Both the position numbers and the translations under genes were made by a program. A model generated the notes under the pieces. It made no database searches. It saw nothing but the letters and a program-made list of their open reading frames with translations, and was not told the origin of the DNA. Positions 1-64,000 of a DNA stretch of 64,000 nt are shown here, in pieces; position 1 is the first letter of the stretch, and the number at the start of each line of letters is the position of its first letter. The DNA lies in NCBI GenBank assembly GCA_018303125.1, contig JAGVYS010000003.1, forward strand, positions 637 through 64,636, read 5' to 3'. The DNA comes from Candidatus Woesearchaeota archaeon. Lineage in GTDB: Archaea; Nanobdellota; Nanobdellia; Woesearchaeales; WJIZ01.

Positions 1-941
1 ACCGCTTCACACATGCTTGGGTTTATCTTGCCGGGCATTATGGATGAGCCTGGCTCAAGTGCAGGAAGAGTTATTTCATTCAATCCAGTCTTCGGCCCTG
101 ATGACATAAGCCTCAGGTCATTTGCAATCTTGTTTATATCCAGTGCAGCCAGCTTTAGTACTGATGACAATGCAGCTATATCTGTAAGGAATTGAGTGCT
201 TTCAATGCAGTCTTCTGCTGACATGAAGTCAAGTTTTGCATATTCGTTTATGTGCATTATAACCTTCATCCTGAACTCAGGATAGGTATTGAGGCCAGTT
301 CCGACAGCATTTCCGCCTATGCCAAGCTCCATCAGGAATTTTTTTGTATCTTCTACCCTCTCTATATGTTTTCCAATTGCAGTTGCGTATGCATTGAATT
401 CCTTGCCAAGTGTGATTGGCACAGCATCCTGAAGATGGGTCCTGGCAGATTTTAGTACATTCCTAAACTTTTCTCCCTTGCCTTTAAGCTCTTTTCTAAG
501 TAGGGAAAGTGAGACTATCAGCCTTTCAACAGCAAAACACGATGCTATCCTTATCGCAGAAGGTATGACATCATTGGTTGACTGCCCTTTGTTTACATCA
601 TCGTTCGGATGCAGCGATATTGCCATTATGCCAAAAGCCCTGTTAGCAATAACCTCATTCACATTCATGTTTGTTGATGTGCCTGAGCCGGACTGGAATA
701 TGTCAAGAGGAAACTCTGAGTCCAACTTCCCATCTATTATCTCTGTGCATGCCGCTATTATAGCTGACATTTTCTTATTGTCAATAAGCCCAAGCTCATT
801 ATTTGCTTTTGCACATGCAGCCTTTATTATGGCAATAGCCTTAATCAGCTCAGGATTCCATCTTAGATTGCTTATATGGAAATTGTTGAGTGAGCGCTGA
901 GTGTGCGCCCCATAGCAGGCATCAAAAGGAACATCCATCTC
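1..941 (-). CDS. fumC: class II fumarate hydratase (fumarase/aspartase family), partial; N-terminal ~313 aa, C-terminus runs off the window
   Basis: Minus-strand reading from the ATG at 941 gives MGEMDVPFDACYGAHTQRSLNNF... and ends at the window edge in GSSIMPGKINPSMCEA. That is the fumarase/aspartase GSSxMPxKxNP signature, and the CEA tail matches FumC better than AspA. The plus-strand ORFs over this region are antisense artefacts. Confidence 0.7.
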
Positions 942-1071
942 CCCCATCGTGTCTCTCTCTTTTCTTGTTTGCATCATTAATGGTATTCTTCAAACGTATT
1001 TAATTTTTTTCCAATTTCATGGCACAAACAAAAAACTATATAAAGGGGAGCAGCGCTGCAATTATCCCGGT

Positions 1072-2148
1072 ATGTTAAGAAAAAAACCGGCGGTAGGAAG
1101 TCTAATTCTTAAGGATGGCACTGTCTTCAAAGGCACTCCATTTGGCTCGCAAAATAGCACAGCAGGGGAGGTTGTTTTCAATACTGGAATGGTCGGATAT
1201 CCTGAAAGCATGACCGACCCCAGCTACAATGGCCAGATTCTTGTTTTCACATATCCTTTGATAGGAAACTATGGCGTAAGGCAGAACCCTGATTCTATTG
1301 CTGATTCACTTGAGTCCAGCAGGATACAGGTCAAGGGGATTATAGTATCTGACTACTCAGCAAATTACAGCCATTGGAGCGCTATAAAATCACTTGATGA
1401 ATGGATGAAGGAAGAAGGCATACCGGGCATCTATGGCATTGACACAAGGCAGCTTACAAAGAGGCTCAGGGAAAAAGGGGTAATGCTTGGGAAAATAATC
1501 AACAGGCAAGATACGGGCTTCTATGACCCAAACAAGGAAATCCTGCAGGAATATGTGAGCGTGAAATCCCCTGTTACATATGGGAGCGGAAAGCCCCACA
1601 TAGTGCTTGTTGACTGCGGTGTTAAAAACAGCATAATAAGGAGTCTTCTTAGGAGGAAAGTCAGGCTTACGCAAGTGCCTTATGATTACGATTTTACAAG
1701 GATGAAGTATGACGGATTGTTTATCTCCAATGGCCCGGGAGACCCTAAGAGCGTGACGCAGGCAATTGAAAATGTAAGGATTGCTATGGATAGTGAAAAG
1801 CCTGTTTTCGGGATATGCATGGGCAACCAGATAATGGCCCTTGCAGCAGGTGGCGCAACATACAAGCTTAAGTTTGGCCACAGAAGCCAGAACCAGCCGT
1901 GCATTGAGCAGGGCACGAAGAGATGCTACATCACTTCCCAAAATCATGGTTATGCTGTAAATGATAAAAAATTGCCTTCAGGATGGAAGCCGTGGTTCAG
2001 GAATGCAAATGACGGCACAAATGAGGGAATAATCCATAAGACAGGCCTGTTCAGGGCAATACAATTCCATGCAGAGCACAATCCCGGGCCTCGAGATACA
2101 GAGTTCATGTTCGATAATTTCATAAGAATGGTAAGGGAAGGAAGATGA
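1072..2148 (+). CDS. carA: carbamoyl-phosphate synthase small (glutamine amidotransferase) subunit
   Basis: From MLRKKPAVGSLILKDGTVFKG onward the product matches CarA: N-terminal domain then a class I GATase domain with the CMGNQ nucleophile motif and a FHAEH-type C-terminus. A TATA-like ctatataaa lies ~40 bp upstream. The 949 start in the ORF track adds a non-conserved leader and is rejected. Confidence 0.9.
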   Translation: MLRKKPAVGSLILKDGTVFKGTPFGSQNSTAGEVVFNTGMVGYPESMTDPSYNGQILVFTYPLIGNYGVRQNPDSIADSLESSRIQVKGIIVSDYSANYSHWSAIKSLDEWMKEEGIPGIYGIDTRQLTKRLREKGVMLGKIINRQDTGFYDPNKEILQEYVSVKSPVTYGSGKPHIVLVDCGVKNSIIRSLLRRKVRLTQVPYDYDFTRMKYDGLFISNGPGDPKSVTQAIENVRIAMDSEKPVFGICMGNQIMALAAGGATYKLKFGHRSQNQPCIEQGTKRCYITSQNHGYAVNDKKLPSGWKPWFRNANDGTNEGIIHKTGLFRAIQFHAEHNPGPRDTEFMFDNFIRMVREGR

Positions 2149-2660
2149 CAGAAGAGATGTTGGATGTGGTGGACGAAGATGACAGAGTAATTAAGGTAAC
2201 ATCAAGGGATGATGCTCGTAGGAGAAATCTAAGGACAAGGGCAAGCCACATAATTATCATGGATAGGAAAGGCAATTTACTCATTCAAAAAAGGGCGGCC
2301 GGAAAGAAGATATACCCGAGCCTTTGGGACATAGGTGTAGGAGAAACAATCCAGACAGGGGAGAGCTATGAAAGTGCTGCAATAAGGGGAATGAGTGAAG
2401 AGCTCAACTTGACAATCAGCATGAAAAATATTAAGTTTCTATGCGATTACAAATTTGAGGATGAGATAACAAAGAGGATATGGAAGATATACTCTTGCAT
2501 ATTGCCAAGCCATGATGTAACAATGCAGGAAGATGAAATTTCAGAAATTAAATGGATATCTGCAATAGAAGCTGCAAATGCAGTGAAAACAAAAAATTTT
2601 GCGCCCTGGTGGTCGGGCATATTTGAAGAGGCGATGAAAAAAATTGGAGGCAAGGTTTGA
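2145..2660 (+). CDS. NUDIX hydrolase
   Basis: Nudix box GVGETIQTGESYESAAIRGMSEELNL (GX5EX7REUXEEXGU). Start overlaps the carA stop (ATGA) and the stop overlaps the carB start. Confidence 0.8.
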   Translation: MTEEMLDVVDEDDRVIKVTSRDDARRRNLRTRASHIIIMDRKGNLLIQKRAAGKKIYPSLWDIGVGETIQTGESYESAAIRGMSEELNLTISMKNIKFLCDYKFEDEITKRIWKIYSCILPSHDVTMQEDEISEIKWISAIEAANAVKTKNFAPWWSGIFEEAMKKIGGKV

Positions 2661-5600
2661 ATCCAAAAAAAGTTCTTGTGCTAGGCTCAGGAGCGCTTAA
2701 GATAGGTCAGGGAGGAGAATTCGATTACTCTGGTTCACAATGCCTTAGGGCATTGAGAGAAGAGGGAATAAAAAGCGTTCTTGTAAACCCCAACATAGCT
2801 ACTGTGCAGTCTTCAGAGGAAATGGCAGACGAGATTTATTTCCTGCCGCTCACTCCTTATTTTATAGAGAAGGTCATTGAAAAGGAAAAGCCTGATGGCA
2901 TATTCTTGAGTTTTGGCGGCCAGACTGCATTGAACTGTGGCGTGGAATTGCACAGCAAAGGCATACTGAAAAAGCATAATGTCAGGGTGCTTGGCACACA
3001 GGTAAGTGCAATAATCGCAACAGAGGATAGGGGCATTTTTGTAAAGAAGCTCAAGGAAATAAATGTTAAGACACCGAGGGGCATTGCTGTCACAAACATA
3101 AGTGGAGCAATTAAGGCAGCAGACAAGATTAAGTATCCTGTAATGCTGAGGGTTGCCTATGCTCTTGGCGGGCTAGGCTCTGGAGTTTGCAACAACAATA
3201 AAGAGCTTGCAGAAAAAGCATCTAAGGCATTCTCGAGTGTTAAGCAGATTCTCATAGAGGAATACCTTGAGGGATGGAAGGAGATTGAGTATGAAGTTGT
3301 CAGGGACGGAAATGACAATTGCATAACAGTCTGCAACATGGAAAACTTTGACCCTATGGGAATCCATACAGGGGAAAGCATAGTTGTGGCACCTTCCCAG
3401 ACACTAACAAATGCAGAGTATCACAAGCTTAGGGAGATTTCAATTAAGGTGATAAGGCATCTCGGCATAATAGGGGAGTGCAACATACAGTTTGCATTCA
3501 GCCCAAGCTCTGATGATTACAGGGTAATAGAGGTAAATGCAAGGCTCTCAAGGAGCTCAGCATTGGCATCAAAGGCAACAGGCTATCCCTTGGCCTTTGT
3601 CGCAGCAAAACTTGGCCTTGGTTATTCCCTTACAGAAATAGACAACAGCATAACAAAGGCAACAAAAGCATGTTTTGAGCCTGCGCTCGACTATATAGTT
3701 GTGAAGATGCCAAGGTGGGACCTGCAGAAATTCAGGAGAGTGGAAAGAGAGATAGGCACTGAGATGAAATCTGTAGGAGAGGTAATGGCCATAGGTAGGA
3801 ACTTCGAGGAAGCAGTCCAAAAGGCAATAAGGATGCTAGGCACAGGCCTGAACGGGATTATAGGAGACAATATATCGTCAAAGGATATTGAAAAAGAGCT
3901 GCGAAAGCCAACTGACGAAAGGGTATTTGCAATTGCAAGTGCCATAGACAAAGGCATTTCAATAGAAAAGATACATTCCTTTTCAAAGATAGACAAATGG
4001 TTCCTTCACAGGATAGGTAATATAGTATCTGTTTACAGGAAGCTAAGGAAGGCAAGCATAAGGAGATTAAGCAAGGAACTTCTTTCAGAATGCAAGCGCA
4101 ATGGCTTCTCGGATGCCCAGATAGCAGCAATAATCTCATCTGATGAGCATGAGGTAAGGAAATTAAGGGAGAAATATTCCATATTCCCTTCTGTAAAGCA
4201 GATAGACACTCTTGCAGCTGAGTATCCTGCAAGGACAAATTACCTATACTTAACTTATAATGGAACCGAGGACGACATATCATTTGCTGACAAAAAGAAA
4301 GTAATGGTGCTAGGCTCAGGTGCGTACAGAATAGGCAGCTCAGTTGAGTTCGACTGGTGCTGCGTCAACAGCGCAATTGCATTAAGGAAACTTGGTTTCA
4401 GGACAATAATGCTGAACTATAATCCAGAGACAGTATCAACTGATTATGACATGTGCGACAAGCTTTATTTTGATGATATCAGCTTTGAAACAGTTATTGA
4501 TATATACAGGAAGGAAAAGCCGGATGGAGTCATAGTTTCAATGGGCGGCCAGATACCCAATAACCTGGCCTTGAAGCTGCACAGGAGCGGAATAAAAATA
4601 CTTGGCACTTCCCCTGTTTCTATTGACAAGGCAGAGGACAGGCATAAATTCTCAAAGCTTCTTGACTCTCTTGAAATCGACCAGCCTGAATGGAAGGAGC
4701 TTACAACAGTCAGGAATGCAAAAAAATTCGCGGAAAAAGTGAAATATCCTGTCCTTATAAGGCCAAGCTATGTGCTAAGCGGCGCAGCAATGTCTGTTGC
4801 TTTAAATGAGAAAAGCCTGGAAGAATATCTTGATAAGGCATCTTCAGTCAGCAAGGAGCATCCTGTTGTCGTCAGCAGCTTCATAACAGGCGCCAAGGAG
4901 ATAGAGATAGATGCAGTAGCCAATAAAGGCAATCTTGTATGCTGGGCCATATCTGAGCATATAGAAAATGCCGGAGTGCACAGTGGCGATGCAACAATAA
5001 TGCTTCCGCCGCAGAGGCTTTATTTCGAGACAACGAGGAGGGTAAAGAAGATTGCGGGCCAGCTTGCCAAGGCACTTGAAATAACTGGCCCATTCAATAT
5101 TCAGTTCCTTGCCAAGGATAATCATGTCAAAATAATCGAGCTTAATCTGAGGGCATCAAGGAGCTTCCCTTTTGTCTCAAAGGTTTTTGGTACGAATTTC
5201 ATTGATGTCGCAACAAAGGTTATAATGGGGCAGGACATAAAGAAGATAGGCATAAGCGTCTCTGACCTTGAGTATGTCGGAGTCAAAGCACCTCAGTTTT
5301 CATTCTCAAGATTGAAAGGCTCTGACCCGACATTGTCGGTTGAGATGGCATCAACTGGAGAGGTAGCATGCTTCGGCGATGATTTGGAAGAGGCATTCCT
5401 AAAGGCATTCTTATCTGTCGGCTATGTAATACCGAAAAAAACAGTGTTCCTGTCAACAGGCCCTGCAGAGAGCAAGGCTGAGCTGCTCGAAAGCTGCAGG
5501 CTGCTCAGGAAGATGAATTTCTCGCTTTTTGCAACTAAGGGAACGCATGATTATCTACGGCAGATGGGTGTCCCAAGCACAGTCCTTTACTGGCCTCTCG

Positions 5601-5851
5601 ACGGTAAAAAGCCAAATGCAGTAGATTATATAAAGGGCGGAAAGGTAGATATGGTCATCAACATACCTAAGTCATACCAAAGACAGGAGCTTTCAAACGG
5701 GTATATAATAAGGAGGGCAGCCGTGGATTATAATGTCCCGCTTATAACCAATACCCAGGTGGCAAAGCTGTTTGTATCTGCTATAAGCATGTATAGGCAG
5801 GATGGCCTTAAGATAAAATCGTGGAAGGAATACAAGGAGGTGCCAGGCTGA
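2657..5851 (+). CDS. carB: carbamoyl-phosphate synthase large subunit
   Basis: 1064 aa with two ATP-grasp halves (KVLVLGSGALKIGQGGEFDYSG and KVMVLGSGAYRIGSSVEFDW) and a C-terminal MGS-like domain. The apparent start is TTG at 2657, overlapping the NUDIX stop. Confidence 0.95.
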   Translation: MNPKKVLVLGSGALKIGQGGEFDYSGSQCLRALREEGIKSVLVNPNIATVQSSEEMADEIYFLPLTPYFIEKVIEKEKPDGIFLSFGGQTALNCGVELHSKGILKKHNVRVLGTQVSAIIATEDRGIFVKKLKEINVKTPRGIAVTNISGAIKAADKIKYPVMLRVAYALGGLGSGVCNNNKELAEKASKAFSSVKQILIEEYLEGWKEIEYEVVRDGNDNCITVCNMENFDPMGIHTGESIVVAPSQTLTNAEYHKLREISIKVIRHLGIIGECNIQFAFSPSSDDYRVIEVNARLSRSSALASKATGYPLAFVAAKLGLGYSLTEIDNSITKATKACFEPALDYIVVKMPRWDLQKFRRVEREIGTEMKSVGEVMAIGRNFEEAVQKAIRMLGTGLNGIIGDNISSKDIEKELRKPTDERVFAIASAIDKGISIEKIHSFSKIDKWFLHRIGNIVSVYRKLRKASIRRLSKELLSECKRNGFSDAQIAAIISSDEHEVRKLREKYSIFPSVKQIDTLAAEYPARTNYLYLTYNGTEDDISFADKKKVMVLGSGAYRIGSSVEFDWCCVNSAIALRKLGFRTIMLNYNPETVSTDYDMCDKLYFDDISFETVIDIYRKEKPDGVIVSMGGQIPNNLALKLHRSGIKILGTSPVSIDKAEDRHKFSKLLDSLEIDQPEWKELTTVRNAKKFAEKVKYPVLIRPSYVLSGAAMSVALNEKSLEEYLDKASSVSKEHPVVVSSFITGAKEIEIDAVANKGNLVCWAISEHIENAGVHSGDATIMLPPQRLYFETTRRVKKIAGQLAKALEITGPFNIQFLAKDNHVKIIELNLRASRSFPFVSKVFGTNFIDVATKVIMGQDIKKIGISVSDLEYVGVKAPQFSFSRLKGSDPTLSVEMASTGEVACFGDDLEEAFLKAFLSVGYVIPKKTVFLSTGPAESKAELLESCRLLRKMNFSLFATKGTHDYLRQMGVPSTVLYWPLDGKKPNAVDYIKGGKVDMVINIPKSYQRQELSNGYIIRRAAVDYNVPLITNTQVAKLFVSAISMYRQDGLKIKSWKEYKEVPG

Positions 5852-5874
5852 TTCCCTATGGGCAGCCTATTTTT

Positions 5875-7590
5875 ATGACAAAATACATCATTGTTGCGGG
5901 CGGCGTAATTTCTGGAGTGGGGAAAGGAGTTACAACAGCATCTATAGGCAAGATAATCAAGGAATACGGCTACAGCGTTACAGCCATAAAGATTGACCCT
6001 TACCTAAACTATGATGCAGGCACTCTCAGGCCAACAGAGCATGGCGAAGTATGGGTTACGGATGATGGTGGTGAGATTGACCAGGACCTTGGAAATTATG
6101 AAAGGTTTCTTGACATGGAAATACCTAAAATAAACAACATTACTTCCGGCCAGATTTACAAGACAGTCATAGACAGGGAAAGGAAAGGCGAATACTTAGG
6201 AGAAACAGTCCAGTTCATTCCCCATATACCGGACGAGATTAGGAGGAGAATAAAGGAGTCATCAAAGGGATATGAATTCGCAATAATAGAGATAGGCGGC
6301 ACAATTGGTGATTTTGAGAATCTTCCATTTCTCTTCGCCATGAAGGGGATGGAGCGCGAGATAGGCAAGGAAAATATCATCTATATACTTGTTTCTTACA
6401 TGCCTGTTCCAGAGCATATGGGCGAGATGAAGACAAAGCCGACCCAGCAGGCAATAAAGCTGCTTTCCGAATCAGGCATTTTCCCTGATTTCATAATATG
6501 CAGGTCGCTATCACCTCTTGATGATATAAGGAAGAAAAAAATAGAGACTTATGCCAACATACCAAGCGATTATGTAATCTCAGAGCCTGACATAGATACG
6601 ATTTACAGGATACCTCTTGACCTTGAGAAGGAAAGCCTCGGGTACAAGATTCTCTCTGAGCTCAGGATGAAGCTGAGGAAAAGGCCGACATTCAGGTCAT
6701 GGAAGGAGCTTGTAAAGAAGATAATAAGCCCATCAAAGAAAATCAGGATTGCCCTTGTTGGAAAATATCTTGACATAGGCAATTTCAGCCTAAAGGATTC
6801 TTACATTTCAGTAAATGAGTCGCTGCTCCATGCCGGCGCATCCCTTGATGTTGGCGTGGAAATAGAGTGGATAGACTCAAAGAAGCTTGAGAAGGAGAAT
6901 GCGGAAAAGATGCTTGAGGGATTTGACGGCATACTTATACCTGGGGGATTCGGCAATTCAGGAGTGGAAGGGAAGATAAGCGCGATAAAGTATGCAAGAG
7001 AAAACGGCATTCCATTCCTTGGCCTTTGCTATGGCCTTCAGCTTGCCATAGTTGAATATGCAAGGAATGTCTGCACGCTTAAGGATGCGCATACAACAGA
7101 AGTTGACAAGGACACAAAAAATCCTGTTATCTGTATCTTAAACTCACAGAAAAACATAATGGAGAACCATGATTATGGCGGCACGATGCGCCTTGGTGCA
7201 TATGCGGCAACCCTGAAGAAGGATACTAAAGTACTTTCATTATACAGGGAGACAGGAAGGCTGAAGGAAGACAGGGAAAAGCTCGGAAATTACAAGAAAT
7301 CAGAGCAGTTCAGGCTTGGAAAGATGGAGGATGACTCAAATGTTGTCCTTGAAAGGCACAGGCATAGGTATGAGGTGAATCCTGAATATGTAAGCAGGCT
7401 TGAGGAAAAGGGGATGGTTTTTTCTGGTTGCCATATTATGGAAGACGGCACAAGCCTTATGGAATACATTGAGTTGCCTCAGCATAATTTCTTTGTCGCA
7501 ACTCAAAGCCATCCTGAGTTCAAGAGTAGGCTAGGCAATCCCTCTCCATTGTTTTACGGCTTCATAAAGGCATGCTCTGAGAAGAAGTGA
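5875..7590 (+). CDS. pyrG: CTP synthase
   Basis: MTKYIIVAGGVISGVGKG N-terminus, C-terminal GATase domain (GLCYGLQ, HRHRYEVN). The upstream in-frame extension from 5821 overlaps carB and is rejected. Confidence 0.95.
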   Translation: MTKYIIVAGGVISGVGKGVTTASIGKIIKEYGYSVTAIKIDPYLNYDAGTLRPTEHGEVWVTDDGGEIDQDLGNYERFLDMEIPKINNITSGQIYKTVIDRERKGEYLGETVQFIPHIPDEIRRRIKESSKGYEFAIIEIGGTIGDFENLPFLFAMKGMEREIGKENIIYILVSYMPVPEHMGEMKTKPTQQAIKLLSESGIFPDFIICRSLSPLDDIRKKKIETYANIPSDYVISEPDIDTIYRIPLDLEKESLGYKILSELRMKLRKRPTFRSWKELVKKIISPSKKIRIALVGKYLDIGNFSLKDSYISVNESLLHAGASLDVGVEIEWIDSKKLEKENAEKMLEGFDGILIPGGFGNSGVEGKISAIKYARENGIPFLGLCYGLQLAIVEYARNVCTLKDAHTTEVDKDTKNPVICILNSQKNIMENHDYGGTMRLGAYAATLKKDTKVLSLYRETGRLKEDREKLGNYKKSEQFRLGKMEDDSNVVLERHRHRYEVNPEYVSRLEEKGMVFSGCHIMEDGTSLMEYIELPQHNFFVATQSHPEFKSRLGNPSPLFYGFIKACSEKK

Positions 7591-7672
7591 CGGAATCCCA
7601 GAACTAATGCTTTTCAGGCAATGCCCAATTTAGCGCAAACTATTTAAATTTGTTACAATGGCTGCAATATAG

Positions 7673-8454
7673 ATGAAAAAAGTGCTTGTTGTTTTCGGCT
7701 CTATTTCTGATGAGGCTGTTTTTTTGATGAAATAATTTCAGGCCTTAAAGAAGAAAAAGTGCCTTATGATGCAAGGATATGCTCTGCCCATCGTACACCA
7801 GATGAGCTTGATGCATTGCTTCGCGGGAATTATTCAGTCATAATAGCAGGCGCAGGGCTTGCAGCCCACCTGCCAGGAGTATGCGCCTCAAAATCAATCC
7901 TGCCTGTAATTGGGGTTCCTGTAAGCAACAATTACCAGGGCCTTGATTCACTGCTTTCAATAATGCAGATGCCTCCCGGCATTCCTGTCCTCAGCGTTGG
8001 AGTTGACAAAGGCAGGGAAGCAGCAAAGATGGCAGCATTGATGCATATGCAGTACAAGAATGTCCATCTTTTCCTAAATGAAAAAGACAAGGCTGCAAAA
8101 AAAGCCATTGACATTCTTAAAGAGTTCAATGTCCCTTATGAGATAAATCCGGAATTCAGGGCAAATAGCCTCAACATAAGCTTTGTAACGCTCAATGAAA
8201 GCGCAAAAGATGACTCTCTTTCAATTTATGTCCCTATTAATGATGGCTCAGGCATGGCGGAAGCGTCTCTTAACTTGCTTAGGATGACCTCAAATGGCTT
8301 GTGGGTCGGCCTTAACAGGGGGGAGAATGCGGCGCTTGCTGCTGTGGAGATACTTGCCATAACTGATATGTCGCTCAGGCAAAAGATTATTGCATACAGG
8401 AAAAAGCATGCTGAAAAAGTAAAGGATGACAACATGAAGGTGAAATCAAAATGA
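7673..8454 (+). pseudogene. purE: N5-CAIR mutase (PurE, class II-like) with two tandem PurE-like halves, interrupted by a 1-nt frameshift in a T7 run (7719-7725); could be a sequencing error
   Basis: Frame 0 from ATG 7673 gives [17 protein letters not shown] and then hits a stop. The shifted frame continues (F)[29 protein letters not shown]...[10 protein letters not shown], the PurE core. A second degenerate PurE-like half ending [18 protein letters not shown] follows. TATA-like ctatttaaat sits ~25 bp upstream of the ATG. Confidence 0.7.
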
Positions 8455-9392
8455 TTCTGGACAATAAGATAAGAGACCAAATGGAGTATACACTGAAGGA
8501 AACACGTTTCAATCTTGGCAAGAAATACCAGGGCAAGGTAAGGGATACTTACATGACCGATGATAAGATCTACATAATAACAACTGACAGGATCAGCGCA
8601 TTTGACCGTGTCCTCACAACAGTCCCTTTCAAGGGCCAGGTTTTGAATCAGATATCTGATTTCTGGTTCAGCATGACAAAGGACATAGTGAAGAACCACG
8701 TCATTTCTGTGCCTGACCCGAATGTAATGGTCACCAGGAAGCTGAATATACTCCCTATAGAGGTTGTAATAAGAGGATACTTGACAGGCTCTGCATGGCG
8801 AGATTACCAGAAAGGGAATGCTGTTTCAGGAATAAAGCTGCCTCCGGGCATGAGGAAGGACCAGAAGTTCGATAAGCCGTTATTCACTCCATCAACCAAG
8901 GCTAAGGAAGGGCATGACATGCCTCTCTCAGTGCATGATATTGTTGCGCAGGGAATGTTATCTAAAGAGCTTATCCAGAAGGTTGAGGAAATGGCACTAA
9001 AGGTTTTCAAGAGGGGCCAGGAAGTTGCGCTTAGCAATGGAATGATATTGGTTGATACAAAATACGAATTTGGCCTTGATGAAAACAATGAGATTTACCT
9101 TGCCGATGAACTGCATACTCCAGATTCCTCAAGATACTGGTATGCTGATACTTATGAGGAAAGGTTCAGGAATGGGCAGGAGCAAAGGATGCTTGACAAG
9201 GAATATCTTAGGCAGTGGCTGATAAAAGAGAGGAGCTTCATGGGCGACGGCCATATACCTGAGATACCAGCAGAAGTAATAATAGAAGTGGCAAAGAAAT
9301 ACATAAAGGCCTATGAGGAGATTACAGGCAAGAAGTTTGATGCTAAAGTCGGGGATGTCCTTGAAAGGGTTAAAAAGTGCCTCGGTGCATAG
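8451..9392 (+). CDS. purC: SAICAR synthetase (phosphoribosylaminoimidazole-succinocarboxamide synthase), long form
   Basis: TDRISAFD motif; 313 aa; overlaps the purE stop by 4 nt. Confidence 0.9.
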
Positions 9393-9437
9393 TTTAGTTG
9401 CAAAATATTTATAAATTTCTTTAATGACGGGTTAGCC

Positions 9438-9914
9438 ATGGGTTATGCGGCTCAGTTGATGTGTTCTTATCGTCACCTTACAGCTTCTGGAATGCATTTT
9501 GTTGTTATGAGGAACGGAGATTATGTTTTAACAGCAGAGGGAGCACCTGCAGTTGTGGATGATTTAGAATCTGCAATAAAACTACGGGAAGAACAGGATA
9601 TTCCTGCTAATATTTTTTCAGTCACTGCATCCCCAATAGGCAATACAGGAAAAATCATAAATAATGGAGAGGACATAACACGATTCCTAATCTCTTCTGG
9701 AGGTGCGGAGCCTTTTTGTAATTTGCCCGGCATTATACCAATATCGAAAGACGAGCCTGTTTATGTTGGCCGTAATGGGACAGGCTATTCAGGATTCTAT
9801 GCCGTGGATAGTGTAAAAATAGATAACGGCGCCCGTGATGTGAAAATACAGGAAGTCAGGCTAAAAAAATTGGATGAAAATCCGCCAGCAGGGAAATACC
9901 TTTTTCTTGCCTGA
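9438..9914 (+). CDS. hypothetical protein
   Basis: 158-aa ORF with a TATA-like atatttataaatt ~25-30 bp upstream; no recognisable family. Confidence 0.45.
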   Translation: MGYAAQLMCSYRHLTASGMHFVVMRNGDYVLTAEGAPAVVDDLESAIKLREEQDIPANIFSVTASPIGNTGKIINNGEDITRFLISSGGAEPFCNLPGIIPISKDEPVYVGRNGTGYSGFYAVDSVKIDNGARDVKIQEVRLKKLDENPPAGKYLFLA

Positions 9915-9923
9915 GCACATCTT

Positions 9924-10343
9924 TCATCCTTCGCAGGCATATTTTTGGTATTTTGCTATCATATTTTCTGCAGCGAAAATCAGCTGCTGCATTGCATAAG
10001 ATTCAAGCGCCTTTACCATATATTCCGCTTTGCCTGTTATAAGCGCAGTCCTGCTGTCCCGCTTAGCGTTAAGCGCATCTGCCCATACCTTGATTCCCTC
10101 CTCTAGGGAAAAGTTTCCTTTAAGAAATTTTGACATGTGGCATTGTGTTCTTTCTGCAGAAACTACAGCACCTGTGTTGTCATGGCAAATAACAGTTGGC
10201 CCATAGACGCTTATGTCCCCTGCCATTACACGATGGCTGCTGCCATGTTCAAAAAGGAAAATGTAATCCAGGGAAAAATCGCGGAATGGAAAAAATGGTT
10301 TCGAATTTGCCCTTATTACCCTCCAGTCTCTATTTTCACGCAT
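9924..10343 (-). CDS. hypothetical protein
   Basis: 139-aa ORF that does not overlap its neighbours; its AT-rich upstream region is shared with the suhB-like gene; no recognisable family. Confidence 0.35.
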   Translation of the reverse strand: MRENRDWRVIRANSKPFFPFRDFSLDYIFLFEHGSSHRVMAGDISVYGPTVICHDNTGAVVSAERTQCHMSKFLKGNFSLEEGIKVWADALNAKRDSRTALITGKAEYMVKALESYAMQQLIFAAENMIAKYQKYACEG

Positions 10344-10415
10344 ACTGAAAAGAATGTTATATTATTTATAAACCAATTCCAAAAGATTTACAAAGAGCGG
10401 CAATAGGAAAAAGTT

Positions 10416-11186
10416 ATGGGTTTCAGGGAAACAGCTATAAGGGCTGCCAAGGAAGCAGGCAAGATTCATCTTAAGTATTTCAGGAAAAAATTTGAGATAA
10501 GATATAAGGCATACAAGCATAATAGGGTAACTATCGCAGATACGGAAGCAGAGAAAAAGATTGTTTCAGAAATAAGGAAAGAGTACCCTTCGCATAATAT
10601 CCTGGCAGAAGAGGCAGAATATCCAAGGACAGGCTCAGAATACCTCTGGGTGATAGACCCTCTTGACGGCACGAACAATTTCAGCAAGGGCATTCCTGTT
10701 TTTTGCGTTTCAATAGCGCTTGCTAAAGATAATGAGCTGATTCTCGGTGTTATCTATGACCCGACAAGAAATGAGCTTTTTGTTGCTGAGAAGGGCAAAG
10801 GCGCATTCCTGAACGGCAAAAGAATAAAGGTTTCAGGAAGCTCACAGCTGCATGACAGCATTCTTCTGACAGGTTTTTACTATGACAGGGGAAAGCCAAT
10901 GTTCTCTACGCTTGCAAGCATGCAGGAATTTTTCCTGAAGGATGTAATAGGCATAAGGTGCACAGGCAGCGCAGCCCTTGATCTCTGCAGCGTAGCTTCC
11001 GGTAGGGTAGATGGCTTCTGGGAATTCAAGCTTAACGCATGGGACTTTGCTGCCGGAAAGCTTCTTGTGGAAGAAGCAAATGGAAAGGTTACCGGCAGGA
11101 AAGGGGAAGGAATTGCAATTGGTGAGTCTTACATAGTCGCATCAAATAAAAAAATCCATGGCAAAATGCTTGATATTCTCAAATAA
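10416..11186 (+). CDS. suhB: inositol monophosphatase / fructose-1,6-bisphosphatase family protein
   Basis: WVIDPLDGTNNF metal-binding motif and the EE...DP.DGT architecture of the IMPase/FBPase family. Confidence 0.85.
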   Translation: MGFRETAIRAAKEAGKIHLKYFRKKFEIRYKAYKHNRVTIADTEAEKKIVSEIRKEYPSHNILAEEAEYPRTGSEYLWVIDPLDGTNNFSKGIPVFCVSIALAKDNELILGVIYDPTRNELFVAEKGKGAFLNGKRIKVSGSSQLHDSILLTGFYYDRGKPMFSTLASMQEFFLKDVIGIRCTGSAALDLCSVASGRVDGFWEFKLNAWDFAAGKLLVEEANGKVTGRKGEGIAIGESYIVASNKKIHGKMLDILK

Positions 11187-11189
11187 TAT

Positions 11190-11230
11190 GCTATTTATTT
11201 TCTATATTAAAAATAATTAAGGAAAAAATA
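11190..11230 (+). repeat. copy 1 of a ~40-bp AT-rich direct repeat (GCTATTTATTTTCTATATTAAAAATAATTAAGGAAAAAA)
   Basis: Near-identical copies at 11730-11770 and 12805-12845, all in the same orientation. Confidence 0.85.
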
Positions 11231-11237
11231 AGAAAAA

Positions 11238-11495
11238 TCAATAAACTCTATCCCTTTTGTCTATCTTGAAGACGATTATCTTATTCTCTGGATAGTTTAT
11301 TCGATAGAGTGCTCTATAATCACCAATCCTTAGCCTGAATACATTATGCTCGCCAACAATTCTTTTCGCATCGTGTGGCACGGCATTATTTTGCAATTGC
11401 TCATCAATCCTGTCAAGAATTCTCTTAACGGAATTTTTATCAAGCTTCTTCAGAAATTTTACTGGCTGCTTATCGTAATTAATCTCAAAACTCAT
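11238..11495 (-). CDS. relE: RelE/ParE-family type II toxin
   Basis: 85 aa with a C-terminal ...FRLRIGDYRALYRINYPENKIIVFKIDKRDRVY pattern typical of RelE/StbE; overlaps the upstream small gene by 4 nt. Confidence 0.7.
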   Translation of the reverse strand: MSFEINYDKQPVKFLKKLDKNSVKRILDRIDEQLQNNAVPHDAKRIVGEHNVFRLRIGDYRALYRINYPENKIIVFKIDKRDRVY

Positions 11496-11710
11496 AATCC
11501 GAGCGCCTTTCGCAGATTCTTGGCTGAAGTAAGCTTTGATTGTTTTTCATTTATTCGGCTTTCCTGTAGAAGCTCAGACTCTTCAATACTCAAGAACATA
11601 TCTTTATCCGGCATATTTTCCTTTATTGCATGAATCTCGGATTTTATAAGGTTGATATCATGCATTATTTGTTTTATTTCGGCTTCCATGCTTTTAGAAG
11701 TGTATTTCAT
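11492..11710 (-). CDS. putative antitoxin partner of RelE/ParE
   Basis: 72-aa ORF immediately upstream of the toxin with a 4-nt overlap (ATGA), the classic toxin-antitoxin arrangement. Confidence 0.55.
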   Translation of the reverse strand: MKYTSKSMEAEIKQIMHDINLIKSEIHAIKENMPDKDMFLSIEESELLQESRINEKQSKLTSAKNLRKALGL

Positions 11711-11729
11711 GTATTTATATTTATTGTGC

Positions 11730-11770
11730 TGCTATTTACTTTCTATATTGAAAATAATTAAGGAAAAAAA
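11730..11770 (+). repeat. copy 2 of the ~40-bp direct repeat
   Basis: GCTATTTACTTTCTATATTGAAAATAATTAAGGAAAAAAA; lies between the toxin-antitoxin pair and the nucleotidyltransferase/HEPN-like pair. Confidence 0.85.
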
Positions 11771-11845
11771 CTTGCTTATGTATGGCTGAAATATTTTTAA
11801 GAATACAGATAGATTTAAATATCAGTTGTCATTTTTATCTATCAA

Positions 11846-12364
11846 ATGATAAAAAAATCTACCATAGAAGAGATATTGGGCATTTTCTTCATGCATCCTA
11901 CCAGAGAATTCCACATCAGGGAATTTTCCAGGGTAAGCGGCTTTTCAATGCCAACTATAGTTTCAGCTATGAATGAGCTTGCTCGAAATAAGCTTATCAC
12001 GAAAATAAGCCAGCGTGGCCTTACCCTGGTTAAGGCAAATAGGGAATATGCTGTCTTTACAAGGCTGAAGCTTGTTTCAAACCTTGAACGAGTCTACCTA
12101 TCGGGGATTATTGACTACCTATCCCGGATTTATTCACACCCTCAGCTCATAATACTCTTCGGAAGCTATGCAAGGGGAGAAGACATTGAAAGCTCTGATG
12201 TGGACATAGCCATAAAGTCATCAAGGCATATTGACGCTGATTTTTCAAAATACGACAAATATCTCGGCAGGAAAATAGCAATCCATGAGTTCGATGAGAA
12301 AATCCTCTCAGTGGAATTTCTTGCAAACTTGCACAACGGCAAGGTGCTGGAGGGCACATGGTAA
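11846..12364 (+). CDS. winged-HTH plus minimal nucleotidyltransferase (MNT, Pol-beta superfamily) protein
   Basis: LFGSYARGEDIESSDVDIAI is a clean hG[GS]x9-13DhD nucleotidyltransferase motif. It is a paralog of 48480..49076. Confidence 0.8.
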   Translation: MIKKSTIEEILGIFFMHPTREFHIREFSRVSGFSMPTIVSAMNELARNKLITKISQRGLTLVKANREYAVFTRLKLVSNLERVYLSGIIDYLSRIYSHPQLIILFGSYARGEDIESSDVDIAIKSSRHIDADFSKYDKYLGRKIAIHEFDEKILSVEFLANLHNGKVLEGTW

Positions 12365-12789
12365 AAGAATTTGGACATTTTATCCGAAGAGGCGACGTGA
12401 AGAAGCAGTCTGTAGATATCAGGTTATCCCAAGCCACTTTCAGGGAAAGCGCGGAAAGGATAGTCCTCGCAGCACACTTGCTTCGCATATCAAAGCCGAA
12501 ATATGCGCTGGAGAATGCATATGAATTAATGAGGGAGGCAGCGGATGCGCTCTTATATGCTGATGGCTATAAGTCTTACTCTCATGAGGCTTCCATAATC
12601 TACCTTCTTGAAAATGATTTTTCTGAGCATGATGTTCTTGAGTTTGACAGGTACAGGAAAATCCGGAACAGCATCAAATAATATGGTGAAAACTGTGGTA
12701 AAGAGGATGCTGAGGCATGCATTACACTTGCAAGAAAAGTCATCTCTAAAATACAGGTTCTTTTGCAGGGCAAAAACAAGCAGGAATAG
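12358..12789 (+). pseudogene. HEPN/KNTase-C-like substrate-binding partner of the MNT, interrupted by an in-frame TAA at 12679-12681
   Basis: The ORF ends ...FDRYRKIRNSIK*. Reading on in frame gives YGENCGKEDAEACITLARKVISKIQVLLQGKNKQE*, which aligns with the C-terminus of the paralog at 49073..49468 (RRLRHNINYYGYKPSLEEVKEVKAIAKSLFEKIK). Confidence 0.55.
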
Positions 12790-12804
12790 GTTGTACATTT
12801 TATT

Positions 12805-12845
12805 GCTATTTTCTTTCTATATTGAAAATAATTAAGGAAAAAAAT
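12805..12845 (+). repeat. copy 3 of the ~40-bp direct repeat
   Basis: GCTATTTTCTTTCTATATTGAAAATAATTAAGGAAAAAAA; sits at the junction with the GC-rich block. Confidence 0.85.
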
Positions 12846-12918
12846 ATTTTTAGAGAAAGATAAAGCATTCAGGAGCTAACCATGTAAGATTAGCTCCTCA
12901 CAAACATCACTGAGTTTT

Positions 12919-13284
12919 TTAGGTGGCGCTTTCGTCCTTAACTAAGCGAATTTCTTCGACTTCCGGAGATGGCGCTGTGTCATCCTGCCAAGTAGCAATG
13001 CAGCCTGCCTCTGCAAATAGAGTAATCCTGCACTCCTCCCCTGTAGCCTTAAACCCGTGCCACACCTCTGCAGGGATAACTAAGACCTGTCCAGCCATAA
13101 TCTTTTCATTCGTTCCGCTCTCTTTAAGGAGATTACATGTTCCTTTCTGCACGGCGAATATTTTGACGCCGTTGTTCTTATGCAGCTCTATCCTCTGCTC
13201 AGGAGTGAGAGTTATGACCTTTACATCAAACCCAGTAAGGCGTGATAACATCTCTGAAACGATTTTCGTTAGTTTGAAACTCAT
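12919..13284 (-). CDS. cupin-domain protein
   Basis: The two-His/Glu cupin region (...GQVLVIPAEVWHGFKATGEE...); GC-rich, first gene of the compositionally distinct block. Confidence 0.6.
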   Translation of the reverse strand: MSFKLTKIVSEMLSRLTGFDVKVITLTPEQRIELHKNNGVKIFAVQKGTCNLLKESGTNEKIMAGQVLVIPAEVWHGFKATGEECRITLFAEAGCIATWQDDTAPSPEVEEIRLVKDESAT

Positions 13285-13561
13285 AAGTACCTCGTTAGGT
13301 TAATCAGCCAGTAACACAAGGTATTCTGGCCAATCGTTTAATGTTGTTGAGCTCATTCCTCCTTGTCCGCCTGTCTTTTTGCCTTTCGGCAAGCATTTTC
13401 AGCCTTTTTCGGCGTGGTGGTTTTTTGAGCCTTTTGTGATTACCATTTCTTTTCCATCTCTCTTTTTTTTCGTGATTTTTCATTGCTTTTTTGTATCCGA
13501 CCCGCACAAGGATGCTACCTCACTGGATAGCAATTAATCCTTGCTGGGGCTGGAGAATTGG

Positions 13562-14464
13562 TTAGACGTCGCAGAGCTTGATTGCCTGTGCGAGTCCCTT
13601 CTTTGCGTCTCCTGTCGGGATGAACTCGTGGCCGACGAAGCCTTTGTAACCGACATCCACAAGGGCTCGCATCACCGCAGGGTAGCTAATCTCTTGTGCA
13701 TTTGGATCCAGTTCCCCTCTTCCCGGGCATCCCGCAGTGTGGACATGGCCAAGCAAGGCAGCGCATTGGCGTATGCGCCGGATGACATCTCCATGCATGA
13801 CTTGGACATGGTAGATGTCAAACAGTAACCGAACCCAAGGGGAATTTACATAGGTGACAATCTCGGCGCAGACAGCAAGATCGTTTCCCCAATATCCTGG
13901 GTGGCCTTTCATTGGGTGAGTGTTGTCACGCGTGTTCAGATGCTCCAAGCACACTACCACCTTTTTTTGCTCAGCGAGAGACACCAGTTTTTTCAAGCCA
14001 ACTACGCACGTTTTGATGCCTTCGGCGACACCGATTTCGTCACCAAGCGGTTCTGTCGGGGAAGTCTCGCTCCCATCGAACTTGCGTCCGTATCCAGTGA
14101 ACACCACCGTAGCCGGAAATCCAGCATCTCCAAGGGATTTGATGTTCTCACCGACCTTCGCGATGAGCGCTTCATGGTTCGCACGGTCGTTCCACCCGCG
14201 CACGAAAGGAGGCTCTTTGTCCTTGATGGCAACAGGCAAACCAATGGCGCAGATCAAGCCATGCTTCTCGAGCACAGGAAAATCCGCAGGCGAAACCAGT
14301 TCTACGCTCTTTGCCCCAAGTCGCTTTGCGTTCTGGCAGAGCTCATCAAGGGTCATTTTTCCATCCCCGGTGAAGCACCACCCAGCAACTGAGTGGTTTA
14401 TCCTGTCTTTGAGTTTTGTTTTTTTATTCATGATGTTTAATGATTTGATTTTTCTCCCAAGCAC
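13562..14464 (-). CDS. xylose-isomerase-like TIM-barrel sugar-phosphate isomerase/epimerase (hydroxypyruvate-isomerase-like)
   Basis: 300-aa TIM-barrel pattern (VCLEHLN, HVHTAGCPGRGELD...GHEFIP); GC ~55-58%. The start could instead be the internal Met at 14431. Confidence 0.7.
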   Translation of the reverse strand: MLGRKIKSLNIMNKKTKLKDRINHSVAGWCFTGDGKMTLDELCQNAKRLGAKSVELVSPADFPVLEKHGLICAIGLPVAIKDKEPPFVRGWNDRANHEALIAKVGENIKSLGDAGFPATVVFTGYGRKFDGSETSPTEPLGDEIGVAEGIKTCVVGLKKLVSLAEQKKVVVCLEHLNTRDNTHPMKGHPGYWGNDLAVCAEIVTYVNSPWVRLLFDIYHVQVMHGDVIRRIRQCAALLGHVHTAGCPGRGELDPNAQEISYPAVMRALVDVGYKGFVGHEFIPTGDAKKGLAQAIKLCDV

Positions 14465-14855
14465 CTTAGCTATTGATGCCTGAGTCTTGGAAAGCCCAAA
14501 CTGATTTGTCCAAGCTATCCGCTTGCCCTCACGCGAATGAGAACAAGTGAGTTGTTAGCAACTCATGGCAACGCCCACTCATGCAGACTTGGGCGTTGTT
14601 GATGAACTGCTTTTGGGTTACCAGCCCGAATAGGTAATATATCTATTGAAACTCTTTTACGAGAATTTTCTGTTGCATTTCTGACATTTTACTTCTGTTG
14701 TGCCTTCCGAGTCACCTTTTAGAGAGACCACAAGGAATTGCGCAGTCAAGCAGCAATCGCACCTGCCGTCTCCCGAAAGGATGTGAATAGTACCATTTCC
14801 ACAGATAAGAATTGGACTAGGTTTTTCGTTCATAACCTCTCCTTTGATACACAGG

Positions 14856-16313
14856 TTATTGTTTTCCGAGACTCTTTCTTATGGCTGTCCAGCCGTCGAA
14901 TCTTTCAACGACCTGAGTGGGAATCCAAGAGGGTTTGATGGGCTTCAGCCTGCAGAGATGCTCCTGAATTTCCCCTACTCCTCTCTTAGTTGCGCTGGCA
15001 AGTGCGGCAATGAGCGCACCCTTGGCACAATTGAAGCCGCTGCCTTCTGCCTTGAGCACCTCTAATTTTCTGCCATTCGCCAGTTGGTATATCAAGCCCT
15101 GGATGATGGAAGAGTTAGCCAAGTCACCTGTAAGGCAGACTTTGGTGATGCCTGCGTCCAGCATAGGGATAGCCCTCTCCCACATCCCGAAGGTAATGGA
15201 CTGAAGGACGCTGATTGCCCAGTCGTTGAGTGCTGCATCCGAAGGCGCGTTGTGGACAGTGAACCCAGTATTAGTGGGCAAAAACCGCTCGAGAAGGGTA
15301 TCATCCAGATAGAAGAATGGCTTGCCACTCATTGCTAGCCTGTCGAGCGTCTTGTCCACATTATCATTGGATTTAGTTTTTGCCTTGATAGCGACTCGCA
15401 TGCACCCCTTGAAGGATGTCCACGCCAAGCCACTGTTGACAAGGATAGTGAGCAGGAAGACCTTGCCGAAGTCGTCGAAACGGTGATACTGGCCATCATG
15501 CGTCCACGAGTCATTGGTTGCAGTGCCAGTTCCTGACGAGCCAAAAGATAGGGTTACGGCATCATTCGGAGAGCCAAGCCCTGTTTTGCCGGAATGGTTG
15601 TCTGCCAGAGGAGAGTGATAAACGCATTGGCTTCCCAATCCAAGTGATCCTGCAAATTCCGTGTTGCAGTTTCCAACAACATTTCCCGTAGCCACCACTT
15701 CTGGAATGATTTCGGGGTTTAGGCCTAGCGCCCTAAAGACCTCTACAGCCACTTTCCCATCCCTGGTGAGGATGTTATTGCACATTCCGTCTGACCTGCT
15801 GAGCACCAACTTGCCTGTCAGCAGATACCCAAGATAGTCCGCAAGAGTGCATATCCATCTGACTTTTTTCCAGACATCCGGCATTTTTTTCGAGAACCAG
15901 TATGCCTTTGCCAGGATCAAGCCAGAATAGACATCGTTTCCTGTAATCCCCCTGATATCTGCTTTTCCCTTAATCTCATCAACCATGTCGGCAGCACGTT
16001 CATCACACCAGAGGACTGCCCCAGCATGCACAGGTGCATAATCGACGTCCAAGAGAACAAGGGAATGTTGAAACTGTCCAACGCACAGGTGTGTTACTGC
16101 CTTGGCTTTTTCCCCAAGAATGCCACGAAGAGTCTCAGCCAATTTTGAGATGTCAAATTCATGTCGCTTCTCAGGGAGGTTTCCCACTTTAGGCGTTGCG
16201 ATTGAAGCGCCATTTGTGAGACCGGTTGTGCTGTCATAGAAGACAGCTGCACAGGATGTTGTGCCGAAATCTATCCCGGCAACAACTCCACTTACATTTA
16301 TTTTCTTTTTCAT
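14856..16313 (-). CDS. FGGY-family carbohydrate kinase (xylulokinase/rhamnulokinase-like)
   Basis: N-terminal VVAGIDFGTTSCAAVFYD (the DxGTT ASKHA motif), 485 aa. Confidence 0.8.
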   Translation of the reverse strand: MKKKINVSGVVAGIDFGTTSCAAVFYDSTTGLTNGASIATPKVGNLPEKRHEFDISKLAETLRGILGEKAKAVTHLCVGQFQHSLVLLDVDYAPVHAGAVLWCDERAADMVDEIKGKADIRGITGNDVYSGLILAKAYWFSKKMPDVWKKVRWICTLADYLGYLLTGKLVLSRSDGMCNNILTRDGKVAVEVFRALGLNPEIIPEVVATGNVVGNCNTEFAGSLGLGSQCVYHSPLADNHSGKTGLGSPNDAVTLSFGSSGTGTATNDSWTHDGQYHRFDDFGKVFLLTILVNSGLAWTSFKGCMRVAIKAKTKSNDNVDKTLDRLAMSGKPFFYLDDTLLERFLPTNTGFTVHNAPSDAALNDWAISVLQSITFGMWERAIPMLDAGITKVCLTGDLANSSIIQGLIYQLANGRKLEVLKAEGSGFNCAKGALIAALASATKRGVGEIQEHLCRLKPIKPSWIPTQVVERFDGWTAIRKSLGKQ

Positions 16314-16413
16314 TTTTATTTTATTTGTTTAAACTGAAGTCCAATCCCTTCCCAGAGGAAAATCTCCCCAGAAGAAATTCCAATGGAAATGGAAAGGGCT
16401 TGGAGGTAATGAT

Positions 16414-17601
16414 TCAATTGATGCTGGAGATGTCCACTTTGGCGCCGCCCTGCTCTGCACTCAACAAGGATGCTTGCAGAACACGTTGAGTGTGCATTGT
16501 GGACTGGATCGTTGCAAAAGTGTCCGTATGCAATGGTTTCTGTCCAGCCACTTTGAGGAGGAATTCCAGCAGCAGGAAGATGAAGGTGTGCTCATACCCG
16601 ATGTTGTGTCCCTCTGGCCAGCAATTACTCACGTAGGGGTGACCCTTTTGAGAAACGTCGATTGTTTTCCAGCCTCGTGTCAGCTTGTTCTCGGTGTAGT
16701 CCACCCAATGCAATTCAGTGAGGCTTTCGAGACTCCATGTCAATCTCCCTTTGGTGCCGTCAATCTCGATGAGATTATCGTTGTTGCTTCCAGCGGACGT
16801 TCGTGTTGCCTCGAACGTGGCAATGAGACCCTTCTTCGATCGGCCATTGAACAACGAGATGTCATCGACATCGCTCGCAAGCGTCTTTGGGACATCTGCT
16901 GATTTTTCGTTCCATTCAGGGTTTGGTCGTTGCTGCCAGACAGTTTGCGTGTAGCCACCGCTCACCGACTCCAACTCGTCCTGACAGAGCAACACGAACA
17001 GGTCGATGATGTGCGCATTGAGATCACCATGCGCACCAGATCCGCAGATGTCTTTCAAGAACCGCCACACCCTTGGGCAACTTTCGTCACCCCATTGCTG
17101 GAGATATTTAGCGCGGAAGCGCAGGATTTTCCCAATCAATGTGATGAACTGCAACAGGGCGAATACCACTGCAGGGGTAAAGCGGTAATTGTGCCAGACC
17201 GCATTATGCACTCCTTTATCGGAGGCAGTTTTCGCTGCCTGAACCATCCGGCTAGCCCCTTGCAGGGTGTTTGAGAGGGGCTTCTCTGTCAATGTGTGCT
17301 TTCCTACCTCCAAAGCACTCACAGCGATGTCTGCGTGGCTGTCGTTGGAGGTTGCAACGTCCACCAGATGAATTTCAGCGTTGTCGAAGACATACTTCGG
17401 ATCGGTTGTCCAATTCTGCCATCCCTGTTCTCTAGCGAACTTTTCAACCGCATCTTCTCTTCGTCCCACCACCGTGTGGAGGACTACTTCGAATGGCGTT
17501 TCTTCTGGGAAAAAATACCCGACTTGCCGAAGCGCATTACTATGCGCCCGTCCCATAAAACCGTGACCATACATGGCCACATTTAGTTTAGGTTTACTCA
17601 T
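16414..17601 (-). CDS. Gfo/Idh/MocA-family NAD(P)-dependent oxidoreductase
   Basis: N-terminal Rossmann region (LNVAMYGHGFMGRAHSNAL) plus a C-terminal alpha/beta domain, 395 aa. Confidence 0.75.
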   Translation of the reverse strand: MSKPKLNVAMYGHGFMGRAHSNALRQVGYFFPEETPFEVVLHTVVGRREDAVEKFAREQGWQNWTTDPKYVFDNAEIHLVDVATSNDSHADIAVSALEVGKHTLTEKPLSNTLQGASRMVQAAKTASDKGVHNAVWHNYRFTPAVVFALLQFITLIGKILRFRAKYLQQWGDESCPRVWRFLKDICGSGAHGDLNAHIIDLFVLLCQDELESVSGGYTQTVWQQRPNPEWNEKSADVPKTLASDVDDISLFNGRSKKGLIATFEATRTSAGSNNDNLIEIDGTKGRLTWSLESLTELHWVDYTENKLTRGWKTIDVSQKGHPYVSNCWPEGHNIGYEHTFIFLLLEFLLKVAGQKPLHTDTFATIQSTMHTQRVLQASLLSAEQGGAKVDISSIN

Positions 17602-17956
17602 GGATTAGTTGTCTTTCTTCCCGGAATTGTTTTTTCTGAGAAGCCCATCACGTGTTTGGGCCTTAATTGCTTTCCAAGATGTTCCGGGTTGCCATCAAGA
17701 AAAGCAATCATATCCTCCTTCAAACAGGAAGGAGAAATTTCAGCATAGCTGCTGAAGGCAGCACACTCCAATGAAGCAAGTGGGCTGTTATTCAACATCT
17801 AATTGCCAGCCATGGGACGCACTCACAGCCTGTAAGTGCACGACCATCCCAAAACAATATGGTCTATCCCATGCTGGCAAAGTTAATGCTCGCCATATTC
17901 ATCCCTTTGCCTTATGGCAGCGTTTGGCTTAGGGAATCCTATGGCTGGCCGATTGT

Positions 17957-19042
17957 TCAGTTATTCTTGGCCATGGCCTCTTGATGTGAGATACCAGAAG
18001 TGAAGAGGATGTTGCTTCTGGCATGGCGTCCTGCGACCACGGCGGCGTTATCTTCGTCTTTGTCACTTGTTAAATGCAACGCTAGCATTTTTCCGTCCTC
18101 GTGCTCAAGCGCAACTTCATCGAAACTGAACTCTCCTTCTCTGAGAGCGACCTGGACGTCTCGATAATCTCCGTCACTCCAATGCAGAGAGATGTACTCG
18201 TCACCCCTTCTTCCACTCGGGTCGTCCAAGTGATGAGGAGAGTGTGTCGAACGAACACCGCCGTGCTGGCACTTCGCACCCTTTAGGTGTTCAGCATCGA
18301 TTGACCCGGGCGCTTCCTCGTTGATGAACCGTACACCATCGCCATTCAGCATGCCCTGTTTGATGAAATGAGAGTGGTCATAGAGGTACCCAAACCCATC
18401 ATCTGCCACAGCTTTGTGCAACTCAACTGCACTGTAGGGTTCCCACGCAGATTCTCCCTTATGAATTTCCAACCTGGCCTTCTTGATTCCGTGGGCCTTG
18501 AAGATACCAACAGCTTGCCGAATGCGGCCAGCTTCCCAATCCAAGCGAGACTTCCGTTCATCATCTGGCAGACCAGGGAACTCACGAAGTGAATCTTCGT
18601 AGATGGACGAGCCGCAGAACCAATTGATCTTGGTGATTCCAGCGGCCTGACAGCCAGCGGCGATGAGCTGGATTTCATCCATGGTAGCAGCCTGAATGGC
18701 TTGGGCATCAGGCTTTCCATTGGCCTCTTTCCACATGTGGACAGGCAGAAATTGCTTGAAGCCACTGTGAATCGATGTCGCATTCAGGCACATCGTGATA
18801 GGGTGTACGCTGACGCTGAGAACAGCAAGCTCGCCAACAGTTCCTTTCCATTCGTCTAGGCATTCCTTTCCACTCCTCTGGCCATTACCATTGACGAAAT
18901 GGTGGTATGGGAAGTGATCCCGTCCAGGTTGGATGCCATCAAAAACCAAGTTGCCGTCCGGCATCTTTGTTCGCCTGAGCTTGCTAACTAACTCAGCGAG
19001 AGTCCATGCAGCGAACTGCAATGATACTAGTGTGAATTTCAT
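17957..19042 (-). CDS. xylose-isomerase-like TIM-barrel protein (putative), possibly secreted
   Basis: 361 aa, GC-rich, hydrophobic N-terminus (MKFTLVSLQFAAWTLA); resembles sugar-phosphate isomerase/epimerase family proteins. Confidence 0.5.
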   Translation of the reverse strand: MKFTLVSLQFAAWTLAELVSKLRRTKMPDGNLVFDGIQPGRDHFPYHHFVNGNGQRSGKECLDEWKGTVGELAVLSVSVHPITMCLNATSIHSGFKQFLPVHMWKEANGKPDAQAIQAATMDEIQLIAAGCQAAGITKINWFCGSSIYEDSLREFPGLPDDERKSRLDWEAGRIRQAVGIFKAHGIKKARLEIHKGESAWEPYSAVELHKAVADDGFGYLYDHSHFIKQGMLNGDGVRFINEEAPGSIDAEHLKGAKCQHGGVRSTHSPHHLDDPSGRRGDEYISLHWSDGDYRDVQVALREGEFSFDEVALEHEDGKMLALHLTSDKDEDNAAVVAGRHARSNILFTSGISHQEAMAKNN

Positions 19043-19425
19043 AGTTTTGCTTTCCTTCTAGACAATATTGCAGACAACCTTTAGCCTTTTTCCTTTTTTA
19101 GCTTTAGTTGCCCCTACAAACTCTTTTCAGAGAACCGCCAGTTGTCTCTTCAGGCAGTTTTTGATCCACTCCCACATGCATAATGGGACTGGTAATTTTT
19201 CCGAGTGATTTCTCGAATTTTGCGAGTTTATTCTCGACGCCTTCAAACAAAGACGATTTTATCCATCTCATTCGAGACAGACTTTTTCAGTGTGTAACCA
19301 CTGAAGGCAGCCCTCAGATAATAGAGGCCAAGTAGGCATACTTTCTAAGGGCTGTTGTTCGGGGGTTAATTTAGTTACTTCTCCGAGCACCATTTCTGGT
19401 GAGTGGACTTATTATCGGATGTGGA

Positions 19426-20568
19426 TCAGGCAGCAACCTTCCACATTGCCTCGATGTTGGTGATGGAGAATCTGGCGTAGCCGATCGGATCCGCCCCAAA
19501 ATGGTGCAGATCATGTTCGGCGAACACCGTTTCACCATCCCATTGCCGCAAGATTTTGACAGCTTTTGCCAGATCCTCGGTGATCGTTGGTGAACCATCA
19601 CCTACTGCGAGGTCCCAATCCATCAGGACGGGCACATCAGCGGCGTGGACTTCTTTGCCGAGCAGTTGCTCCAGATTGACTGGCAGCATCTGACCTGAGT
19701 TGACATGCACGAACCCATCGAACAGACCTGCCTCATTGGTTCGCCTGGTGCCGTCCTCGACAGTTATGCCAGATGCCAACAGATGAGCCCATTCGTTATT
19801 GAGCCACAGACCCTTCCAGCCAAGCTCCTTGTTAACCTCGTTGCAGAACTTGATTGCCAACGCCAGCGTCGGGATGATATCGAGGACAGGGTCTCCAGGT
19901 TTGAACTCAATGTGCATCTTCCGTTCATGGCCTGTTTCGGTCTTCACCCGGCGCAGGACATTGACGATTCCGTCTCTTAGTTGACCCCACTTCTTCGATT
20001 TTGGAATCAATTCATTGGAAACCATGAGGTCCTTAGGGATGTTTTTGATGGGATTCCCATCTCCTGCCGGCCAGATGATGGTTTTTCCCTCTCCAAGCCC
20101 CTTCTCCTCGAACTCCAGTGCCAATGACACGGCCTCCACATGAAGATCCTCCGCCATCTGCCGACGATTGGCGTCAGGATGGAAGAACGCACCGAGCTCC
20201 GTCCCTGGATAGCCAAATGCAGGCGCAGTGAACGCCAACACTTTCGGGAAACGCCCAGAACGGATTCCCTTGACTAGGTTATCCTTGCCGATCGCGCCGG
20301 GCTTGTCAATGAGCTCGGAATACTGTGGTTGAGATGTTCTGATTTCCAATCCGATATGGAAGCTTGATCTCAGTTCGAGGCCAAGCTCTTCTCCAAGCGA
20401 CTTCACCTCCTTCAGACGGTCACTTACCTTGACGTAACCAGCTTTTGGATCACCTCCGCCGAACTTGAAGTTTGCAGGTCGTGGGTTTACGACCCATGAG
20501 GGCACTGAATGAATGATTTGCTTTGACATTGCTTTATCTCCTAAAGGAGCTCTTTTCCAGCCCTTCAT
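19426..20568 (-). CDS. xylose-isomerase / L-rhamnose-isomerase-like TIM-barrel sugar isomerase
   Basis: 380 aa; HIEFKPGDP resembles the xylose isomerase FAIEPKPNEP metal-site motif. Confidence 0.65.
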   Translation of the reverse strand: MKGWKRAPLGDKAMSKQIIHSVPSWVVNPRPANFKFGGGDPKAGYVKVSDRLKEVKSLGEELGLELRSSFHIGLEIRTSQPQYSELIDKPGAIGKDNLVKGIRSGRFPKVLAFTAPAFGYPGTELGAFFHPDANRRQMAEDLHVEAVSLALEFEEKGLGEGKTIIWPAGDGNPIKNIPKDLMVSNELIPKSKKWGQLRDGIVNVLRRVKTETGHERKMHIEFKPGDPVLDIIPTLALAIKFCNEVNKELGWKGLWLNNEWAHLLASGITVEDGTRRTNEAGLFDGFVHVNSGQMLPVNLEQLLGKEVHAADVPVLMDWDLAVGDGSPTITEDLAKAVKILRQWDGETVFAEHDLHHFGADPIGYARFSITNIEAMWKVAA

Positions 20569-20848
20569 ATGTTAAGGCCGTTCTGATCCAGCTCCACATA
20601 AGACCAGAGAGATTTATCGATAACCTCTTTAGAGGGAATGATGCCAAATCCCACAAAGCATCATTTTTTCACAGCAGCTCTCGAGTTGAGGCTGTCTTAG
20701 AAGAACATTCCAATGTTCTTCCGTTGTGCTTACAAGCACACGTCCTCCCACCTTGGTAGATAGGAGGAAGCGTGACTGCAAACGAAACAAAGGTAGCTCT
20801 CCGAACTAACTTTCAAAGAGAAAATCCTTTGTTTTACGTTACCGCCAA

Positions 20849-21847
20849 TCACGTAGCCAGCGGGAACTTCCTGTTGAACTTCCGCATAGCTTTGACGCAA
20901 GTCTCCGATTGCTCACGGGCATTTGGATTGAAGCACAAATCCATTGCTCGCCAGTCATAACCCTCGGGCAGACCAGTGAAGAACTCTTCGGCAGCCGGAA
21001 ACAACTTGTCGAATTTCAGAATGCCTGCGCCGAATTCATCGTGAGTAGAGGTTCCTGGACCATTCGGAGACTCTCGGTGTAGTTCCCCCTTGGTGTCAAT
21101 CCAGTGGACGTGCTTCACAAACGGACCGATTTCACGCATGAACCCAATCTGTTCCTCGCCTTTTGTGTTGGTGTGATCTTTTGCGAAGGTGTCGATTTCG
21201 CCGATCTGTTCTGCACCCATGCAACCTACGGTGTGGCCGTGACAAGTGTCATACAGTGAACCAACATTTTTGACGCCGGCATCTGAGAGGGCCTTGTGAA
21301 ACCTCACCACATCACGTGGTTTATTGATACCAAACATTGGCTCAAACTCAATGACGATTGTGAGGCCTTCGTTTCCGGCAATTTCCCCAAAGCGCTTGAA
21401 TCTTTTGACATAGACCTCAATTGCACCTTCGACACCAATACCTTGCGGGCCATAGATACGGCTCGGAGGATCGATGAAGTCCATGCGCATACGCGGCGTA
21501 TTTAATCCGCCTTTGCCGCACCATTTGGCGTTTTTGATCACTGCGCTCTCGAGACGGTCAGTGTCGCTGAAGAAGCTGAGATCCTGATTCCAGAAATCAC
21601 CGGCGACCCCGCTTATTGTCATGCCGTGTTCTTCCAGCAAGGCCAAGAACAAAGCAATGGATGTAGTGCTTCCGCAGTTATTCGGATCTGGGTGTGGACC
21701 CTTCCCAAAGAGTTCAACCCCGTCGAACCCGAGCCCGTGCTTTTTCCCGAGGAACTTGATTATGGAAACAATGTCCATTTGTTGGGTCTTCAAGAACAAA
21801 AAGGCCCATAGCCCCATAGATATGCGATAGTTAGGCTTTTTAGCCAT
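20849..21847 (-). CDS. sugar-phosphate isomerase/epimerase (xylose-isomerase-like TIM barrel)
   Basis: 332 aa with the GxELF, IEFEP and HWID features of the family. Confidence 0.65.
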   Translation of the reverse strand: MAKKPNYRISMGLWAFLFLKTQQMDIVSIIKFLGKKHGLGFDGVELFGKGPHPDPNNCGSTTSIALFLALLEEHGMTISGVAGDFWNQDLSFFSDTDRLESAVIKNAKWCGKGGLNTPRMRMDFIDPPSRIYGPQGIGVEGAIEVYVKRFKRFGEIAGNEGLTIVIEFEPMFGINKPRDVVRFHKALSDAGVKNVGSLYDTCHGHTVGCMGAEQIGEIDTFAKDHTNTKGEEQIGFMREIGPFVKHVHWIDTKGELHRESPNGPGTSTHDEFGAGILKFDKLFPAAEEFFTGLPEGYDWRAMDLCFNPNAREQSETCVKAMRKFNRKFPLAT

Positions 21848-22284
21848 AGTTTACCTCATTTATTACGTTGTTTTTTTCTTTCCCAGATTTTTAGTTATTA
21901 ACTCATTATGTACTTGAGCCTTTCATTGCCCTGACCCAGGAAGTTAAACAGGGCAAGAAATTGAATTTGGAGCCGCCGCCTAAACAGTTAACCCCCAAAG
22001 GTTAATCAATGCACATATGTCAGGGGCGGCTCCAAAGCTGGTGAGGGGCGAGCACAAAACACCTCATTGAACGGGGTGCTTTAGTAACCTATGTGCCCGC
22101 CGCCTCGAAATTAGTGGAGTCACAACCAAGCCTTACTCATAAGTTCCCGTGTATGGTTCAGCCTAGCTATGACCCCAAAAAAGAGTGAGGAGCCGCGTGG
22201 CTTAGCCGCCTTCATCATTCTTCCTTTGGGGAACTGGTAAGAAGAACGAATTCTGCTCTAATGGAGAGCACGGCTCCTCGAAAA

Positions 22285-22362
22285 TGGTGCACCCGGCGAG
22301 GCTCGAACTCGCAACCAGCTCGCTTAAAAGGCGGCTGCTCTTCTAAATTGAGCTACGGGCGC
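22285..22362 (-). tRNA. bacterial-type tRNA-Lys(UUU)-like gene with encoded CCA and a 1-nt bulge in the anticodon stem (possible pseudo-tRNA)
   Basis: Reverse complement: GCGCCCG TA GCTC AATTTAGAA GAGC A GCCGC CTTTTAA GCG(A)GC TGGTT GCGAG TTCGAGC CTCGC CGGGTGC A CCA. Acceptor stem, D-arm and T-arm pair cleanly; the variable loop TGGTT resembles bacterial tRNA-Lys; an extra A disrupts the 3' anticodon stem. GC-rich, unlike the host tRNAs. Confidence 0.6.
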
Positions 22363-23828
22363 ATTAAAAATGGAGGGATGTAGGTCTAATAGACGCACTT
22401 CAAAAGCAATTCGTGCTTGAGCAACGCAATTGCCTTTTTAGCTCGCGGATGAGTACATCCCTCAAAAGGGCAAAGGAAAAACAGGGGAGATACAGGCGAC
22501 AAGTGCCTTCAGAGGAATCTGGGCTCCGACCTCCAGATAACTCCTTCGCTTTACCAGCACAACCCCCAGAAAGCCAAAAAGTGGAACCGTAGTGTGAGGC
22601 TGGTCAAAGAAGCATACTGGGGATATGCTCTTATTCCATTAACACCACGGCTCCACAGAAAGTAAATTGCCGGCCGCAGCTTATTTTCCAAAATAAGCGT
22701 GGATTTTTATGGTGTGGAACCATGAAAGTATCCACTTCTGCGACCGACAAAATGAAGGTAGCCCACCTGTCCACGTTTCTTATCCCCATGTTAAAGATAT
22801 CCTCGTCGGACAGTGGGCTACTAGAAAACAGCTAGCCAATATCCCCCAGTTACGCCGATCTCGGAGACGGCTGCAAAAGTAAAACCCGCATGACTTTTTC
22901 CCTCTCCTTGGTTGCCCCTAGCACCTGTCATGCGGGTTGTGGATTGATGGCAGCCTGGCCAGCCCTTACACCAAACCAAGGATATGGCTTTACCTCGATT
23001 TTTAAGAGCCGGCACAGGCTGCAAATTGACAGTCTGCATGAGTTTGCTGAGCCCTCTTCCTGAGCCTCATGCAGACTGTAGGTAGCCAAGCCATGTCTCC
23101 CTTTTGCATCGCCCATGATATCCTCCTATTTGGAGAAATGGCCGGCTGCCATAAATTCAAATTGTAGCCTAAATGATCCTGCCTCCTTTCCAAAAAGCAG
23201 CATATCACCCTACCATTTAGGCTACGTGGAAGCAACACCACTAGCGCCCGCGCAGAGAACTTCCCTTGCAAGGGCAGTGCTGCCGAATTCTAGAACCTCC
23301 TTAAGAGTTCTGAGACTATTAATACCCGCCCCCTACTGCCACAACAGAATCTAGGGTGTTCCTAGTTGTCTCCTTTACACCCTTTCTGTTTGTGATATGC
23401 ACTGCTGAAAGCAGTACCCATATGACGATTATTATGGTCACAATTTCTTCTCCAAGGGTTGATTCTTGAAGCTATGCCTCCCACCCGTTAAAAAAGCACA
23501 GCCATGAACCTCCAGCTCCTTCCATGAGAAATTTTGGAGAAGTAGGAAATTCATTTGTTCTGAAAGAAAGCTACAGCTACACAAATTGATAGTTTTTGCT
23601 TCCTGAAAAACAGCAACTTGCCATTTTTCGCCCTTTTCCGCTTCTATGCTCTAAAAATCAAGGTTGCGTGGAAACACGTTTCTTTTCGAAAACAACCTTT
23701 TGTTTTTGAGCTAGCGTATCAGAATTCCCATTCCATAAAATTCCCTATATTAAGTGGAATCACAGGATGAAAATCCCGAAGGGTAGGTTATCAAACCATC
23801 AAGGCGATAGCCAAATCAAAAAATAAAT

Positions 23829-25637
23829 TTATGAACATGATATCAAGTCAAGCAGCTTCTTTCCTTTCTCTGTTAGGAAAATTACCTTTCTTATTCCGTT
23901 GCTGCTCTTCTCAGTCTCAACCCCTATTAGCTCCATTACGATGAAGTCATTTCTATATTGGTTGCATTTCCTTATGGAAATATCGCGAAGCTTTGAATAA
24001 AGCTCTGTTGTTGCCATCTTTCCTTTTTTCAGCTTCTTCAGGAAATCAAGGCTTCCGTCATTGTATTCTATGTAATTCTTTATGTTTTCTGTCTTGCGGG
24101 CATCCTCAATCTCCTTTTTCATCCTCTCATCATAGGGCAGGTCGGAGTAATCCTCCAAAGTATGCACTCCTGATGCATTTACAGTTGCTTTCAGCTTTGC
24201 AACCTCTATGCTCAATTTTCTTACCTTTACAGAATCATTGAATATCTTCAGCCTCTTGCCATCCTTCAGCTTTGACTCCATTCTTGCCTTTATGGCCTCA
24301 TCTTCTACATGGACATCCGAACGAGCAAGCGGCACCTTCACAAGGAAAGGCAGGTAATGCCTTTCTGAAAGCCTTACTATTGCCTGCCCGACAGGTATCA
24401 TGGAGAAATACTTGCTGTTTTCCCTTATCTGCATCAGCCTTGATATGGTCTCTACATCATTCGGCAAAATCTGCTGGAAAGCAATTGTTGTTGCGGAATT
24501 TCCGATAACAGTTTCTGATAATTTGGAGATATGCTGGTCAAGGCATATCATGCCTATGCCATATTCCCTTATTTCACGGTAAATCATGTCCGTTACAGAC
24601 TCATTGAGAAAATTTGTCCTGTTCCTTAGGAATATGTTATGCGCCTCATCCACCATTATCGCGCTGCTGAAACCAGAGGAAGATGGAGAGGATTTTTTCA
24701 TCTTGTATATGTAAGCAAGCAGGAATTCGCAGAAAAACTTCTTTTCAGGATTGTTCAGGCTGTGAAGCTCGAACAGCACTCTTTTGGAAAGCAACTCATC
24801 TATGCTTACCTCATACTGGCCACGGTAATTTATCGTTTCACCGAAATGTCCGAAAGTAAGAACATGCGCTATCCTTATGGCAGATGTCACCCATTCTGCC
24901 TCCCTTCCATGCTTAAGCCTCTGCCCCTCTGCCCTGCCCTCAAGCCTGTCCATTATGTTATACCATGTCGGGTAATTATCAGAGCCCTTATACACTCCAA
25001 AGTCACGGAAGGCCTCGTTAAGGACATCAGAAAGCAGCTTATGCACACCATAGCTCGCAAAGAAGCTTTCGGTTATCAAGTCACAAAGCATGTTAAGCCA
25101 TTCTTTTGGGTCAATCCCTTTCGGAGGCCTGTTTATGTTTATCCTGAAAAGATTCGCAATTTTTGAGTTTCCGACGGTAAAGCACAGCATTTCCTCATCC
25201 TCAAGCAAAAGCGGCCTGAAGCTCTTCTTCCAGTCAAAAATCCAGAAATTCTTCCCCTTCTCCATGAACTGCCTCGCTATTACGAAGCCAAGATTGGTTT
25301 TTCCTGAGCCTGACATGCCTGAAATGCATACGTGCCTTATCCATTCTTTCTCCCTGAGCCCGAATGGGTAGAACTCCTTGTCTGCATAAGTAACAGTTCC
25401 AAGTCTGTATTCTCCAGCAACAGCGCTTTTCTCAGGTGGCTCAAGCAGGACTTTTTCAGAAAGAAGGTGAGTATTGAGATGTTTTTCATAAAGAATCTTG
25501 AGGGCATGTTCCATCTCCAGCCTTTCATCATTGCTCTGGGAAAGGGCAAACTTTAGGTAAATCCTGTCTATTTTCTCGCCCAATACAGGACGCAGCCTTC
25601 TGCATATCTCTTCAGCGGTAAGTTCTCTCATATTCAC
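23829..25637 (-). CDS. HerA/FtsK-like P-loop ATPase (DUF87-type) with a C-terminal winged-helix region
   Basis: Walker A GMSGSGKTNL and Walker B IMVDEAHNIF; 602 aa; low GC, host-like. Confidence 0.7.
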   Translation of the reverse strand: MNMRELTAEEICRRLRPVLGEKIDRIYLKFALSQSNDERLEMEHALKILYEKHLNTHLLSEKVLLEPPEKSAVAGEYRLGTVTYADKEFYPFGLREKEWIRHVCISGMSGSGKTNLGFVIARQFMEKGKNFWIFDWKKSFRPLLLEDEEMLCFTVGNSKIANLFRININRPPKGIDPKEWLNMLCDLITESFFASYGVHKLLSDVLNEAFRDFGVYKGSDNYPTWYNIMDRLEGRAEGQRLKHGREAEWVTSAIRIAHVLTFGHFGETINYRGQYEVSIDELLSKRVLFELHSLNNPEKKFFCEFLLAYIYKMKKSSPSSSGFSSAIMVDEAHNIFLRNRTNFLNESVTDMIYREIREYGIGMICLDQHISKLSETVIGNSATTIAFQQILPNDVETISRLMQIRENSKYFSMIPVGQAIVRLSERHYLPFLVKVPLARSDVHVEDEAIKARMESKLKDGKRLKIFNDSVKVRKLSIEVAKLKATVNASGVHTLEDYSDLPYDERMKKEIEDARKTENIKNYIEYNDGSLDFLKKLKKGKMATTELYSKLRDISIRKCNQYRNDFIVMELIGVETEKSSNGIRKVIFLTEKGKKLLDLISCS

Positions 25638-26059
25638 TTAGAAAGTATGTCGCCCAGCAATGAAGCCCTGCTTTCCTTCTCCCTCATTTCCTGGATAATC
25701 TCTCTCATCTCTTTTTTAAGCAGTGCTATGTCCCTGAAGCAATTCAGTTTTTCCTGTACCTTGATCTCCTCTGCGTCTATGAGCTTCTTCCTGAACTCAA
25801 CAATCGCCCTCTGCAATTCCGCTGATGCATAATTATCAGGCGGCATCATGTTGCTTATGGCGTTTTTCATCTTCTCAATGTCAGAAAGCATCTCAGAATG
25901 AAGCTTTTCCCTTACCTTTATCTGCTCACTTATCTCATCAACAGCTTCCCTTAAGGAAGCCATCTTTGTTTCAGATATGCTGTCAAGGAGCATTTCTGCG
26001 GAATTGCCTTTATTCTCAAGCTCATCCAGCATATTTTTGAATAGTTTTGACTCTTCCAA
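25634..26059 (-). CDS. coiled-coil protein, co-operonic partner of the HerA-like ATPase
   Basis: 141 aa rich in E/K/L heptads; 4-nt overlap with the ATPase start. Confidence 0.5.
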   Translation of the reverse strand: MEESKLFKNMLDELENKGNSAEMLLDSISETKMASLREAVDEISEQIKVREKLHSEMLSDIEKMKNAISNMMPPDNYASAELQRAIVEFRKKLIDAEEIKVQEKLNCFRDIALLKKEMREIIQEMREKESRASLLGDILSK

Positions 26060-26159
26060 TCTTTCTACCCCAAATTTTTTACTAATAAGTAGTAGAAATT
26101 ATTTAGATTTATAAAGCTTTCGTCGCTAATTGGGAAAGATTTAAAACCTTCATTTCTAC

Positions 26160-27560
26160 ATGTTTTTTATGGCAAAACCCGCGATTTTTGACTTCATATC
26201 ACCGCTTGATTACAGGTACTATGGCAGCATACCTGAAATAAAGGATTACCTTTCAGAATCCTCTTTTATTGTATACCTTGGAAAATTTGAGGCCTCGCTT
26301 GCAAAATGCCTGGCAAGAAGGAAGCTCTGCCCTGATTCTGTTGCCGCAGAGATAGAAAAGGCATCCAGAGCAGTATCTGCAGAGGAAGTGTATGAGGAAG
26401 AAGAAAGGATAAGGCATAACATAAGGGCCTTGGCTAACACAATAAGAAAGAAGGTAAGCGATGAAGCAAAGCCATATGTTCATCTTTCTGCAACGAGCCA
26501 TGACGCAATATGCTCTGCCGATGCTGCAAGGTTCAGGGATTTTGCAAATAAGTCACTAATAAAGGTCCTTCTTTCCCTTGAATCAACTCTGATAAAGATA
26601 GCGATGCAGGAAAAAGCTACATTGCAGATAGGCAGGACCCATGGCCAGCATGCAGAGCCTATAACATTCGGCTTTGCTGTTGCGCAGTATGTCTCAAGGC
26701 TTGGAAAAAGGATATTGCTGATACAAAAAACAGCAAATGACCTTAGGGGCAAGCTTGCTGGTGCGGTCGGCGCCTATAATGCGCCTTCCCTGATTATCAA
26801 GGACTCTGAGGCATTTGAGGAAGAAGTTTTGGCTGAGCTTGGAATAAAGCCATCCCCCATATCAACGCAGGTTGTTGAAGCCGAGTACATGGCTGATTTT
26901 GTACATGCGGTGATAAGCTGCTTTGGAGTTCTTGCAAACATTTCAGATGACATGCGCCACCTGCAAAGGTCGGAAATCTCAGAAATAAGGGAGCAGTTCG
27001 GGAATGACCAGGTTGGCAGTTCCACAATGCCACACAAGATGAACCCCATAAATTTTGAGAACGTCAAATCAATGTGGAAGGAGTTCATGCCAAGGATGTC
27101 TACGCTCTACCTTGACCAGATATCCGAGCACCAAAGAGATTTAACAAATTCAGCATCTTCAAGATTTGTGCCTGAGATTCTTGCTGCCCTTTACCTTTCC
27201 GCAGCAAGGCTTGACAAGACTTTGTCAAAAATCGAAGTAAATTCCTCTGCCTTGAAGAAAAACTTTGATTCAGGAAAGGACATGATTACCGCAGAGCCTC
27301 TCTATGTGCTTCTTTCCTCAAAGGGCCATCCTGATGCGCATGAGCACGCAAGAAAATTATCCTTGAAATCAAGGGAAATCAAGGAAAGCATCTATTCTCT
27401 TGCAATGAAGGACAAGGAGCTTGAGCCTTACATGAAAAAGCTAACAAAAGAACAGCTGGAAATATTGAAGAGTCCTGAAAAATATACTGGCATTGCCGAG
27501 AAAAAAACTGTTTCCATATGCGAGGAATGGGAAGAGAAGATTAAGGATATTTCTGTATAG
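26160..27560 (+). CDS. purB: adenylosuccinate lyase
   Basis: Lyase signature SSTMPHKMNPINFEN and an N-terminal ISPLDYRYYG; 466 aa. The real start may be the Met at 26169. Confidence 0.9.
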   Translation: MFFMAKPAIFDFISPLDYRYYGSIPEIKDYLSESSFIVYLGKFEASLAKCLARRKLCPDSVAAEIEKASRAVSAEEVYEEEERIRHNIRALANTIRKKVSDEAKPYVHLSATSHDAICSADAARFRDFANKSLIKVLLSLESTLIKIAMQEKATLQIGRTHGQHAEPITFGFAVAQYVSRLGKRILLIQKTANDLRGKLAGAVGAYNAPSLIIKDSEAFEEEVLAELGIKPSPISTQVVEAEYMADFVHAVISCFGVLANISDDMRHLQRSEISEIREQFGNDQVGSSTMPHKMNPINFENVKSMWKEFMPRMSTLYLDQISEHQRDLTNSASSRFVPEILAALYLSAARLDKTLSKIEVNSSALKKNFDSGKDMITAEPLYVLLSSKGHPDAHEHARKLSLKSREIKESIYSLAMKDKELEPYMKKLTKEQLEILKSPEKYTGIAEKKTVSICEEWEEKIKDISV

Positions 27561-27561
27561 A

Positions 27562-28800
27562 TTAAACTGCTCGGGTTAATAGTGGTCTGTCCGGTATATC
27601 TAAGAGTGGCCTATAAGGTATGCCCTTTTTCAAGCGAGATTGTCTAGTACTAACAATTTTATCACCCTCTCCTTGATACATATTAAAAACTTCTGAGTTA
27701 TGCACATTTACACCTCTATTTATGCCATCCAGCAATCCTCTCAATGCCATTATTGATTCCATATACAGTGAGCCTGTGAAGCCACCATATTTTCCCTGGT
27801 GCTGTCTATGCGGCTCAAGTACTAAAGGTACAAGGCCATCCAATCCTAATCCTTTTAACTTTCTTCTTATCCTAGGGATTATCTGCGTGAACTCTGCAAG
27901 AATGACCTGGTAGTTGCTATCTCCTTGTCCTGCAGGAGAATGCGGCCACTCTGCAGTCTCGATACTTTCTCCATTTTTAATAGCATAATCAGATGGTGCA
28001 TCCTTTATGTGAAGCCCAGCTAAAAATTGTTTTAGTTCACGAAAACTTTGCAATGCAGCATTTTCACGTTTATTCTGCCTGACATCATTTGCACCATCAT
28101 GATACGCAAAAAACTTTAAGCCATCAGGATTACCAGTAATATCCTCTATAATCTGCCTCAAGGTATATCCAGTATTCCCGAACAATCCTGTTTCATTCTC
28201 AAGAAATCCGACCAAGCCGGCTCTTTTTAAGTCTCGCCCGACATACCTTAAGAGAGCAATAGCATCCCTGTACTGTTCATTTCTATTGGCAGCCATAGGA
28301 TTTTCTCTCGTTCCTGGATAAAACGAGAACATTCTTATTATTCTTGTATCCAGTGCATTTGCTGCCCTCACAACTCCGTTCGTAACTTTAGCAATATCTG
28401 AAACTGATGCCGCTCCAATCCATTGTTTTCCTAATGGGGAACCAACATCATTAGCTTTCACGCCATAATCCTTTGCCATGTCTGCATACCTTTGAAGACT
28501 TTTTTTGGGTGCATTAGAAACATTATACACAACTTGAGAATCACTAAGCTCACCGAGCTTTTTTCTATACTCTTCTGTCGGTAAATTATCAAAATGCTCT
28601 AATTTTGCCCTATCAACAAAGCTGAAAAATCTCGCAGAAAGCTCAAGGCCATGTTTAGCAAGAAATTCAAAGTGCTCTTTTGCATGCAGAGAATACTCAT
28701 CACCAAAAGCAACTATCTTCACTACAGGTTCTGGCTGATATGTCATTTTCCAGAAAACGCATCCGAGCGTGTATAAATACTTTTTCAAAATAACTACCAT
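27562..28800 (-). CDS. hypothetical protein, possibly a xylose-isomerase-like TIM-barrel fold
   Basis: 412-aa ORF with low host-like GC; KIVAFGDEY...EHFEFLAKHGLE resembles TIM-barrel isomerase N-termini. The start may be the internal MTYQPEP at 28746. Confidence 0.45.
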   Translation of the reverse strand: MVVILKKYLYTLGCVFWKMTYQPEPVVKIVAFGDEYSLHAKEHFEFLAKHGLELSARFFSFVDRAKLEHFDNLPTEEYRKKLGELSDSQVVYNVSNAPKKSLQRYADMAKDYGVKANDVGSPLGKQWIGAASVSDIAKVTNGVVRAANALDTRIIRMFSFYPGTRENPMAANRNEQYRDAIALLRYVGRDLKRAGLVGFLENETGLFGNTGYTLRQIIEDITGNPDGLKFFAYHDGANDVRQNKRENAALQSFRELKQFLAGLHIKDAPSDYAIKNGESIETAEWPHSPAGQGDSNYQVILAEFTQIIPRIRRKLKGLGLDGLVPLVLEPHRQHQGKYGGFTGSLYMESIMALRGLLDGINRGVNVHNSEVFNMYQGEGDKIVSTRQSRLKKGIPYRPLLDIPDRPLLTRAV

Positions 28801-28863
28801 AAATTAGCGACATGTCAGTGACGAAACCAGCACCAAAAATTTATTATACATCTCAGCTTAAGC

Positions 28864-29490
28864 ATGATAATGATAACTAAAAGCCAGCTGAAAAAAGTCG
28901 AGGAATTTGCAGAGAAGGAATATTCTGACTTGAACTGGATGCATGTCTGCGGCATAAGGAAGATAGCGAAAATAATTTCAGAAAAGGAGAATGCAGATTC
29001 TTCAATAGTCGACCTTGCCGTGCTTTTCCATGACATAGCAAAAAAAGATTTTAAGCGTGAGATTTACCACCATATAGAGGGCAGCAAGGTAGCAGAGAAA
29101 TTCTTAAGCGAAATCGGTGTTGGCAATGCTACCATAGGAAAAGTCTGCCATTGTGTAATATCTCACTCAACGCCATTGGAATATTTTAAAGAAAAGGCAA
29201 GGAAGCTTAATTTGCCAAAGTCATTCCTGCCTGAGCCAAAGACTATCGAAGCCAAGGTCCTATTCGACTCTGACATGCTGCAGCAATTAAGCCCCTATGG
29301 CATAACAAAGAGCCTTTACATGAATTACACAACATACAATTTTGGCTTCGTTGAAGGGTTCAAAAAGACAGGCAATACATTGGTTAATGATGCATGCAAG
29401 GCGCTGTTCACCAAAACAGCAAGGGAAATGGCAAAGGAAAGGATTGCTTTCCTTAAGAAATTCTTTGGCTGGCTTGAAAGGTGTGACTAG
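28864..29490 (+). CDS. HD-domain phosphohydrolase
   Basis: H...HD...H...D pattern (HVCGIRK...VLFHDIAK...ISHS...D). Confidence 0.7.
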   Translation: MIMITKSQLKKVEEFAEKEYSDLNWMHVCGIRKIAKIISEKENADSSIVDLAVLFHDIAKKDFKREIYHHIEGSKVAEKFLSEIGVGNATIGKVCHCVISHSTPLEYFKEKARKLNLPKSFLPEPKTIEAKVLFDSDMLQQLSPYGITKSLYMNYTTYNFGFVEGFKKTGNTLVNDACKALFTKTAREMAKERIAFLKKFFGWLERCD

Positions 29491-29585
29491 CTCTGCCTTT
29501 GGTGTTGCCAGGGCATTAATTTGGGTGATATGCTTTAATTCTGGCAATTTTAAAAGCGCCAAAATTGTTTTGTGCTGTTCAGATA

Positions 29586-29596
29586 CCTTTATATAC
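29586..29596 (+). promoter_or_regulatory. archaeal TATA-box candidate upstream of aIF-1A
   Basis: ctttatatacg lies ~25-30 bp upstream of the ATG at 29619, consistent with a leaderless or short-leader transcript. Confidence 0.4.
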
Positions 29597-29618
29597 GCTC
29601 TATTGTTCTTGACGAGGG

Positions 29619-29981
29619 ATGAAGCCGGGCCATAAATCCAATGGAAGAGGGAAGGAGCTTACCGCAGAGGAGCAGGCGCAGTCAGAGATATCCAGGATTA
29701 AGCTTCCGTGGAAGGACCAGAGTTTCGGCATTGTTGACCAGAGGCTTGGCGGCTCAAGGATGCGCGTAAGATGCCTGGATGGCAAGACAAGGATATGCAG
29801 GATTCCTGGCAGGCTAAAGAGAACGCTTTGGGTGAAGGAAGGCAATCTTGTTGTTATACAGCCATGGGAATTAGGCGGCGATGAGAAAGGGGATGTCGTT
29901 TACAAGTACACAAATGCACAGGTCAATTATCTGAAGGGCAAGAGTTACCTCAAGGCACTTGAGGGCACAGAAGAATTCTGA
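29619..29981 (+). CDS. eif1a: translation initiation factor 1A (aIF-1A)
   Basis: S1-like OB-fold pattern GRGKELTAEEQ...MRVRCLDGKTRICRIPGRLKRTLWVKEGNLVVIQPWE, typical of e/aIF-1A. Confidence 0.85.
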   Translation: MKPGHKSNGRGKELTAEEQAQSEISRIKLPWKDQSFGIVDQRLGGSRMRVRCLDGKTRICRIPGRLKRTLWVKEGNLVVIQPWELGGDEKGDVVYKYTNAQVNYLKGKSYLKALEGTEEF

Positions 29982-30012
29982 GAGATAAGTTTATTAAACA
30001 ATTAAAGAGATT

Positions 30013-30618
30013 TTGCATTCCATGCTAATATCCCAGGGGGCAGAGGCAAGGCTCTATAAGGAAGGCACTCTGCTAATAAAAGACAGGATAAGGAAGAATT
30101 ACAGGCACAGCAGCATAGATTCTTATTTGAGAAAATCCAGGACAAGGAGGGAAGCTTTGGTTTTGGAAAAGGCATCAAAGCTTGGCATACCTGTGCCTGC
30201 GCTCAGGCATTCTGATGGCATATCAATCCTGAAAGAAGATTTCATAGAAGGGGGCAAGCTTAGTGATGTTATAGAGAAAATAAATTATGCTGATGTCGCA
30301 TTCAGGCTCGGCAGCATAATATCTAAGCTGCACAGCAACAACATTATCCATGGCGATTTGACAACCAGCAACATTATTGTTTCGGGCAAGGAATTATTTC
30401 TCATTGATTTCGGGCTCAGCTTCTTTTCGCGCAGGATTGAAGACAAGGTAGTTGATGTCAACCTTTTCAGGCAAGCGTTGGAAGCAAGGCATCCTTCAAT
30501 ATGGGAGGACTGCTTTAGCTCGTTCATTAAAGGCTATCTCGGGAAAAATGATTCTAAGGAATTTCTCAGCAGGCTGGATGTAGTAAGCTCAAGGGGCAGG
30601 AACAAAAGGAAGGTTTAA
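30013..30618 (+). CDS. bud32: Kae1-associated Ser/Thr kinase Bud32 (KEOPS subunit, RIO-like small kinase)
   Basis: GAEARLYKEG..., catalytic IIHGDLTTSNIIV and FLIDFGLS. Confidence 0.8.
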   Translation: MHSMLISQGAEARLYKEGTLLIKDRIRKNYRHSSIDSYLRKSRTRREALVLEKASKLGIPVPALRHSDGISILKEDFIEGGKLSDVIEKINYADVAFRLGSIISKLHSNNIIHGDLTTSNIIVSGKELFLIDFGLSFFSRRIEDKVVDVNLFRQALEARHPSIWEDCFSSFIKGYLGKNDSKEFLSRLDVVSSRGRNKRKV

Positions 30619-30643
30619 ATAGAAAAATGCCAATGATGAGCAA

Positions 30644-31198
30644 GTGAAAAACGAGACACTCATAAAATATATACTGTGGTTGTTCTCAGTCATATTCGTT
30701 GCACTTGAGTTTGTTGCCCTTGGCATTGACAGCCATTATAAGTTCGACTTCATCTTTGTGATGGCACTATTGTGGTCCCTATACCTTGGAAGGGAAAAGC
30801 TGCATCTTCACTGGCTGCATTACCTTTCATTTGCATTTTTCCTACTGCTGCATGACATAGGGATGTTCAGGCTTTATGAGCTATTTATACTTGGCATAGA
30901 ATATGATTATATAATCCACTTCATTTTCGGATACATATCATCCCTAATAATCTTCAGGTTCTACTCACTCAATGCATATCCAAATGTGTATTTAACAACG
31001 ATACTGCTTGTCCTTGGCCTTTCTGCGGTGCATGAGCTTTATGAGTTTGCAGGAGCCTTGGTTCTGGGTGAGGGGGAGGGAGTGCTTTTCATAGGTGCAG
31101 GCGACCTTGACCAGTGGGACACGCAGAAGGATATGGCGAATAACCTTATAGGTGGCATTGTAGCAGTTGCATACCATTTGATAACGAGGAAGAAATAG
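30644..31198 (+). CDS. integral membrane protein, function unknown
   Basis: Multiple hydrophobic helices, 184 aa. Confidence 0.5.
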   Translation: MKNETLIKYILWLFSVIFVALEFVALGIDSHYKFDFIFVMALLWSLYLGREKLHLHWLHYLSFAFFLLLHDIGMFRLYELFILGIEYDYIIHFIFGYISSLIIFRFYSLNAYPNVYLTTILLVLGLSAVHELYEFAGALVLGEGEGVLFIGAGDLDQWDTQKDMANNLIGGIVAVAYHLITRKK

Positions 31199-31199
31199 C

Positions 31200-32774
31200 A
31201 TGAAAATTTTACTTATCTTGGCAATGCTCGCTTTATGCCTTCCAGCAGTTTTTTCTGACATCTCCGGCTTTATCATGCTAGGGGAGGAGAAGTCATACAT
31301 AATTCCGGAAAAGAATTTTACCATATCCCTTCTCGACTTTAATCCTCTTACAGAGAGGCTCTCCTTCAGAATTGATGGCATGCTCCTTGATGTGCTCCCC
31401 TCACAGAAGAGAAATGTCACGTTTGCCAATTTTGAGGTCATAGGCTATTCAGGCCAGTCAAAGTCAGATTTCAGCGTATCTTTCACTTTCTCCAATATTG
31501 GACATTTTGAGTGCGTGAAGAAATGCAAGGAAAACATGTTTATAGATTTCATGAGGTATTTTGACCCTGAATTCAACATTTGCACAGAGGACTGCAATGC
31601 CGGCTGCAAGCTTTATATGGAGGACAGGTGTGTAGCAGGTGAGGAATGGATAATGAGCAATTGCGGTGAAAAGCTCAGCCTTTTATCTGACAATTGCACG
31701 AGCCCTAGGAAAAAGCACACGCTTCAGTGCATTTCTGACTCTGATTGCAAATCACTATCATGCCATTTTGGAATGTGCATTAACAGTACATTTTCAATCG
31801 GAGATGCATTGTGCGAGCTTCCGTCAGAGCCATGCTCCTCCCCAGACTGCACATGCGGCTCAATTCCTGTCCCTAAAAAGATAGAAGGGCCAATAATTCT
31901 TTTCCACGGATTCACGAGTTCTCCTGATAAGATGAAAAACCTTCAGAGGAGGCTGTCGATTGATTTGCACTATGCTGATGGTGGAGAGCTAACACTTGAA
32001 AAGGGGTGCAAGAAAACTGATAGGAACACTGTTTACACCGCTTCCTACTATATAGGTGATGAGAATAAGAGGCCGCTGGAGATACTTGTGGGAGCAAGCT
32101 ATTACCAGACTTATTCCAATCTTAAATCAACAGACGCAAGCCTTACTTTCCGTGATACCTTCTCAAGGATAATAGAGAAGGCAAGGCAGTGCTCTAACTC
32201 AGATAAGGTAACCATAATAGCACACAGCATGGGAGGCATTATAGCAAGATCATACATTCTTGAAGGCAATAACGCAGGAAAGGTACATAAGCTTGTTTTG
32301 CTTGCCTCACCAAATAAAGGGGGAGTGTACGGCAACCAGAAATATGAGCTGGTCAAGGGGCTCGAGGCAGAGCTTGGCGACAGGAAGGATTTGCTAAGCA
32401 AGTGTGCAAGTGCAGGGCTTCCTTCGGTTGTGCTTTCACTGATGGATGGCAGGGATGTTACAGGAGAGTGCCAGCAGATGCAGCAGGCAAACACAATTTC
32501 TAATCCCATACTTGAGCATGATGAAACTCCAGGCATTGTAGAATACTATACAATTGCAGGAAATGTAGATGGCAAGGGTGATGGTGTTGTAACAATGGAA
32601 AGCGCTGCGCTTGATGGCGCTGACAATAGGATAGTTGAGTGCGACCACTTCTCTCTTAGGGACCCATTGAAATGCAGGGCATCATACCTTGAAGTAATAA
32701 AATCCTTGGGCTACAGTGAGGACGATCTTAAGAAGCCGAACATCATAGACAGGATTCTTGGTATTTTTCCTTAG
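31200..32774 (+). CDS. secreted Cys-rich protein with a C-terminal alpha/beta-hydrolase (lipase/esterase, PGAP1-like) domain
   Basis: N-terminal signal peptide, many Cys in the N-terminal half, ILFHGFTSSPDK and the nucleophile elbow IIAHSMGG (GxSxG). Confidence 0.6.
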   Translation: MKILLILAMLALCLPAVFSDISGFIMLGEEKSYIIPEKNFTISLLDFNPLTERLSFRIDGMLLDVLPSQKRNVTFANFEVIGYSGQSKSDFSVSFTFSNIGHFECVKKCKENMFIDFMRYFDPEFNICTEDCNAGCKLYMEDRCVAGEEWIMSNCGEKLSLLSDNCTSPRKKHTLQCISDSDCKSLSCHFGMCINSTFSIGDALCELPSEPCSSPDCTCGSIPVPKKIEGPIILFHGFTSSPDKMKNLQRRLSIDLHYADGGELTLEKGCKKTDRNTVYTASYYIGDENKRPLEILVGASYYQTYSNLKSTDASLTFRDTFSRIIEKARQCSNSDKVTIIAHSMGGIIARSYILEGNNAGKVHKLVLLASPNKGGVYGNQKYELVKGLEAELGDRKDLLSKCASAGLPSVVLSLMDGRDVTGECQQMQQANTISNPILEHDETPGIVEYYTIAGNVDGKGDGVVTMESAALDGADNRIVECDHFSLRDPLKCRASYLEVIKSLGYSEDDLKKPNIIDRILGIFP

Positions 32775-33043
32775 TCCTTTTTCATTTCTTTCAGGGATTT
32801 CTCCATCATGGGCATTACAGCTTCAGCCTCTTCCCTTATCATCCTGCCTAGCTTTGCAAATGTCCATTCTGCAGTATTAGGGTTCCTGTTTTCCCTGCTT
32901 ATCTGCAGTTTCTTCTCCCCGTCGTTGTAGGAGTAAACTCCCACAGTTATTTTTGTTGTCTCAAATTCCTTTGTTTCCGAGAAAAGCTTCTTGTCAAGGT
33001 TCTTGTCAAATGCCATTATATCACCATTTTTTGGAAAATTCAA
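32771..33043 (-). CDS. small hypothetical protein (possibly PC4/YdbC-like ssDNA-binding fold)
   Basis: 90-aa ORF; weak resemblance to PC4-like proteins (...KLQISRENRNPNTAEWTFAKLGRMIREE). Confidence 0.35.
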   Translation of the reverse strand: MNFPKNGDIMAFDKNLDKKLFSETKEFETTKITVGVYSYNDGEKKLQISRENRNPNTAEWTFAKLGRMIREEAEAVMPMMEKSLKEMKKD

Positions 33044-33161
33044 TGGTTTTTAATGCTTTGGGCAAATTTTGATCCCATTTGTCGCAGATACTTAACTTCT
33101 TGAGAGGGGAATAAATCATTCTTTGGCAAACTTTTTAACCTGAAGCAATGAGCCATCAGCC

Positions 33162-33755
33162 ATGATAAGGGCAATACTCTTCGACATGGATGGCGTTCTT
33201 GTTGACTCAATCAAGGCATGGTTTACAACGTTCAACATGACCCTGAAGAAATTCGAGGGGAAAGAGATAACCCTTAAAGAGTTCGAAAGCGATGTATGGG
33301 CACAGGATTTCAACATAACAAGGACAAAATATTTTTCTGCTGATAAATCCCTAGTTGATTCTTACTTCTATTCTCTCCAGCCAAAGCTTCTGGATATGAT
33401 GGAAAGAGATGAAAAGGTATGCAGTGCACTGAAGTTATTGAAGGAAAAATATGTGCTTGCTGTTGTTACAAATACGCAGACATCTTTGGCAGAAAAGGTG
33501 CTTTCCAAGCTTGAAATAATTGGTTTTTTCAGCAAAGTCATAGGCATAGGCAAGGACATGAAAGGCAAGCCAGAGCCTGATATTGTATTGCTGGCGCTGG
33601 AAAAGCTTGGCCTGAAAAGCAATGAGGCTGTCTTCGTAGGAGACACTATCTGGGACAGGATGGCTGCAGGAAAAGCAAAGGTAAAGTTCATCGGCTACAG
33701 GATTAAAGGCGACGAAAGGATTGGATCTTTGGAAGAACTAAATAGTTTATTGTAG
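33162..33755 (+). CDS. HAD-superfamily hydrolase (beta-phosphoglucomutase/phosphatase-like)
   Basis: Motif I ILFDMDGVLVDS, motif III K...VVTN, motif IV VGDTIWD. Confidence 0.8.
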   Translation: MIRAILFDMDGVLVDSIKAWFTTFNMTLKKFEGKEITLKEFESDVWAQDFNITRTKYFSADKSLVDSYFYSLQPKLLDMMERDEKVCSALKLLKEKYVLAVVTNTQTSLAEKVLSKLEIIGFFSKVIGIGKDMKGKPEPDIVLLALEKLGLKSNEAVFVGDTIWDRMAAGKAKVKFIGYRIKGDERIGSLEELNSLL

Positions 33756-33763
33756 AATTTTGC

Positions 33764-36493
33764 TCACTGGGATGGCAAAGTCAAGTTATAAAAAGCAAAT
33801 AGCTGTTCTGCAAGAGGCTCAAGTATCTCACTAGGAAAGCAGAATCTAAGTTCTGTGAACTGTCTGCGGAATTTGGTAATTTCACCAGCAACATTTTTTC
33901 CTTTCAATGCTTCGGCAGTATAGCCGGCAAGTGTTTCAAAGTCTCCATTGTTCATTCCCCATCTTGTCATCTCCTGTGTGCCCGTCCTTATGCACGAGCC
34001 ATCTGAAAAGCCAGCATCCCTGTCAATGCCTTGGGAACTTGTGATGATGTTATTATCTTCAAGCACTCTTGCAAAATAAGGCCCCCGATTTTTTCCCACA
34101 TTGATAATCACCTGATGTGATTGTGTATAGCCAACACTTGGGTTGCCTTCTACTTTTACACCCTCTTCAATTAATCCCCTGGCATAAGCTTTCGCATTGC
34201 TTAGTACCAGTGGCTGGTATCCTGCACGGAAAGCAAGCATCTCCTGTGCTGCAACATAGGCCCCCAAAAGAGTTCCGGGGTGGTGGTTGCTGCTGCTTCC
34301 TGGGAAAGCGCCCTTCTCAACAGCGCTCCATAATGGGCTTAGGTAGTCTCCTTCAACTATATTGCTTGCGACAATTCCCCTTTGTGTACCAAAGAAAGTT
34401 TTGTGTATTGAGCCGGTTACAAAATCTATTCCTTCATTAAATGGCTCCTGGAAATTCGAGCCAAAAAGCCCCATCACATGTGAGCCGTCATACATCACAA
34501 CAGGCCTGTGCTTAAGCCCTGAAACTATCTCTATTATCTGTCTCACAGGCTCAGGGCCAAGAGTCATGCTTTTTCCAAGTATTATCAGGTCCAGCCATGA
34601 TATGGAAGCTAGTTCATGTATCAGGTCAGAGGTTTTATCGAGGTCAATCTCGAAAGGATTGTCTTTTCTAACAGGGAACGCATCAATGCAGTATCTTCCT
34701 GATGCAGGATCTCTTGCAATGAAATTCTTAAGCTCGCCTCTGAGCTGTGCGCTGAGATGCCCCCCCATCATCAGGTCGTGAGCAAGTGCCCTAAGCCTTC
34801 TTGCCTCGCCTTTCTCTCCTCGGTTGACATATTCAGTAAGAGCTTTGTAAAGCACAAGGTTGGCTTGCTGCCCTGAAATTGGCCTTGCCTCCACATTTCT
34901 GCATCCAAGATATTCCCTCATTGATGCTTCAAATTTAGCTTGGACTTCAAGTATAAAATCAGTACCCTGATAGTATGCTACTGGCTGGTTGCGGTCAAAT
35001 GCCAGAATCCTTGAATTCTCTGCATATCTTCCAGGGTCGGCAATTGAAAGTAGCGCAGCATGAGGTGAAAGCATGCTCTCGGAAGCTATGAGATTGAATG
35101 TCTCAGTGTGCCTTCTATTTCTCTCATTGGCTGCTTGTGTGATGACCGTTTTCACGGCTTCTAGCCTATCAGAAGAGGATAACATATGATAATTTCTATG
35201 TACCTCAGGATGTATTACAGGCCTTACATAAGGTGCAGCCACTCTCATGTTAGGCACACCCACAACAGCAGGCACTTTATTGTTCCTTATCTCAATATCC
35301 ACATTTACACCATAATCCCTTGGGTCTATTGCAGGGTCAACAAGGGCAAGCCCTATTGCACGCGTATTATTATTTTCGGTAATTTCAGAAATCATCCCTC
35401 TTGTAGTTATTTCCCAGAAAGGCACACATGTACCGCTTGTAACGTATCCTATATGGCTACTGCCATTCCATACTTTGTATCCATTCCTGGGCGGATTTCT
35501 TCCAGGGCCATCTTTGTTTTGGTTTAAGATAGCAATAGGCATTAGCGCATAAGGCACTGCTCTCTCTTCCATGCCCTTAAAAACACCCCTCTTCCAGCCC
35601 TGCACCTCGAGATACTGTTCCCAGAGTGCTTCCCTCCCGATAAAATCGCCTTTGCTGTTCTCGAACCTGGTTGCCATCCTGCCTATAGGGACAGAAAAAA
35701 CAGGAATATCTTTTCCGTCAGGGCCTTTTCCGAATTCATGCCCATATAACGGCAACGCTGATTCAAGCCTTAATGTGTCTCTTGCGCCAAGCCCTACAGC
35801 AACAAAGCCATGTTGTTCTCCTATTTCATAAATCATATCCCAGAGACTTGCTGCCTTTGCCCTGTCCATAAAAAGCTCGAAGCATACAGGCTCTCCTGTA
35901 TAGCCTGTCCTTGCGATTACTAGCTCAGTTCCTTCAAAACTTGCAGTTGATACCATGTTCCTTTTGTTTTCAGGCAACTCTCCTGAGGATACAATCTGCT
36001 CAAGGACTCGCTGGGAATTCGGCCCCTGGAGTGCAAACATCTGCACTTCCTCACTCCTGTCAACTAGGCCAACATCAAATTTTTTTGCATTCTCTCTTAG
36101 CCAGCCGAGGTCTTTTGCCCTATTGGATGCATTGACTACAAGAAGAAATTGCTTTTTGTCAAGCCTGTAAAGATATGCATCATCAATAGCATTGCCCTTC
36201 TCATCAGGTATTACAGTGTATTGGGCTTCTCCCTTGCGGAGAGCTAGTGCATTGTTTGTAAGAACATGATTAAGAAAAGGAACAGCACCTTCTCCGGAAA
36301 CAAAAAACCTTCCCATGTGCGAGATGTCAAACAATCCCGCATTTTTTCTTGTTGAGCGGTGCTCGAATAAAGTTCCTGTGCCGCCCCTTTGTTCATTGTA
36401 AGAAATAGGCATTTCAAAGCCGCCAAAAGGAGACATAGTGGCTCTGGCCTTGTGCCATTCATGCAAGACAGTTTCGGAAAGACCTTCTGGCAT
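33764..36493 (-). CDS. apparent fusion protein: N-terminal aminomethyltransferase (GcvT-like folate-binding) plus C-terminal serine hydroxymethyltransferase-like PLP domain
   Basis: One 909-aa ORF. N-terminus: FGGFEMPISY, LFDISHMG (GcvT signatures). C-terminus: FNLIASESMLSPHAALLS (SHMT LIASEN-like), GSIHKTFFGTQRGIV (SHMT PLP-lysine region THKT..GPRGG). Confidence 0.65.
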   Translation of the reverse strand: MPEGLSETVLHEWHKARATMSPFGGFEMPISYNEQRGGTGTLFEHRSTRKNAGLFDISHMGRFFVSGEGAVPFLNHVLTNNALALRKGEAQYTVIPDEKGNAIDDAYLYRLDKKQFLLVVNASNRAKDLGWLRENAKKFDVGLVDRSEEVQMFALQGPNSQRVLEQIVSSGELPENKRNMVSTASFEGTELVIARTGYTGEPVCFELFMDRAKAASLWDMIYEIGEQHGFVAVGLGARDTLRLESALPLYGHEFGKGPDGKDIPVFSVPIGRMATRFENSKGDFIGREALWEQYLEVQGWKRGVFKGMEERAVPYALMPIAILNQNKDGPGRNPPRNGYKVWNGSSHIGYVTSGTCVPFWEITTRGMISEITENNNTRAIGLALVDPAIDPRDYGVNVDIEIRNNKVPAVVGVPNMRVAAPYVRPVIHPEVHRNYHMLSSSDRLEAVKTVITQAANERNRRHTETFNLIASESMLSPHAALLSIADPGRYAENSRILAFDRNQPVAYYQGTDFILEVQAKFEASMREYLGCRNVEARPISGQQANLVLYKALTEYVNRGEKGEARRLRALAHDLMMGGHLSAQLRGELKNFIARDPASGRYCIDAFPVRKDNPFEIDLDKTSDLIHELASISWLDLIILGKSMTLGPEPVRQIIEIVSGLKHRPVVMYDGSHVMGLFGSNFQEPFNEGIDFVTGSIHKTFFGTQRGIVASNIVEGDYLSPLWSAVEKGAFPGSSSNHHPGTLLGAYVAAQEMLAFRAGYQPLVLSNAKAYARGLIEEGVKVEGNPSVGYTQSHQVIINVGKNRGPYFARVLEDNNIITSSQGIDRDAGFSDGSCIRTGTQEMTRWGMNNGDFETLAGYTAEALKGKNVAGEITKFRRQFTELRFCFPSEILEPLAEQLFAFYNLTLPSQ

Positions 36494-36937
36494 TATTTCT
36501 ACCCCTCTACTCCAGAGTGGTGCTTATTTATATATATTTCTTCTTATCGGGTTTTAAAGGCATAATCATGGCTTAGAATTGTCTCTGAAACAAATAATCA
36601 GCCTAAATCAAACGCCATACTCCATAGCGGCATTTATACCAGGAAAAGAAGATTTCAGACTTGCTAAAATGCCTTCAAGTTCTTTTCCATCCATTCTCCT
36701 TGCCTCATGCAAAGGATTAGGTTCTATCCTGACGCTTATTTTTATGTCCAAGGTCCGGTTAAAGTATTCAGAGAACGCTTCCTTCAATTGTCCGAGGCCA
36801 TTAATTGTACCTAAAACTGAGCCACCAATTTCATTGGGCAATCTGCCACTGTATCCAATTAGTTTTCCCGGTATATGATAAAAACTTATAAAATAATTGT
36901 CCATGCAGATATAGATATCAATATTTGCTTAAAAATT

Positions 36938-37531
36938 TTACCTTGAGGCATCAGCCTGTCTTTCTACTTCCAATTTCTTGGAGATTGCATGCGAGGTATT
37001 GCTCATGCCGTATGCATTTATTATCTCTTCTGCTATGCAGTTCTCTATGCTCTTCTTTGAGTTGAAGCTTTTCCAGAAACTTCCCTGTACGAAATGCCGC
37101 AAGGCAAGATCAATTCTTCTTTGTGGAGAGCATTCCACGGCCTTGGGGTATCTTGCTCCTCCGTATTCTATGGTTATTATCTCTTCCCTCTGCGCGGCAT
37201 TCTCAAGCGCCTGCACGTAAACTTTGATAGGATTCTGCTTCAGCTTGCTCTCTATTATTTCAAATGCCTTCTCTATTATCCTGTAAGCATTGTCTGCCTT
37301 GCCTGTGACATGGCCTGATGATTTGAAATGCTCTTTGCCCTTATGGCCTGGCACCATCACCTTGTTTATCAATCTCTCGACGATAAATATCTTGCTCTTG
37401 TGGAATCTGTTGCCCGCATATCTGGAACCGGTCTTGGGCACTACTTTTGGCTCAAGCGTGATATATCTGGTAAGTCCCGGATCACTGACCTTAACATCAG
37501 AAACATCCCACCTGTTGAATGCAAGTATCAT
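36938..37531 (-). CDS. rps7: 30S ribosomal protein S7 (uS7)
   Basis: Archaeal S7 architecture ([20 protein letters not shown]...); last gene of the rpo-S12-S7 operon. Confidence 0.9.
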
Positions 37532-37965
37532 TTTCTAGCCTTCTCCAGCTTGCCCTTCCTGAGCGCATCAAGGCTCTGGTCATTTACTTGTATAACTTGC
37601 CATCTTATGCCTGGCAAATCTCCCTTGGCTTTTCCCATGGAGCCGCCTATGCACTCAACAAGCACTTCATCGTGCTCGTCAACGAGCTTCGTTGCGCCGT
37701 CTCCTGGAAGAAATGCGCTTATCTGCCTGCCATTCTTTATGAGCTGGACCCTTACGGCCTTCCTCATGCCTGAATTTGGTTGCTTAGCCTCTACCTGTAT
37801 CTTCTCAAGGACAAGTGCCTTTGCCTGTGAAGAACCCTCTAGCGGGTCGGACTTTGACTTCAGGTCAAGTGTCTTTCTTACGAACCACTTATCCTTCCAT
37901 TTGGATACCGCCCTTCTCTTCATCAGCTTCTTTGCCGAATTTATTCCCCTTGATTTGTGTCCCAT
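37528..37965 (-). CDS. rps12: 30S ribosomal protein S12 (uS12)
   Basis: [29 protein letters not shown] conserved core. Confidence 0.9.
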
Positions 37966-38002
37966 TTTATTTCGTGTACAGCGAGCATATTTAAACCTTT
38001 TC

Positions 38003-38407
38003 TCAGGCTACGCTCACATCCTCCACATTAAAGTGCCTCTTTACTATTGAGCTTATCCTGCCTAAGTTTGACCTGTCCCTTCCTATCAATCTTGCCCTTG
38101 TCTCCCTGTCTCCTCCTTTTATTATCAGATTCTTTCCCTCAAGCTTGGCCTCAGCCACGAGAGGGTGTATGATGTTTGAGACGAATTTTTCAACATTTTC
38201 ATCGAATTCAAGCACCTTGACATGCTTCCTGAGTGCAGACTCAACGCTTTTCAGGTTTCTCATGTTTCTGCCCATGGCAAGGCCCATGTCGCCCTTCTCG
38301 ACTATGAACATGGCCAAATCAGGAATACAATCCTTTACTCTTGCCCCGGTCATTGATTCGAAGAATGTGATGAGCCCGAGGGTGGATAAATCATACACCT
38401 TCCTCAA
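38003..38407 (-). CDS. nusA: archaeal NusA-like transcription factor (tandem KH domains)
   Basis: 134 aa with two KH-like GxxG regions ([20 protein letters not shown]); conserved position between L30e and S12. Confidence 0.8.
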
Positions 38408-38674
38408 TCAGCCCCTCACCTTTCCTATTGCAGATATGGAAAATTGCCTCTTGCACAGTATCCCGAACTCATTCCCGTCTACGGCAAGCTCAGTCACAGG
38501 CACGTTTGATATGGCAGCATATCTAAGTATGTCTGCCTTTGCCTTCTGTGAAACAGTGGAGGAAAGCCATATTGCTTCTATGCTCCTGCCTGATAATCCA
38601 TTCAGTACGCTGTTCACTCCAACAACTAGCTTTTTCTGCTTTGCCAGCTTTTTTATCTCAGTATCGTCGCTCAT
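38408..38674 (-). CDS. rpl30e: 50S ribosomal protein L30e (eL30)
   Basis: 88 aa at the conserved position between rpoA'' and nusA; L30e-like pattern (KLVVGVNSVLNGLSGRS...). Confidence 0.75.
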   Translation of the reverse strand: MSDDTEIKKLAKQKKLVVGVNSVLNGLSGRSIEAIWLSSTVSQKAKADILRYAAISNVPVTELAVDGNEFGILCKRQFSISAIGKVRG

Positions 38675-38675
38675 T

Positions 38676-39809
38676 TCACTTCTTTACCTTTGTTACCAGA
38701 CTTGGCAAGCCTGTTCCTATTGGCACTGGCTGGTTTATCATGACATTTTCTACAACAGATTCAAGATAGTCTATCTCTCCCACGAGTGCTGCGTTTATTA
38801 TGTGCTTAAGCGGGGTCTCGAAAGACGCCCTTGCAAGAACAGATGACTTTTCTGATACTACCCCATACCTCGTTATCCCCCTTACATACCCTGAGTTGCA
38901 CATAACATCCGCAACAAGCATTATGTGCCTTATGTCCACGTTGAGGCCCTGGCTCTCTATTACGCCATACACTTCATTTATGACAGCTTGTCTAGCAGCC
39001 TCTATTCCCAGAACAGATGCTATCTCGAATATGTTGTTTGTTTTTGTCCTTTCGGGCTCAACAAATTCAAGCTTTAGCACATCTTTGAGGTTGGAACCTG
39101 CTGTTATTATGATATATTCATCTCCTCTCTTTACAGGAAGCACATGGCTTATTCCCTTTACGCCCTTCATGTGCGTGGCCTTGATTTTCTCCTTTACCTT
39201 GTACAGGTCATTGAGGTTGATGTCCTTTGACCTGCTCTTGAGCTCCATGCTGTCATCATCGACCTTTATGTTGAAACCTTTAGTTTGCGCCTTGAGGCTG
39301 TTTACAACAGTAGCAACAGTGAAGCTTGCATTTCTCATTAGCTCCCTATCAAGCTTTATCAGTATGGATAGGTCAACTATGTTTATCTCAAATCCTAAGG
39401 AGATGTCATCAAGCGTTGTTTCCTTTATTGACAATGCCAGCTTTTTTATGTCCTTGCCCTCTGAATATGGCTTATTCAGATAAATCTCCATGCTTGGCGT
39501 GCTAAGCTCTTTTCTTCCGTCAAGTATCTCTATAATTCTTGGCAGCCCAACAGTAACGTTCATCTCTGCCACACCCGCAAAGTGGAAAGTATTTAGGGTC
39601 ATTTGGGTGCTTGGCTCTCCTATTGATTCAGCAGATATGTTGCCGATGCATTCTCCTGGGTCAGCCTTGGATTCGTTATACTCTGCTACGGTCTGCTCAA
39701 GTATCTGTTTTAGCTTTGCCTGGCTTATGCTTGCAGGTATGTTTTCCCTAAGGCTGTCAATTATGCTCTTTGGCAGCTTGTCCTCATATTCTTTTATTGC
39801 GTCTGTCAT
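38676..39809 (-). CDS. rpoA2: DNA-directed RNA polymerase subunit A''
   Basis: 377-aa homolog of the C-terminal part of Rpb1/beta' (...[19 protein letters not shown]...); operon context. Confidence 0.9.
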
Positions 39810-39810
39810 T

Positions 39811-42411
39811 TTAAAGGTTTGACTTTATTATTCTCTTCACGTTTACTATTCCTTTTTCGGACTTTGAAACATCTATGCCGTCCTCACCATACTCAAACTG
39901 GACTATCCTTCCGGATGCGTTCCTTACTGTGTAATCATATTCTATTTTCAAGTCTTGCATCGCATTGGCAAGCCTCCTGTATAGGTATCCTGATTTTGGT
40001 GTTCTCAGGGCGGTATCCATCAAGGAGTCTCTTCCTGTCATTGAGCCGAAGAAAAATTCTGCAGGAGTGAGGCCTGTCTTGAACCCGTTTGTTATGAATC
40101 CTCGTGCAATCGGCGTCAAATCTTGCTCTCTGAAGCATGAAAGTGTCCTTTTGTTATAACCTTTGTCTATTCTTTTTCCGCGCAGTGCCTGCTGCCCGAC
40201 GCAAGTAGCCATCTGGGCGAGGTTTATCAGGTTGCCTCTTGCTCCTGACACTGCCATTATCATGGTATGGCTTTCCTTGTCGGCATAATTCGCAACAAGC
40301 TCACCTGCCTTGTTTCTTGCGCTGTTAAGCAATTCCAGTATCTTCAGCTCAAGGCTTTCCTCAATGCTCTTTCCAGGGAAGGCATCAAAGTTGCCCTGCC
40401 TGTAGGTGACTATAAGCTCGTCTACTTCTTTCCTTACGTTTTCCATGACCTCGTTTATCTTTGCCTTTGCATCTGAAGGCAGGTCAGTGTCTGATATCGC
40501 AGTTGAGAATCCATACCTTATAAGCACCTGTATTCCTAGCTTGAATATATCCCCTATAAGCTTGATTGCGTATTCTTTTCCGTACTTCTTGTGAATATTT
40601 CTTAGCAGTAAACCAGAGCCTTCTCCAAGGTTGTTCTTGTCCATGACACCCTCTGTAAGCTTGCCATTGGATATTACAACCTTGTCGCTTCCCTTCTCAT
40701 CCTTGCTCCTTGAATGCCCTGTAAAATTGAAGTCCTTTGGCAGGATTGCGGAAAATATCTCCTTGCCAGTTATCTTTTCCTTGTTTGGAAGGGAAAAATC
40801 CTTTATTCCTGCGGAATAAAGCACGTCAAATGCCTCTTCCTTGGGAAATGTCAGCCCTTTGGTCAGTATGTAATTCCCTGATATGGCATCCTGTATGCAG
40901 CCTATGACGCTCAATCCATACCTTGGTGATATGAGCTGCGTCTGTACTTCCATCAGTATCTCTGCTTCAGCCCTTGCTTCCTCTGTCTGGGGTATGTGCA
41001 GGTTCATCTCATCCCCGTCAAAGTCAGCGTTATATGGATTGCATACGCTTGGGTTCAGCCTTAGGGTCCTTCCTGGCAGCACCCTTACCCTGTGGCACAT
41101 CATTGACATCCTGTGCAATGAAGGCTGCCTGTTGAAAATGGCAATGTCGCCATCAAGAAGGTGCCTCTCTACTGTATAGCCAGGCTGCAACTCTTCAAGT
41201 GACGCTTCTTTAGTCTCGTCAGTTATTTTCTTTTTCTTGCCATCAGGCCTTACTATGTAATTTGCACCAGGGTACTTTTCAGGCCCCTTTTCCACGAATT
41301 TCTTTAAGTATGAAACATTCCAGTCGTTCACTCTTTCAGGAACAGTGAGCTTCATTGCAATAACCAAAGGCACTCCGACTTCATTGAGGCCGATCATCGG
41401 GTCAGGAGAGATTACTGTCCTCGCTGAAAAGTTGGTCCTCTTTCCTGCCAGATTATGCCTTATTCTTCCTTCCTTGCTCTTTATCCTCTCTGATATTGTC
41501 CTTAATGCTTGGCCTGAGCGGTGCCTTGCGGGAGGCAGTTGTGCAACAGAATTGTCAAAGAAAGTAGTGATATGATATTGCAGTAAATCCCATAAGTCCT
41601 CTATGATTATCTCAGGCGCACCAGCGTTTATGTTTTCAAACAGCCTCTGGTTTATCCTTACTATGTCGCCTAGCTTGTGCGTAAGGTCATCCTCGCTCCT
41701 CTCGCCTGATTCAAGCGTTATTGACGGCCTCATTGTTACAGGCGGTATGGCCATTATTGTGAGGACCATCCATTCTGGCCTTATGTGAATAGGATTCATG
41801 CCAAAAAGGAATACATCGTCATCAGGTATTTTTTCAAGCCTTACCCTAATCTCTATCGGGCTAAGCCTCTTCTCCTCTTCAAGGAATGTTGTTGGCTTCT
41901 CAAGGGAAATCTTATGCTGCTTGGCCTTGCAGTGCGGGCATTTGTTTACAGTCTTCATGCTCGATATTACTTTCCTTATCTCCAGCCTTCTCGACTCTAT
42001 CCCAGATTCCTCTTCTATCTTGTCGAGATCAGCCTTTGCCTTCGCAATCTTGGCTTGGGGTATAAGGACCCTTCCACATTCCCTGCATGTAGACATCAGC
42101 ATATTGTATATCAGGTTTACAAACTTTATGTGTATGACAGGCCTTGCCAGCTCTATGTATCCAAAATGCCCTACGCATTCCTTCAGCTTTGAGCCGCATG
42201 TCTTGCATTTCAATCCTGGGTCAATTACGCCAAGCCTAATGTCCATCAGGCCGCCATCCACAGGATACCCTTCCTTATCATAAAGCTCAGGCGTGACAAC
42301 TTTAGCAGCGGACATCTTCTTTATCATCTTCGGGGAGAAAACAGAAAACTGTATGCTACCTATCCTCTTGCTTACCGAAGGTTCCGGTTCCTCAATTCTT
42401 TCTTCAGGCAT
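39811..42411 (-). CDS. rpoA1: DNA-directed RNA polymerase subunit A'
   Basis: 866 aa with Zn-binding [21 protein letters not shown] and the catalytic [10 protein letters not shown] motif. Confidence 0.95.
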
Positions 42412-42412
42412 T

Positions 42413-44215
42413 TTAGTACTTTGACTCCAGATTCAGCCTTGGATATATTCCCAGGCTCTTAAACTCATCAAGTATCAGCTTGAAAGCATAGCTTATCTCT
42501 ATGTCGCTTATATTTACATTATCTCCGCATATTGGGCAGTATCTCCTGTTCCTGTACTCATCATTTACTGCTATAAGCCCGCATTCTTCGCATACAGGAA
42601 CTATTGTGTTGTCAGAGCTGAACCTTTCTTTGAGGAGCAGCGATGCACCATGTGCTATGAAAGTGTCCTTTTCCATTTCTCCCAGCCTCAGGCCCCCTTC
42701 CTTTGCCCTTCCTTCGGTTGGTTGCCTTGTCAGGAGCTGTATAGGCCCTCTTGCCCTTGCGTGGAGCTTGTTGGCAACCATGTGCTTGAGCTTAAGGTAA
42801 TACATGTCTCCCACGAATATCTTTGCCTGCATCCTATTTCCAGTCTCTCCATTATAGAATGTTTCAGTTCCATTTTCCCTGAAACCTCTCTGCAGCAGCT
42901 CTTTCCTCAGCTGCTCTTCCGGCTCAGCATCAAATGTGGTTCCATCTATATATCTCCCGCTGAGTGCTCCCACTTTTCCTCCTACCATTTCTATGAGGTG
43001 TGCTATTGTCATTCTTGAAGGTATTCCGTGAGGTGAGAATATTATGTCTGGCACAATTCCTGATGATGAAAATGGCATGTCAGCAGGCGGCACTATTATC
43101 CCGACTATTCCTTTTTGCCCGTGCCTGGAGGTAAATTTATCGCCTATTTCAGGAATCCTTGAATCCCTGACTCTTACCTGTATCAGCCTGTTGCCTTCTT
43201 CGTTCTCTGTAATAAGAACAATGTCAACGGTTCCTTTTTCACCGTGCTTGAGGCTTAGAGAGCTTTCCCTTCTTGTCGCCGAAGCTATATTGTACTCATC
43301 AAGTGAGCTCAGGAACCTTGGCGGGGAAGTCTTGCCTATAATGACATCTCCTTCATCTACCCCTGCCTCAGGGTAAATTATGCCGTCTTCCTCGAGGAAC
43401 CTGTAATCCTTCTCTGTCTTGTATCCTTTTACATCCTTATCAGGAATGGATATCTCGTCAATTAGGCCACCTGCATACCTTAGCTCTTCAGCCACGCTTG
43501 GCCTGAAATAAGTGCTCCTTCCGAAGCCCCTGTCTATGGATCCCCTGTTTATGACTATGGCGTCTTCCATGTTATAACCCTTGTAGCTCATTATCGCGAT
43601 TACTATGTTCTGCCCGTTAGGGTGGGAGTCATAATTCCATACATCATTCATTAGGGTCTGGACTATCGGCTTTTGAGGTGAATGCAATATATTGACATCC
43701 ATGTCAAGCCTTACAGGATAATTTGATGCATAAATGCCAACGGCTTGCTTCTGGTTCTTTGAGCCTGCATTCAGCCTCGTTGACTGGTTGAAATTGCCAT
43801 AAGGTACAAGAGCTGAGCATAAGCCAAGCATTGTCAAAGGGGAAATCTCAAGATGGGTATGCGTGCTGGTAAGCTCATTAGCCCTGAAAGCTATGAGGCA
43901 GTTTTCCTCTTCGGCAGCATCAACGTACTCTATGATGCCTTCCTTAATCAGGTCATGCCATGCCATTTCTCCCCTGTTTAGCCGGTCATAATGCTGCTGC
44001 GTGATTGAGGGCTTGCCTTCCTTTGCTACTATGAGCGGCCTTCTTGTCCTTCCTGCATCTGTTTCTATGAAGACATCTCCAGTTATGCTCTCACGGTAGA
44101 CATTCACATTGTTATGTAATGCGCCACTTCTTCTCTCTTCCTTTAGCCTGCTGACAAAAGAGGAAGAATCATCAACCTCCCCTATAAGCTTACTGTTTAT
44201 GAATACTTCTACCAT
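42413..44215 (-). CDS. rpoB1: DNA-directed RNA polymerase subunit B' (C-terminal part of split B)
   Basis: 600 aa with ...GDKFTSRHGQKGIVG... and a C-terminal Zn-ribbon (CEECG...CPICG). Confidence 0.95.
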   Translation of the reverse strand: MVEVFINSKLIGEVDDSSSFVSRLKEERRSGALHNNVNVYRESITGDVFIETDAGRTRRPLIVAKEGKPSITQQHYDRLNRGEMAWHDLIKEGIIEYVDAAEEENCLIAFRANELTSTHTHLEISPLTMLGLCSALVPYGNFNQSTRLNAGSKNQKQAVGIYASNYPVRLDMDVNILHSPQKPIVQTLMNDVWNYDSHPNGQNIVIAIMSYKGYNMEDAIVINRGSIDRGFGRSTYFRPSVAEELRYAGGLIDEISIPDKDVKGYKTEKDYRFLEEDGIIYPEAGVDEGDVIIGKTSPPRFLSSLDEYNIASATRRESSLSLKHGEKGTVDIVLITENEEGNRLIQVRVRDSRIPEIGDKFTSRHGQKGIVGIIVPPADMPFSSSGIVPDIIFSPHGIPSRMTIAHLIEMVGGKVGALSGRYIDGTTFDAEPEEQLRKELLQRGFRENGTETFYNGETGNRMQAKIFVGDMYYLKLKHMVANKLHARARGPIQLLTRQPTEGRAKEGGLRLGEMEKDTFIAHGASLLLKERFSSDNTIVPVCEECGLIAVNDEYRNRRYCPICGDNVNISDIEISYAFKLILDEFKSLGIYPRLNLESKY

Positions 44216-44216
44216 T

Positions 44217-45704
44217 TTACCACAATGTCCTCATTCCACAATCCTTCATTATTTTTATGGCATCCTCTTCTGAGCCTGCCTTTGATACCGATGCCAAAAG
44301 GGAGAGATTTTTCCTCAGCCCTATGTTTGTTCCTTCAGGTGTCTCTATAGGGCATAGCCTCCCCAGATGAGTTGCATGCAATGCCCTTGCCTCGAAATTC
44401 TCCTGGGATGCACTAAGAGGGCTGACAACTCTCTGGAGATGGGATATTGTTTCAAGGAAATTAAGCCTTTGAATTCTCTGGCATACTCCTTTCCTTCCTC
44501 CAACCCAGTTTCCTGTTGCCATTGCTGAATCTATTCTCTGTGTGAGCAGCTTTTCCCTTATTATCGCCCTTATTGATGGGAATTTGCCTCTCTTTACTAT
44601 CCTCTGGAAATTATAAAGCAAATCGCCAACAAGAACCTTGAAATTGACCCTCAATAAGTCGGAGAGAAGGTCGCCGCTTAGCTTAAGCTTCTTGTTCATG
44701 TAATGGTCCTTGTCATTAACAGGCACAACGCCATTGGATACAATCAGGTATCTTTTCAGGAATTTGCAGAGATTGTAAGCCTTGTATACCCTGTCCTTTT
44801 CCTCTATGCCTAGATGTGGCAGCAGGTACTTGTCAAGAATCTCTTTCATCCTCTCCACCCTTACTTCCTTTGTCTGGGTTATCCCTATTTTTCTTGCTAT
44901 GTAATCTATGGCCTCTTCCTCGGTTTTTATTGATACGAACTCATAGAGGTTTATGAGCATCTCATCATATGATTTTTCAGCGCTTATGAACTTCATTATC
45001 TCCTCATCTTTGAGGAGTCCAAGCGCCTTTATCAGGACAACAATAGGTATCCTTTTTACCCTCGTGAAAGTCAGGTAAAATATTCCATCGCTGAGCCTCT
45101 CCAATGTATGCGGGATCTTGAATGAGCCTCTTTCAGAGAATATTTTTCCAACATATTTGCTTGGCCCTACTGCGCCTTTTTCTATCAGGATATGGTTGGG
45201 TGCAAGGTCTTCTATGTGGACCAGTACCTTTTCAGTTCCGTTGATTATGAAATATCCTCCCGGGTCATCAGGGTCCTCTCCTTTCTCGATAAGCTCCTGC
45301 CTTCCCATTTTATCCAAGTGGCAGTTCTTGCTCTTGAGCATTATCGGAAGATTTCCTATTTGGGTTGTCAATGATTCCCTCTGCACATCGTTGATGTATG
45401 CAGAAACGTCCACGAATATGGGGGCAGAATAAGTTATTTTCCTGAGCCTTGCCTCGAATGGATAAATGTTCCTCTTTGATCCATCAGCCTCTGTTATCTC
45501 AGGCTTTGTCACCCATATCTTGTCAAACCTTATCTTGAAGCTGTCTATGTTCTGCGGTATTATTGTCGGCTCTATTATCCTGTTCTCGAGGATTATATCA
45601 TTGAGCTCCTTCTCTATGAGATTGTTGAAGGACTCTATATCAGAACCTACAAAACTATGTTCCTTGAAATAGCTCTTTATGAGAACTTCTGATTCCTTAT
45701 ACAT
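44217..45704 (-). CDS. rpoB2: DNA-directed RNA polymerase subunit B'' (N-terminal part of split B)
   Basis: 495 aa homologous to the N-terminal lobe and protrusion regions of Rpb2/beta. Confidence 0.9.
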   Translation of the reverse strand: MYKESEVLIKSYFKEHSFVGSDIESFNNLIEKELNDIILENRIIEPTIIPQNIDSFKIRFDKIWVTKPEITEADGSKRNIYPFEARLRKITYSAPIFVDVSAYINDVQRESLTTQIGNLPIMLKSKNCHLDKMGRQELIEKGEDPDDPGGYFIINGTEKVLVHIEDLAPNHILIEKGAVGPSKYVGKIFSERGSFKIPHTLERLSDGIFYLTFTRVKRIPIVVLIKALGLLKDEEIMKFISAEKSYDEMLINLYEFVSIKTEEEAIDYIARKIGITQTKEVRVERMKEILDKYLLPHLGIEEKDRVYKAYNLCKFLKRYLIVSNGVVPVNDKDHYMNKKLKLSGDLLSDLLRVNFKVLVGDLLYNFQRIVKRGKFPSIRAIIREKLLTQRIDSAMATGNWVGGRKGVCQRIQRLNFLETISHLQRVVSPLSASQENFEARALHATHLGRLCPIETPEGTNIGLRKNLSLLASVSKAGSEEDAIKIMKDCGMRTLW

Positions 45705-45942
45705 TTATTACGCACCTGTAAAACACAGCCTCTCCTGCAGTTGGGCTTTTCCTTAGTATCTTGACAACATCCCCTGGCTTGACATCCAGCTCTTTTATCG
45801 CCGGGTCATTCTTTACTATCAAAGGGAGGTCATATACTGAAATGTGGTATTTCTCCAACACTTCACTTTTCTCCTTTTCACTTACCTTGGTATGCTTCGG
45901 CACAAGGAAGTGCTTTTTTATGTCAAATCCGCTTTTGGTCAT
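45697..45942 (-). CDS. rpoH: DNA-directed RNA polymerase subunit H (Rpb5 homolog)
   Basis: 81 aa (VPKHTKVSEKEKSEVLEKY...PGDVVKI); first gene of the rpo operon. Confidence 0.85.
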   Translation of the reverse strand: MTKSGFDIKKHFLVPKHTKVSEKEKSEVLEKYHISVYDLPLIVKNDPAIKELDVKPGDVVKILRKSPTAGEAVFYRCVINV

Positions 45943-45956
45943 TCTTATTCCTTTAC

Positions 45957-46041
45957 GGGCCGTACGAGATTCGAACTCGCGACCCCCTGATTGCTTCTGC
46001 CTTAAAAGTCAGGTGCTCTAGCCAGGCTGAGCTAACGGCCC
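45957..46041 (-). tRNA. tRNA-Lys(UUU) with an ~11-nt intron in the anticodon loop
   Basis: Reverse complement: GGGCCGT TA GCTC AGCCTGGCTA GAGC A CCTGA CTTTTA[AGGCAGAAGCA]A TCAGG GGGTC GCGAG TTCGAAT CTCGT ACGGCCC. Confidence 0.75.
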
Positions 46042-46044
46042 AAA

Positions 46045-46164
46045 CGCCCCGGCCGGGACTTTCATCCCAACGGGAATCCGTTAGGGTATTGAACCCGGGT
46101 CGGAGCCTTTTTGCGACGCTCAGTCACGACAGGGCTCCATGATAGGCCACTACACTACCAGGGC
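46045..46164 (-). tRNA. tRNA-Asp(GUC)-like with two putative introns (anticodon loop and T-arm)
   Basis: Reverse complement: GCCCTGG TA GTGTAGTGGCCTATCATG GAGCC CTGTCG[...]GGCTCC, then a T-arm CCGGG TTCAATA CC[~28 nt]CGG, then acceptor 3' CCGGGGC. 120 nt in total. The D-arm is typical of archaeal tRNA-Asp/Gly. Confidence 0.55.
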
Positions 46165-46195
46165 ATTCCTACAACTATTAGTCATACTCGTTTTG

Positions 46196-46208
46196 TGTAT
46201 TAATATAG
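46196..46208 (-). promoter_or_regulatory. TATA-box candidate upstream of the tRNA-Asp/tRNA-Lys/rpoH transcription unit
   Basis: Minus-strand gctatattaatac lies ~35-45 bp upstream of the tRNA-Asp 5' end. There is no room for a promoter between the tRNAs and rpoH. Confidence 0.3.
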
Positions 46209-46322
46209 CTAATAGAAGCATGAAAGGCCATCTTATCAGGTATTTTGACCTCATTTTTAAAGCTTTCTGTTTTTCCTTTTGGCGTGCTTAAATGCATGTT
46301 TTTTGCCATTGATAAGGCAAAA

Positions 46323-46967
46323 TCAGCTGCTCTTTGCTGCATGTTTATGTTTCAAATATTCAATTACAGGCGGAATGAAAGAGATAACGATTATAATCAT
46401 GATTACAAGTGTCAGGTTTTCCTTAACCCAGTGGAAGTTCCCAAAAAAGTATCCTCCGAGGAGGAATATAAATATCCAGAGGAAGCCTCCTGCTACGTTG
46501 AAAGTAAGGAATTTCGGATATTTCATCCTGCCTATGCCTGCCACGAAGGGTGCAAAAGTCCTTATTATCGGTATGAATCTCGCGAATATTATTGTCTTCC
46601 CTCCGTGCTTGTCATAAAACTTCTTTGTCTTTTCAAGGTACTCTGCCTTGAACAGCTTGCTCTTCGCAAACACTCTTTCTCCGAAGTAATTGCCTATCCA
46701 GTAATTTAAAGTGTCTCCGAGAATAGCAGCAGCAAAAAGCAGCACGAACAGGATAAAAATATTGAGCTGGCCTGCAGCTGCAAGAGTGCCTGTTACAAAT
46801 AAGAGTGAGTCGCCCGGCAGGAATGGGGTTATTACTAAACCAGTCTCGCAGAAGATTATGAGGAAAAGCAAAAGATATACCCAAAGCCCGTAATCTCTTA
46901 TGAGTACAATAAGATATTCATCAAGATTAAGTATTATGTCCAAGAACTTTGTTGCTATCTCAATCAT
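46323..46967 (-). CDS. DedA-family (TVP38/TMEM64) membrane protein
   Basis: ...CETGLVITPFLPGDSLLFVTG... is the DedA signature region; 214 aa, multi-pass membrane. Confidence 0.8.
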   Translation of the reverse strand: MIEIATKFLDIILNLDEYLIVLIRDYGLWVYLLLFLIIFCETGLVITPFLPGDSLLFVTGTLAAAGQLNIFILFVLLFAAAILGDTLNYWIGNYFGERVFAKSKLFKAEYLEKTKKFYDKHGGKTIIFARFIPIIRTFAPFVAGIGRMKYPKFLTFNVAGGFLWIFIFLLGGYFFGNFHWVKENLTLVIMIIIVISFIPPVIEYLKHKHAAKSS

Positions 46968-47009
46968 GAAATTGATTTATGGCATTGGTTTATAAATCCT
47001 GCGAGAATG

Positions 47010-47324
47010 TTAATCCTTCCCTGTGCTGTATACTCCCTCTTTTTCGTCCACATCCACTATCTTACCCTTAATTATTTTCTTTTTGCTCGGCTTCTCCTTT
47101 TTCCTGAAGCTATTTCCTATGCCATGGAACAATCCAGACAGGAGCATTCTCAAGAAGGCAAAAATCCCGGTAAGAAGCATGAGCAGCCCTATTATAATCA
47201 ATGGCAGGCCTATGAAAATCAATATTATGCTTATGCTCAGTATAATGCCGAGCATTATGATTATTATGGATACTACAATAAGAATGAGAGGCAGAATTAT
47301 CGGCCTTATGACAATCGCTTTCAT
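47010..47324 (-). CDS. small membrane protein
   Basis: 104 aa with two long Ile/Leu-rich helices and a charged C-terminus. The overlapping plus-strand Q/Y/N-rich ORFs are antisense artefacts. Confidence 0.4.
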   Translation of the reverse strand: MKAIVIRPIILPLILIVVSIIIIMLGIILSISIILIFIGLPLIIIGLLMLLTGIFAFLRMLLSGLFHGIGNSFRKKEKPSKKKIIKGKIVDVDEKEGVYSTGKD

Positions 47325-47374
47325 TTATGCATCTAAAAAATAGAAGTTTAAAATATTTTTCAAATATGGAAGGC

Positions 47375-48094
47375 TTAATCTATGGAAGTTGGTTCCCCAA
47401 TAAAAGAATAAAAGTCTTCCTTCTCAAATTTCCATGAGCAGATTATATTGAACTCATCGTCAAAATAAACAATCGCTTCTTGCTTATAATCGCCTGAGGT
47501 TATGTCTGGGGCATATATGGTATAGAAGCTAATTGCATATGATTCTTCCTGTTTTGATTGAATTTTCTGGATACTGTCTTTAACTCTATCTGGGCAGCTT
47601 TTAATTTCTTCAGTTGCGCAATAATCACCCTTCATATCCTCTATTGCTTGCATATCTTCTTCAGATATGGCTCCTGCCAAATAAAACTCTTTAGGGCAGT
47701 TATTTCTTATTACATCCATGACTTCTTCACTCGTGTTACTGTATAGCTTATCTAGTGATGGCAGTTGCGGGCCTCCTTTAAATGCAGAATCTCCTTTCCT
47801 TCCCAACCCTTTTGATTTTAAATAATTAAGTGCTAAACGTTCTCTTACTAGGCTTGCAAATTCTTTTCCCTTTGAAAACTCCTTAAATATGCCAATCTCT
47901 TCAGCCAATTTTGATTTTTCCTCTGTTAAAGAAGCTACCTTAGTTGATAATTTAAAATTCTCTTCTGAGAAAGAGTTTAAATCATATTTTAATTCCTTAA
48001 TATCATTATTCCTCTGGATTATCAGAAAAGTTGCTATCCCTAACAAGGTAAGGACCAAAACAGCAAAGCCAATTATTACATACTTATTATCCAT
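47375..48094 (-). CDS. membrane-anchored hypothetical protein with a coiled-coil region
   Basis: N-terminal TM helix (YVIIGFAVLVLTLLGIATFLII) followed by coiled coil; 239 aa. Confidence 0.5.
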   Translation of the reverse strand: MDNKYVIIGFAVLVLTLLGIATFLIIQRNNDIKELKYDLNSFSEENFKLSTKVASLTEEKSKLAEEIGIFKEFSKGKEFASLVRERLALNYLKSKGLGRKGDSAFKGGPQLPSLDKLYSNTSEEVMDVIRNNCPKEFYLAGAISEEDMQAIEDMKGDYCATEEIKSCPDRVKDSIQKIQSKQEESYAISFYTIYAPDITSGDYKQEAIVYFDDEFNIICSWKFEKEDFYSFIGEPTSID

Positions 48095-48248
48095 TAACAG
48101 TACCTCCCTTTATTTGTATAAATAACTTTCTTTGTTTTTCCAAAACAATAATCACTAGTAGCCAGCATGTGTTATGACATCTCAATAATCATAGTTTGCC
48201 AATATATCGATTATATGCAAAGTCTATTTTGTTGCTGAGAATAAAAGA

Positions 48249-48320
48249 GCCCCTGGAGGAACTTGAATCCTCGACCTTTACCTTACCAAGGTAACGCTCT
48301 ACCAGCTGAGCTACAGGGGC
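48249..48320 (-). tRNA. tRNA-Thr(GGU)
   Basis: Reverse complement: GCCCCTG TA GCTC AGCTGGTA GAGC G TTACC TTGGTAA GGTAA AGGTC GAGGA TTCAAGT TCCTC CAGGGGC. Confidence 0.8.
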
Positions 48321-48479
48321 GATACGCATGGGAAACTCCAAGAGTTCTTTAAATAGATTATCATGATACATTTTTTTGCCTGGTAATCATTTTAAGTTCT
48401 TAAAAAATTCATTTAGTCCTATTAGTTACCAGACGGTTACCAAAAAATTTATATAGTTCTATTTGTTACCACGTCTCAT

Positions 48480-49076
48480 ATGATCAAAGAGAATAAAATA
48501 CCCTTAAAAGTGTGTCTAATTGACTTGAATGAAGCATATCAAAAGGTATTGTATTGGTTCTTTTCATTTCCTGGCAGGAATATAGGCCTCAATGAATTGT
48601 CATCAGCTTTGCGGATTTCTAAAACAACTGCAAAAAAGGTTGTTGTAGATCTTGAAAAGGAAGGTTTTCTGAAAAGGAAGGTTTATGGAAAAACCTGGGT
48701 AATCTCGTGCGATGTCAGCCATAATTTCAATTTCACAAAAAAAGTGGCTTTCAATTTAGCCATGGTTTTTGGGGCCTACCGGTCGGGCTTGAAAGGCCGC
48801 ATCAATGACTTTGTCGGCAATGCCCAAGCAGTAATCCTTTTTGGCTCCTACAGGAAAGGAGATGACACCGAGAAGAGCGACATTGACATTGCAGTTGAGG
48901 TAGTTGGCAACGCAGATTTGAAAATAATCCAGCTCGGAATAATGCAGCAATTCGGCTACAGGAAAGATGTGCCAATCAACCTACACGTCTTTTCCAGGAA
49001 TAAGGTTGACATAAACATGTTTTCGAATATTGCCAATGGGATTGTATTGGAAGGTTTTCTGGAGGTAAAAGCATGA
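48480..49076 (+). CDS. winged-HTH plus minimal nucleotidyltransferase (MNT) protein, second copy
   Basis: ILFGSYRKGDDTEKSDIDIAV nucleotidyltransferase motif; paralog of 11846..12364. Confidence 0.8.
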   Translation: MIKENKIPLKVCLIDLNEAYQKVLYWFFSFPGRNIGLNELSSALRISKTTAKKVVVDLEKEGFLKRKVYGKTWVISCDVSHNFNFTKKVAFNLAMVFGAYRSGLKGRINDFVGNAQAVILFGSYRKGDDTEKSDIDIAVEVVGNADLKIIQLGIMQQFGYRKDVPINLHVFSRNKVDINMFSNIANGIVLEGFLEVKA

Positions 49077-49468
49077 GATACAAGTGCCCTGATAAGAAAA
49101 GCGCCATAAGCATTCTTGAGGCATCGCAGAGGGAGATGAAGTATACTGAGTCACTTGAGGTATCTGAAGACTCTGGTTCCACAATTGTTAGGAATACATA
49201 TGAATGTTTCAGGATGCTGGGCGATTCCTTGCTGGTTTCTGAAGGGATAGAGTCTGAAGACCACATAGCGCCGATTAAAGAGCTGATGAAATTGAAGATA
49301 GCCACAGATAGGCCTATCAATCTCGTTGATAATCTGCGCAGGTTAAGGCATAATATCAACTATTATGGTTACAAGCCTTCTCTTGAGGAAGTAAAGGAAG
49401 TAAAGGCCATAGCCAAAAGTCTTTTTGAAAAGATTAAAAATGAGGTTCTGAGAAAGATTAAACAATAG
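49073..49468 (+). CDS. HEPN/KNTase-C-like partner of the MNT, intact copy
   Basis: 131 aa; 4-nt overlap with the MNT gene; C-terminal RRLRHNINYYGYKPSLEEVKEVKAIAKSLFEKIK matches the read-through sequence of 12358..12789. Confidence 0.7.
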   Translation: MRYKCPDKKSAISILEASQREMKYTESLEVSEDSGSTIVRNTYECFRMLGDSLLVSEGIESEDHIAPIKELMKLKIATDRPINLVDNLRRLRHNINYYGYKPSLEEVKEVKAIAKSLFEKIKNEVLRKIKQ

Positions 49469-49574
49469 CTATTTGTGTTCTCTGTACAGCTGAAACATCG
49501 CTCGAAAGTCTGGGTTTTTCGGCATTCTGTTTTTCAGGCGCCATTCCTTGTTAATCATCTTGCTTGAAAATAAT

Positions 49575-49657
49575 GCAGGGTAGCGGATTCGAACCGCTGA
49601 ACGCACTAAGCGACAAGGCCCTGAACCTTGCAGGTTTGACCGCTTCCTTAACCCTGC
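49575..49657 (-). tRNA. tRNA-Leu(CAG), class II
   Basis: Reverse complement: GCAGGGT TA AGG AAGCGGTCAAA CCT G CAAGG TTCAGGG CCTTG, long variable arm, then AGCGG TTCGAAT CCGCT ACCCTGC. Confidence 0.75.
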
Positions 49658-49698
49658 GTTGCGCTTTTTTCATTTCCACATTAAACTATGAAGGGAAT

Positions 49699-49794
49699 GC
49701 GAGGGGAGGGATTTGAACCCACGGACCCACTAAGGGACAGGATTTCCTGATTTACTTAAGTCCTGCGCGTTTGGCCAGGCTTCGCTACCCTCGC
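49699..49794 (-). tRNA. tRNA-Leu(UAA)-like, class II, with a ~11-12 nt anticodon-loop intron
   Basis: Reverse complement: GCGAGGG TA GCG AAGCCTGGCCAAA CGC G CAGGA CTTAAG[TAAATCAGGAA]A TCCTG, long variable arm, then GTGGG TTCAAAT CCCTC CCCTCGC. There is one U-U mismatch in the T-stem. Confidence 0.6.
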
Positions 49795-49960
49795 GCAAAG
49801 GCAAAAAAGCCATAGGCAGTTTATATATTTTCTTAGGCAGGTTTTGCGTGAATATGCAAAATATGCAATGGAGGTTGTGCTCATAATACCAGATTTAGAC
49901 AAAAAAACTTTATAAAATAGAGGGCATTTCATTCGGATAAACCAATACGGGGCAAGAAAG

Positions 49961-50452
49961 ATGGATTACGCAAGAATAGTTGTTGCTCAGATGAACATAG
50001 CAGATATTAACCCAATCGTGCAGGCGGCAACAAACCCAAATGTTTTTTATACTCGCAGCCCGCTAGCGGCTTTAGGCTATGTTAGGGATAGGGAAGTAGA
50101 TGTTGCTGTTGTCGGGCAGGTTTTTTCACGCTTAAACCATGATGATCCTTATTGGGTAAGTGATGGGACAAAGCTGGCCAAAAATATGGAAGAGGTTAGC
50201 CCAAACCTTGTTGTGGCAAGATATAGCTTTGTGCCAGATGAAGGTGACTCATGTGTTTTTCACGCAGATATTCCAAAAAGAAACGCAGATATTGATAAGG
50301 TAGTGGAATTTATAGATTTTGATGGACTTGCCAGTCTATTGAAGGGTAGAGATACTGAAGAAATAATGAGAAGATTCCCGGCATTTACATGGCATAAAAT
50401 GAATTTTAACAGAAATGCTCTTCATTATCAACGAGAATTTTCACTGAGCTGA
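49961..50452 (+). CDS. hypothetical protein (possible degenerate receiver-like fold, related to 62128 and 62672)
   Basis: 163-aa ORF; VAVVGQVFSRLNHDD and NLVVARYSFVPDEGD echo the VYVIDANLGRPGEVD and VVVIPISGNPDL blocks of the proteins at 62128..62577 and 62672..63127. Confidence 0.4.
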   Translation: MDYARIVVAQMNIADINPIVQAATNPNVFYTRSPLAALGYVRDREVDVAVVGQVFSRLNHDDPYWVSDGTKLAKNMEEVSPNLVVARYSFVPDEGDSCVFHADIPKRNADIDKVVEFIDFDGLASLLKGRDTEEIMRRFPAFTWHKMNFNRNALHYQREFSLS

Positions 50453-50511
50453 AATCCTTTTAATTTTGTTGCCCACACCGATAATGATACACTCGGCAGA
50501 ATGAAATAAAA

Positions 50512-51012
50512 TCATACCTTGTATCTTTTGCAATAGCTGTAGAGCTTGTTATACAATTTGTAAGATGCCGCAGAAACTATGCCATCGTATCTGCTCATCC
50601 AGTATCTCCAGACGAGCTTGTCCCACAATGTCCTGACAAATATGTACCATGCCTTCTGCTCCCACCTGTGCTCAAGGTCGGTTTCAAGGAAGCCATCAAT
50701 TATGACGAGGATGTGTCCCTTCTGCATGTTTCTTCTTGAATCGCCCCTCTCAAGCGTGAAATCGATCACGTCCTTCATCAGCGCCCTTATCCTGATGACT
50801 GACCTGGAGTCTTCTGTTATGTCCTTCCATAGCTCGAATATGTAGTCAATCTTCTTTCCATCCTGCTCTACATGCTGGAGCTTTTTTTTCGTATCCCTTT
50901 CATAGCCGTTTTCTTTTGTCCAGTCTGCAATCTCCTTGAAGAACTCTTCAATGTCAAACATGCCAGTGTAATTGAATCTAAGGGCATCGATGACTAATTT
51001 TTTCTCTACCAT
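50512..51012 (-). CDS. tandem paralog 4 of an uncharacterised aromatic/basic-rich small-protein family
   Basis: 166 aa; shares ...ILVIIDGFLETDLEHRW... with the paralog at 51014. Confidence 0.55.
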   Translation of the reverse strand: MVEKKLVIDALRFNYTGMFDIEEFFKEIADWTKENGYERDTKKKLQHVEQDGKKIDYIFELWKDITEDSRSVIRIRALMKDVIDFTLERGDSRRNMQKGHILVIIDGFLETDLEHRWEQKAWYIFVRTLWDKLVWRYWMSRYDGIVSAASYKLYNKLYSYCKRYKV

Positions 51013-51013
51013 C

Positions 51014-51544
51014 TTAGAAGTAAGGCGCCTCCTTTACAGGCACATAGCTCTTGTACATGTTGAAAAATGTCTCGAAGTGGGTATACAGCCCATTGCAATC
51101 ATCCACTATGACTTTCTCGAAGAATTTTGTGTACCTTTTGTATATGAACTTCGCATACAGCGTCCTTATGAATATAAGCATGGGAGCATTGCCCCACCTA
51201 TGCTCATAGTCAGTTTCCATGAATCCGTCGATGTATATTATTATCTTTGCATGGTCCATTGTTTTCTTCCTGCCATCGACAACAATATCGACCTTCTTCA
51301 GGTCATAAATGAGTATCCTTATCTTCATGTATTTCCTCATGAAGTCAGATAGCTTGTACCATGGCCAATATACATACTCTATGCATTTGCCGTGGCTTGT
51401 GTGCTGCTCGGATATGTAATCCGCACCTTTTTCGAAAGGGTTCTCCTTGAACCACCTGGTGAACATCCTGAACATCTCCCTTGTGCTGAATATTCCCTTG
51501 TACTCAAGCTTCATGTGGTCCACAACAAGCCTTACCTCTCCCAT
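51014..51544 (-). CDS. tandem paralog 3 of the same family
   Basis: 176 aa; ...IIIYIDGFMETDYEHRW..., N-terminal LEYKGIFSTREMFRMFTRWFKENPF; 1-nt spacing to its neighbours. Confidence 0.55.
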   Translation of the reverse strand: MGEVRLVVDHMKLEYKGIFSTREMFRMFTRWFKENPFEKGADYISEQHTSHGKCIEYVYWPWYKLSDFMRKYMKIRILIYDLKKVDIVVDGRKKTMDHAKIIIYIDGFMETDYEHRWGNAPMLIFIRTLYAKFIYKRYTKFFEKVIVDDCNGLYTHFETFFNMYKSYVPVKEAPYF

Positions 51545-52140
51545 TAGTTGTGGACCCCCATCCAGTTCTTCATTTCGTATTCGTCATACTCCATCTTGAG
51601 CCTTCTTCTTGTCAGCCATACTGCTTTCTGCACTTCCCTATACATCATAACATCCCATGTGTGCCATCCATGTTTTTTCCTCACGACGAAATTGTTCAGG
51701 AACATCCTCATGCTTGCAAGTGTCCTGTTTGAGGACCATCTCCTGCTGCTGCCTTCATGGCTGTGTTCGTCATCAAAGTACATGTCAATGTAGCTCCCGA
51801 ACTCTATCCATATCCTCCCTTTGGTGTAAATTTTCATGTTTCCGTTCGGCAGCCTCACTTCAATGTCATGCGCGTCATATGTGTGTATGTATATATCTAT
51901 ATGGAAATGGTGCATCTCGTCTATCATTCTTTCAGCATGCCATATGTATTGCCTCTCAACGCCGAATGGCGATGGTGCCTTGTGCTTGTATATCTTCTCA
52001 TGGAATTTGTACTTTCTGTCCCTGAAATAGCTTATGAGGAACTCATACAGGTCCTGCATGTCCCACACACCCTTAAACCTTATATGAGGCTTAGGGTGAG
52101 CCATATTTTGTGTAGATTCCCAGTATTCAAGCTTTCTCAT
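51544..52140 (-). CDS. tandem paralog 2 of the same family
   Basis: 198 aa; IRFKGVWDMQDLYEF...KYKFHEKIYKHKAPSPFGVERQYIW...YIHTYDAHDIEV; long stretches of near-identical DNA shared with paralog 1. Confidence 0.6.
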   Translation of the reverse strand: MRKLEYWESTQNMAHPKPHIRFKGVWDMQDLYEFLISYFRDRKYKFHEKIYKHKAPSPFGVERQYIWHAERMIDEMHHFHIDIYIHTYDAHDIEVRLPNGNMKIYTKGRIWIEFGSYIDMYFDDEHSHEGSSRRWSSNRTLASMRMFLNNFVVRKKHGWHTWDVMMYREVQKAVWLTRRRLKMEYDEYEMKNWMGVHN

Positions 52141-52712
52141 GCTCTAATATGCACTCCCTGCTGGTATGCATCCTCGAAATCCCTTCTCTCGGATTTTAGC
52201 GTTCTAAGCATAACCTGGTAAAGCCCTGACTGCTCTGTCCTGAATCTCCTGTGAAATCCCCCCTCTAGAAGTCTCCTCCTGTAAATGTAGTTCATGTAAA
52301 ATGCCTTCAGCTGCCCGAAGAAAGAGTTCCTGTCAAAATCCTTCTTTGGGTCCCAGGAGCTCGTGAGCCTTATGACAACCCAGATCTTTCCCTTGGTAAG
52401 GGTCTTTTTCTCTCCATTATTGTCATGCACATCTATGTCATGCGCGTCATATGTGTGTATGTATATGTTGAATGTTACCTCCATCCAATCATCAATCAGT
52501 TGCTCGGCCTCCCATATGTACTGCCTCTCAACGCCGAATGGCGATGGTGCCTTGTGCTTGTATATCTTTTCATGGAATTTGTACTTTCTGTCCCTTAGGT
52601 AGTTTATTGCTGCATCATACAACTCCTGCATATCCCACACGCCCTTGAACCTTATGTGCAAGTCTCCTGGCAGAGGCATTCCTTTCTGGGGTATATCCTT
52701 GTATCTAGCCAT
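52137..52712 (-). CDS. tandem paralog 1 of the same family
   Basis: 191 aa; IRFKGVWDMQELYDAAINYLRDRKYKFHEKIYKHKAPSPFGVERQYIW...YIHTYDAHDIDV; 4-nt overlap with paralog 2. Confidence 0.6.
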   Translation of the reverse strand: MARYKDIPQKGMPLPGDLHIRFKGVWDMQELYDAAINYLRDRKYKFHEKIYKHKAPSPFGVERQYIWEAEQLIDDWMEVTFNIYIHTYDAHDIDVHDNNGEKKTLTKGKIWVVIRLTSSWDPKKDFDRNSFFGQLKAFYMNYIYRRRLLEGGFHRRFRTEQSGLYQVMLRTLKSERRDFEDAYQQGVHIRA

Positions 52713-52787
52713 GGCTTCAAATGCGTTATCTTTCTATATAAAACTTTCTTTTTTATATATTAGTATACAAAAAAGGGAATTAGCAAA

Positions 52788-54626
52788 TCAGTATCTAAGA
52801 AGTATCTCCACGTTCTTCCCGAACAATTCCCTTAAATTCTCGAATATGGCTTCCTTTATAAGGACGTTTTCAGGTATGCTTACCTTGGAAAGCGCCTTCT
52901 CATATTCCTCAAGCGAGCTCTTCTCTATGCTCTCCAGGCCTCCATTATCATTGAGCCTTCCCTTTGAGATGTCCTTCTCTTGGCCATCTATGTCATGGAT
53001 TATGAATGCGTTCTTGCCTGCAAGGAGCACCTCTCCATACTTGTTCCCGTATTTGAACCTTATCTTAGCCTTCTCTATCTCCCTTCCCCTTTTCCTCTGT
53101 ATATATTCGACAAGGAATTTCACGAGGTTATGCGAGTCCTTCTTGGCATTCTCAACTTCCTGCTTTGTCAGCTTGTTAGCCTCATAATCCTTTCTTGCTT
53201 TTATTATGCAGTTGAGAATCCTTAGGTATTTGGCAGGCACAAGTCCCTTGGATATAAGCTCGTCTTCGAAAACAGTAACTATTTCTGAGTCAGCAGCTTT
53301 TGATATGCCTTCTATCCTTAGCACATCCCTTATGGCAGTTATGGAATTTTCATATACCTGCACAACATCTTCCTTCTCCTTAATCTTCTCGATTTCCGAG
53401 AATAATCTCTTAATCCTCTTGAGGTACTTGTCAGCATCCTCAAGCAGCTGGTCGACTTCCTTGCCAGATAACTCCTTCTTAGTGCCATGCTCTATGTCTT
53501 TTCTTACATTTATGTTCCTATCAAGTATCTCTACATATTTGCTTTCAAGGAGCTTCTCCTTCTTTACGAATATATCCCTCATAAGCTCCGCTGTTTCACG
53601 CGGCGCAGGAGGTGGCACACCATACATCATAAGGGCAGCCTGCGATGGCGTCAGGATGGCATAATATATGTCCTCCATCCCTATGTTCTTGAGTGAATAC
53701 CTTACGCGCTGGAGCATCTGCTCTCCGGAGTTCATGAACATGTCTATTGCCTCTGTGCTTGGCTTTATCTTGCCCATCCTTAGCAGCTGCTTCCAGGGCA
53801 TGAACATTCCCCTGTCATAGAACGGTACTCCGTCTCTTAGCAGGGTGAATATTATCGGGTTTGCCTCTTTCAGGCTGTCCCAGAAATCAGTCAGTATGTA
53901 GACTTGGATGTTGAGCTTGTTTTTTATTCCTGTGGCCTCTCCTGCCTCTATGCCCATTCCTATTATGATTGCCCTTAGCTTGTCCTTCAGCTCTGCTCGG
54001 GACATTTTCTTTACGTCAGTATCATCTATTACAATCCATACATCTATGTCAGATGACTTTGTTGCCCTTCCCTGGACAAGGGAGCCGGCAAGGACATAGC
54101 TCACTATATACTTCTCGAACTTCTTGAGCACCATTGTTTTGTGCACTTCAGCTATCTTTATGGCCTGCAGCATTCCGTTGTCATGGACAGGCGCGCTTAC
54201 AGAAATAAGCTGGAGCAGGTCATACTTTGCGTCATAGCAGTTCTGCCACAACTCAGACAGGATTATAGTATCCGCTACCAGGTTTTTGTCTATCTCCTTG
54301 GCTATGCTGCCCATTATTGTATGCAGCTTTGTTCCGAGCTCATACTTGGTCATCTTCTTTGAGTCAGAATCATCAACAAGCACGAGGATAGATATGGCAT
54401 CCTTGTTCTGCTCCTCGCCCTCCTTTGGCTTTGGGGGAGGTAGAAGCGTTATTCCCATTACATACTTGTCAAATTTCTCAAGAACTTTTTCCTTGAACTT
54501 CTCAAGCTTCGACTTTATCTCCTTGAGCTTTTCCTCAGCCTCTTTAGGCAGGTTTGCAGGAAAGCTGGGCATCTGTACGTCTTTCAGCTCGCTCTCGAAA
54601 TCCTTGCCGCTTTTCTTCTTTGACAT
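52788..54626 (-). CDS. large nucleotidyltransferase-domain protein (Pol-beta/minimal nucleotidyltransferase superfamily), coiled-coil N-terminus
   Basis: 612 aa. A clean nucleotidyltransferase motif VLAGSLVQGRATKSSDIDVWIVIDDTD, plus an upstream degenerate nucleotidyltransferase-like segment (ISILVLVDDSD). First gene upstream of the four-paralog array on the same strand. Confidence 0.6.
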   Translation of the reverse strand: MSKKKSGKDFESELKDVQMPSFPANLPKEAEEKLKEIKSKLEKFKEKVLEKFDKYVMGITLLPPPKPKEGEEQNKDAISILVLVDDSDSKKMTKYELGTKLHTIMGSIAKEIDKNLVADTIILSELWQNCYDAKYDLLQLISVSAPVHDNGMLQAIKIAEVHKTMVLKKFEKYIVSYVLAGSLVQGRATKSSDIDVWIVIDDTDVKKMSRAELKDKLRAIIIGMGIEAGEATGIKNKLNIQVYILTDFWDSLKEANPIIFTLLRDGVPFYDRGMFMPWKQLLRMGKIKPSTEAIDMFMNSGEQMLQRVRYSLKNIGMEDIYYAILTPSQAALMMYGVPPPAPRETAELMRDIFVKKEKLLESKYVEILDRNINVRKDIEHGTKKELSGKEVDQLLEDADKYLKRIKRLFSEIEKIKEKEDVVQVYENSITAIRDVLRIEGISKAADSEIVTVFEDELISKGLVPAKYLRILNCIIKARKDYEANKLTKQEVENAKKDSHNLVKFLVEYIQRKRGREIEKAKIRFKYGNKYGEVLLAGKNAFIIHDIDGQEKDISKGRLNDNGGLESIEKSSLEEYEKALSKVSIPENVLIKEAIFENLRELFGKNVEILLRY

Positions 54627-54669
54627 TCAACCACAAATTCACAGGCATATTTAAAAATATTGCGCCATG

Positions 54670-55740
54670 CTAGCATGGCACTATATCATCCCTTCTTACA
54701 ATCTCGCTTACCTTCCTGCCAAGGGCAGCAGAAGCTTCCTTGCTCTTCAGCCCTTTTACCTTTCTCATCTCGGAAGCGCTTAGCAGCGATATGCCCTTCG
54801 CGAAGCTTCCTATCTTTACAACATCGCCCTGAGAAAAATTTCCCTCAACATTTACTACGCCGACAGGCAGAAGGCTTGACTTGCCGTCCTTCATTATCTC
54901 AATTGCGCATTCATTTATGGATATTTTTCCCTTTGGCTTGGCCGCTAGTATCCACCTTTTTCTAGCGTTAAGCTTTTCAGACGGGAGAAATATTGTTCCT
55001 GGGTTTTCCCCTTCTATAATCCTGCTTATTACCTTCTTTTCCCTTCCTTCAGCTATCGCCATAGTGCTGCCTGATTTCATGACTATTGATGCAGCTCTTA
55101 TCTTTGACTTCATCCCGCCAACGGAGAAAAATGAGCCGGCCTTACCTGCATAGCTCTCTATCTCATTGTCAATCTTGCTGACAACCTTTATCTTTCTAGC
55201 ATCCGAGTTCTTCTTTGGGTTGTCATCGTAAAGGCCGTCTATGTCGCTTAGTATTATCAGCAAATCCGCGTCAATCTTTGTGCTTACCAGCGCAGACATT
55301 ACATCATTGTCGCCGAAAGCAGTACCGATTTCATCTATGCTTACAACATCATTCTCATTTATTATTGGCACTACCTTATTTTTCAGGAGCATCTCCATGC
55401 AGTTCTTCAGGTTAAGGTAGGACTTCCTGTTGGAAAGTACGTCATAAGTAAGGAGTATCTGCGCAATGTCAATGCCCTGCACGCTGAAGGCTTTCTCATA
55501 TTCCTTCATGAGTATTATCTGCCCGATTGCGGCAAGGGATTGCCTTTTTACTATGCCCCTTGTGTCCTTTATTCCGCTCTTCATTGCACCGAATCCTATC
55601 GCCCCGGAACTTACAATGACTATCTCTTTTCCATTCCTTACTAATCCAGCGACTTCTTCTGATATCCCTTTTATGTACTCTGTATCTATCTTGCCTGATT
55701 TTGTCAGGGTGCTTGTGCCTATCTTAACAACTACTCTCAT
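54670..55740 (-). CDS. proB: glutamate 5-kinase with a C-terminal PUA domain
   Basis: MRVVVKIGTSTLT... amino-acid kinase fold plus PUA; 356 aa. Confidence 0.9.
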   Translation of the reverse strand: MRVVVKIGTSTLTKSGKIDTEYIKGISEEVAGLVRNGKEIVIVSSGAIGFGAMKSGIKDTRGIVKRQSLAAIGQIILMKEYEKAFSVQGIDIAQILLTYDVLSNRKSYLNLKNCMEMLLKNKVVPIINENDVVSIDEIGTAFGDNDVMSALVSTKIDADLLIILSDIDGLYDDNPKKNSDARKIKVVSKIDNEIESYAGKAGSFFSVGGMKSKIRAASIVMKSGSTMAIAEGREKKVISRIIEGENPGTIFLPSEKLNARKRWILAAKPKGKISINECAIEIMKDGKSSLLPVGVVNVEGNFSQGDVVKIGSFAKGISLLSASEMRKVKGLKSKEASAALGRKVSEIVRRDDIVPC

Positions 55741-57026
55741 TGTAGCGGAAATTCCCTCCTTAGCATCTTGTGGCTGTAACTCTTTCCATTGCTGAACTCA
55801 GCAACAGTGTGCCCTTTTCCGATAAGCTTCCATTTGTATGTCATCAGTCCATCAACTCCCACAGGCCCCCTTGCATGCACCTTGGATGTAGAAATACCAA
55901 GCTCAGCACCGAGCCCATATCGGTAGCCGTCGGAAAACCTGGTTGAGCAGTTCCAGAAGACATTTGCGGAATCGACCTTGCTCATGAATTTCTCTGCCTT
56001 TTCACTGCTATTCGTTATTATAGAGTCAGTGTGCCTGCTTCCGTGGATATTTATGTGTTCTATTGCCTCTTCCATATCCTGCACAGTCTTTATAGACACA
56101 ACAAGATTGTTGTACTCTGTATCCCAATCAGCATTTTTTGCATTCTCCACATCTATGAATTTTCTTGTTCCCTCATCTCCGAGAATCTTCACTCCAGCTC
56201 CTTCAAGGTCTGCCTTCAGGGCAGGCAGGAATTTTTCTGCAATTTTGCTGTGCACAAGTATCGTTTCAACAGCATTGCATGCTGCAGGATACTGGCATTT
56301 TGAGTCATGGCATATCTTCAAGGCCATGCTTACATCAGCGTCCTCATCAACATAGGCATGGCATATCCCGCTGCTGTGGCCCAGCACAGGGATGCTTGTG
56401 TTCTCCATAACATGCCTTACAAGCTCATTTGAGCCCCTCGGTACGATAAGGTCTATGTAATTATCAAGAGCAAGCATCTCATTTGCCTCTTCCCTTTTTT
56501 CCAGCAGGCTTATCCACCCAACAGGCAGGATTTTTCCACACGCATCTTTTATTATCCTGAAAAGTATGCTGTTCGTCCTTATGGCTTCTCTGCCGCCCTT
56601 AAGCAAGACAGAGTTTCCTGATTTCAGGCAGAGCGCAGCTATCTGCACTAATGCATCTGGCCTTGACTCAAATATCACTCCTATCACGCCTATAGGGCAA
56701 CTGACCTTGTAAAGTTCAAGCCCGTTGCTAAGCTCCATGGCACTGAGCGTTCTTCCGACAGGGTCAGGCATCTTTGATATATCACTTAATCCCCTGACAA
56801 GCTCCTCAATCTTCTCTTTTCCCAGGCCAAGCCTCTTCCTCATTGCATCCTGCATTCCTTTGCTGTCTGATATATCCTTCCTGTTTTCCTCTGATATCCT
56901 ATTTACTTCAGAAAGCAGCGCTTTTTCTATGCTTTTCAGTGCATGATTCCTGGCATCTCCATTTAGTGTTGCCATTAGGTAAGAAGCTTTTCTAGCATTT
57001 CTTGCCTTTTCCTCAGTTTGTGTCAT
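55737..57026 (-). CDS. proA: gamma-glutamyl phosphate reductase
   Basis: 429-aa aldehyde-dehydrogenase-family ProA pattern (...VIFESRPDALVQIA..., catalytic Cys region GLGAELGISTSKVHARGPVG). Confidence 0.9.
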   Translation of the reverse strand: MTQTEEKARNARKASYLMATLNGDARNHALKSIEKALLSEVNRISEENRKDISDSKGMQDAMRKRLGLGKEKIEELVRGLSDISKMPDPVGRTLSAMELSNGLELYKVSCPIGVIGVIFESRPDALVQIAALCLKSGNSVLLKGGREAIRTNSILFRIIKDACGKILPVGWISLLEKREEANEMLALDNYIDLIVPRGSNELVRHVMENTSIPVLGHSSGICHAYVDEDADVSMALKICHDSKCQYPAACNAVETILVHSKIAEKFLPALKADLEGAGVKILGDEGTRKFIDVENAKNADWDTEYNNLVVSIKTVQDMEEAIEHINIHGSRHTDSIITNSSEKAEKFMSKVDSANVFWNCSTRFSDGYRYGLGAELGISTSKVHARGPVGVDGLMTYKWKLIGKGHTVAEFSNGKSYSHKMLRREFPLQ

Positions 57027-57799
57027 TTTCCGAGTTCTATGCTCCTTTCTGTCGCCTTTTTTACTGTTTCTGATATAATTTTTTTTATCTCTGATTTTTC
57101 AAGGATTTTTCTTCCTGCTTCTGTTGTCCCGCCCTTGCTTGATACCCTTGCTATAAGTTCATCAGGCCTAATTCCTTGCTCTTCCAGCAGCTTAGCCGTG
57201 CCAAGGAAACTTTTCAGGGCAAGCCTGTAAGCCACTTTTTCATCCAATCCGTTTTCCCTTCCAGCTGAAGCAAAGCATTCTATCAAGTAGGCAATGAATG
57301 CAGGTCCTGAGCCTGATAGGCCAGTTACTGCATCAAGGAGATTTTCAGGCATCCTGTGCGCCTCTCCCATGGATGAGAGAATCTTTGCGACATCATTCAG
57401 CTCTTTTTCTGAAACCTGCTTATTTCCAGAATAGCCGGCAGCCATCTCTCCAACCAGACATGGCGTGTTTGGCATGACCCTTACAATCTTCTTTTTACCG
57501 ATTATCGATTCCATTCGCGATATTTTTATGCCTGCTGCTATAGAGACTAGTATCCTGTTGCCAATTTCAGGCTTTATCTCTTTAAGGACAGCCTCAATAT
57601 CAGAAGGCTTCACGCATATGAAAACCATTTCTGATTTGCTTACGACATCGCTGTTGCTTTTTGCTGCTCTTATACAGAGCCCATCAAGCTTGCCAATGTC
57701 CCTGTCAAAGGAAATGATTTCCTTATACCCTTTTGACTTGAGCGAGCCTATCATGGCCCTTCCCATGTTCCCCGTGCCTATGAAGCCTATGCATGCCAT
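57023..57799 (-). CDS. proC: pyrroline-5-carboxylate reductase
   Basis: N-terminal Rossmann IGFIGTGNMGRAM and a C-terminal P5CR dimerisation domain; 258 aa. Confidence 0.9.
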   Translation of the reverse strand: MACIGFIGTGNMGRAMIGSLKSKGYKEIISFDRDIGKLDGLCIRAAKSNSDVVSKSEMVFICVKPSDIEAVLKEIKPEIGNRILVSIAAGIKISRMESIIGKKKIVRVMPNTPCLVGEMAAGYSGNKQVSEKELNDVAKILSSMGEAHRMPENLLDAVTGLSGSGPAFIAYLIECFASAGRENGLDEKVAYRLALKSFLGTAKLLEEQGIRPDELIARVSSKGGTTEAGRKILEKSEIKKIISETVKKATERSIELGK

Positions 57800-57841
57800 A
57801 AAGCCAAACCAAAGAATTGAGATTAATAAATCTTTAGGGGA

Positions 57842-58033
57842 TTAATCATCAATATTCAGCCGGAAATTCTCATCATCAAGGCGCTTCTTCAGATTTTTCA
57901 TGTCATTGTCTATCTTGACAAGCAATGAAACATCCCCGAACTGCATTGACGCACACTCGAGGCAATAGTGCTCTGACCCGCCCTTAATGCGGAACTCCGC
58001 ATCCTCACCGCATAATGTACACTTCCTTGTCAT
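57842..58033 (-). CDS. small Zn-ribbon protein
   Basis: 63 aa with CTLCG...CLEC (CxxC-x17-CxxC). Confidence 0.45.
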   Translation of the reverse strand: MTRKCTLCGEDAEFRIKGGSEHYCLECASMQFGDVSLLVKIDNDMKNLKKRLDDENFRLNIDD

Positions 58034-58158
58034 AGTGCATTAAGAAACTGAAGAGATACCCACTCCCTTCTAAGCAATCCGCCCATGCTATCTTTTCTGT
58101 TATCTTATTATTTAAAATTTTTTATTTGCGTGTATCTAAACCCTATACTAGGGTATTT

Positions 58159-58482
58159 TCAATGCCTATTGCGCCCAAGTATAAGAATAGCTACCTGCGC
58201 CAGCAGGAAAACAATTGTGGCATACATTGTTACTTCCAGGACAGCAAACCTGGCAAGCATATTGTACTTGAATCCTGAAATCAATGGGATGGTTGCAGCA
58301 GCCAGACACACTAAGTAAATAGCAACATTCCTTGGCTCCCTCAAGTCATGGAAGCTCCTTAGCGTTATAACCCAGAAAAATGCTCCATTGACTAATGCAG
58401 CAACAAATATGTTGTAGAAAGAAAACCCAATCCAGAGGAAAAACAGGACAATGCAGATGATTGCCAGCACTATTATTAGCAT
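58159..58482 (-). CDS. small membrane protein
   Basis: 107 aa with three to four hydrophobic helices. Confidence 0.4.
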   Translation of the reverse strand: MLIIVLAIICIVLFFLWIGFSFYNIFVAALVNGAFFWVITLRSFHDLREPRNVAIYLVCLAAATIPLISGFKYNMLARFAVLEVTMYATIVFLLAQVAILILGRNRH

Positions 58483-58516
58483 AGCTTCTTTGTTTTTCTT
58501 AAGTTTAAAATCCTTT

Positions 58517-59335
58517 TCATATTCTCCACGTAAGCCTGTCGATTAATCCTGAAGGAAGAATCCTTTTCAGTACTGCTACAGCATAAGTAGGGAAGGTCAC
58601 ATAGTACCTTCTCCTCGGCTTCCTGCTCTCAATTGCCTTTATCAGTTTCCTTAGCACGGCTTCAGGTGGCAAGGTGAACGCATTAAGCGCTCCTTTCTTT
58701 TCAAGCCCTTTCTTCATCCTCTCATATGTTTCCCTGTGCACGCTATTTTTTTCATCAATATTTTTCTTGAAAGCAATATAGGCATTATGCCTCAGCTTTG
58801 TTAATATCGGGCCAGGCTCAATCAGTATGGACTTTATTCTCGTTCCCATTAGCTCTATCCTGAGTGCATCTGAGAAAGCCTCCATGGCAAACTTTGTTGC
58901 GCAGTATGCGCTCCTGTAAGGCATTGACAAGAGCCCGACAACAGAGCTGTTCCATACTATCCTTCCGCCGCCTTGCTTTCTCATAATCCTGACTGTTTTT
59001 GCAGCAAGCTCCACAGCGCCAAAGAGGTTTGTTTCGAACTGCCCAGAGATAGATTTTCTTGTCAGGTCCTCCACAGCGCCAGGCTGGACATAGCCGGCAT
59101 TGTTGAACAGGAAGTCTATCCTTCCCACTTTCATAAGAATCTCTCCAAGGGCTTTGTCTATTAACTCAGAGCTGGCAACGTCAAGCAGGAATGAATCAAA
59201 TCCCATGCCCTTAAGCATCTTAACATCTTTCTTCTTCCTCGCAGTTGCAAGGACCCTGTAACCTCTCTTTTTCAGGCCAATTGCACAATGAAGCCCTATT
59301 CCGGAAGAACATCCAGTTATTAGAATTGTTTTCAT
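58517..59335 (-). CDS. short-chain dehydrogenase/reductase (SDR)
   Basis: TGCSSGIG cofactor motif, NNAG, and the YxxxK catalytic region (YCATKFAMEAF). Confidence 0.85.
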   Translation of the reverse strand: MKTILITGCSSGIGLHCAIGLKKRGYRVLATARKKKDVKMLKGMGFDSFLLDVASSELIDKALGEILMKVGRIDFLFNNAGYVQPGAVEDLTRKSISGQFETNLFGAVELAAKTVRIMRKQGGGRIVWNSSVVGLLSMPYRSAYCATKFAMEAFSDALRIELMGTRIKSILIEPGPILTKLRHNAYIAFKKNIDEKNSVHRETYERMKKGLEKKGALNAFTLPPEAVLRKLIKAIESRKPRRRYYVTFPTYAVAVLKRILPSGLIDRLTWRI

Positions 59336-59364
59336 TTTTTTCTTTGGCTGTTATATGAAAAGAT

Positions 59365-59508
59365 GCGGGGAGTAGGATTTGAACCCACGTAGGCACTAAG
59401 CCAACAGGTGTCTTCCAGTCACAGCAAAAAGCTCCTAACACCTTTCTCCGAAACGACCTAAGCTTAGACATTAATTACTGTCCCGTTTGACCGCTCCGGC
59501 ATCCCCGC
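59365..59508 (-). tRNA. class II tRNA (Ser/Leu-like) with at least one long (~60 nt) intron; anticodon ambiguous (possibly GGA)
   Basis: Reverse complement begins GCGGGGA TG CCG GAGCGGTCAAA CGG... and ends ...GTGGG TTCAAAT CCTAC TCCCCGC with a paired acceptor stem; ~65 extra nt internally. Confidence 0.5.
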
Positions 59509-59642
59509 ATGCGTTTATGAATCCTCAGGATATTTAAAAAGTTACCTGTCAGCTTTTTCTCTACTTGGCTTCGCTCCTATTCATATCTAGACTGAAGCCA
59601 ATGTATTCAGCAAAATCTATATAAATCTCATCTTACCTCATC

Positions 59643-60302
59643 TTGCGTATGAGATATATTCTTTTTTTGGCAGCCATCATGGCGATAATACTTGCAATAG
59701 TCCTAGCAGGATGCGCACAGGATGAATGCAAGGGCGAGGGGAATTGCTATTTTGACAAGGCACTCTCAGAAAAAAATGATTTCTACTGTTCCAAAATAAA
59801 ATCAGAAACACTTAGGAAGTCATGCTATGCTGAAAGGGCAATAGACTCTGACAACATGCAGCTTTGCCTTGAGATAAACAGCAGTTATTGCATTGTGTCA
59901 GTTGCCGAGAATAGGCAAGATGCGGGTTTGTGCAGGACAATATCTGACAGCCATTGGGGCGACACTTGCTACAAGAACTTGGCATCTATGACTGCAAACG
60001 CATCGCTCTGCAGAAGCATAATTAGCACGGATAATAGGGATGGCTGCCACATGGAGCTTGCACAAAATACCAGCCAAACATCTTCCTGCTTTTTCATTAC
60101 CGCTCCATTGGTCAGGGATGTTTGCATTGGCAGCGTGGCTATCCAAAATCTTGACTCAAACGAATGTTACAACATACAGGATATAATGGTCAAGTCAAAG
60201 TGCTACAACAAGATTGCTGTTGCAGCAGGAAAGGCAAAAATATGCGACAGCATAACTATCCCTTCAGTTAGAGAAGAATGCATAAAAGGCATTAAAGCGT
60301 AA
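59643..60302 (+). CDS. secreted/lipoprotein-like Cys-rich repeat protein
   Basis: Signal peptide ending LAGCAQ (lipobox-like), then ~30-aa periodic Cys-containing repeats (C...C...C...). Confidence 0.5.
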   Translation: MRMRYILFLAAIMAIILAIVLAGCAQDECKGEGNCYFDKALSEKNDFYCSKIKSETLRKSCYAERAIDSDNMQLCLEINSSYCIVSVAENRQDAGLCRTISDSHWGDTCYKNLASMTANASLCRSIISTDNRDGCHMELAQNTSQTSSCFFITAPLVRDVCIGSVAIQNLDSNECYNIQDIMVKSKCYNKIAVAAGKAKICDSITIPSVREECIKGIKA

Positions 60303-60326
60303 ATTCTTTAGAAATTACTTGCCAGC

Positions 60327-60488
60327 TTAATTTACTTGCCAGCTGTATTTTCTCATTCTCGGGCTTGCGCCGTATCCGCAGCTCGAGCATTTCTTCTTCC
60401 TGACGTGGAAAGTCCTTTTGCCGCACCTTCTGCAGAATACGAAATTCTTCTTTCCTGATTTCTTTCCATGGGAAGCTGTTCCTTTCAT
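60327..60488 (-). CDS. rpl37e: 50S ribosomal protein L37e (eL37); below the 60-aa cutoff of the ORF track
   Basis: Minus-strand translation MKGTASHGKKSGKKNFVFCRRCGKRTFHVRKKKCSSCGYGASPRMRKYSWQVN with the C4 zinc-ribbon CRRCG...CSSCG; adjacent to LSm as in the conserved archaeal LSm-L37e pair. Confidence 0.8.
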   Translation of the reverse strand: MKGTASHGKKSGKKNFVFCRRCGKRTFHVRKKKCSSCGYGASPRMRKYSWQVN

Positions 60489-60489
60489 T

Positions 60490-60783
60490 TTACTCCGGAG
60501 AAATAATTGTTATTGTGTCCCCTCTTATGAAGACTACTCCCAATTTTCTCTTGACCTGCCCATCTTCCCACTCCTCAGCGTTCCTTAGCACTACATTTAT
60601 GTGCATGTCAAAAGCTTCAAGGTTTCCTAAATATTGCTTCTTATTCTTTAGCTCTACTATTACCCTTTTGTCTCTCGCCCTGTTGAGGGCATCAAGCGGT
60701 CTTGCCTGTTCCATAAACCCCACCAAAATAGATAGCAAAGGATAAGACTCCTTTTTATAAATCTTTAGTTTTTGTTTCATCAT
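60490..60783 (-). CDS. Sm-like archaeal protein (LSm/SmAP)
   Basis: Sm1/Sm2 motifs (...VIVELKNKKQYLGNLEAFDMHINVVLRNAEE...GVVFIRGDTITIISP). The true start is probably the internal Met near 60714. Confidence 0.8.
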   Translation of the reverse strand: MMKQKLKIYKKESYPLLSILVGFMEQARPLDALNRARDKRVIVELKNKKQYLGNLEAFDMHINVVLRNAEEWEDGQVKRKLGVVFIRGDTITIISPE

Positions 60784-60835
60784 ATCTTATGAGGCATCAA
60801 AAAATTTATATAATCACTTGATTCATATTTTCATT

Positions 60836-61120
60836 ATGTCTAACAAAATTGAGAAGATAAGGGCGCAGATTGACAGGATAGACAAGGTGATAATAACTGC
60901 ACTTGCCGAGAGGATGTCCCTGATGCCTGACATAGGCCAATTCAAGAAGGAGCACAACATACCTATATTTCAGGAAAAAAGGGAGCAGCAGATAATGGCA
61001 AGGCTGAAGGAAGCCGCCAAGGAGCAGGATTTGGACGAGAAATTTGTTGAAGAGATTTTCCTGAGCATTTTCAATGAGGCAAAAAGAATACAGCAAGATA
61101 TAATCAATAATCCTGATTAA
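60836..61120 (+). CDS. chorismate mutase (AroQ class)
   Basis: IEKIRAQIDRIDKVIITALAERMSL... is the AroQ helix-1 pattern (R..ID.ID..I..LL.ER); ~94 aa from MSNKIEK. Confidence 0.7.
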   Translation: MSNKIEKIRAQIDRIDKVIITALAERMSLMPDIGQFKKEHNIPIFQEKREQQIMARLKEAAKEQDLDEKFVEEIFLSIFNEAKRIQQDIINNPD

Positions 61121-62079
61121 GAGTATGTGCCTTCTTTCATGAATACTTTTTCTGTGATTACCGCTATTCCATTGCTTTTTTCAAGAATTCCTGCAGAGGT
61201 CATTTGCGCTGGCCCTATTGCCACAAGCTCTTCCTTAAGGCTCATGATTCCTACTATATCGCCTTGGTTTATTCCTTTATGCATCTTTGCAATGCCTGGT
61301 ATGCCTAAATTCCTTCCATGACATAATGATTCTATGGAAGAGTCAAGGACATAGACTTTCTGGAGGTGCCTTATGGCATATTCTATAGGCATTATGATTT
61401 TCCTTATGAATGCCTCATTCTTCTCTTCTTTCCAGTAATGGTATGCATCCGCAAGCTCCTGCAATGAGAAAGACTCATCAATGGAAAAGCAGCCAGCCTT
61501 TGTCCTTACGAGCTCAGCCATGTGGGCTCCGCCCAGTTTTTCCCCTATCTGGTGGCATAGCTTCCTTATGTACGTACCTGCCTCGCACCCGACAACAAAA
61601 AGCACATCCTTTTCTTGAATTTCAAGTATATCAAGATAGTATATGCTCCTCTCCCTTTCCTGCCTTTTCACAGCTGACTTTATTGGTGGGATTTGCTTTA
61701 TCTTCCCTATGAATTGCTTGCACGTATTTTTAATATCGCTCTCGCTCGTTTCCTTATGCAAGTGCATTACGCATACATACTCTTTGCCAGCAGGAAGAAG
61801 GGTCTGCACTATCCTCGTTGCCCTTCCAAGCGCAACAGGCAATACTCCTGTGACAGCCGGGTCTAAAGTACCGGAATGACCAGATTTTTTTATTCCTAAT
61901 ATCCTCTGCACATAATCAGAAACCTGATGTGACGTCGGTCCCTTAGGCTTGTTTATGTTTATGACTCCAAAGCCGATTAGCTCCTCAACACCCCTTTTGT
62001 TCGGGTCAATACCTGCGCTAGGGTTTGTTGAAGATTCCTGCTTGACAATAATGTCAGCTTTTACTTCTTGCATTATCAT
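61117..62079 (-). CDS. cbf5: H/ACA RNP pseudouridine synthase Cbf5 (TruB family plus PUA)
   Basis: ...INKPKGPTSHQVSDYVQRILGIKKSGHSGTLDPAVTGVLPVALGRATRI... (TruB catalytic-Asp motif GTLDP) and a C-terminal PUA domain. Confidence 0.9.
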   Translation of the reverse strand: MIMQEVKADIIVKQESSTNPSAGIDPNKRGVEELIGFGVININKPKGPTSHQVSDYVQRILGIKKSGHSGTLDPAVTGVLPVALGRATRIVQTLLPAGKEYVCVMHLHKETSESDIKNTCKQFIGKIKQIPPIKSAVKRQERERSIYYLDILEIQEKDVLFVVGCEAGTYIRKLCHQIGEKLGGAHMAELVRTKAGCFSIDESFSLQELADAYHYWKEEKNEAFIRKIIMPIEYAIRHLQKVYVLDSSIESLCHGRNLGIPGIAKMHKGINQGDIVGIMSLKEELVAIGPAQMTSAGILEKSNGIAVITEKVFMKEGTYS

Positions 62080-62127
62080 AAATCTAAGAAATCAGGCAAG
62101 TAATTAAAACACTTTTGCTTGCAGCTA

Positions 62128-62577
62128 TCATCTAATCCCATTTTCACTTAATGCATCCCTTAACTCTGTGTTCAGGTAACATTTAATCCCGTATTTCTCG
62201 AATTGCCCTGTCGCAAGCGCAACCAAATCAGGGTTTCCTGATATAGGGATGACAACAACTCTCCCATCAGGAAGATTGCTTCCCGCTTTTACATCATCTG
62301 CTATATACTCCAAAACAGTTTTAAGGGGGGAACAATCTACCTCACCAGGGCGTCCTAAATTGGCATCAATAACATATACGTCAAATGGCCTGTGGGCTAA
62401 TGTTCCTGTAGGAGCAGTTATGCCTGTTCCACTGGTCATTTCTGCTACCATCTCTTCAACACTGGCCACACTGGTTGGAGAATAACAGGTAGGCAGTAAA
62501 CCAGGCATAAATTGAGCTATGGCTGCATTATGCAATCCTAAAAGTGCTCTCTTTTGACCTTGTTCTTGTTCTGCCAT
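62128..62577 (-). CDS. hypothetical protein; paralog of 62672..63127, possible divergent receiver-like fold
   Basis: 149 aa; shared blocks VYVIDANLGRPGEVD and VVVIPISGNPDLVALATGQFEKYGIKC. Confidence 0.5.
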   Translation of the reverse strand: MAEQEQGQKRALLGLHNAAIAQFMPGLLPTCYSPTSVASVEEMVAEMTSGTGITAPTGTLAHRPFDVYVIDANLGRPGEVDCSPLKTVLEYIADDVKAGSNLPDGRVVVIPISGNPDLVALATGQFEKYGIKCYLNTELRDALSENGIR

Positions 62578-62671
62578 GACTATTAGAGTATTATTGTGAT
62601 ATTTAAGCCTTTCTAAATTGTAACTACTTAGAAGTAATCATTAAATTAAATATCTCTGATTCAGCCCAAAT

Positions 62672-63127
62672 TTATTGTGATGGTTTATTGAGATAGTCAC
62701 TAATAGCTGCCTGTACCTGATTCTTGAAGAGGCATTGAATTCCGAACTCCGTGATTATACTTTCCTGAAGATTAGGATTGTTGGATATAGGTATGATGCC
62801 TACCTTTTCTGAATGATAGTCAACCCATACAAAACGATAGAATCTCTTAAAAGGGTCAATATCAACTTTACCTTCCCTACCAAGATTTGCATCCAAGACA
62901 TAAAGCCCGAATGGATTGTGGTAAAGAGAGCCGGTTGGATTATCAGTGGTTATAGTTGATCCCTCAAGCATTCTCCTTATCATATCATCTAGAGTCGGAA
63001 CAAATACCGAATCCATATTTGCGAACAGCGCAGGAAATATGCAAGCCAAATTTTCTCGTAAATTATCATCATGAATCCCAAAAAGGGCCTTCAATTTTTC
63101 AGGTTCTGCCATAGATGTCGGAATCAA
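62672..63127 (-). CDS. hypothetical protein; paralog of 62128..62577
   Basis: 151 aa; LYVLDANLGREGKVD and GIIPISNNPNLQESIITEFGIQC. Confidence 0.5.
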   Translation of the reverse strand: MIPTSMAEPEKLKALFGIHDDNLRENLACIFPALFANMDSVFVPTLDDMIRRMLEGSTITTDNPTGSLYHNPFGLYVLDANLGREGKVDIDPFKRFYRFVWVDYHSEKVGIIPISNNPNLQESIITEFGIQCLFKNQVQAAISDYLNKPSQ

Positions 63128-63245
63128 ATACTGGTATTTAAGCCTTTCTATTTATAACCACTTATAAGTGGCAACTAAATTGCCATCTAAATAAATCGCA
63201 TAATTTGCACTATACTTTTTGAAGCAGAAATATGCATCCAGATAA

Positions 63246-63848
63246 TTGCATCAACTATTTAAATCTGGCAGATGCTGCTCTGGCATGCTTGAAAAAATAA
63301 AGGGAATCATGGCGGTAAGCGGGGAAGTGGCTGCCATAAATGCTAAGTTGGAAGAAACAAAAAAAGCCATTGAAGCCCTTAACTCATCTGTTTATGGCGT
63401 GAAGGAAGAGCTTAATTCTTTTAAGGAAGCACAAAATAAGCTGAAAGTTACTTTCCTCGCTGACTCCGTAAGCATAGGAACATGCAGGGAGGAGCTCATG
63501 GAGCAGATTTCCGATTTCAAGCTCATGAAGTCAAGGATGGAGAAGAAAATGCTTGAAAGCTTCGAAAGCGCTGTAATGGCATGGCTTTCAAGGGAATTTG
63601 AAAGGCTTGGAAAGTGCGTGAAGGATTTTGAAATTCTCTCAAGCGGAGCAGATGAATTCCTGAAAGAGGTTTCAGCTGTAAGGCAGGAAATAGCTAAGTT
63701 GGTTTCATTATCAGAAAAGATAAAGGAAAAGGATTTTGAGCTTACTAAATATGCATCAAGGATAGACTCAGCGGACAAGGAGAAGCTTGAGCTGATGAGA
63801 AGAATTGATACACTTGAGAAGCTTGTTTCAAAGCTAAGAAGAGGATAG
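63246..63848 (+). CDS. coiled-coil protein, function unknown
   Basis: 200 aa dominated by heptad-like E/K/L repeats; the start is uncertain (several in-frame Met). Confidence 0.4.
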   Translation: MHQLFKSGRCCSGMLEKIKGIMAVSGEVAAINAKLEETKKAIEALNSSVYGVKEELNSFKEAQNKLKVTFLADSVSIGTCREELMEQISDFKLMKSRMEKKMLESFESAVMAWLSREFERLGKCVKDFEILSSGADEFLKEVSAVRQEIAKLVSLSEKIKEKDFELTKYASRIDSADKEKLELMRRIDTLEKLVSKLRRG

Positions 63849-63942
63849 ATTTTTAAAAATAGCAATGAAACTTTCTCTGCGGGTCATTGGTCTGGCAGTT
63901 ATGATGCCACCTTGGCATTGTAAGCAACCATGAGTTCCATAT

Positions 63943-64000
63943 GGGGTCGTAGTTCAGTGGCTAGAATGCTGCCTTGACATGGCAGAGGTCGCCGGTTCGA
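63943..64000 (+). tRNA. tRNA-Val(GAC), 5' portion (truncated by the window end)
   Basis: GGGGTCG TA GTTC AGTGGCTA GAAT G CTGCC TTGACAT GGCAG AGGTC GCCGG TTCGA... Confidence 0.65.

Follow-up and report, generated by a model that had tools for sequence, protein, structure and literature searches.

A dif-like palindrome borders two toxin-antitoxin cassettes downstream of suhB in a Woesearchaeota archaeon

Introduction

Strand exchange requires that the spacers of the two recombining sites be identical, dif is normally not adjacent to xerA, and bacterial dif sites have an inner ATAA-N6-TTAT. The architecture by which dif is defined consists of 11-bp arms and a 6-bp spacer (PMC2958812, PMC8371274). 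Purified XerA of P. abyssi recombines dif plasmids with no partner, intermolecular (integration) events being favoured, and two dif copies are present at one location in S. solfataricus (PMC2958812). In the literature searched, no dif site was described for DPANN archaea.

The Xer machinery of bacteria is also used by elements that carry no recombinase of their own. Among the site copies of IMEX the spacer and one arm are typically identical and the variation is confined to the other arm (PMC5357621), and the pdif modules of Acinetobacter have 28-bp Xer-type boundaries, often carry toxin-antitoxin pairs and are thought to be moved by the host XerC/D (PMC6449649, PMC13141974). The literature searched contained no case of an archaeal IMEX, and integrons have been reported in Archaea (PMC9668308). 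Here we describe a locus of Candidatus Woesearchaeota archaeon, located within a stretch of 64,000 nucleotides (hereafter the window, i.e. the whole DNA that was analysed), and compare it with these systems.

Results

A repeat search of the 64-kb window revealed a 40-nt AT-rich element in three direct copies, designated c1, c2 and c3, all on the + strand and spaced by 541 nt (c1 to c2) and 1074 nt (c2 to c3). The copies and the genes that surround them are as follows:

10416-11186, + strand: suhB (inositol monophosphatase; Inositol_P, 2e-69)
11190-11229, + strand: site copy c1, GCTATTTATTTTCTATATTAAAAATAATTAAGGAAAAAAT
11191-11202: left arm of c1, CTATTTATTTTC, followed by the spacer TATATT at 11203-11208
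11209-11220: right arm of c1, AAAAATAATTAA, followed by GG and an A6 tract
11238-11710, - strand: cargo of cassette 1, antitoxin candidate and RelE/ParE toxin
11238-11495, - strand: RelE/ParE toxin (ParE_toxin, 9e-11)
11492-11710, - strand: 72-aa antitoxin candidate, upstream partner of RelE/ParE, overlapping the toxin gene
11731-11770, + strand: site copy c2, GCTATTTACTTTCTATATTGAAAATAATTAAGGAAAAAAA
11732-11743: left arm of c2, followed by the spacer TATATT at 11744-11749
11750-11761: right arm of c2, GAAAATAATTAA, followed by GG and an A7 tract
11846-12789, + strand: cargo of cassette 2, MntA-like nucleotidyltransferase and HEPN-like partner
11846-12364, + strand: MntA-like nucleotidyltransferase (MNT) with an N-terminal winged HTH (NTP_transf_2, 1.8e-9; MntA, 1e-8)
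12358-12789, + strand: HEPN-like partner, overlapping the MNT gene and aligning with the partners of MNT homologues
12805-12844, + strand: site copy c3, GCTATTTTCTTTCTATATTGAAAATAATTAAGGAAAAAAA
12806-12817: left arm of c3, followed by the spacer TATATT at 12818-12823
12824-12835: right arm of c3, GAAAATAATTAA, followed by GG and an A7 tract
12919-13284, - strand: cupin gene
12919-22280, - strand: sugar-metabolism block of ~49% GC, adjoining c3

This confirmed the preliminary description of the locus, which had reported three AT-rich copies of ~40 bp in the same orientation; its gene calls and its placement of each copy between genes were likewise borne out by ORF and domain checks. Copy c1 occupies the 51-nt interval that separates the suhB stop codon (11184-11186) from that of relE (11238-11240), c2 is placed between the divergent starts of cassettes 1 and 2, and c3, which starts 16 nt past the stop codon of the HEPN-like gene and ends 75 nt short of that of the cupin gene, sits between the convergent ends of these two genes. 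A 32-mer common to c2 and c3 accounts for unitig breaks. When the window was searched with the 30-mer core allowing up to three mismatches, c1, c2 and c3 were the only matches, and the same search gave no match in 100 dinucleotide-preserving shuffles, so that no chance copies are expected. An nhmmer profile search of the 64 kb returned the three copies with E-values of 5e-12, 2e-11 and 2e-9, respectively, and no further match with E < 2. The window thus holds a single site locus plus one lone half-site (47065-47079), and not a motif placed at many housekeeping promoters.

Each cassette consists of two adjacent small genes with toxin or antitoxin domains, the architecture of a toxin-antitoxin pair, which is of the RelE/ParE type II in cassette 1 and of the MNT-HEPN type VII in cassette 2. 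Both are bounded by site copies and encode RelE and its partner, or MNT and its HEPN-like partner, and no recombinase. They lie in opposite orientations, each with its own promoters. The cargo of cassette 1 has a GC content of 34%, as compared with ~43% for the contig. In cassette 2 the HEPN-like gene is cut short by a nonsense codon, an in-frame TAA (12679-12681) at the position of a conserved Tyr codon. Only nine homologues of the MNT protein were found, the closest being 48% identical, and the site was absent from the two MNT-homologue loci that were checked (L019 and L021).

The preliminary description had offered an integron-like cassette array as one way to read this layout, the repeats then being attC sites, and in the size of the cassettes (0.5-1.1 kb), the homogeneity of the repeats and the array-stabilising toxin-antitoxin cargo the locus does resemble sedentary chromosomal integrons such as the Vibrio superintegron. 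An attC site is an imperfect hairpin of 57-141 nt with R''/L''-L'/R' boxes and a GTTRRRY core. The element described here, however, measures 40 nt, and its single-strand hairpin z-scores, from -0.74 to +0.53 on all six strands (three copies, both strands), are at chance level. No GTTRRRY/RYYYAAC core is present in or beside the copies, no attI accompanies them, and no IntI or Phage_integrase match was obtained among the window ORFs. Furthermore, the cassettes, which have their own promoters, are not co-oriented (cassette 1 minus, cassette 2 plus). With the hairpin at chance level, no core motif at the copies and no integrase in the window, an integron/attC array was rejected as extremely improbable.

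On its right-hand side the array adjoins the sugar-metabolism block, whose genes encode a cupin, four AP_endonuc_2 TIM barrels, an FGGY kinase and GFO/IDH/MocA, and which at its far end borders on tRNA-Leu(taa) (22288-22362), on the 3' side of that gene. A profile search revealed no fourth or degenerate site copy at this far end, and a repeat search found no repeat of the tRNA-Leu 3' end near 12.9 kb. These searches gave no support to the proposal that the same site also hosts the GC-rich block, which we regard as neighbouring variable DNA. Rfam searches of the window and six related loci returned tRNAs only, with nothing in the ORF-free stretches, and the ORF-free regions of the window and of the related locus L034 showed no similarity.

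The core of the element is a 30-bp quasi-palindrome consisting of 12-nt inverted arms (consensus YTAWTTATTTTC) and a 6-nt spacer, followed by an A-tract. We aligned 13 copies from nine contigs, all 13 of which had the 12-nt arms and the 6-nt spacer (TATATT, TATATA or AATATT), with an invariant core TTTC-(T/A)ATAT(T/A)-GAAA within the 12-6-12 dyad symmetry; conservation fell sharply beyond ~34 columns plus the A-tract. Within each multi-copy locus the spacer is uniform, TATATT in the three copies of the window and TATATA in the two of L035, and in both loci the copies differ from one another mainly in one arm. An inverted-repeat test after Cortez et al. (11-nt arms, 4-10-nt spacers) gave 86 candidates in the window, and this site alone reached a conservation of 80% or more in each of the eight loci of relatives that were checked.

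The site therefore has the anatomy of dif, namely two imperfect inverted arms of ~11 bp and a 6-bp spacer. Like XerA-dif of the Thermococcales and Sulfolobales and like XerCD-dif, it combines imperfect inverted arms of 11-12 bp with an AT-rich spacer, and as with dif it is intergenic, strongly conserved (>80%) among related genomes and provided with AT-rich conserved flanks. It differs in the arm sequences next to the spacer, which read TTATTTTC and GAAAATAA, unlike the inner ATAA and TTAT of bacterial dif sites. The arm-spacer-arm anatomy is that of a tyrosine-recombinase core site and supports the idea of site-specific insertion.

Four archaeal relatives' loci were retrieved by their SuhB protein only, a choice free of ascertainment bias with respect to the site, and in all four the site is present downstream of suhB. 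In L012 (L012/L028) a single site lies directly past the suhB stop codon, in L037 a single site lies 50 nt past it, and in L036 one copy is found beyond a 113-aa gene next to suhB. L035 has two direct copies, one past the suhB stop codon and one past that of an MNT gene, which share 31 identical nt and bracket a 1.18-kb nucleotidyltransferase cassette of different content, again bounded by site copies and without a recombinase. The relatives' SuhB proteins are 62-66% identical to that of the window, their sites contain identical runs of 18-23 nt, and the nhmmer E-values of their site copies range from 1e-4 to 4e-12. The orientation of the spacer is the same wherever it is asymmetric, i.e. in three of the four loci, the TATATA of L035 being symmetric. 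Position and orientation downstream of suhB, the conserved left-hand neighbour of the site, are thus kept in five DPANN genomes; six non-syntenic, probably bacterial suhB loci lack the site. The empty site on the suhB side for which the preliminary description had called was accordingly found, as the single copy in L012/L028 and L037, and the order of the cassettes is not conserved in all relatives, their content being different. As the single unoccupied site and the different cargo (L035) occur among distant relatives and not among strains, the term 'empty site' is to be read as an evolutionary inference and not as a population polymorphism.

To define its distribution, a degenerate 23-mer was matched against 185,579 species genomes, which gave one exact match per archaeal genome and two in one MAG. 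The MAG Bin_444 carries the site on two contigs (L029 and L030), L029 has a truncated extra arm, and L034 has an inverted pair of site copies around a 4.7-kb segment. The 30-mer of the window had no exact match in the genome contig collection, and the single match of a 27-mer in metagenome contigs was this very locus. In viral contigs, two versions of the site had no exact match, and when an idealised 48-mer was compared with plasmids by BLAST, all matches were AT-rich and at chance level (E of at least 0.02). The genes adjoining the site (suhB, Ham1, RNase Z/EndA, aRF1 and an Asn-synthase-like gene) have no common functional theme.

These data also bear on the possibility of a small palindromic repeat that spreads between genes like a REP, BIME or MITE and that would have landed three times around the toxin-antitoxin genes by chance. 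Such a repeat would account for a palindromic, AT-rich intergenic element of ~40 nt that often lies just past stop codons and occurs at unrelated loci in different genomes, as well as for the truncated extra arm of L029 and the lone half-site at 47065-47079. Instead of many dispersed copies, however, one locus was found in 64 kb and one or two exact matches per genome, which is far too few. Apart from the palindrome itself, the element lacks terminal inverted repeats flanked by target-site duplications, neither a RAYT nor an IS200-type transposase was detected, and position and orientation next to suhB are conserved in five genomes. We therefore consider a repeat of this kind very improbable.

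The cumulative G-C curve of the 64-kb contig peaks at 12875 and the cumulative A-T curve at 11245, both at the array. In the window and in L035, L037 and L034, the genes on either side are directed towards the site over many kb. The GC skew tracks the coding strand, being positive again at 29-34 kb where genes lie on the + strand, and hence the skew summit is not independent of the switch in gene orientation; polarised 4-mers also flip at the site, these flips being confounded with gene orientation as well. A terminus position is not universal, since the site lies between divergent genes in L031, between co-directional genes in L012, L029 and L030, and on two contigs in Bin_444. The setting of the array resembles a replication terminus, and the site may share with dif the occurrence at essentially one locus per genome, away from the recombinase gene and at a point of polarity inversion, the putative terminus position being derived here from a 64-kb contig and not from a closed genome.

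An alternative would be a conserved palindrome with a regulatory role, kept downstream of suhB for the sake of transcription. It could act as a back-to-back promoter serving both directions, as a terminator module or as an operator to which a dimeric DNA-binding protein attaches, and the additional copies would be control regions that the cassettes brought along. Read outwards, each arm resembles an archaeal BRE plus TATA box (GAAA-ATAATTAA and AGAAAG-TAAATAG), so that some copies (c2, L031 and L034b) could be promoters. On the minus strand the left arm of c2 provides the BRE/TATA-like AGAAAG-TAAATAG with its centre 25 nt ahead of the antitoxin start codon (ATG, 11710), a promoter reading that is based on comparison with the 26-nt TATA-to-ATG distance at 62575-62607. 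Promoter-like placements are also seen in L031, between divergent genes, in L034b, ~55 nt upstream of a 142aa-HerA operon, and in L030 and L029, 65-90 nt upstream of genes. Furthermore, the majority of copies directly adjoin a stop codon and contain a tract of T or A, the signal for termination in archaea. In contrast, four copies (c1, c3, L037 and L035-B) have gene 3' ends on both sides, where a promoter is unneeded, and a promoter role cannot explain these copies, in agreement with the earlier view that c1 and c3 are unlikely to be simply promoters. For the MNT gene, a separate TTTAAATA box is present outside the repeat, 29 nt ahead of the ATG, the neighbouring genes lack a shared function, and one or two copies per genome are unlike a regulon. 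Moreover, a 30-nt conservation with fixed 12-6-12 symmetry is abnormal for promoters or terminators when the flanking protein is 62-66% identical, and regulation provides no mechanism for the exact duplication of 40 nt at cassette borders in two genomes. On balance, a regulatory palindrome appears rather unlikely but is a serious rival.

A cognate integrase or recombinase, which the preliminary description had recommended to look for, was sought in the window and in the relatives' site loci. No tyrosine recombinase (Phage_integrase) was detected in the window or in any fetched locus, and no integrase in ~125 kb of DPANN DNA around the sites. The single-copy and two-copy relatives and the core-site anatomy lend partial support to the serial site-specific insertion next to suhB that had been proposed, a putative recombination process. 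Exact look-ups of SuhB, RelE, MNT and cupin gave an identical gene order in every contig carrying these genes, from several samples. Among the assemblies with these genes, the source species showed neither an excised circle nor a variant with an empty site nor any other junction.

All the evidence for site-specific insertion would apply equally if the repeat were the attachment site of a dedicated integrase, encoded on an unseen mobile element or elsewhere, and not the dif of XerA, with the cassettes as CIME-like integrase-less satellites. A site sequence that bears no evident similarity to familiar dif sites, the copies on two contigs of one MAG and the inverted pair around 4.7 kb in L034 would also agree with this. 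Archaeal integrase sites, however, usually overlap tRNA genes or the integrase gene (PMC8371274), neither of which is the case here, and the ~125 kb around the sites provided no such enzyme. Vertical retention at one syntenic position, even where the site is unoccupied (L012 and L037), is more readily reconciled with a host function than with a merely passive target, and we regard a dedicated integrase as decidedly unlikely.

Discussion

The explanation that we favour, with a probability of roughly one half, is that the repeats are dif-type core sites on which a tyrosine recombinase acts, probably XerA of the host, and that the cassettes with their toxin-antitoxin genes were inserted as circles similar to IMEX or dif modules. 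It proceeds from what was observed, i.e. the anatomy, conservation and position of the site, the one-copy and two-copy states in the relatives, and cassettes and a window without a recombinase. From these we infer that a tyrosine recombinase acts on the site, that this enzyme is XerA, that the site is the dif of the chromosome and that the cassettes entered as circles.

In the ancestral state, one site would have been present just downstream of suhB, where gene orientation converges. The arms (YTAWTTATTTTC) would bind the recombinase and TATATT would serve as the 6-bp crossover spacer, with the A-tract on one side, and the likeliest enzyme to act on them would be the host's own Xer-family tyrosine recombinase, XerA, whose normal role at this site would be the resolution of chromosome dimers. 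Small circles, each with a toxin-antitoxin operon and one similar site, would recombine with the chromosomal site, each insertion leaving its cassette bracketed by two hybrid copies, and two successive insertions would yield three direct copies and two cassettes (541 and 1074 bp). Being without a recombinase, the cassettes would rely on the host enzyme, like bacterial IMEX and the Acinetobacter dif modules, and their toxin-antitoxin cargo would favour their retention.

Like the IMEX CTX-phi, TLC-phi and the gonococcal genetic island, the cassettes have no recombinase, are flanked by direct copies of a host dif-like site and may pile up in tandem; boundaries formed by the host site together with the lack of a recombinase are found in both window cassettes and in L035. 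The shared-arm pattern of IMEX is present in L035 and more weakly in the window. The cassettes are, however, far smaller (0.5-1.1 kb) and consist of toxin-antitoxin pairs only, not of phages or conjugative islands, their host, being an archaeon, presumably relies on one Xer and lacks FtsK, and in place of evidence for integration or excision the same order was seen in every contig with these genes. With the Acinetobacter pdif modules they share a small size, a discrete, recombinase-less structure and, often, a toxin-antitoxin content, whereas pdif modules are mainly plasmid-borne with inversely oriented sites. The cassettes described here lie on the chromosome, and the repeats at their borders are direct, with an asymmetric spacer that is the same in each copy.

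More tentatively, and at somewhat less than even odds, the 30-bp palindrome may be the chromosomal dif of Woesearchaeota/Nanoarchaeota-type DPANN archaea, and the toxin-antitoxin cassettes may be the first archaeal mobile cassettes that exploit Xer, archaeal dif modules or mini-IMEX moved by XerA alone. A HerA/FtsK-superfamily ATPase is encoded near the site in two genomes, in L034 between the two site copies. On a more speculative note, this site-adjacent ATPase could take the part of FtsK in archaeal dif recombination, as the functional analogue that has long been sought.

If the dif-type reading is true, the site would provide a concrete dif candidate for DPANN archaea and a marker of the replication terminus in a group whose genomes are nearly all available as fragmentary MAGs. 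The same reading may be relevant to the adjacent bacterial-looking sugar block, a stretch that the searches above did not tie to the site. The hijacking of Xer, as by bacterial IMEX and Acinetobacter dif modules, would extend to Archaea, the archaeal case being that of a single XerA without FtsK which favours integration in vitro. Tiny, symbiotic archaea with reduced genomes would thereby have a simple route to gain and shuffle small accessory cassettes without integrases.

Three direct repeats delimit two toxin-antitoxin-like cassettes downstream of suhB

The three direct repeats claimed in the preliminary description proved real by coordinates, mismatch search and shuffled controls, and a gene scan upheld the gene calls made around them. 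Features of the window:

10416-11186, plus strand: suhB
11190-11229, plus strand: repeat copy 1
between copies 1 and 2, minus strand: RelE/ParE toxin with a 72-aa upstream partner (cassette 1)
11731-11770, plus strand: repeat copy 2
between copies 2 and 3, plus strand: MntA-like nucleotidyltransferase (MNT) with N-terminal winged HTH and overlapping HEPN-like partner (cassette 2)
12805-12844, plus strand: repeat copy 3
beside copy 3, minus strand: cupin gene, first gene of a ~49% GC block with sugar-metabolism genes
48247-48320: tRNA-Thr, near the second MNT/HEPN-like pair
48480-49468, plus strand: second MNT/HEPN-like pair (198 + 131 aa), amid tRNA genes
49574-49657: tRNA-Leu, near the same pair

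Successive copies are 541 nt (copies 1 and 2) and 1074 nt (copies 2 and 3) apart, with one mismatch between copies 2 and 3 and three between copies 1 and 2. A 30-mer search allowing up to three mismatches recovered these copies only (0 matches in 100 shuffles), and a profile made from them detected no further copy below E = 2 in the 64 kb. A lone exact half-site, CCCTTAATTATTTTC, lies at 47065-47079 (+) between two minus-strand genes, without spacer or second arm.

An archaeal origin of the contig is evident from its split RNA polymerase subunits, its eIF-1A and its intron-bearing tRNAs; among named SuhB proteins, the closest (62-66% identity) belong to Woesearchaeota and Nanoarchaeota MAGs. 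The locus recurs with unchanged gene order in several groundwater metagenome assemblies, and short-read unitigs break here because copies 2 and 3 have a 32-mer in common. Two contigs from different assemblies (L023 and L026) stop exactly at 12849, 4 nt past copy 3 on its right. At k = 141 a repeat of 40 nt cannot be the cause; homopolymers (A7/T5) or a heterogeneous population at the site border may be responsible.

The HEPN-like gene of cassette 2 (12358-12789, +) carries an in-frame TAA at 12679-12681, at the position of a conserved Tyr (RNxxKYYG) in the partners of MNT homologues and in the second pair of the window, and in every assembly its product has 107 aa instead of 143; this cassette is therefore probably decaying. 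No site copy was found near the second pair (48480-49468). The contig of the closest MNT homologue (48%; L019) carries a sigma-54 activator and looks bacterial. Toxin-antitoxin pairs are densely clustered on it (780-6110), with unrelated short intergenic repeats of its own between them, including a three-copy 38-mer and a repeat with a 10-bp perfect stem (ATTAATTGCA-AAA-TGCAATTAAT).

The site recurs after suhB in related genomes

All four archaeal loci of distant relatives that were retrieved via the SuhB protein alone (L012, L035, L036 and L037) carried the site downstream of suhB; L029-L034 were retrieved via the site itself and say little on its position. In the Woesearchaeota contig JAAOYF010000045.1 (L012/L028), which is syntenic and has the gene order CPSase, CTP synthase, PurE, PurC, SuhB, the sequence directly 3' of the suhB stop is TTTTTTTT-G-CCTTAATTATTTTC-TATATT-GAAAATAAGCAAG, the sole intergenic segment aligned by BLAST between the window and this contig. 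L012 and L037 provide the single-copy state after suhB that had been sought as an empty site; neither an empty site nor a circle junction was found in the assemblies available for the window's own species. In L036 a 113-aa gene of opposite strand separates suhB from the single copy. L035 carries two direct copies, which immediately follow the stop codons of suhB and of an MNT gene, respectively, and share 31 identical nt that include the spacer and one arm, while the other arm differs; they flank a 1.18-kb cassette unlike either window cassette in content. Cassette content is not conserved in relatives. The TATATT spacer of L012, L036 and L037 points in the same direction as in the window, and that of L035 is the symmetric TATATA. 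No copy was found at L013-L018, six suhB loci that are non-syntenic and probably bacterial, or at the two loci with the closest MNT homologues.

When the logic of Cortez et al. for archaeal dif was applied (inverted repeats with 11-nt arms and 4-10-nt spacers), the site alone, among 86 inverted repeats in the window, was at least 80% conserved in 8/8 relatives' loci.

When 185,579 species genomes were scanned with a degenerate 23-mer, CTTAATTATTTTYWATATWGAAA, eight hits came back, of which five fall in MAGs of archaea (named as Woesearchaeota, Nanoarchaeota or just 'archaeon') and one on a contig labelled Aminicenantes with archaeal genes. Five of these six matches extend past the 23-mer and into the second arm (ATAA...); those in Prochlorococcus and Lachnospiraceae do not and were taken as chance. 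The contig labelled Aminicenantes (L031, JAFCCF010000001.1), deposited in an 'Aminicenantes bacterium' MAG, is probably of DPANN origin and misbinned; its genes include one for an archaeal tRNA-splicing endonuclease and one for a FEN-1-like protein, and its version of the site is perfect over 30 nt. The hit in L032 (Nanoarchaeota; 7620-7800), with its poor second arm, is probably also chance; it lies in an AT-rich stretch between inverted mini-ORB-like boxes, TTTCCTATGGAAA and TTTCCATAGGAAAC, upstream of a 402-aa ORF resembling orc1/cdc6 by eye, and the stretch is probably a replication origin. One MAG carries the site on two contigs. A dispersed REP/MITE-type repeat was rejected on copy number, with a single locus in the 64 kb and, in each genome hit, one or two exact matches.

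Anatomy and transcriptional context

Alignment of 13 site copies from nine contigs yielded the consensus TGTTATTTATTTTC-TATATT-GAAAATAATTAAGG-AAAAAAA, in which two 12-nt inverted arms (YTAWTTATTTTC) flank a 6-nt spacer and an A-tract usually lies on one side. The spacer-adjacent positions (TTTC / GAAA) are invariant, and conservation collapses beyond ~34 columns plus the tract. The L030 and L031 sites are perfect or near-perfect 30-nt palindromes. Single strands folded no better than shuffled sequence; the symmetry therefore belongs to the duplex, as would be expected of a binding site for a dimeric protein. In L029 (3050-3150) an extra arm with partial spacer (CCTTAATTATTTTCAATAGAAAG) and a G6/C6 hairpin precede the full site by 49 nt, and this arrangement may be the scar of an earlier recombination event.

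The integron-like array proposed in the preliminary description was dismissed: the element is too short, forms no hairpin and lacks a GTTRRRY core, the cassettes are oppositely oriented, and no integrase is encoded in the window.

Gene 3' ends face the site from both sides at copies 1 and 3, L037 and L035-B (one of the two L035 copies), which bears out the earlier view that the repeats are unlikely to be simply promoters; copy 2 and L031 lie between divergent starts, and the remaining copies between co-directional genes. The site is indifferent to transcriptional context, and a plain promoter or terminator was rejected on this ground. The arms resemble BRE/TATA elements, which speaks for a regulatory palindrome as a real though unlikely rival. 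An arm of copy 2 has its centre 25 nt before the antitoxin ATG, the spacing at other leaderless genes of the contig. Some copies probably do give neighbouring genes a promoter, judging from these motifs, which we regard as a secondary use.

The variable region beside the site

The suggestion that the same site hosts the GC-rich block was not supported: the block borders copy 3, but on its other side it abuts tRNA-Leu(taa) (22288-22362) at the 3' end, and no site copy was found there. Between the window and L012 everything from the site to adenylosuccinate lyase (26160-27560) differs, so this flank of the site is variable. A HerA/FtsK-superfamily ATPase gene lies near the site in both the window (23829-26059, -) and L034 (3444-5628, -), with 68% nucleotide identity and a 141-142-aa partner in each; the protein matches DUF87, with a CedD-like entry as its best hit in NCBIfam, and in the PDB it matches HerA (4d2i). 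In L034 this segment is flanked by inverted copies of the site, at 985-1024 and 5680-5727. That HerA might be the archaeal analogue of FtsK has been proposed (PMC2958812). Next to the ATPase gene, the window has 1.5 kb without an ORF above 95 codons (22363-23828, 46% GC), beginning at tRNA-Leu, and L034 has a 2.4-kb ORF-free stretch in the equivalent place, after a site copy (1031-3443, 50% GC). Neither has a match in Rfam, and they show no similarity to each other at the nucleotide level; they could be an unknown RNA or decayed foreign DNA.

A candidate dif-type recombination site

Arm, 6-bp spacer and arm form the architecture of a tyrosine-recombinase core and of dif, and the element was read accordingly. 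It is probably a recombination site of one kind or another, and we put the probability that it is a dif-type site, most likely the candidate XerA target of these archaea, at about 0.5. Recombination by a dedicated integrase instead appears unlikely. No recombinase gene was seen in the window or the fetched loci. To our knowledge, the arm sequence is unlike that of dif sites.

In published dif sites, arms of 11 bp enclose a 6-bp spacer; these sites are intergenic, single-copy and conserved among relatives, lie at a polarity inversion and, in Thermococcales, have AT-rich conserved flanks (PMC2958812, PMC8371274, PMC5357621). In the window, cumulative G-C and A-T peak at the array (12875 and 11245, respectively); as skew follows the coding strand, this is not independent evidence. 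In the window, L034, L035 and L037, genes on either side point at the site over many kb, and several sites are not at convergence points.

Serial site-specific insertion, as first proposed, gains from the single- and two-copy states of relatives and from the 12-6-12 anatomy. Small circles, each with a toxin-antitoxin cassette and a similar site, would have recombined into the element successively, every insertion adding one hybrid copy. Spacers are identical within each multi-copy locus, in agreement with the requirement of strand exchange, and the chemistry is plausible since XerA of P. abyssi needs no partner to recombine plasmids bearing dif and does so with a preference for intermolecular events (PMC2958812). 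A literature search returned no report of DPANN dif or of IMEX- or dif-module-like elements in Archaea. The nearest known analogues of the proposed insertions would be the bacterial IMEX elements, which lack a recombinase and integrate at dif, and the dif modules of Acinetobacter, often toxin-antitoxin pairs like the cassettes of the window (PMC6449649, PMC13141974).

Follow-up and report, generated by a model that had tools for sequence, protein, structure and literature searches.

A sugar-catabolism block of foreign composition in the suhB-purB interval of a Woesearchaeota chromosome, very probably a horizontally acquired island

The chromosome of a tiny-celled Woesearchaeota archaeon (DPANN), analysed here as a window of 64,000 nucleotides, carries between host suhB and purB a block of about 10 kb (from 12.9/13.5 to 23.3 kb) that is very probably a horizontally acquired, little-ameliorated catabolic island with a 3-keto-type sugar module at a variable spot. 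The composition of the block is foreign. A two-change-point maximum-likelihood fit places its edges at 13,500 and 23,340 with a log-likelihood gain of 84; GC content is 0.498 within these edges and 0.427 beyond them. The GC content of 1-kb windows is 0.48-0.52 in the block and 0.34-0.46 in the flanks, and the maximum among individual 300-nt windows of the block is 0.56. An earlier note on this DNA had described a jump from 38-40% to 50-58%; the shift is real, but its size was overstated, and the 60-mers quoted for it are unrepresentative. Gene GC is 0.428 +/- 0.024 in the host and 0.507 in the block, which is higher at all three codon positions. The tetranucleotide correlation (r) with the host is 0.64 for the block and 0.52 for its core, whereas equally sized host chunks reach 0.95 or more. 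The dinucleotide delta* of the block is 122; in the host it does not exceed 50. CGN codons make up 65% of Arg codons in the block and 9% in the host, and the shares of ATC and ATA among Ile codons are 63% and 10% in the block and 13% and 63% in the host, the host preferring AGG and ATA and the block CGN and ATC. The block is thus non-host in sliding GC, tetranucleotide and codon-usage profiles alike, and the foreign composition extends to its non-coding DNA. Since the cupin gene lies between block and host in composition (GC 0.464, mixed codon usage), the left edge of the block may be anywhere in 12,900-13,500. The little-changed composition of the block suggests a recent arrival.

Table 1. 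Features of the block and its edges (window positions; z, RNA structure, minus strand unless stated)
Feature	Position	Strand	Observation
Left edge, host-type 45-nt repeat copy	12797-12844	(-)	Begins with T7 on minus strand
11-bp hairpin	12871-12898	(-)	Just downstream of cupin stop
Cupin, 121 aa	12919-13284	(-)	Pfam Cupin_2 31 bits
Spacer, 277 nt	13285-13561	(-)	z -4.2; plus strand -0.7
TIM1, xylose-isomerase-like TIM barrel, 300 aa (289 aa in ENA gene call)	13562-14464	(-)	PF01261 69 bits
Spacer, 391 nt	14465-14855	(-)	z -4.2; plus strand -1.4
FGGY-family sugar kinase, 485 aa, orphan-like, divergent	14856-16313	(-)	FGGY_N 85 bits
Short spacer, 100 nt, one hairpin	16314-16413	(-)	z -1.9
Gfo/Idh/MocA dehydrogenase, 395 aa, levoglucosan-dehydrogenase-like	16414-17601	(-)	Pfam N- and C-terminal domains
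Spacer, 355 nt	17602-17956	(-)	z -5.8 (100 shuffles); -7.6 (25 shuffles) vs -4.1 plus strand
TIM2, divergent TIM-barrel-like protein, 361 aa	17957-19042	(-)	PF01261 28.8 bits, under 31.1 cutoff
Spacer, 383 nt	19043-19425	(-)	z -6.8; plus strand -0.6
p380, 380 aa, fold unconfirmed	19426-20568	(-)	Weak NCBIfam xylose-isomerase (xylA_Arthro) match, E 7e-4
Spacer, 280 nt	20569-20848	(-)	z -6.8 (200 shuffles); plus strand weaker
TIM3, xylose-isomerase-like TIM barrel, 332 aa	20849-21847	(-)	PF01261 66 bits
Spacer, 437 nt, tRNA-like gene to TIM3	21848-22284	(-)	MFE -167.9 kcal/mol, z -8.05; plus strand -3.1
tRNA-Lys(UUU)-like gene, foreign-type	22285-22362	(-)	Rfam 51.3 bits
GC-rich, hairpin-dense, ORF-free stretch	22363-23400	(-)	z -6.2, -5.5, -2.7 for thirds
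Transition to host DNA, AT-richer	23401-23828	(-)	GC 0.39, z -4.6; TTAATATA motif near 23,750

The seven ORFs of the block are intact and, as had been noted, share one strand, which is the minus strand; five of their products are assigned to families by sequence (Table 1). The Pfam domains bear out the cupin, the FGGY kinase and the Gfo/Idh/MocA oxidoreductase named in the earlier note. The PF01261 scores of the TIM proteins and the lack of any Pfam match for p380 leave two firm (TIM1 and TIM3), one marginal (TIM2) and one unsupported member among the four xylose-isomerase-like TIM barrels that it had listed. The dehydrogenase scores 234 bits against NCBIfam NF052479, far under the equivalog cutoff of 650, and matches PDB 4h3v with 248 bits over nearly its whole length (residues 5-377) and the LGDH 6a3f with 185 bits over residues 5-352. 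Its best database matches are 42-46% identical, and all of the organism-named ones, apart from its own Woesearchaeota cluster, come from PVC bacteria (Planctomycetota, Phycisphaerae, Lentisphaerae). TIM1 appears to be hydroxypyruvate/2-oxo-tetronate-isomerase-like; it matches PDB 3ngf with an E of 3e-16, only generic PF01261 members such as YgbM and psicose/tagatose epimerases being hit, and its NCBIfam matches are partial and far under their cutoffs. The best plasmid matches of TIM1 are from Bacteroidota (38-40% identity). TIM2 has no match in a PDB sequence search and only partial plasmid matches (26-31%), and is 23% identical (E 2e-4) to a TIM protein adjoining a planctomycete Gfo homologue. 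TIM3 has no match in PDB, NCBIfam or plasmids, and p380 has none in Pfam, PDB, plasmids or JGI metagenomes. The single-sequence AlphaFold model of p380 is unusable (pLDDT 35), and its start is probably ATG 20529, preceded by an AGGAG motif, giving 367 aa. The kinase scores 118 bits against the XylB model (cutoff 380) and finds only itself among 5.8 billion clusters; in a set of 1.84 billion representatives its best non-self match reaches 28% identity (92 bits). Nothing above 46% identity was found for the kinase and the dehydrogenase in the 5.8 billion protein clusters, for the kinase in the 1.84 billion representatives, or for p380 in JGI metagenome contigs and plasmids, which contrasts with a composition pointing to recent arrival. 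Three of the seven proteins could be given no specific function, and no transporter gene was found in the block.

A classical pentose operon seems a poorer match for the enzyme set than an oxidise/eliminate/hydrate 3-keto-sugar route, so that the pentose or rare-sugar utilisation proposed earlier would hold in part. Oxidation of a sugar, anhydrosugar or glycoside would fall to the levoglucosan-dehydrogenase-like NAD enzyme, the PF01261 TIM-barrel enzymes, perhaps assisted by the cupin, may then eliminate, hydrate or isomerise the product, and the FGGY kinase would phosphorylate the resulting product.

The non-coding parts of the block have extreme RNA structure, a new and unexpected feature that is absent from the earlier note. 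Windows with z <= -3 are far more frequent in the island (10 of 44) than outside it (2 of 211; Fisher p 5e-7), and host intergenic DNA has no comparably extreme sense-strand structure. The spacers are structured at the RNA level, with 4-7 different hairpins each and no common repeat sequence; no homologous spacer copies were found, and hence the structure is without covariation support. Several stable hairpins per intercistronic spacer may shield the transcript, punctuate it or serve in its processing. In agreement with the ORF-free stretch described before, ORFs in 21848-23828 do not exceed 89 aa, and none of the six frames holds a Pfam remnant. For its GC-rich part at 22363-23400, a candidate structured leader or non-coding RNA, the MFE is -443 kcal/mol over 1118 nt, and no Rfam family was found at E<=5. 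The TTAATATA motif upstream of this part is a candidate promoter. The tRNA-Lys-like gene that had also been predicted was recovered by Rfam, and its anticodon loop CUUUUAA reads Lys(UUU), although the bulge in its anticodon stem leads ARAGORN to a Leu(taa) call. It encodes CCA, lacks an intron, and has a G3:U70 pair and a D-loop without GG, whereas host tRNAs have no encoded CCA and the host tRNA-Lys(UUU) at 45955-46042 has an intron. Transcription probably proceeds on the minus strand through the long structured leader with the tRNA-like element, and the genes may be co-transcribed. The transcript probably ends within 12797-12898, where the repeat copy and the hairpin may serve as a terminator; z is -4.2 for the minus strand of 12682-12918, and the 45-nt repeat has three copies in the window against 0 expected by chance.

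The block is an insertion relative to a syntenic relative. The gene order carA-carB-pyrG-purE-purC-suhB...purB is common to the window and the related Woesearchaeota GCA_018221205.1, with 53-71% amino-acid identity over carA...suhB and purB, and the suhB-purB gap is 15 kb in the window and 1.77 kb in the relative, where the site has no trace of the sugar-gene cluster; the comparison is with a single, distant relative, which may have lost it. Searches of the block and its surroundings for an integrase or transposase, for att-type flanking repeats and for an interrupted host tRNA were all negative. Host PurB and SuhB are themselves bacterial-like, and so the contrast with surrounding housekeeping genes drawn earlier is not a clean one. 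The earlier note had left the choice between an island and a chimeric assembly, in which a fragment of a higher-GC organism is mis-joined into an archaeal contig. The abrupt shift in composition would suit a chimera, and one sample's assembly indeed breaks within the ORF-free stretch, a contig ending at 21,886 and the next starting at 22,917 (window positions). However, this break falls inside the block, not at its edges, and the junctions are real. Three assemblies, a few SNPs apart, share the block arrangement; both junctions are covered by two contigs (ERZ27254754 included), and they recur in the NCBI MAG and a 65-kb ENA contig. Contigs of ERZ27254845 match the window at >99.97%, and a second ENA sample recovers the junction on the left and the flank on the right, the assemblies differing by 1-3 SNPs and a 2-nt indel. 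Since host pur genes lie on either side, a chimera needs two independent mis-joins, and a host-type repeat adjoins the left end of the block. A chimeric assembly is therefore highly improbable and was rejected, and composition, codon choice and the syntenic relative without the block speak for an island.

A native, vertically inherited cluster that was lost in the compared relative, its odd composition arising from selection on expression level or RNA structure, would account for the absence of mobility genes and for block proteins as divergent as fast-evolving DPANN proteins often are, and a further PF01261 protein, with the composition of the host, is encoded beside purB (27562-28800). It is nonetheless unlikely, as the codon choice differs in kind and not in degree, the non-coding DNA is foreign too, the tRNA-like gene inside the block differs in type from those of the host, the named dehydrogenase matches are bacterial, and the cluster leaves no trace in the relative. 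The DNA might also be foreign without coming directly from a bacterium; in that case an unsampled archaeon, or an element of plasmid or virus type that circulates in DPANN or in their hosts, would have picked up bacterial-type genes earlier. The affinities are indeed mosaic (Gfo-PVC 44%, TIM1-Bacteroidota 39.5%, others none), the long spacers are unlike tight bacterial operons (gaps of 8-60 bp), sigma-70 promoters and intrinsic terminators are not in excess in the island, toxin-antitoxin and HerA-like defence or mobility-type genes are present at the insertion spot, and another relative is likewise variable downstream of suhB. Such an indirect origin is possible but doubtful, given that virus and plasmid hallmark genes are absent from the block, that no viral contig matches the HerA-like protein or the repeat, and that an encoded CCA is more typical of bacteria and phages. 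For the acquired island, the gene set matches bacterial clusters of the PVC/Bacteroidota type; the donor may be a bacterium, and its lineage is unsampled. The bacterial donor thought likely earlier is supported in part, by the dehydrogenase and TIM1; informative homologues are lacking for the kinase, p380 and TIM3, and those of TIM2 are partial. No donor is identifiable, the best matches being only 39-46% identical. Such transfers are ordinary; this one is without a close relative in the databases searched and has unusually stable spacer hairpins.

The block resembles classical tRNA-linked catabolic genomic islands in its atypical GC, oligonucleotide and codon usage, its accessory catabolic genes, its absence from the relative's syntenic site, its variable hot spot and its association with a tRNA-type gene. 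Unlike them, it lacks both an integrase and direct repeats at its flanks, and its tRNA-like gene is internal, foreign and aberrant and is not a host tRNA serving as attachment site. The LGDH pathway is built on exactly the two families Gfo/Idh/MocA and PF01261 (PMC10066097, PMC7676230). Compared with the levoglucosan-dehydrogenase loci (lgdA, lgdB1, lgdB2/B3, lgdC; PMC7676230, PMC10066097), the block has only a distant homologue of the dehydrogenase, lacks a second Gfo/Idh/MocA enzyme (LgdC) and an ABC transporter, and has an FGGY kinase and a cupin in addition. No chain named Lgd was among the PDB sequence matches of TIM1, TIM2, TIM3 and p380, and the PDB may hold none. Bacterial clusters pair Gfo/Idh/MocA with PF01261 proteins, and the family repertoire of the block is that of Planctomycetota/Bacteroidota Gfo and multi-TIM '3-keto-glycoside' clusters such as that on the Hymenobacter volaticus plasmid NZ_CP095062.1. 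The closest homologues of the island Gfo (44%) and TIM1 (39.5%) lie within these clusters, the latter being a TIM-barrel protein of the Hymenobacter plasmid cluster. However, those clusters are tight operons with an MFS/nucleoside-type permease and a DUF1080 3-keto-disaccharide hydrolase, whereas the island has neither and its structured spacers are 277-437 nt long. Its stable sense-strand hairpins between cistrons resemble the intercistronic stem-loops, REP/BIME elements and RNase III punctuation sites of bacterial and phage operons. Unlike REP/BIME and RNase III sites, the island spacers are several hundred nucleotides long, with multiple hairpins and no shared repeat, and the hairpin texture runs on into the 1.5-kb gene-free leader.

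The GC content in 1-kb windows is 0.48-0.52 in the block between 13 and 23 kb and 0.34-0.46 in the flanks, and single 300-nt windows reach a maximum of 0.56. When two change points are fitted by likelihood, the edges fall at 13,500 and 23,340, with a GC content of 0.498 inside and 0.427 outside (log-likelihood gain, 84). Thus, the shift reported in the earlier note is genuine, but its size, given there as a rise from 38-40% to 50-58%, was too large. The six core genes have a GC content of 0.50-0.53 compared with 0.428 ± 0.024 for 40 flank genes, and the elevation extends to each of the three codon positions. The tetranucleotide correlation with the host profile is 0.64 for the block and 0.52 for its core, whereas equal-size host chunks reach at least 0.95, and the dinucleotide delta* of the block is 122 against a host maximum of 50. 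The codon choice of the island differs in quality from that of the host: AGG/AGA account for 91% of arginine codons in the host and 37% in the island, and CGN for 9% and 65%, respectively; for isoleucine, the values are 63% and 10% for ATA and 13% and 63% for ATC. The HerA-like gene, the gene of its 141-aa partner and the toxin-antitoxin genes have host-like codons, and the codon usage of the cupin gene is ambiguous between host and island. The block therefore deviates from the host in all three compositional checks that had been proposed, namely GC, tetranucleotides and codon usage.

The earlier note had offered a chimeric assembly, in which the block would have been joined to the archaeal flanks artificially, as the alternative to horizontal acquisition. 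This alternative fails because the junctions are recovered in separate assemblies. A 65-kb ENA contig spans both edges, and a second ENA sample has the left junction on one contig and the right flank on another. Between these assemblies and the window there are one to three SNPs and one homopolymer indel of 2 nt, indicating that they are separate assemblies of slightly different populations. The sole assembly break, in sample ERZ27254845, lies inside the block, in the hairpin-rich ORF-free stretch. There the assembly breaks on both sides of a 1-kb piece, for which inverted repeats, low coverage or local strain variation could be responsible. The homopolymer just upstream of purE is T7 in the window and T5 in both ENA assemblies, and this difference shifts the predicted purE start (231 aa versus 259 aa).

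The proteins bear the label 'Candidatus Woesearchaeota archaeon' (locus tag J4401) in two database sources. In the window, the RNA polymerase genes are of the split archaeal kind (B''/B'/A'/A''), and there are tRNAs with introns. The block sits in a nucleotide-biosynthesis neighbourhood with the order carA, carB, pyrG, purE, purC, suhB, a ParE toxin-antitoxin pair, an MNT/HEPN-like pair, the block, a HerA/FtsK-like ATPase, its 141-aa partner and purB. A syntenic Woesearchaeota contig reached through SuhB homologues (GCA_018221205.1) has the order carA-carB-pyrG-purE-(NUDIX)-purC-suhB-(NDK, 184 aa)-purB. Its identity with the window proteins is 53-71%, its suhB-purB gap is 1.77 kb compared with 15 kb in the window, and the island genes are all missing from this relative, the sole informative one compared. 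In a second relative, suhB is followed by a nucleotidyltransferase-type module and many small ORFs, and so the spot is variable in this lineage. The foreign composition together with the absence from the syntenic site of one relative upholds the island interpretation, and so this DPANN genome contains a genuine catabolic island of foreign origin. An exact-protein look-up with a shorter PurB start, as a search for an island-free variant of the same population, gave only island-bearing contigs, and a 1.3-kb contig of a different project stops within suhB. PurB as a route to close host relatives gave no near relative in 185,579 species genomes and no synteny information; its best match (53%) is on a purD-purK-purE-purB-purC contig binned as Halanaerobiaceae.

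The flanking "housekeeping" proteins PurB and SuhB are themselves bacterial-like, PurB sharing no more than 39% identity with its counterparts from other archaea in the species-genome collection, and SuhB sharing 57-63% with Omnitrophota proteins. The HerA/FtsK-like ATPase and its coiled-coil-like partner have host composition and are absent from the syntenic relative. The ATPase shows weak matches to CedD, mad8, TraC and TraD and no viral-contig match, and the pair may be a defence or DNA-translocation module in a shared variable spot.

Features of the island and of the surrounding window
Feature	Position	Strand	Remarks
Homopolymer upstream of purE	7719-7720
SuhB	10416-11186	+
45-nt repeat, copy 1	11182-11229	+
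45-nt repeat, copy 2	11723-11770	+
45-nt repeat, copy 3	12797-12844	+
Intergenic region at left edge	12682-12918
Cupin	12919-13284	-	Cupin_2 match
TIM1	13562-14464	-	PF01261, 69 bits
FGGY kinase	14856-16313	-	FGGY_N match
Gfo/Idh/MocA dehydrogenase	16414-17601	-	N- and C-terminal domains
TIM2	17957-19042	-	PF01261, 28.8 bits, under cutoff of 31.1
p380	19426-20568	-	no Pfam match; weak xylose-isomerase match, E 7e-4
TIM3	20849-21847	-	PF01261, 66 bits
1-kb piece between assembly breaks	21886-22917
tRNA-Lys(UUU)-type gene, island copy	22285-22362	-	CCA encoded, no intron
HerA/FtsK-like ATPase and 141-aa partner	23829-26059	-
PurB	26160-27560	+
TIM-barrel gene outside island	27562-28800	-	412 aa (394 aa in ENA call)
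GCV_T-serine hydroxymethyltransferase ORF	33764-36493	-	909 aa
tRNA-Lys(UUU), host copy	45955-46042	-	intron, CCA not encoded
Run of four small genes	50512-52712	-	166-198 aa
Conserved protein	52788-54626	-	612 aa, no Pfam domain

Seven intact ORFs, all on the minus strand, fill the block. No transporter is found among the genes of 12.9-23.8 kb, and no paralogy is detectable between the TIM-barrel genes of the island. A PDB sequence search gives no match for TIM2, TIM3 or p380, and an AlphaFold model of p380 from the single sequence without an alignment has a pLDDT of 35 and is unusable. Residues 5-377 of the dehydrogenase, nearly its full length, align with PDB 4h3v at 248 bits, and residues 5-352 align with the levoglucosan dehydrogenase (LGDH) 6a3f at 185 bits. 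On the LgdA equivalog model NCBIfam NF052479, the dehydrogenase reaches 234 bits against a cutoff of 650; it belongs to the family without being an equivalog. In the bacterial LGDH route, such a dehydrogenase works alongside several PF01261 proteins, through which the 3-keto intermediate undergoes elimination and hydration (PMC7676230, PMC10066097). The cluster partners LgdB1/B2/B3 belong to PF01261; PF01261 proteins are encoded in the island, and any orthology of these to the LgdB proteins would be putative. The pathway has a second Gfo/Idh/MocA protein (LgdC) and a sugar transporter, whereas the island has one Gfo/Idh/MocA gene and no transporter. The island does not correspond to a xylA-xylB locus either: the XylA model TIGR02631 gives 18.7 bits against a cutoff of 447, and the kinase, although nearest to xylulokinases, reaches only 118 bits on the XylB model TIGR01312 against a cutoff of 380.

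The closest dehydrogenase homologue with a readable context, a planctomycete gene with 44% identity, has a PF01261 gene, an MFS permease and a 3-keto-disaccharide hydrolase as neighbours. The best plasmid match of TIM1 (39.5%) lies in a Hymenobacter cluster with a Gfo/Idh/MocA gene, four TIM-barrel genes, a permease and DUF1080. PVC/Bacteroidota 3-keto-glycoside clusters combine Gfo/Idh/MocA with several PF01261 genes, as the island does, but their permease and DUF1080/PF06439 hydrolase are both missing from it. In addition, the gaps are 8-60 nt in the tight operons of the planctomycete-type cluster L004 and of cluster L095, compared with island spacers of 277-437 nt. Because of the dehydrogenase, PF01261-partner and kinase family matches and the bacterial cluster context, we read the block as a module that would oxidise, eliminate-hydrate-isomerise and phosphorylate a sugar, anhydrosugar or glycoside. 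Such an enzyme set may open an anhydro- or keto-sugar to a metabolically poor symbiont.

The dehydrogenase matches form a flat plateau at 42-46% identity, and those with names, its own Woesearchaeota cluster set aside, are from Planctomycetota, Phycisphaerae and Lentisphaerae. Two island proteins were compared with 5.8 billion protein clusters, among which the kinase has no relative besides itself; among 1.84 billion representatives, its best match is 28% identical, and the names of the distant matches are uninformative as to the donor. Neither p380 nor TIM3 has a match in plasmids, p380 has no relative in JGI metagenome contigs, and the plasmid matches of TIM2 are only partial (26-31%). The bacterial-type repertoire described in the earlier note stands, but a bacterial donor is plausible and unproven, and the labels given there to donor and pathway need softening. 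An unameliorated composition without close homologues is an unusual combination, and this freshly arrived look without a close relative in the searched databases points to a donor gene pool not sampled by metagenomics.

The island spacers are 277, 391, 100, 355, 383, 280 and 437 nt long and are followed by about 1.5 kb without ORFs, the non-coding share of the island being 40%. On the minus (sense) strand, every one of these segments is much more stably folded than its dinucleotide shuffles. The folding tool gives z-scores of -8.05, -6.78 and -5.78 for three spacers on this strand. Our own shuffle runs on that strand give z-scores of -4.2 to -8.4 for the six long spacers, -1.9 for the 100-nt spacer and -2.7 to -6.2 for four parts of the ORF-free stretch. 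Folding on the plus strand is mostly far less pronounced (for example, -3.1 versus -8.05), and this asymmetry implicates G-U pairs, suggesting that the structures form in RNA. Eight of the nine host intergenic regions tested lie between -1.8 and +0.5; the ninth, bordering the left edge of the island, has a z-score of -4.2. Values of -3 or below occur in 10 of 44 island windows versus 2 of 211 elsewhere in the window (Fisher p 5e-7), and in 2-4% of windows at three unrelated loci. The density of perfect hairpins of at least 9 bp in the island non-coding DNA is 5.1 per kb for the minus strand and 1.9 per kb for the plus strand, compared with 0.8 per kb outside the island. The long, strand-specifically hairpin-dense spacers and leader are unlike bacterial operons and host intergenic DNA.

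The tRNA-like gene inside the GC-rich block is not of host type, as host tRNAs do not have CCA encoded. It was rightly labelled Lys-like, since its anticodon loop is CUUUUAA; the Leu(taa) call by ARAGORN is an artefact of the bulged anticodon stem. The cloverleaf scores 51 bits. Unlike a canonical elongator tRNA-Lys, it has a D-loop, AAUUUAGAA, without GG (no G18G19), and it requires a bulged A in place of a regular 5-bp anticodon stem. Its G3:U70 pair, read directly from the alignment, is an alanine-type identity mark, and no JGI contig contains its unusual D-arm pattern. Instead of working as a tRNA, the island copy may serve as a processing handle or be a passenger in decay.

Several identities of the island hairpins have been weighed. 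REP/BIME elements would be many copies of one hairpin sequence family, whereas the spacers share no repeat family: only one 12-mer recurs, three times, and the hairpins are otherwise all different. Bacterial sigma-70 promoters and intrinsic terminators are not enriched over shuffles. Among Rfam 15 models, only the tRNA model matches in 21700-24000 at E<=5, and the spacers give no gathering-score match. Six-frame translations reveal no decayed gene hidden in the ORF-free stretch. The island hairpins may have a functional role. A more specific and rather unlikely reading is that the non-coding 40% consists of sense-strand structured RNA modules, namely multi-hairpin spacers and a leader of about 1.5 kb with a tRNA-like processing handle, which would travel with the genes and let the foreign operon be expressed, punctuated or stabilised in its DPANN host. 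If so, this would be an operon architecture of a kind not described so far. If functional, the spacers and leader could show how transferred operons become expressible or stable in a new domain of life.

Neither the ORFs nor the ORF-free stretch, translated in six frames, contain an integrase, recombinase or transposase domain, and no att-type flanking direct repeat joins both edges. An AT-rich, host-type 45-nt repeat, TGCTATTTnCTTTCTATATTGAAAATAATTAAGGAAAAAA, is present on the left side only, in three copies of the same orientation, none being expected by chance. Its copies lie on either side of the ParE toxin-antitoxin pair and of the MNT/HEPN-like pair, and neither viral contigs nor any other locus compared contains it. 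The repeat could act as a terminator/promoter module in both directions or as a site of cassette recombination. Because its third copy abuts the left edge of the island and the repeat also brackets the toxin-antitoxin modules, repeated insertion or recombination at this spot is suggested. There is ample documentation of genes of bacterial type in DPANN archaea (for example, PMC8204110 and PMC7414124), and the island as such is one further example. The event is of a known kind, but its form is atypical: the proteins are orphan-like, mobility machinery is missing, and the spacers and leader are long and structured.

Elsewhere in the window, a further xylose-isomerase-like TIM-barrel gene directly after purB has host-type codon usage and is unrelated to the TIM genes of the island. 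One ORF joins glycine-cleavage T-protein (GCV_T) and serine hydroxymethyltransferase domains, an unusual fusion in one-carbon metabolism. The 612-aa protein is the best-conserved protein common to the window and the Woesearchaeota relative (78% identity), and it heads the conserved run of four small genes.

Follow-up and report, generated by a model that had tools for sequence, protein, structure and literature searches.

The minus strand of positions 22285-22362 of the analysed window (64,000 nucleotides of one contig of a Woesearchaeota archaeon, a member of the DPANN) is a genuine tRNA-shaped gene. Our preferred, although tentative, reading is that a bacterial-style tRNA-Lys(UUU) entered this genome as a passenger on approximately 10 kb of foreign DNA bearing a sugar-catabolism cluster, and that it is now a pseudo-tRNA and not an integration site. 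The gene has the full cloverleaf and nearly all tertiary nucleotides, and it departs from a working elongator tRNA in three ways: one additional A forms a bulge in the 3' half of the anticodon stem, A18 replaces G18, which would weaken the elbow between the D loop and the T loop, and G3.U70 stands in place of a G-C pair. On this reading it would be a redundant and impaired decoder that is not, or is no longer, kept for translation. If transcribed, it would probably still take the tRNA fold and be excised by RNase P and 3' trimming. The features on which the argument is built are the following:

22285-22362, minus strand: tRNA-Lys(UUU)-like gene whose CCA is encoded in the DNA (ARAGORN, Rfam RF00005, sequence, in-silico deletion)
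Within this gene: G3 at 22360, A18 at 22344, anticodon UUU at 22328-22326, extra A at 22320, U70 at 22291, A73 at 22288, CCA at 22287-22285
22281-22284, minus strand: TTTT run right after the CCA, read from the sequence, with a putative function
22384-22392, minus strand: weak TATA-like box TCTATTAGA, compared with the upstream regions of host tRNA genes
45956-46041, minus strand: host tRNA-Lys(UUU), intron-containing, with G73 and no CCA, used as comparator
13400-23300, minus strand: foreign GC-rich block of about 10 kb with approximate limits (shift in GC and GC3; missing from the syntenic slot of relatives)
20849-21847, minus strand: xylose-isomerase-like TIM barrel of 332 aa, first gene of the cluster (Pfam AP_endonuc_2, 7e-18)
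13562-20568, minus strand: remaining cluster genes (Pfam and related searches)
21925-23300, minus strand: GC-rich (47-53%), ORF-free structured stretch, a chain of long nested hairpins (folding z)
23301-23828, minus strand: stretch without ORFs that resembles the host in composition (36-42% GC), also structured, separating the block from the ATPase gene (GC, folding)
23829-25637, minus strand: HerA/DUF87-type ATPase, conserved host gene at one boundary of the slot (synteny)
10416-11186, plus strand: inositol-monophosphatase, conserved host gene at the other boundary of the slot (Pfam; synteny with L017)

ARAGORN called a 78-nt tRNA at 22285-22362 on the minus strand, and Rfam RF00005 matched 22288-22362 on the same strand over model positions 1-71 of 71 with 51.3 bits (gathering 29; E-value 4e-8 window-wide and 1.4e-9 locally), a score in line with those of genuine host tRNAs (57.0 and 43.8). 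The near-perfect cloverleaf that a sequence-only reading had described here held in every structural detail, with significant scores from both scanners. Read from the 5' end, the gene runs GCGCCCG UA GCUC AAUUUAGAA GAGC A GCCGC CUUUUAA GCG[A]GC UGGUU and continues with GCGAG UUCGAGC CUCGC CGGGUGC A CCA. All 21 of the 21 stem pairs are intact (20 Watson-Crick pairs and G3.U70). The sequence and the Infernal alignment place the tertiary nucleotides U8, A14, A21, A15:U48 and G46, and also present are U33, A37, the T loop UUCGAGC (U54-U55-C56-R57-A58) and G53:C61. The seven-nucleotide anticodon loop CUUUUAA and the discriminator A73 agree with a bacterial tRNA-Lys(UUU). As to a chance origin of the cloverleaf, each 33-nt half was without another match in the window at up to 3 mismatches (0 expected). 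A tmRNA identity was rejected, as ARAGORN in its tRNA and tmRNA mode reported a tRNA and the anticodon arm is complete. The RNA-only minimum-energy fold is an alternative rod of -33.3 kcal/mol, compared with -28.6 for the cloverleaf; a minimum-energy fold other than the cloverleaf is common among real tRNAs.

The extra A, also proposed from the sequence earlier, was recovered by Infernal as a one-base insertion at 22320, where it interrupts the 5-bp anticodon stem. ARAGORN labels the gene tRNA-Leu(UAA) because the bulge lies beyond its model, and this is a trap for annotation: the 'Leu(taa)' call relies on a shifted stem with two mismatches, in-silico deletion of A22320 changes it to a clean tRNA-Lys(ttt), and the Leu-UAA label is thus an artefact of the extra A. 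In the D loop AAUUUAGAA (9 nt) the gene has AG where eight of the eight comparison tRNAs have G18G19, and G18 is near-universal among tRNAs. The third departure is the acceptor-stem pair G3.U70 (22360/22291), which stands alongside A73. A18, G3.U70 and the rod-like minimum fold were absent from the earlier reading and were found here.

Bacterial tRNA-Lys genes are characterised by A73, an encoded CCA and a variable loop of the TGGT type, and they lack an intron. With the bacterial tRNA-Lys(UUU) of the E. coli lysT type the gene shares the cloverleaf, CUUUUAA, A73, A26, the encoded CCA and the missing intron, and it matches the variable loop U44-G45-G46-U47; it differs in the extra A, A18, G3.U70 and the 9-nt D loop, and in that it resides in an archaeon. 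The UUU anticodon and A73 are identity elements for LysRS, whereas archaeal tRNA-Lys has the discriminator G73, and the host's copy agrees with this. The claim that the gene is distinct from the host tRNA-Lys was confirmed, as the host copy contains a 12-nt intron, carries G73 and lacks the CCA. Four complete host tRNA genes of the window were inspected, all of them without an encoded CCA, and introns are found in the tRNA-Lys, in the tRNA at 49698-49794 and in a tRNA-Asp, so that A73, an encoded CCA and no intron together make a style atypical for this host. The anticodon loop, the D stem and the 5' T-stem strand GCGAG are identical in the host tRNA-Lys(UUU), but the host gene has GG at 18/19, and its acceptor and anticodon stems are unrelated to those of the tRNA-like gene. 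In BLAST searches the closest bacterial, plasmid and phage tRNAs were 75-82% identical and scattered over tRNA-Arg, tRNA-Thr and tRNA-Lys of phages and plasmids, in collections that are essentially without archaeal tRNAs for comparison.

The signals flanking the gene are weak. The TTTT run after the CCA could be a weak archaeal termination signal, like the runs of T that follow host tRNA genes on their 3' side. The TATA-like box lies approximately 22-30 nt 5' of the first base and fits the TATA boxes of host tRNA genes poorly. No sigma-70 promoter was found upstream on the minus strand, and the promoter search before the gene (host-like TATA, sigma-70) gave nothing convincing at the right distance.

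A foreign origin of the block that surrounds the gene, as had been suggested, is supported by its composition (GC 50-53%, GC3 0.53-0.59, versus 40-45% for host genes) and by the fact that relatives lack it in the syntenic slot. In related Woesearchaeota the slot is flanked by the same genes but spans only about 3 kb, with small ORFs and without a tRNA. The slot lies downstream of the HerA/DUF87-type ATPase gene, which has 861 homologues, named Woesearchaeota/Nanoarchaeota in NCBI. The cluster begins 438 nt downstream of the tRNA-like gene, with a first gene that has a GAGGT Shine-Dalgarno-like motif upstream. The other members are a 380-aa protein (weak xylose-isomerase match; single-sequence AlphaFold model too poor to use, with pLDDT 35; no match among PDB sequences), TIM barrels of 361 aa and 300 aa, a GFO/IDH/MocA oxidoreductase (levoglucosan-dehydrogenase-like) and an FGGY kinase (xylulokinase-like), with spacers of 277-391 nt whose sense strand is structured. 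The idea that the operon encodes a tRNA-dependent enzyme, which would explain a dedicated non-canonical tRNA, was considered and rejected, the proteins being of sugar isomerase, dehydrogenase and kinase types.

The search for relatives of the tRNA-like gene gave no identical or similar archaeal sequence, so the earlier reading did not founder on an identical gene in close archaeal relatives. A strict 40-mer of the gene had 0 matches in 185,579 species genomes, and a structure-aware pattern requiring the extra base had 2 genome and 9 metagenome (JGI) matches, all of them ordinary bacterial tRNA-Lys with a 6-nt variable loop, an 8-nt anticodon loop or single indels; these scans need exact pattern matches, and the lineage of the source organism is absent from the collections. 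Scans of viral contigs with the bulge pattern, the D arm and the T arm/acceptor gave 0 matches. Five independent contigs carry the locus and are 99.95-100% identical, and the three SNP positions among them are all outside the tRNA-like gene. There was no related sequence in the genome, metagenome and viral collections, nor in the syntenic slot of relatives, from which compensatory changes could be read. That the gene is donor-derived remains the best reading; the search for the donor gave no relative of a block protein above about 35-41% identity. For the TIM barrel and the FGGY kinase a word index returned no homologues beyond themselves or a 99% variant. Exhaustive HMMER searches with the TIM barrel of the first gene gave a best non-self relative of 34-35% identity among 1.84 billion representatives, and the neighbourhoods of these relatives were unrelated and without tRNAs. 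The block oxidoreductase is 37-41% identical to bacterial and Haloarcula enzymes alike. We infer a bacterial ancestry of the tRNA-like gene from the general hallmarks of such tRNAs, and not from a found relative.

The hairpin-packed non-coding sequence around the gene is odder than the tRNA-like gene itself. The gene is embedded in approximately 1.9 kb of sequence that has no ORFs and is strongly structured, its folding z ranging from -3.8 to -8.6 (-3.8 to -7.2 per 500 nt in 21925-23300), compared with -1.5 to +1.3 in coding controls, and hairpins adjoin it directly on both sides. All the long spacers of the block are hairpin-rich and favour the sense strand (for example, -6.7 versus -0.7 and -4.5 versus -0.8), while host intergenic controls had a flat folding signal. 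Many stems in the hairpin region are perfect 10-14-bp palindromes. In Rfam 15 (E<=1; 21800-23900 and 13200-21900) only the tRNA was matched, with no group II intron, GOLLD, ROOL or riboswitch, and there was no Pfam remnant in the structured stretch. It was also considered whether the hairpins all derive from a single repeated unit of the MITE or attC kind, but no repeat family was found, and the recurrence of the motif GTCTGCATGAG was not significant (4 matches versus 1.6 expected).

A pseudo-tRNA is the most likely status of the gene because a canonical tRNA-Lys(UUU) of the host's own is present (45956-46041). The confirmed tRNA shape together with the extra A and A18, the foreign style (A73, CCA, no intron) in a foreign block, the lack of any sign of conservation in genomes, metagenomes and viral contigs, the missing convincing promoter and the missing signatures of an integration site all agree with it. 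On the other hand, only three lesions, with all stem pairs and almost all tertiary positions intact, would also fit a gene under selection or one recently acquired, a lone bulged nucleotide may be extrahelical and tolerated, the T run after the CCA resembles that of host tRNA genes, and the exceptionally structured surrounding DNA hints at an RNA-level function of the whole region. The missing homologues are weak evidence, as the patterns were exact and the organism's own genome is absent from the collections; the copies are too nearly identical to reveal either selection or decay, and the bacterial ancestry depends on general tRNA hallmarks. It is unlikely, by comparison, that the gene is a working extra tRNA-Lys(UUU) that would be transcribed from its own weak promoter, processed and lysylated, and would read AAA/AAG with the bulged A flipped out. 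Its perfect stems, the CUUUUAA loop with U33 and A37, the intact T loop, A73, CCA, the 3' T run and an Rfam score like that of genuine host tRNAs would all be expected of such a gene. However, it would duplicate the host tRNA-Lys, it lacks G18 and has an interruption in the anticodon stem, A73 stands against the G73 of archaeal tRNA-Lys, AAA usage in the block genes is not distinctive, and neither conservation in the searched collections nor a good TATA box was found. The sequence-only reading had also offered an integration-site remnant or a phage origin, and the placement of the gene near one end of the foreign block, in a slot downstream of the ATPase that is variable among relatives, would suit a tRNA gene into or with which a site-specific element was inserted. 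A remnant of such an integration target, or of a phage or integrative element, is nevertheless very unlikely, and integration in this host at the tRNA-like gene is largely refuted. No integrase or other recognisable protein remnant was found by Pfam in the block ORFs or in a six-frame translation of the 2 kb around the gene (21848-23828), direct repeats of either tRNA half (up to 3 mismatches) and framing repeats were missing in the window, and repeats at the block boundaries were at chance level. The gene is not of host type, lies about 1 kb inside the block, and in an empty-site test the relatives with conserved flanks had no tRNA in the slot. A phage derivation found no more support: the block has no viral gene by Pfam or PHROG, the PHROG matches being only to the ATPase, a conserved host gene, and to the small partner of that ATPase, no viral contig matched, the 2-kb region was without similarity to plasmids or phages except for the tRNA itself, and phage tRNAs reached only the generic 75-82%.

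The structured surroundings raise the question whether the gene is a tRNA-like module of a minus-strand structured RNA of about 1.4-1.9 kb, serving as a handle for RNase P or 3'-end processing or as a protein-binding element. We consider this rather doubtful. The low z of the ORF-free stretch, the hairpins immediately on either side, the preference of the long block spacers for the same strand over flat host controls and precedents in the literature (PMC3399842, PMC5737381) argue for it. Against it, the region has no homologue in the searched collections, hence no covariation, and no Rfam family; the perfect palindromes would fit DNA-level or young structures equally well, the intergenic DNA of relatives is moderately structured too (z -0.4 to -4.0), and of the SNPs only that at 21973 falls in a hairpin, where pairing survives it on the plus strand but not on the minus strand. 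Furthermore, the operon needs no leader from the hairpin region, because an AT-rich promoter-like stretch and the Shine-Dalgarno-like motif sit downstream of it. The broader version, an RNA-rich island in which an ornate RNA of about 1.4-1.9 kb and the structured spacers travel with the sugar genes and the cloverleaf is a handle for RNase P/CCA processing or aminoacylation, is a shade more doubtful still. Turning to the acceptor stem, G3.U70 together with A73 could make the gene an alanine-accepting tRNA with a lysine anticodon, charged by AlaRS and placing Ala at Lys codons, and this we regard as highly improbable. Among the determinants of E. coli AlaRS, G-C at 2:71 supports alanylation, and the pair here is C-G. 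Chance is adequate for G3.U70, because the stem has six G-C pairs, and one C-to-T transition among them lands on 3:70 in about one case of six. Misreading of Lys as Ala would be costly, the bulge and A18 disfavour efficient ribosomal use, and no conservation was seen, although the identity of AlaRS substrates lies in G3:U70 independently of the anticodon (PMC10543346). Scarcely credible, finally, is an anti-defence tRNA-Lys(UUU) whose altered anticodon arm would escape an anticodon nuclease as phage tRNAs do. In those phage tRNAs the changes sit in the anticodon loop, which is canonical here, and the block has no viral or defence context; to our knowledge, no system of anticodon-nuclease evasion is known in DPANN archaea. 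What speaks for it is that tRNA-Lys(UUU) is a classic target of anticodon nucleases and that phage tRNAs evade them (PMC10264068, PMC11555353).

As a hitch-hiking, impaired tRNA, which it most likely is, the gene is a modest curiosity. A bacterial-style tRNA in a DPANN archaeon would nevertheless be an uncommon and directly visible trace of cross-domain DNA flow, which the block's protein-coding genes, being too divergent, do not reveal themselves. If expressed and charged, the combination of G3.U70 and a lysine anticodon would mistranslate. The larger payoff, if any, may be in the RNA of the hairpin-dense island, which has no described counterpart. Should the RNA-rich island be real, it would give archaea a parallel to the pairing, as yet unexplained, between tRNAs and giant RNAs of the GOLLD/ROOL type.

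tRNA genes accompany the large ornate RNAs GOLLD and ROOL (PMC5737381, PMC12286853), and here, too, a tRNA gene stands beside or within a long structured non-coding region on foreign DNA. The present region differs from them in having no model match, no prophage context, an archaeal host and no homologues that would support a conserved fold. AlaRS recognises G3:U70 regardless of the anticodon, and engineered G3:U70 tRNAs mistranslate (PMC10543346). The gene resembles tRNA-Ala and these engineered tRNAs in carrying G3.U70 and A73 under a non-alanine anticodon, but its 2:71 pair is C-G, its body is Lys-like and a chance transition would suffice. A pseudo-tRNA of Bacillus cereus, tRNA-Other, flanks a genomic island and is without conserved tRNA features; its anticodon is that of Trp, it is expressed and linked to phenotypes, lysine is charged onto it only poorly in vitro, and it has been proposed to be a tRNA-like element within larger RNAs (PMC3399842). 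While tRNA-Other is bacterial and flanks its island, the gene described here has a UUU anticodon and lies inside the island, yet both are non-canonical tRNA-shaped genes tied to a foreign island.

The element shaped like tRNA-Lys(UUU) on the minus strand at 22285-22362 (the tRNA-like gene, GCGCCCGUAGCUCAAUUUAGAAGAGCAGCCGCCUUUUAAGCGAGCUGGUUGCGAGUUCGAGCCUCGCCGGGUGCACCA) is detected by ARAGORN as a 78-nt tRNA with exactly these coordinates, and 22288-22362 aligns with the whole of the Rfam tRNA model at 51.3 bits against a threshold of 29 (E-values 4e-8 for the window and 1.4e-9 locally). Every cloverleaf feature listed in the sequence-only reading was reproduced by the Infernal alignment; the finding is real and was accurately described.

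Features of the tRNA-like gene in the Infernal alignment (22285-22362, minus strand)
Acceptor stem: 7 bp
D stem: GCUC/GAGC
Anticodon stem: GCCGC; its 3' strand is GCG-A-GC, in which the A at 22320 is inserted
Anticodon loop: CUUUUAA
Variable loop: UGGUU
T arm: GCGAG-UUCGAGC-CUCGC
3' end: discriminator A73 and encoded CCA

All stem pairs are intact (21/21). The D loop (AAUUUAGAA) has AG where the tRNAs of the host, a Woesearchaeota archaeon, and six bacterial tRNA-Lys genes all carry G18G19; apart from this, no tertiary nucleotide is missing (U8, A14, A21, A15:U48, G46, U33, A37, U54-U55-C56-G57-A58 and G53:C61). Acceptor pair 3 is G3.U70 (22360/22291). Neither this pair nor the AG of the D loop is mentioned in the sequence-only reading. 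Plain-RNA folding favours a rod-like alternative (-33.3 kcal/mol) over the cloverleaf (-28.6 kcal/mol), which is nothing unusual among tRNAs. ARAGORN labels the isotype as Leu(UAA) and draws a slid anticodon stem with two mismatches, because the bulge cannot be modelled; in-silico deletion of the single A gave a clean tRNA-Lys(UUU) call, and the label is an artefact.

The window proteins carry the NCBI name Candidatus Woesearchaeota (locus tag J4401_01210), and split RpoA'/RpoB'' genes are present. The host's own tRNA genes have introns and no encoded CCA, and therefore an intron-less, CCA-encoding tRNA-Lys with A73 is out of style here. The host's own tRNA-Lys(UUU) (45956-46041), in contrast, has a 12-nt intron and G73, and its acceptor and anticodon stems are unrelated to those of the tRNA-like gene. 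Upstream of the latter, at a distance of roughly 22-30 nt, there is a weak TATA-like box (TCTATTAGA), whereas host tRNA genes have clear boxes; a sigma-70-like site was looked for at the gene and not found, and a TTTT run directly follows the CCA. As separate observations, an unannotated host tRNA-Asp(GUC) (about 46045-46164, minus strand, 3 nt upstream of the host tRNA-Lys) is interrupted twice, by an 18-nt intron at the canonical 37/38 position and by a 29-nt intron within the T arm; it was missed by ARAGORN and the Rfam gathering scan, and in-silico splicing yields a clean 73-nt tRNA-Asp. Two adjacent host tRNA genes (49574-49657 and 49698-49794, minus strand) were each detected by one tool only, with a long variable arm in both cases; ARAGORN gives a tRNA-Leu(CAG) and Rfam a tRNA that contains an intron. 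A single 909-aa ORF (33764-36493, minus strand) with aminomethyltransferase (GCV_T) and serine hydroxymethyltransferase (SHMT) domains apparently fuses two enzymes of one-carbon metabolism.

The tRNA-like gene lies about 1 kb inward from the right edge of a GC-rich block whose minus-strand genes form a sugar cluster.

Genes and spacers of the cluster
Cluster as a whole: 13562-21847, minus
TIM barrels: four, xylose-isomerase-like
Kinase: FGGY type, xylulokinase-like
Oxidoreductase: GFO/IDH/MocA type, best match levoglucosan dehydrogenase (2e-69, below the family cutoff)
13285-13561, 14465-14855, 17602-17956, 19043-19425 and 20569-20848, minus strand sense: unusually long intercistronic spacers

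Judged by these domains, the cluster resembles levoglucosan, 3-keto-sugar or anhydrosugar-type catabolism with nothing tRNA-dependent in it, an unexpected cargo in a DPANN archaeon. Genes from 13562 to 21847 have a GC of 50-53% and GC3 of 0.53-0.59, compared to 40-45% GC in surrounding genes; the ORF-free 21900-23300 has the composition of the block, and beyond it, up to the next gene, GC is 36-42%. Three related Woesearchaeota (ATPase identity 70-73%) share the gene order CPSase, CTP synthase, AIRC, SAICAR synthetase, inositol monophosphatase, a variable slot, HerA/DUF87 ATPase, a 142-aa protein and adenylosuccinate lyase. Their slot is about 3 kb with small ORFs, and neither a tRNA nor DNA similarity to the window's 12.6 kb was found in it. 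The compositional shift and the slot comparison therefore support the block as a lineage-specific insertion of foreign DNA at roughly 13400-23300, in agreement with the foreign origin proposed earlier. The HerA/DUF87 ATPase, with a C-terminal winged-helix-like region, and its coiled-coil partner of about 142 aa (23829-26059, minus strand; also in contigs L017, L018 and L020) are conserved across Woesearchaeota/Nanoarchaeota (861 homologues), and are always followed by a variable small-ORF stretch, a possible hotspot of foreign-DNA uptake. The variable slot of the window also holds a 48-nt AT-rich intergenic repeat in three copies (11182-11229, 11723-11770 and 12797-12844; 83-100% identical) framing a toxin-antitoxin-like pair of small genes with a match to PADLOC's candidate system PDC-M05 (NTP_transf_2 nucleotidyltransferase and partner).

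No donor candidate could be named among sampled lineages. In a word-indexed search of 5.8 billion proteins, block proteins matched only themselves or a 99% variant. Among 1.84 billion representatives, exhaustive HMMER with the gene adjoining the tRNA found 175 relatives; the best is 34-35% identical, and they lie in unrelated neighbourhoods free of tRNAs. The oxidoreductase shares 37-41% identity with bacterial and Haloarcula enzymes alike, and no block protein has a relative above about 35-41%. The putative transfer did not come recently from any lineage that has been sampled. A73, the TGGT variable loop and CCA, which from established tRNA knowledge we take to be a bacterial flavour (no relative was found), give a hint of the donor's domain, the sole pointer at that level. 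A strict 40-mer had no match in 185,579 species genomes. A structure-aware pattern, with Lys-type loops and D stem fixed, the remaining stems free and six instead of five bases demanded from anticodon loop to UGGU, matched 2 genome and 9 metagenome loci; all of them are common bacterial tRNA-Lys genes in which the variable loop has 6 nt, the anticodon loop has 8 nt or a sporadic indel is present, and their D loops and acceptor stems differ from those of the tRNA-like gene. The organism's own genome was not among the hits of these scans, so the absence of relatives is weak evidence. The five contigs carrying the locus are 99.95-100% identical, with three SNP positions, all outside the tRNA.

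The tRNA-like gene is embedded in about 1.9 kb (21925-23830) without ORFs above 90 aa, which folds far beyond shuffled controls, the minus strand more strongly.

Folding z scores
ORF-free region, four 500-nt segments, both strands: -3.8 to -7.2
22600-23150: -8.6 (minus), -6.5 (plus)
Long cluster spacers (277-391 nt), sense strand: -3.3 to -7.1
Coding controls, block and host: -1.5 to +1.3
Host intergenic controls in the window: -1.3 to +0.9
Intergenic DNA of relatives: -0.4 to -4.0

The region is built as a chain of hairpins, one nested in another, and these adjoin the tRNA-like gene on either side; several have perfect stems of 10-14 bp. In two cluster spacers antisense folding is far weaker (-6.7 vs -0.7; -4.5 vs -0.8). 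The relatives' intergenic DNA is moderately structured, so the signal is in part a trait of the lineage. No single repeat unit underlies the hairpins; no Rfam family besides tRNA matched the ORF-free region or the block, no protein remnant was found by Pfam in six frames of 21848-23828, and plasmids, phages and viral contigs held no homologue. The region may represent functional RNA, the intergenic style of the donor genome or DNA-level palindromes. The sole polymorphism seen in it (21973; the window has C and contig L005 has T) sits in an arm of a perfect 12-bp hairpin, where a G.U pair would be kept only in a plus-strand transcript, which cautions against over-reading the hairpins.

The most likely and most economical account, put forward tentatively, is that the tRNA-like gene is a passenger of the cluster. 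A tRNA-Lys(UUU) gene would have travelled with it from an unsampled, probably bacterial, donor and would now be redundant in the host, its decoding presumably impaired by the bulged anticodon stem, the missing G18 and the G.U at 3:70; redundant and impaired, it would be a pseudo-tRNA in which the tRNA fold is retained. The intact stems are also consistent with a working extra tRNA-Lys, which the redundancy, the missing G18 and the interrupted anticodon stem make unlikely. Integration-site or phage remnants, as suggested by the sequence-only reading, are quite improbable: neither tRNA half has a second copy in the window with three mismatches allowed, no repeats frame the block (words shared by both edges are at chance level), no integrase or other Pfam domain was found in six-frame translations of 21848-23828, and the empty site in relatives has no tRNA. 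Viral contigs did not match the gene or its hairpins, and phage and plasmid tRNAs gave generic matches of 75-82% identity scattered across Arg, Thr and Lys isotypes.

G3.U70 is the identity mark for AlaRS, an enzyme that ignores the anticodon (PMC10543346). An Ala-accepting mistranslator is very improbable, and a nuclease-evading tRNA with an altered anticodon arm (cf. PMC10264068) is hardly credible. The flanking hairpins suit a larger structured RNA in which the tRNA-like gene would be a module for processing or structure, a reading that we regard as rather doubtful given the lack of further Rfam matches. As a tRNA the gene is of modest interest, and would be of more only if expression or charging were demonstrated or the hairpin-rich RNA of the island turned out to be functional. 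For the larger-RNA reading, tRNAs beside GOLLD/ROOL RNAs (PMC5737381) offer a likeness, and a tRNA-like module role in larger RNAs has been proposed for B. cereus tRNA-Other (PMC3399842). Among the already known island-borne non-canonical or pseudo-tRNAs, the tRNA-like gene is an orphan.
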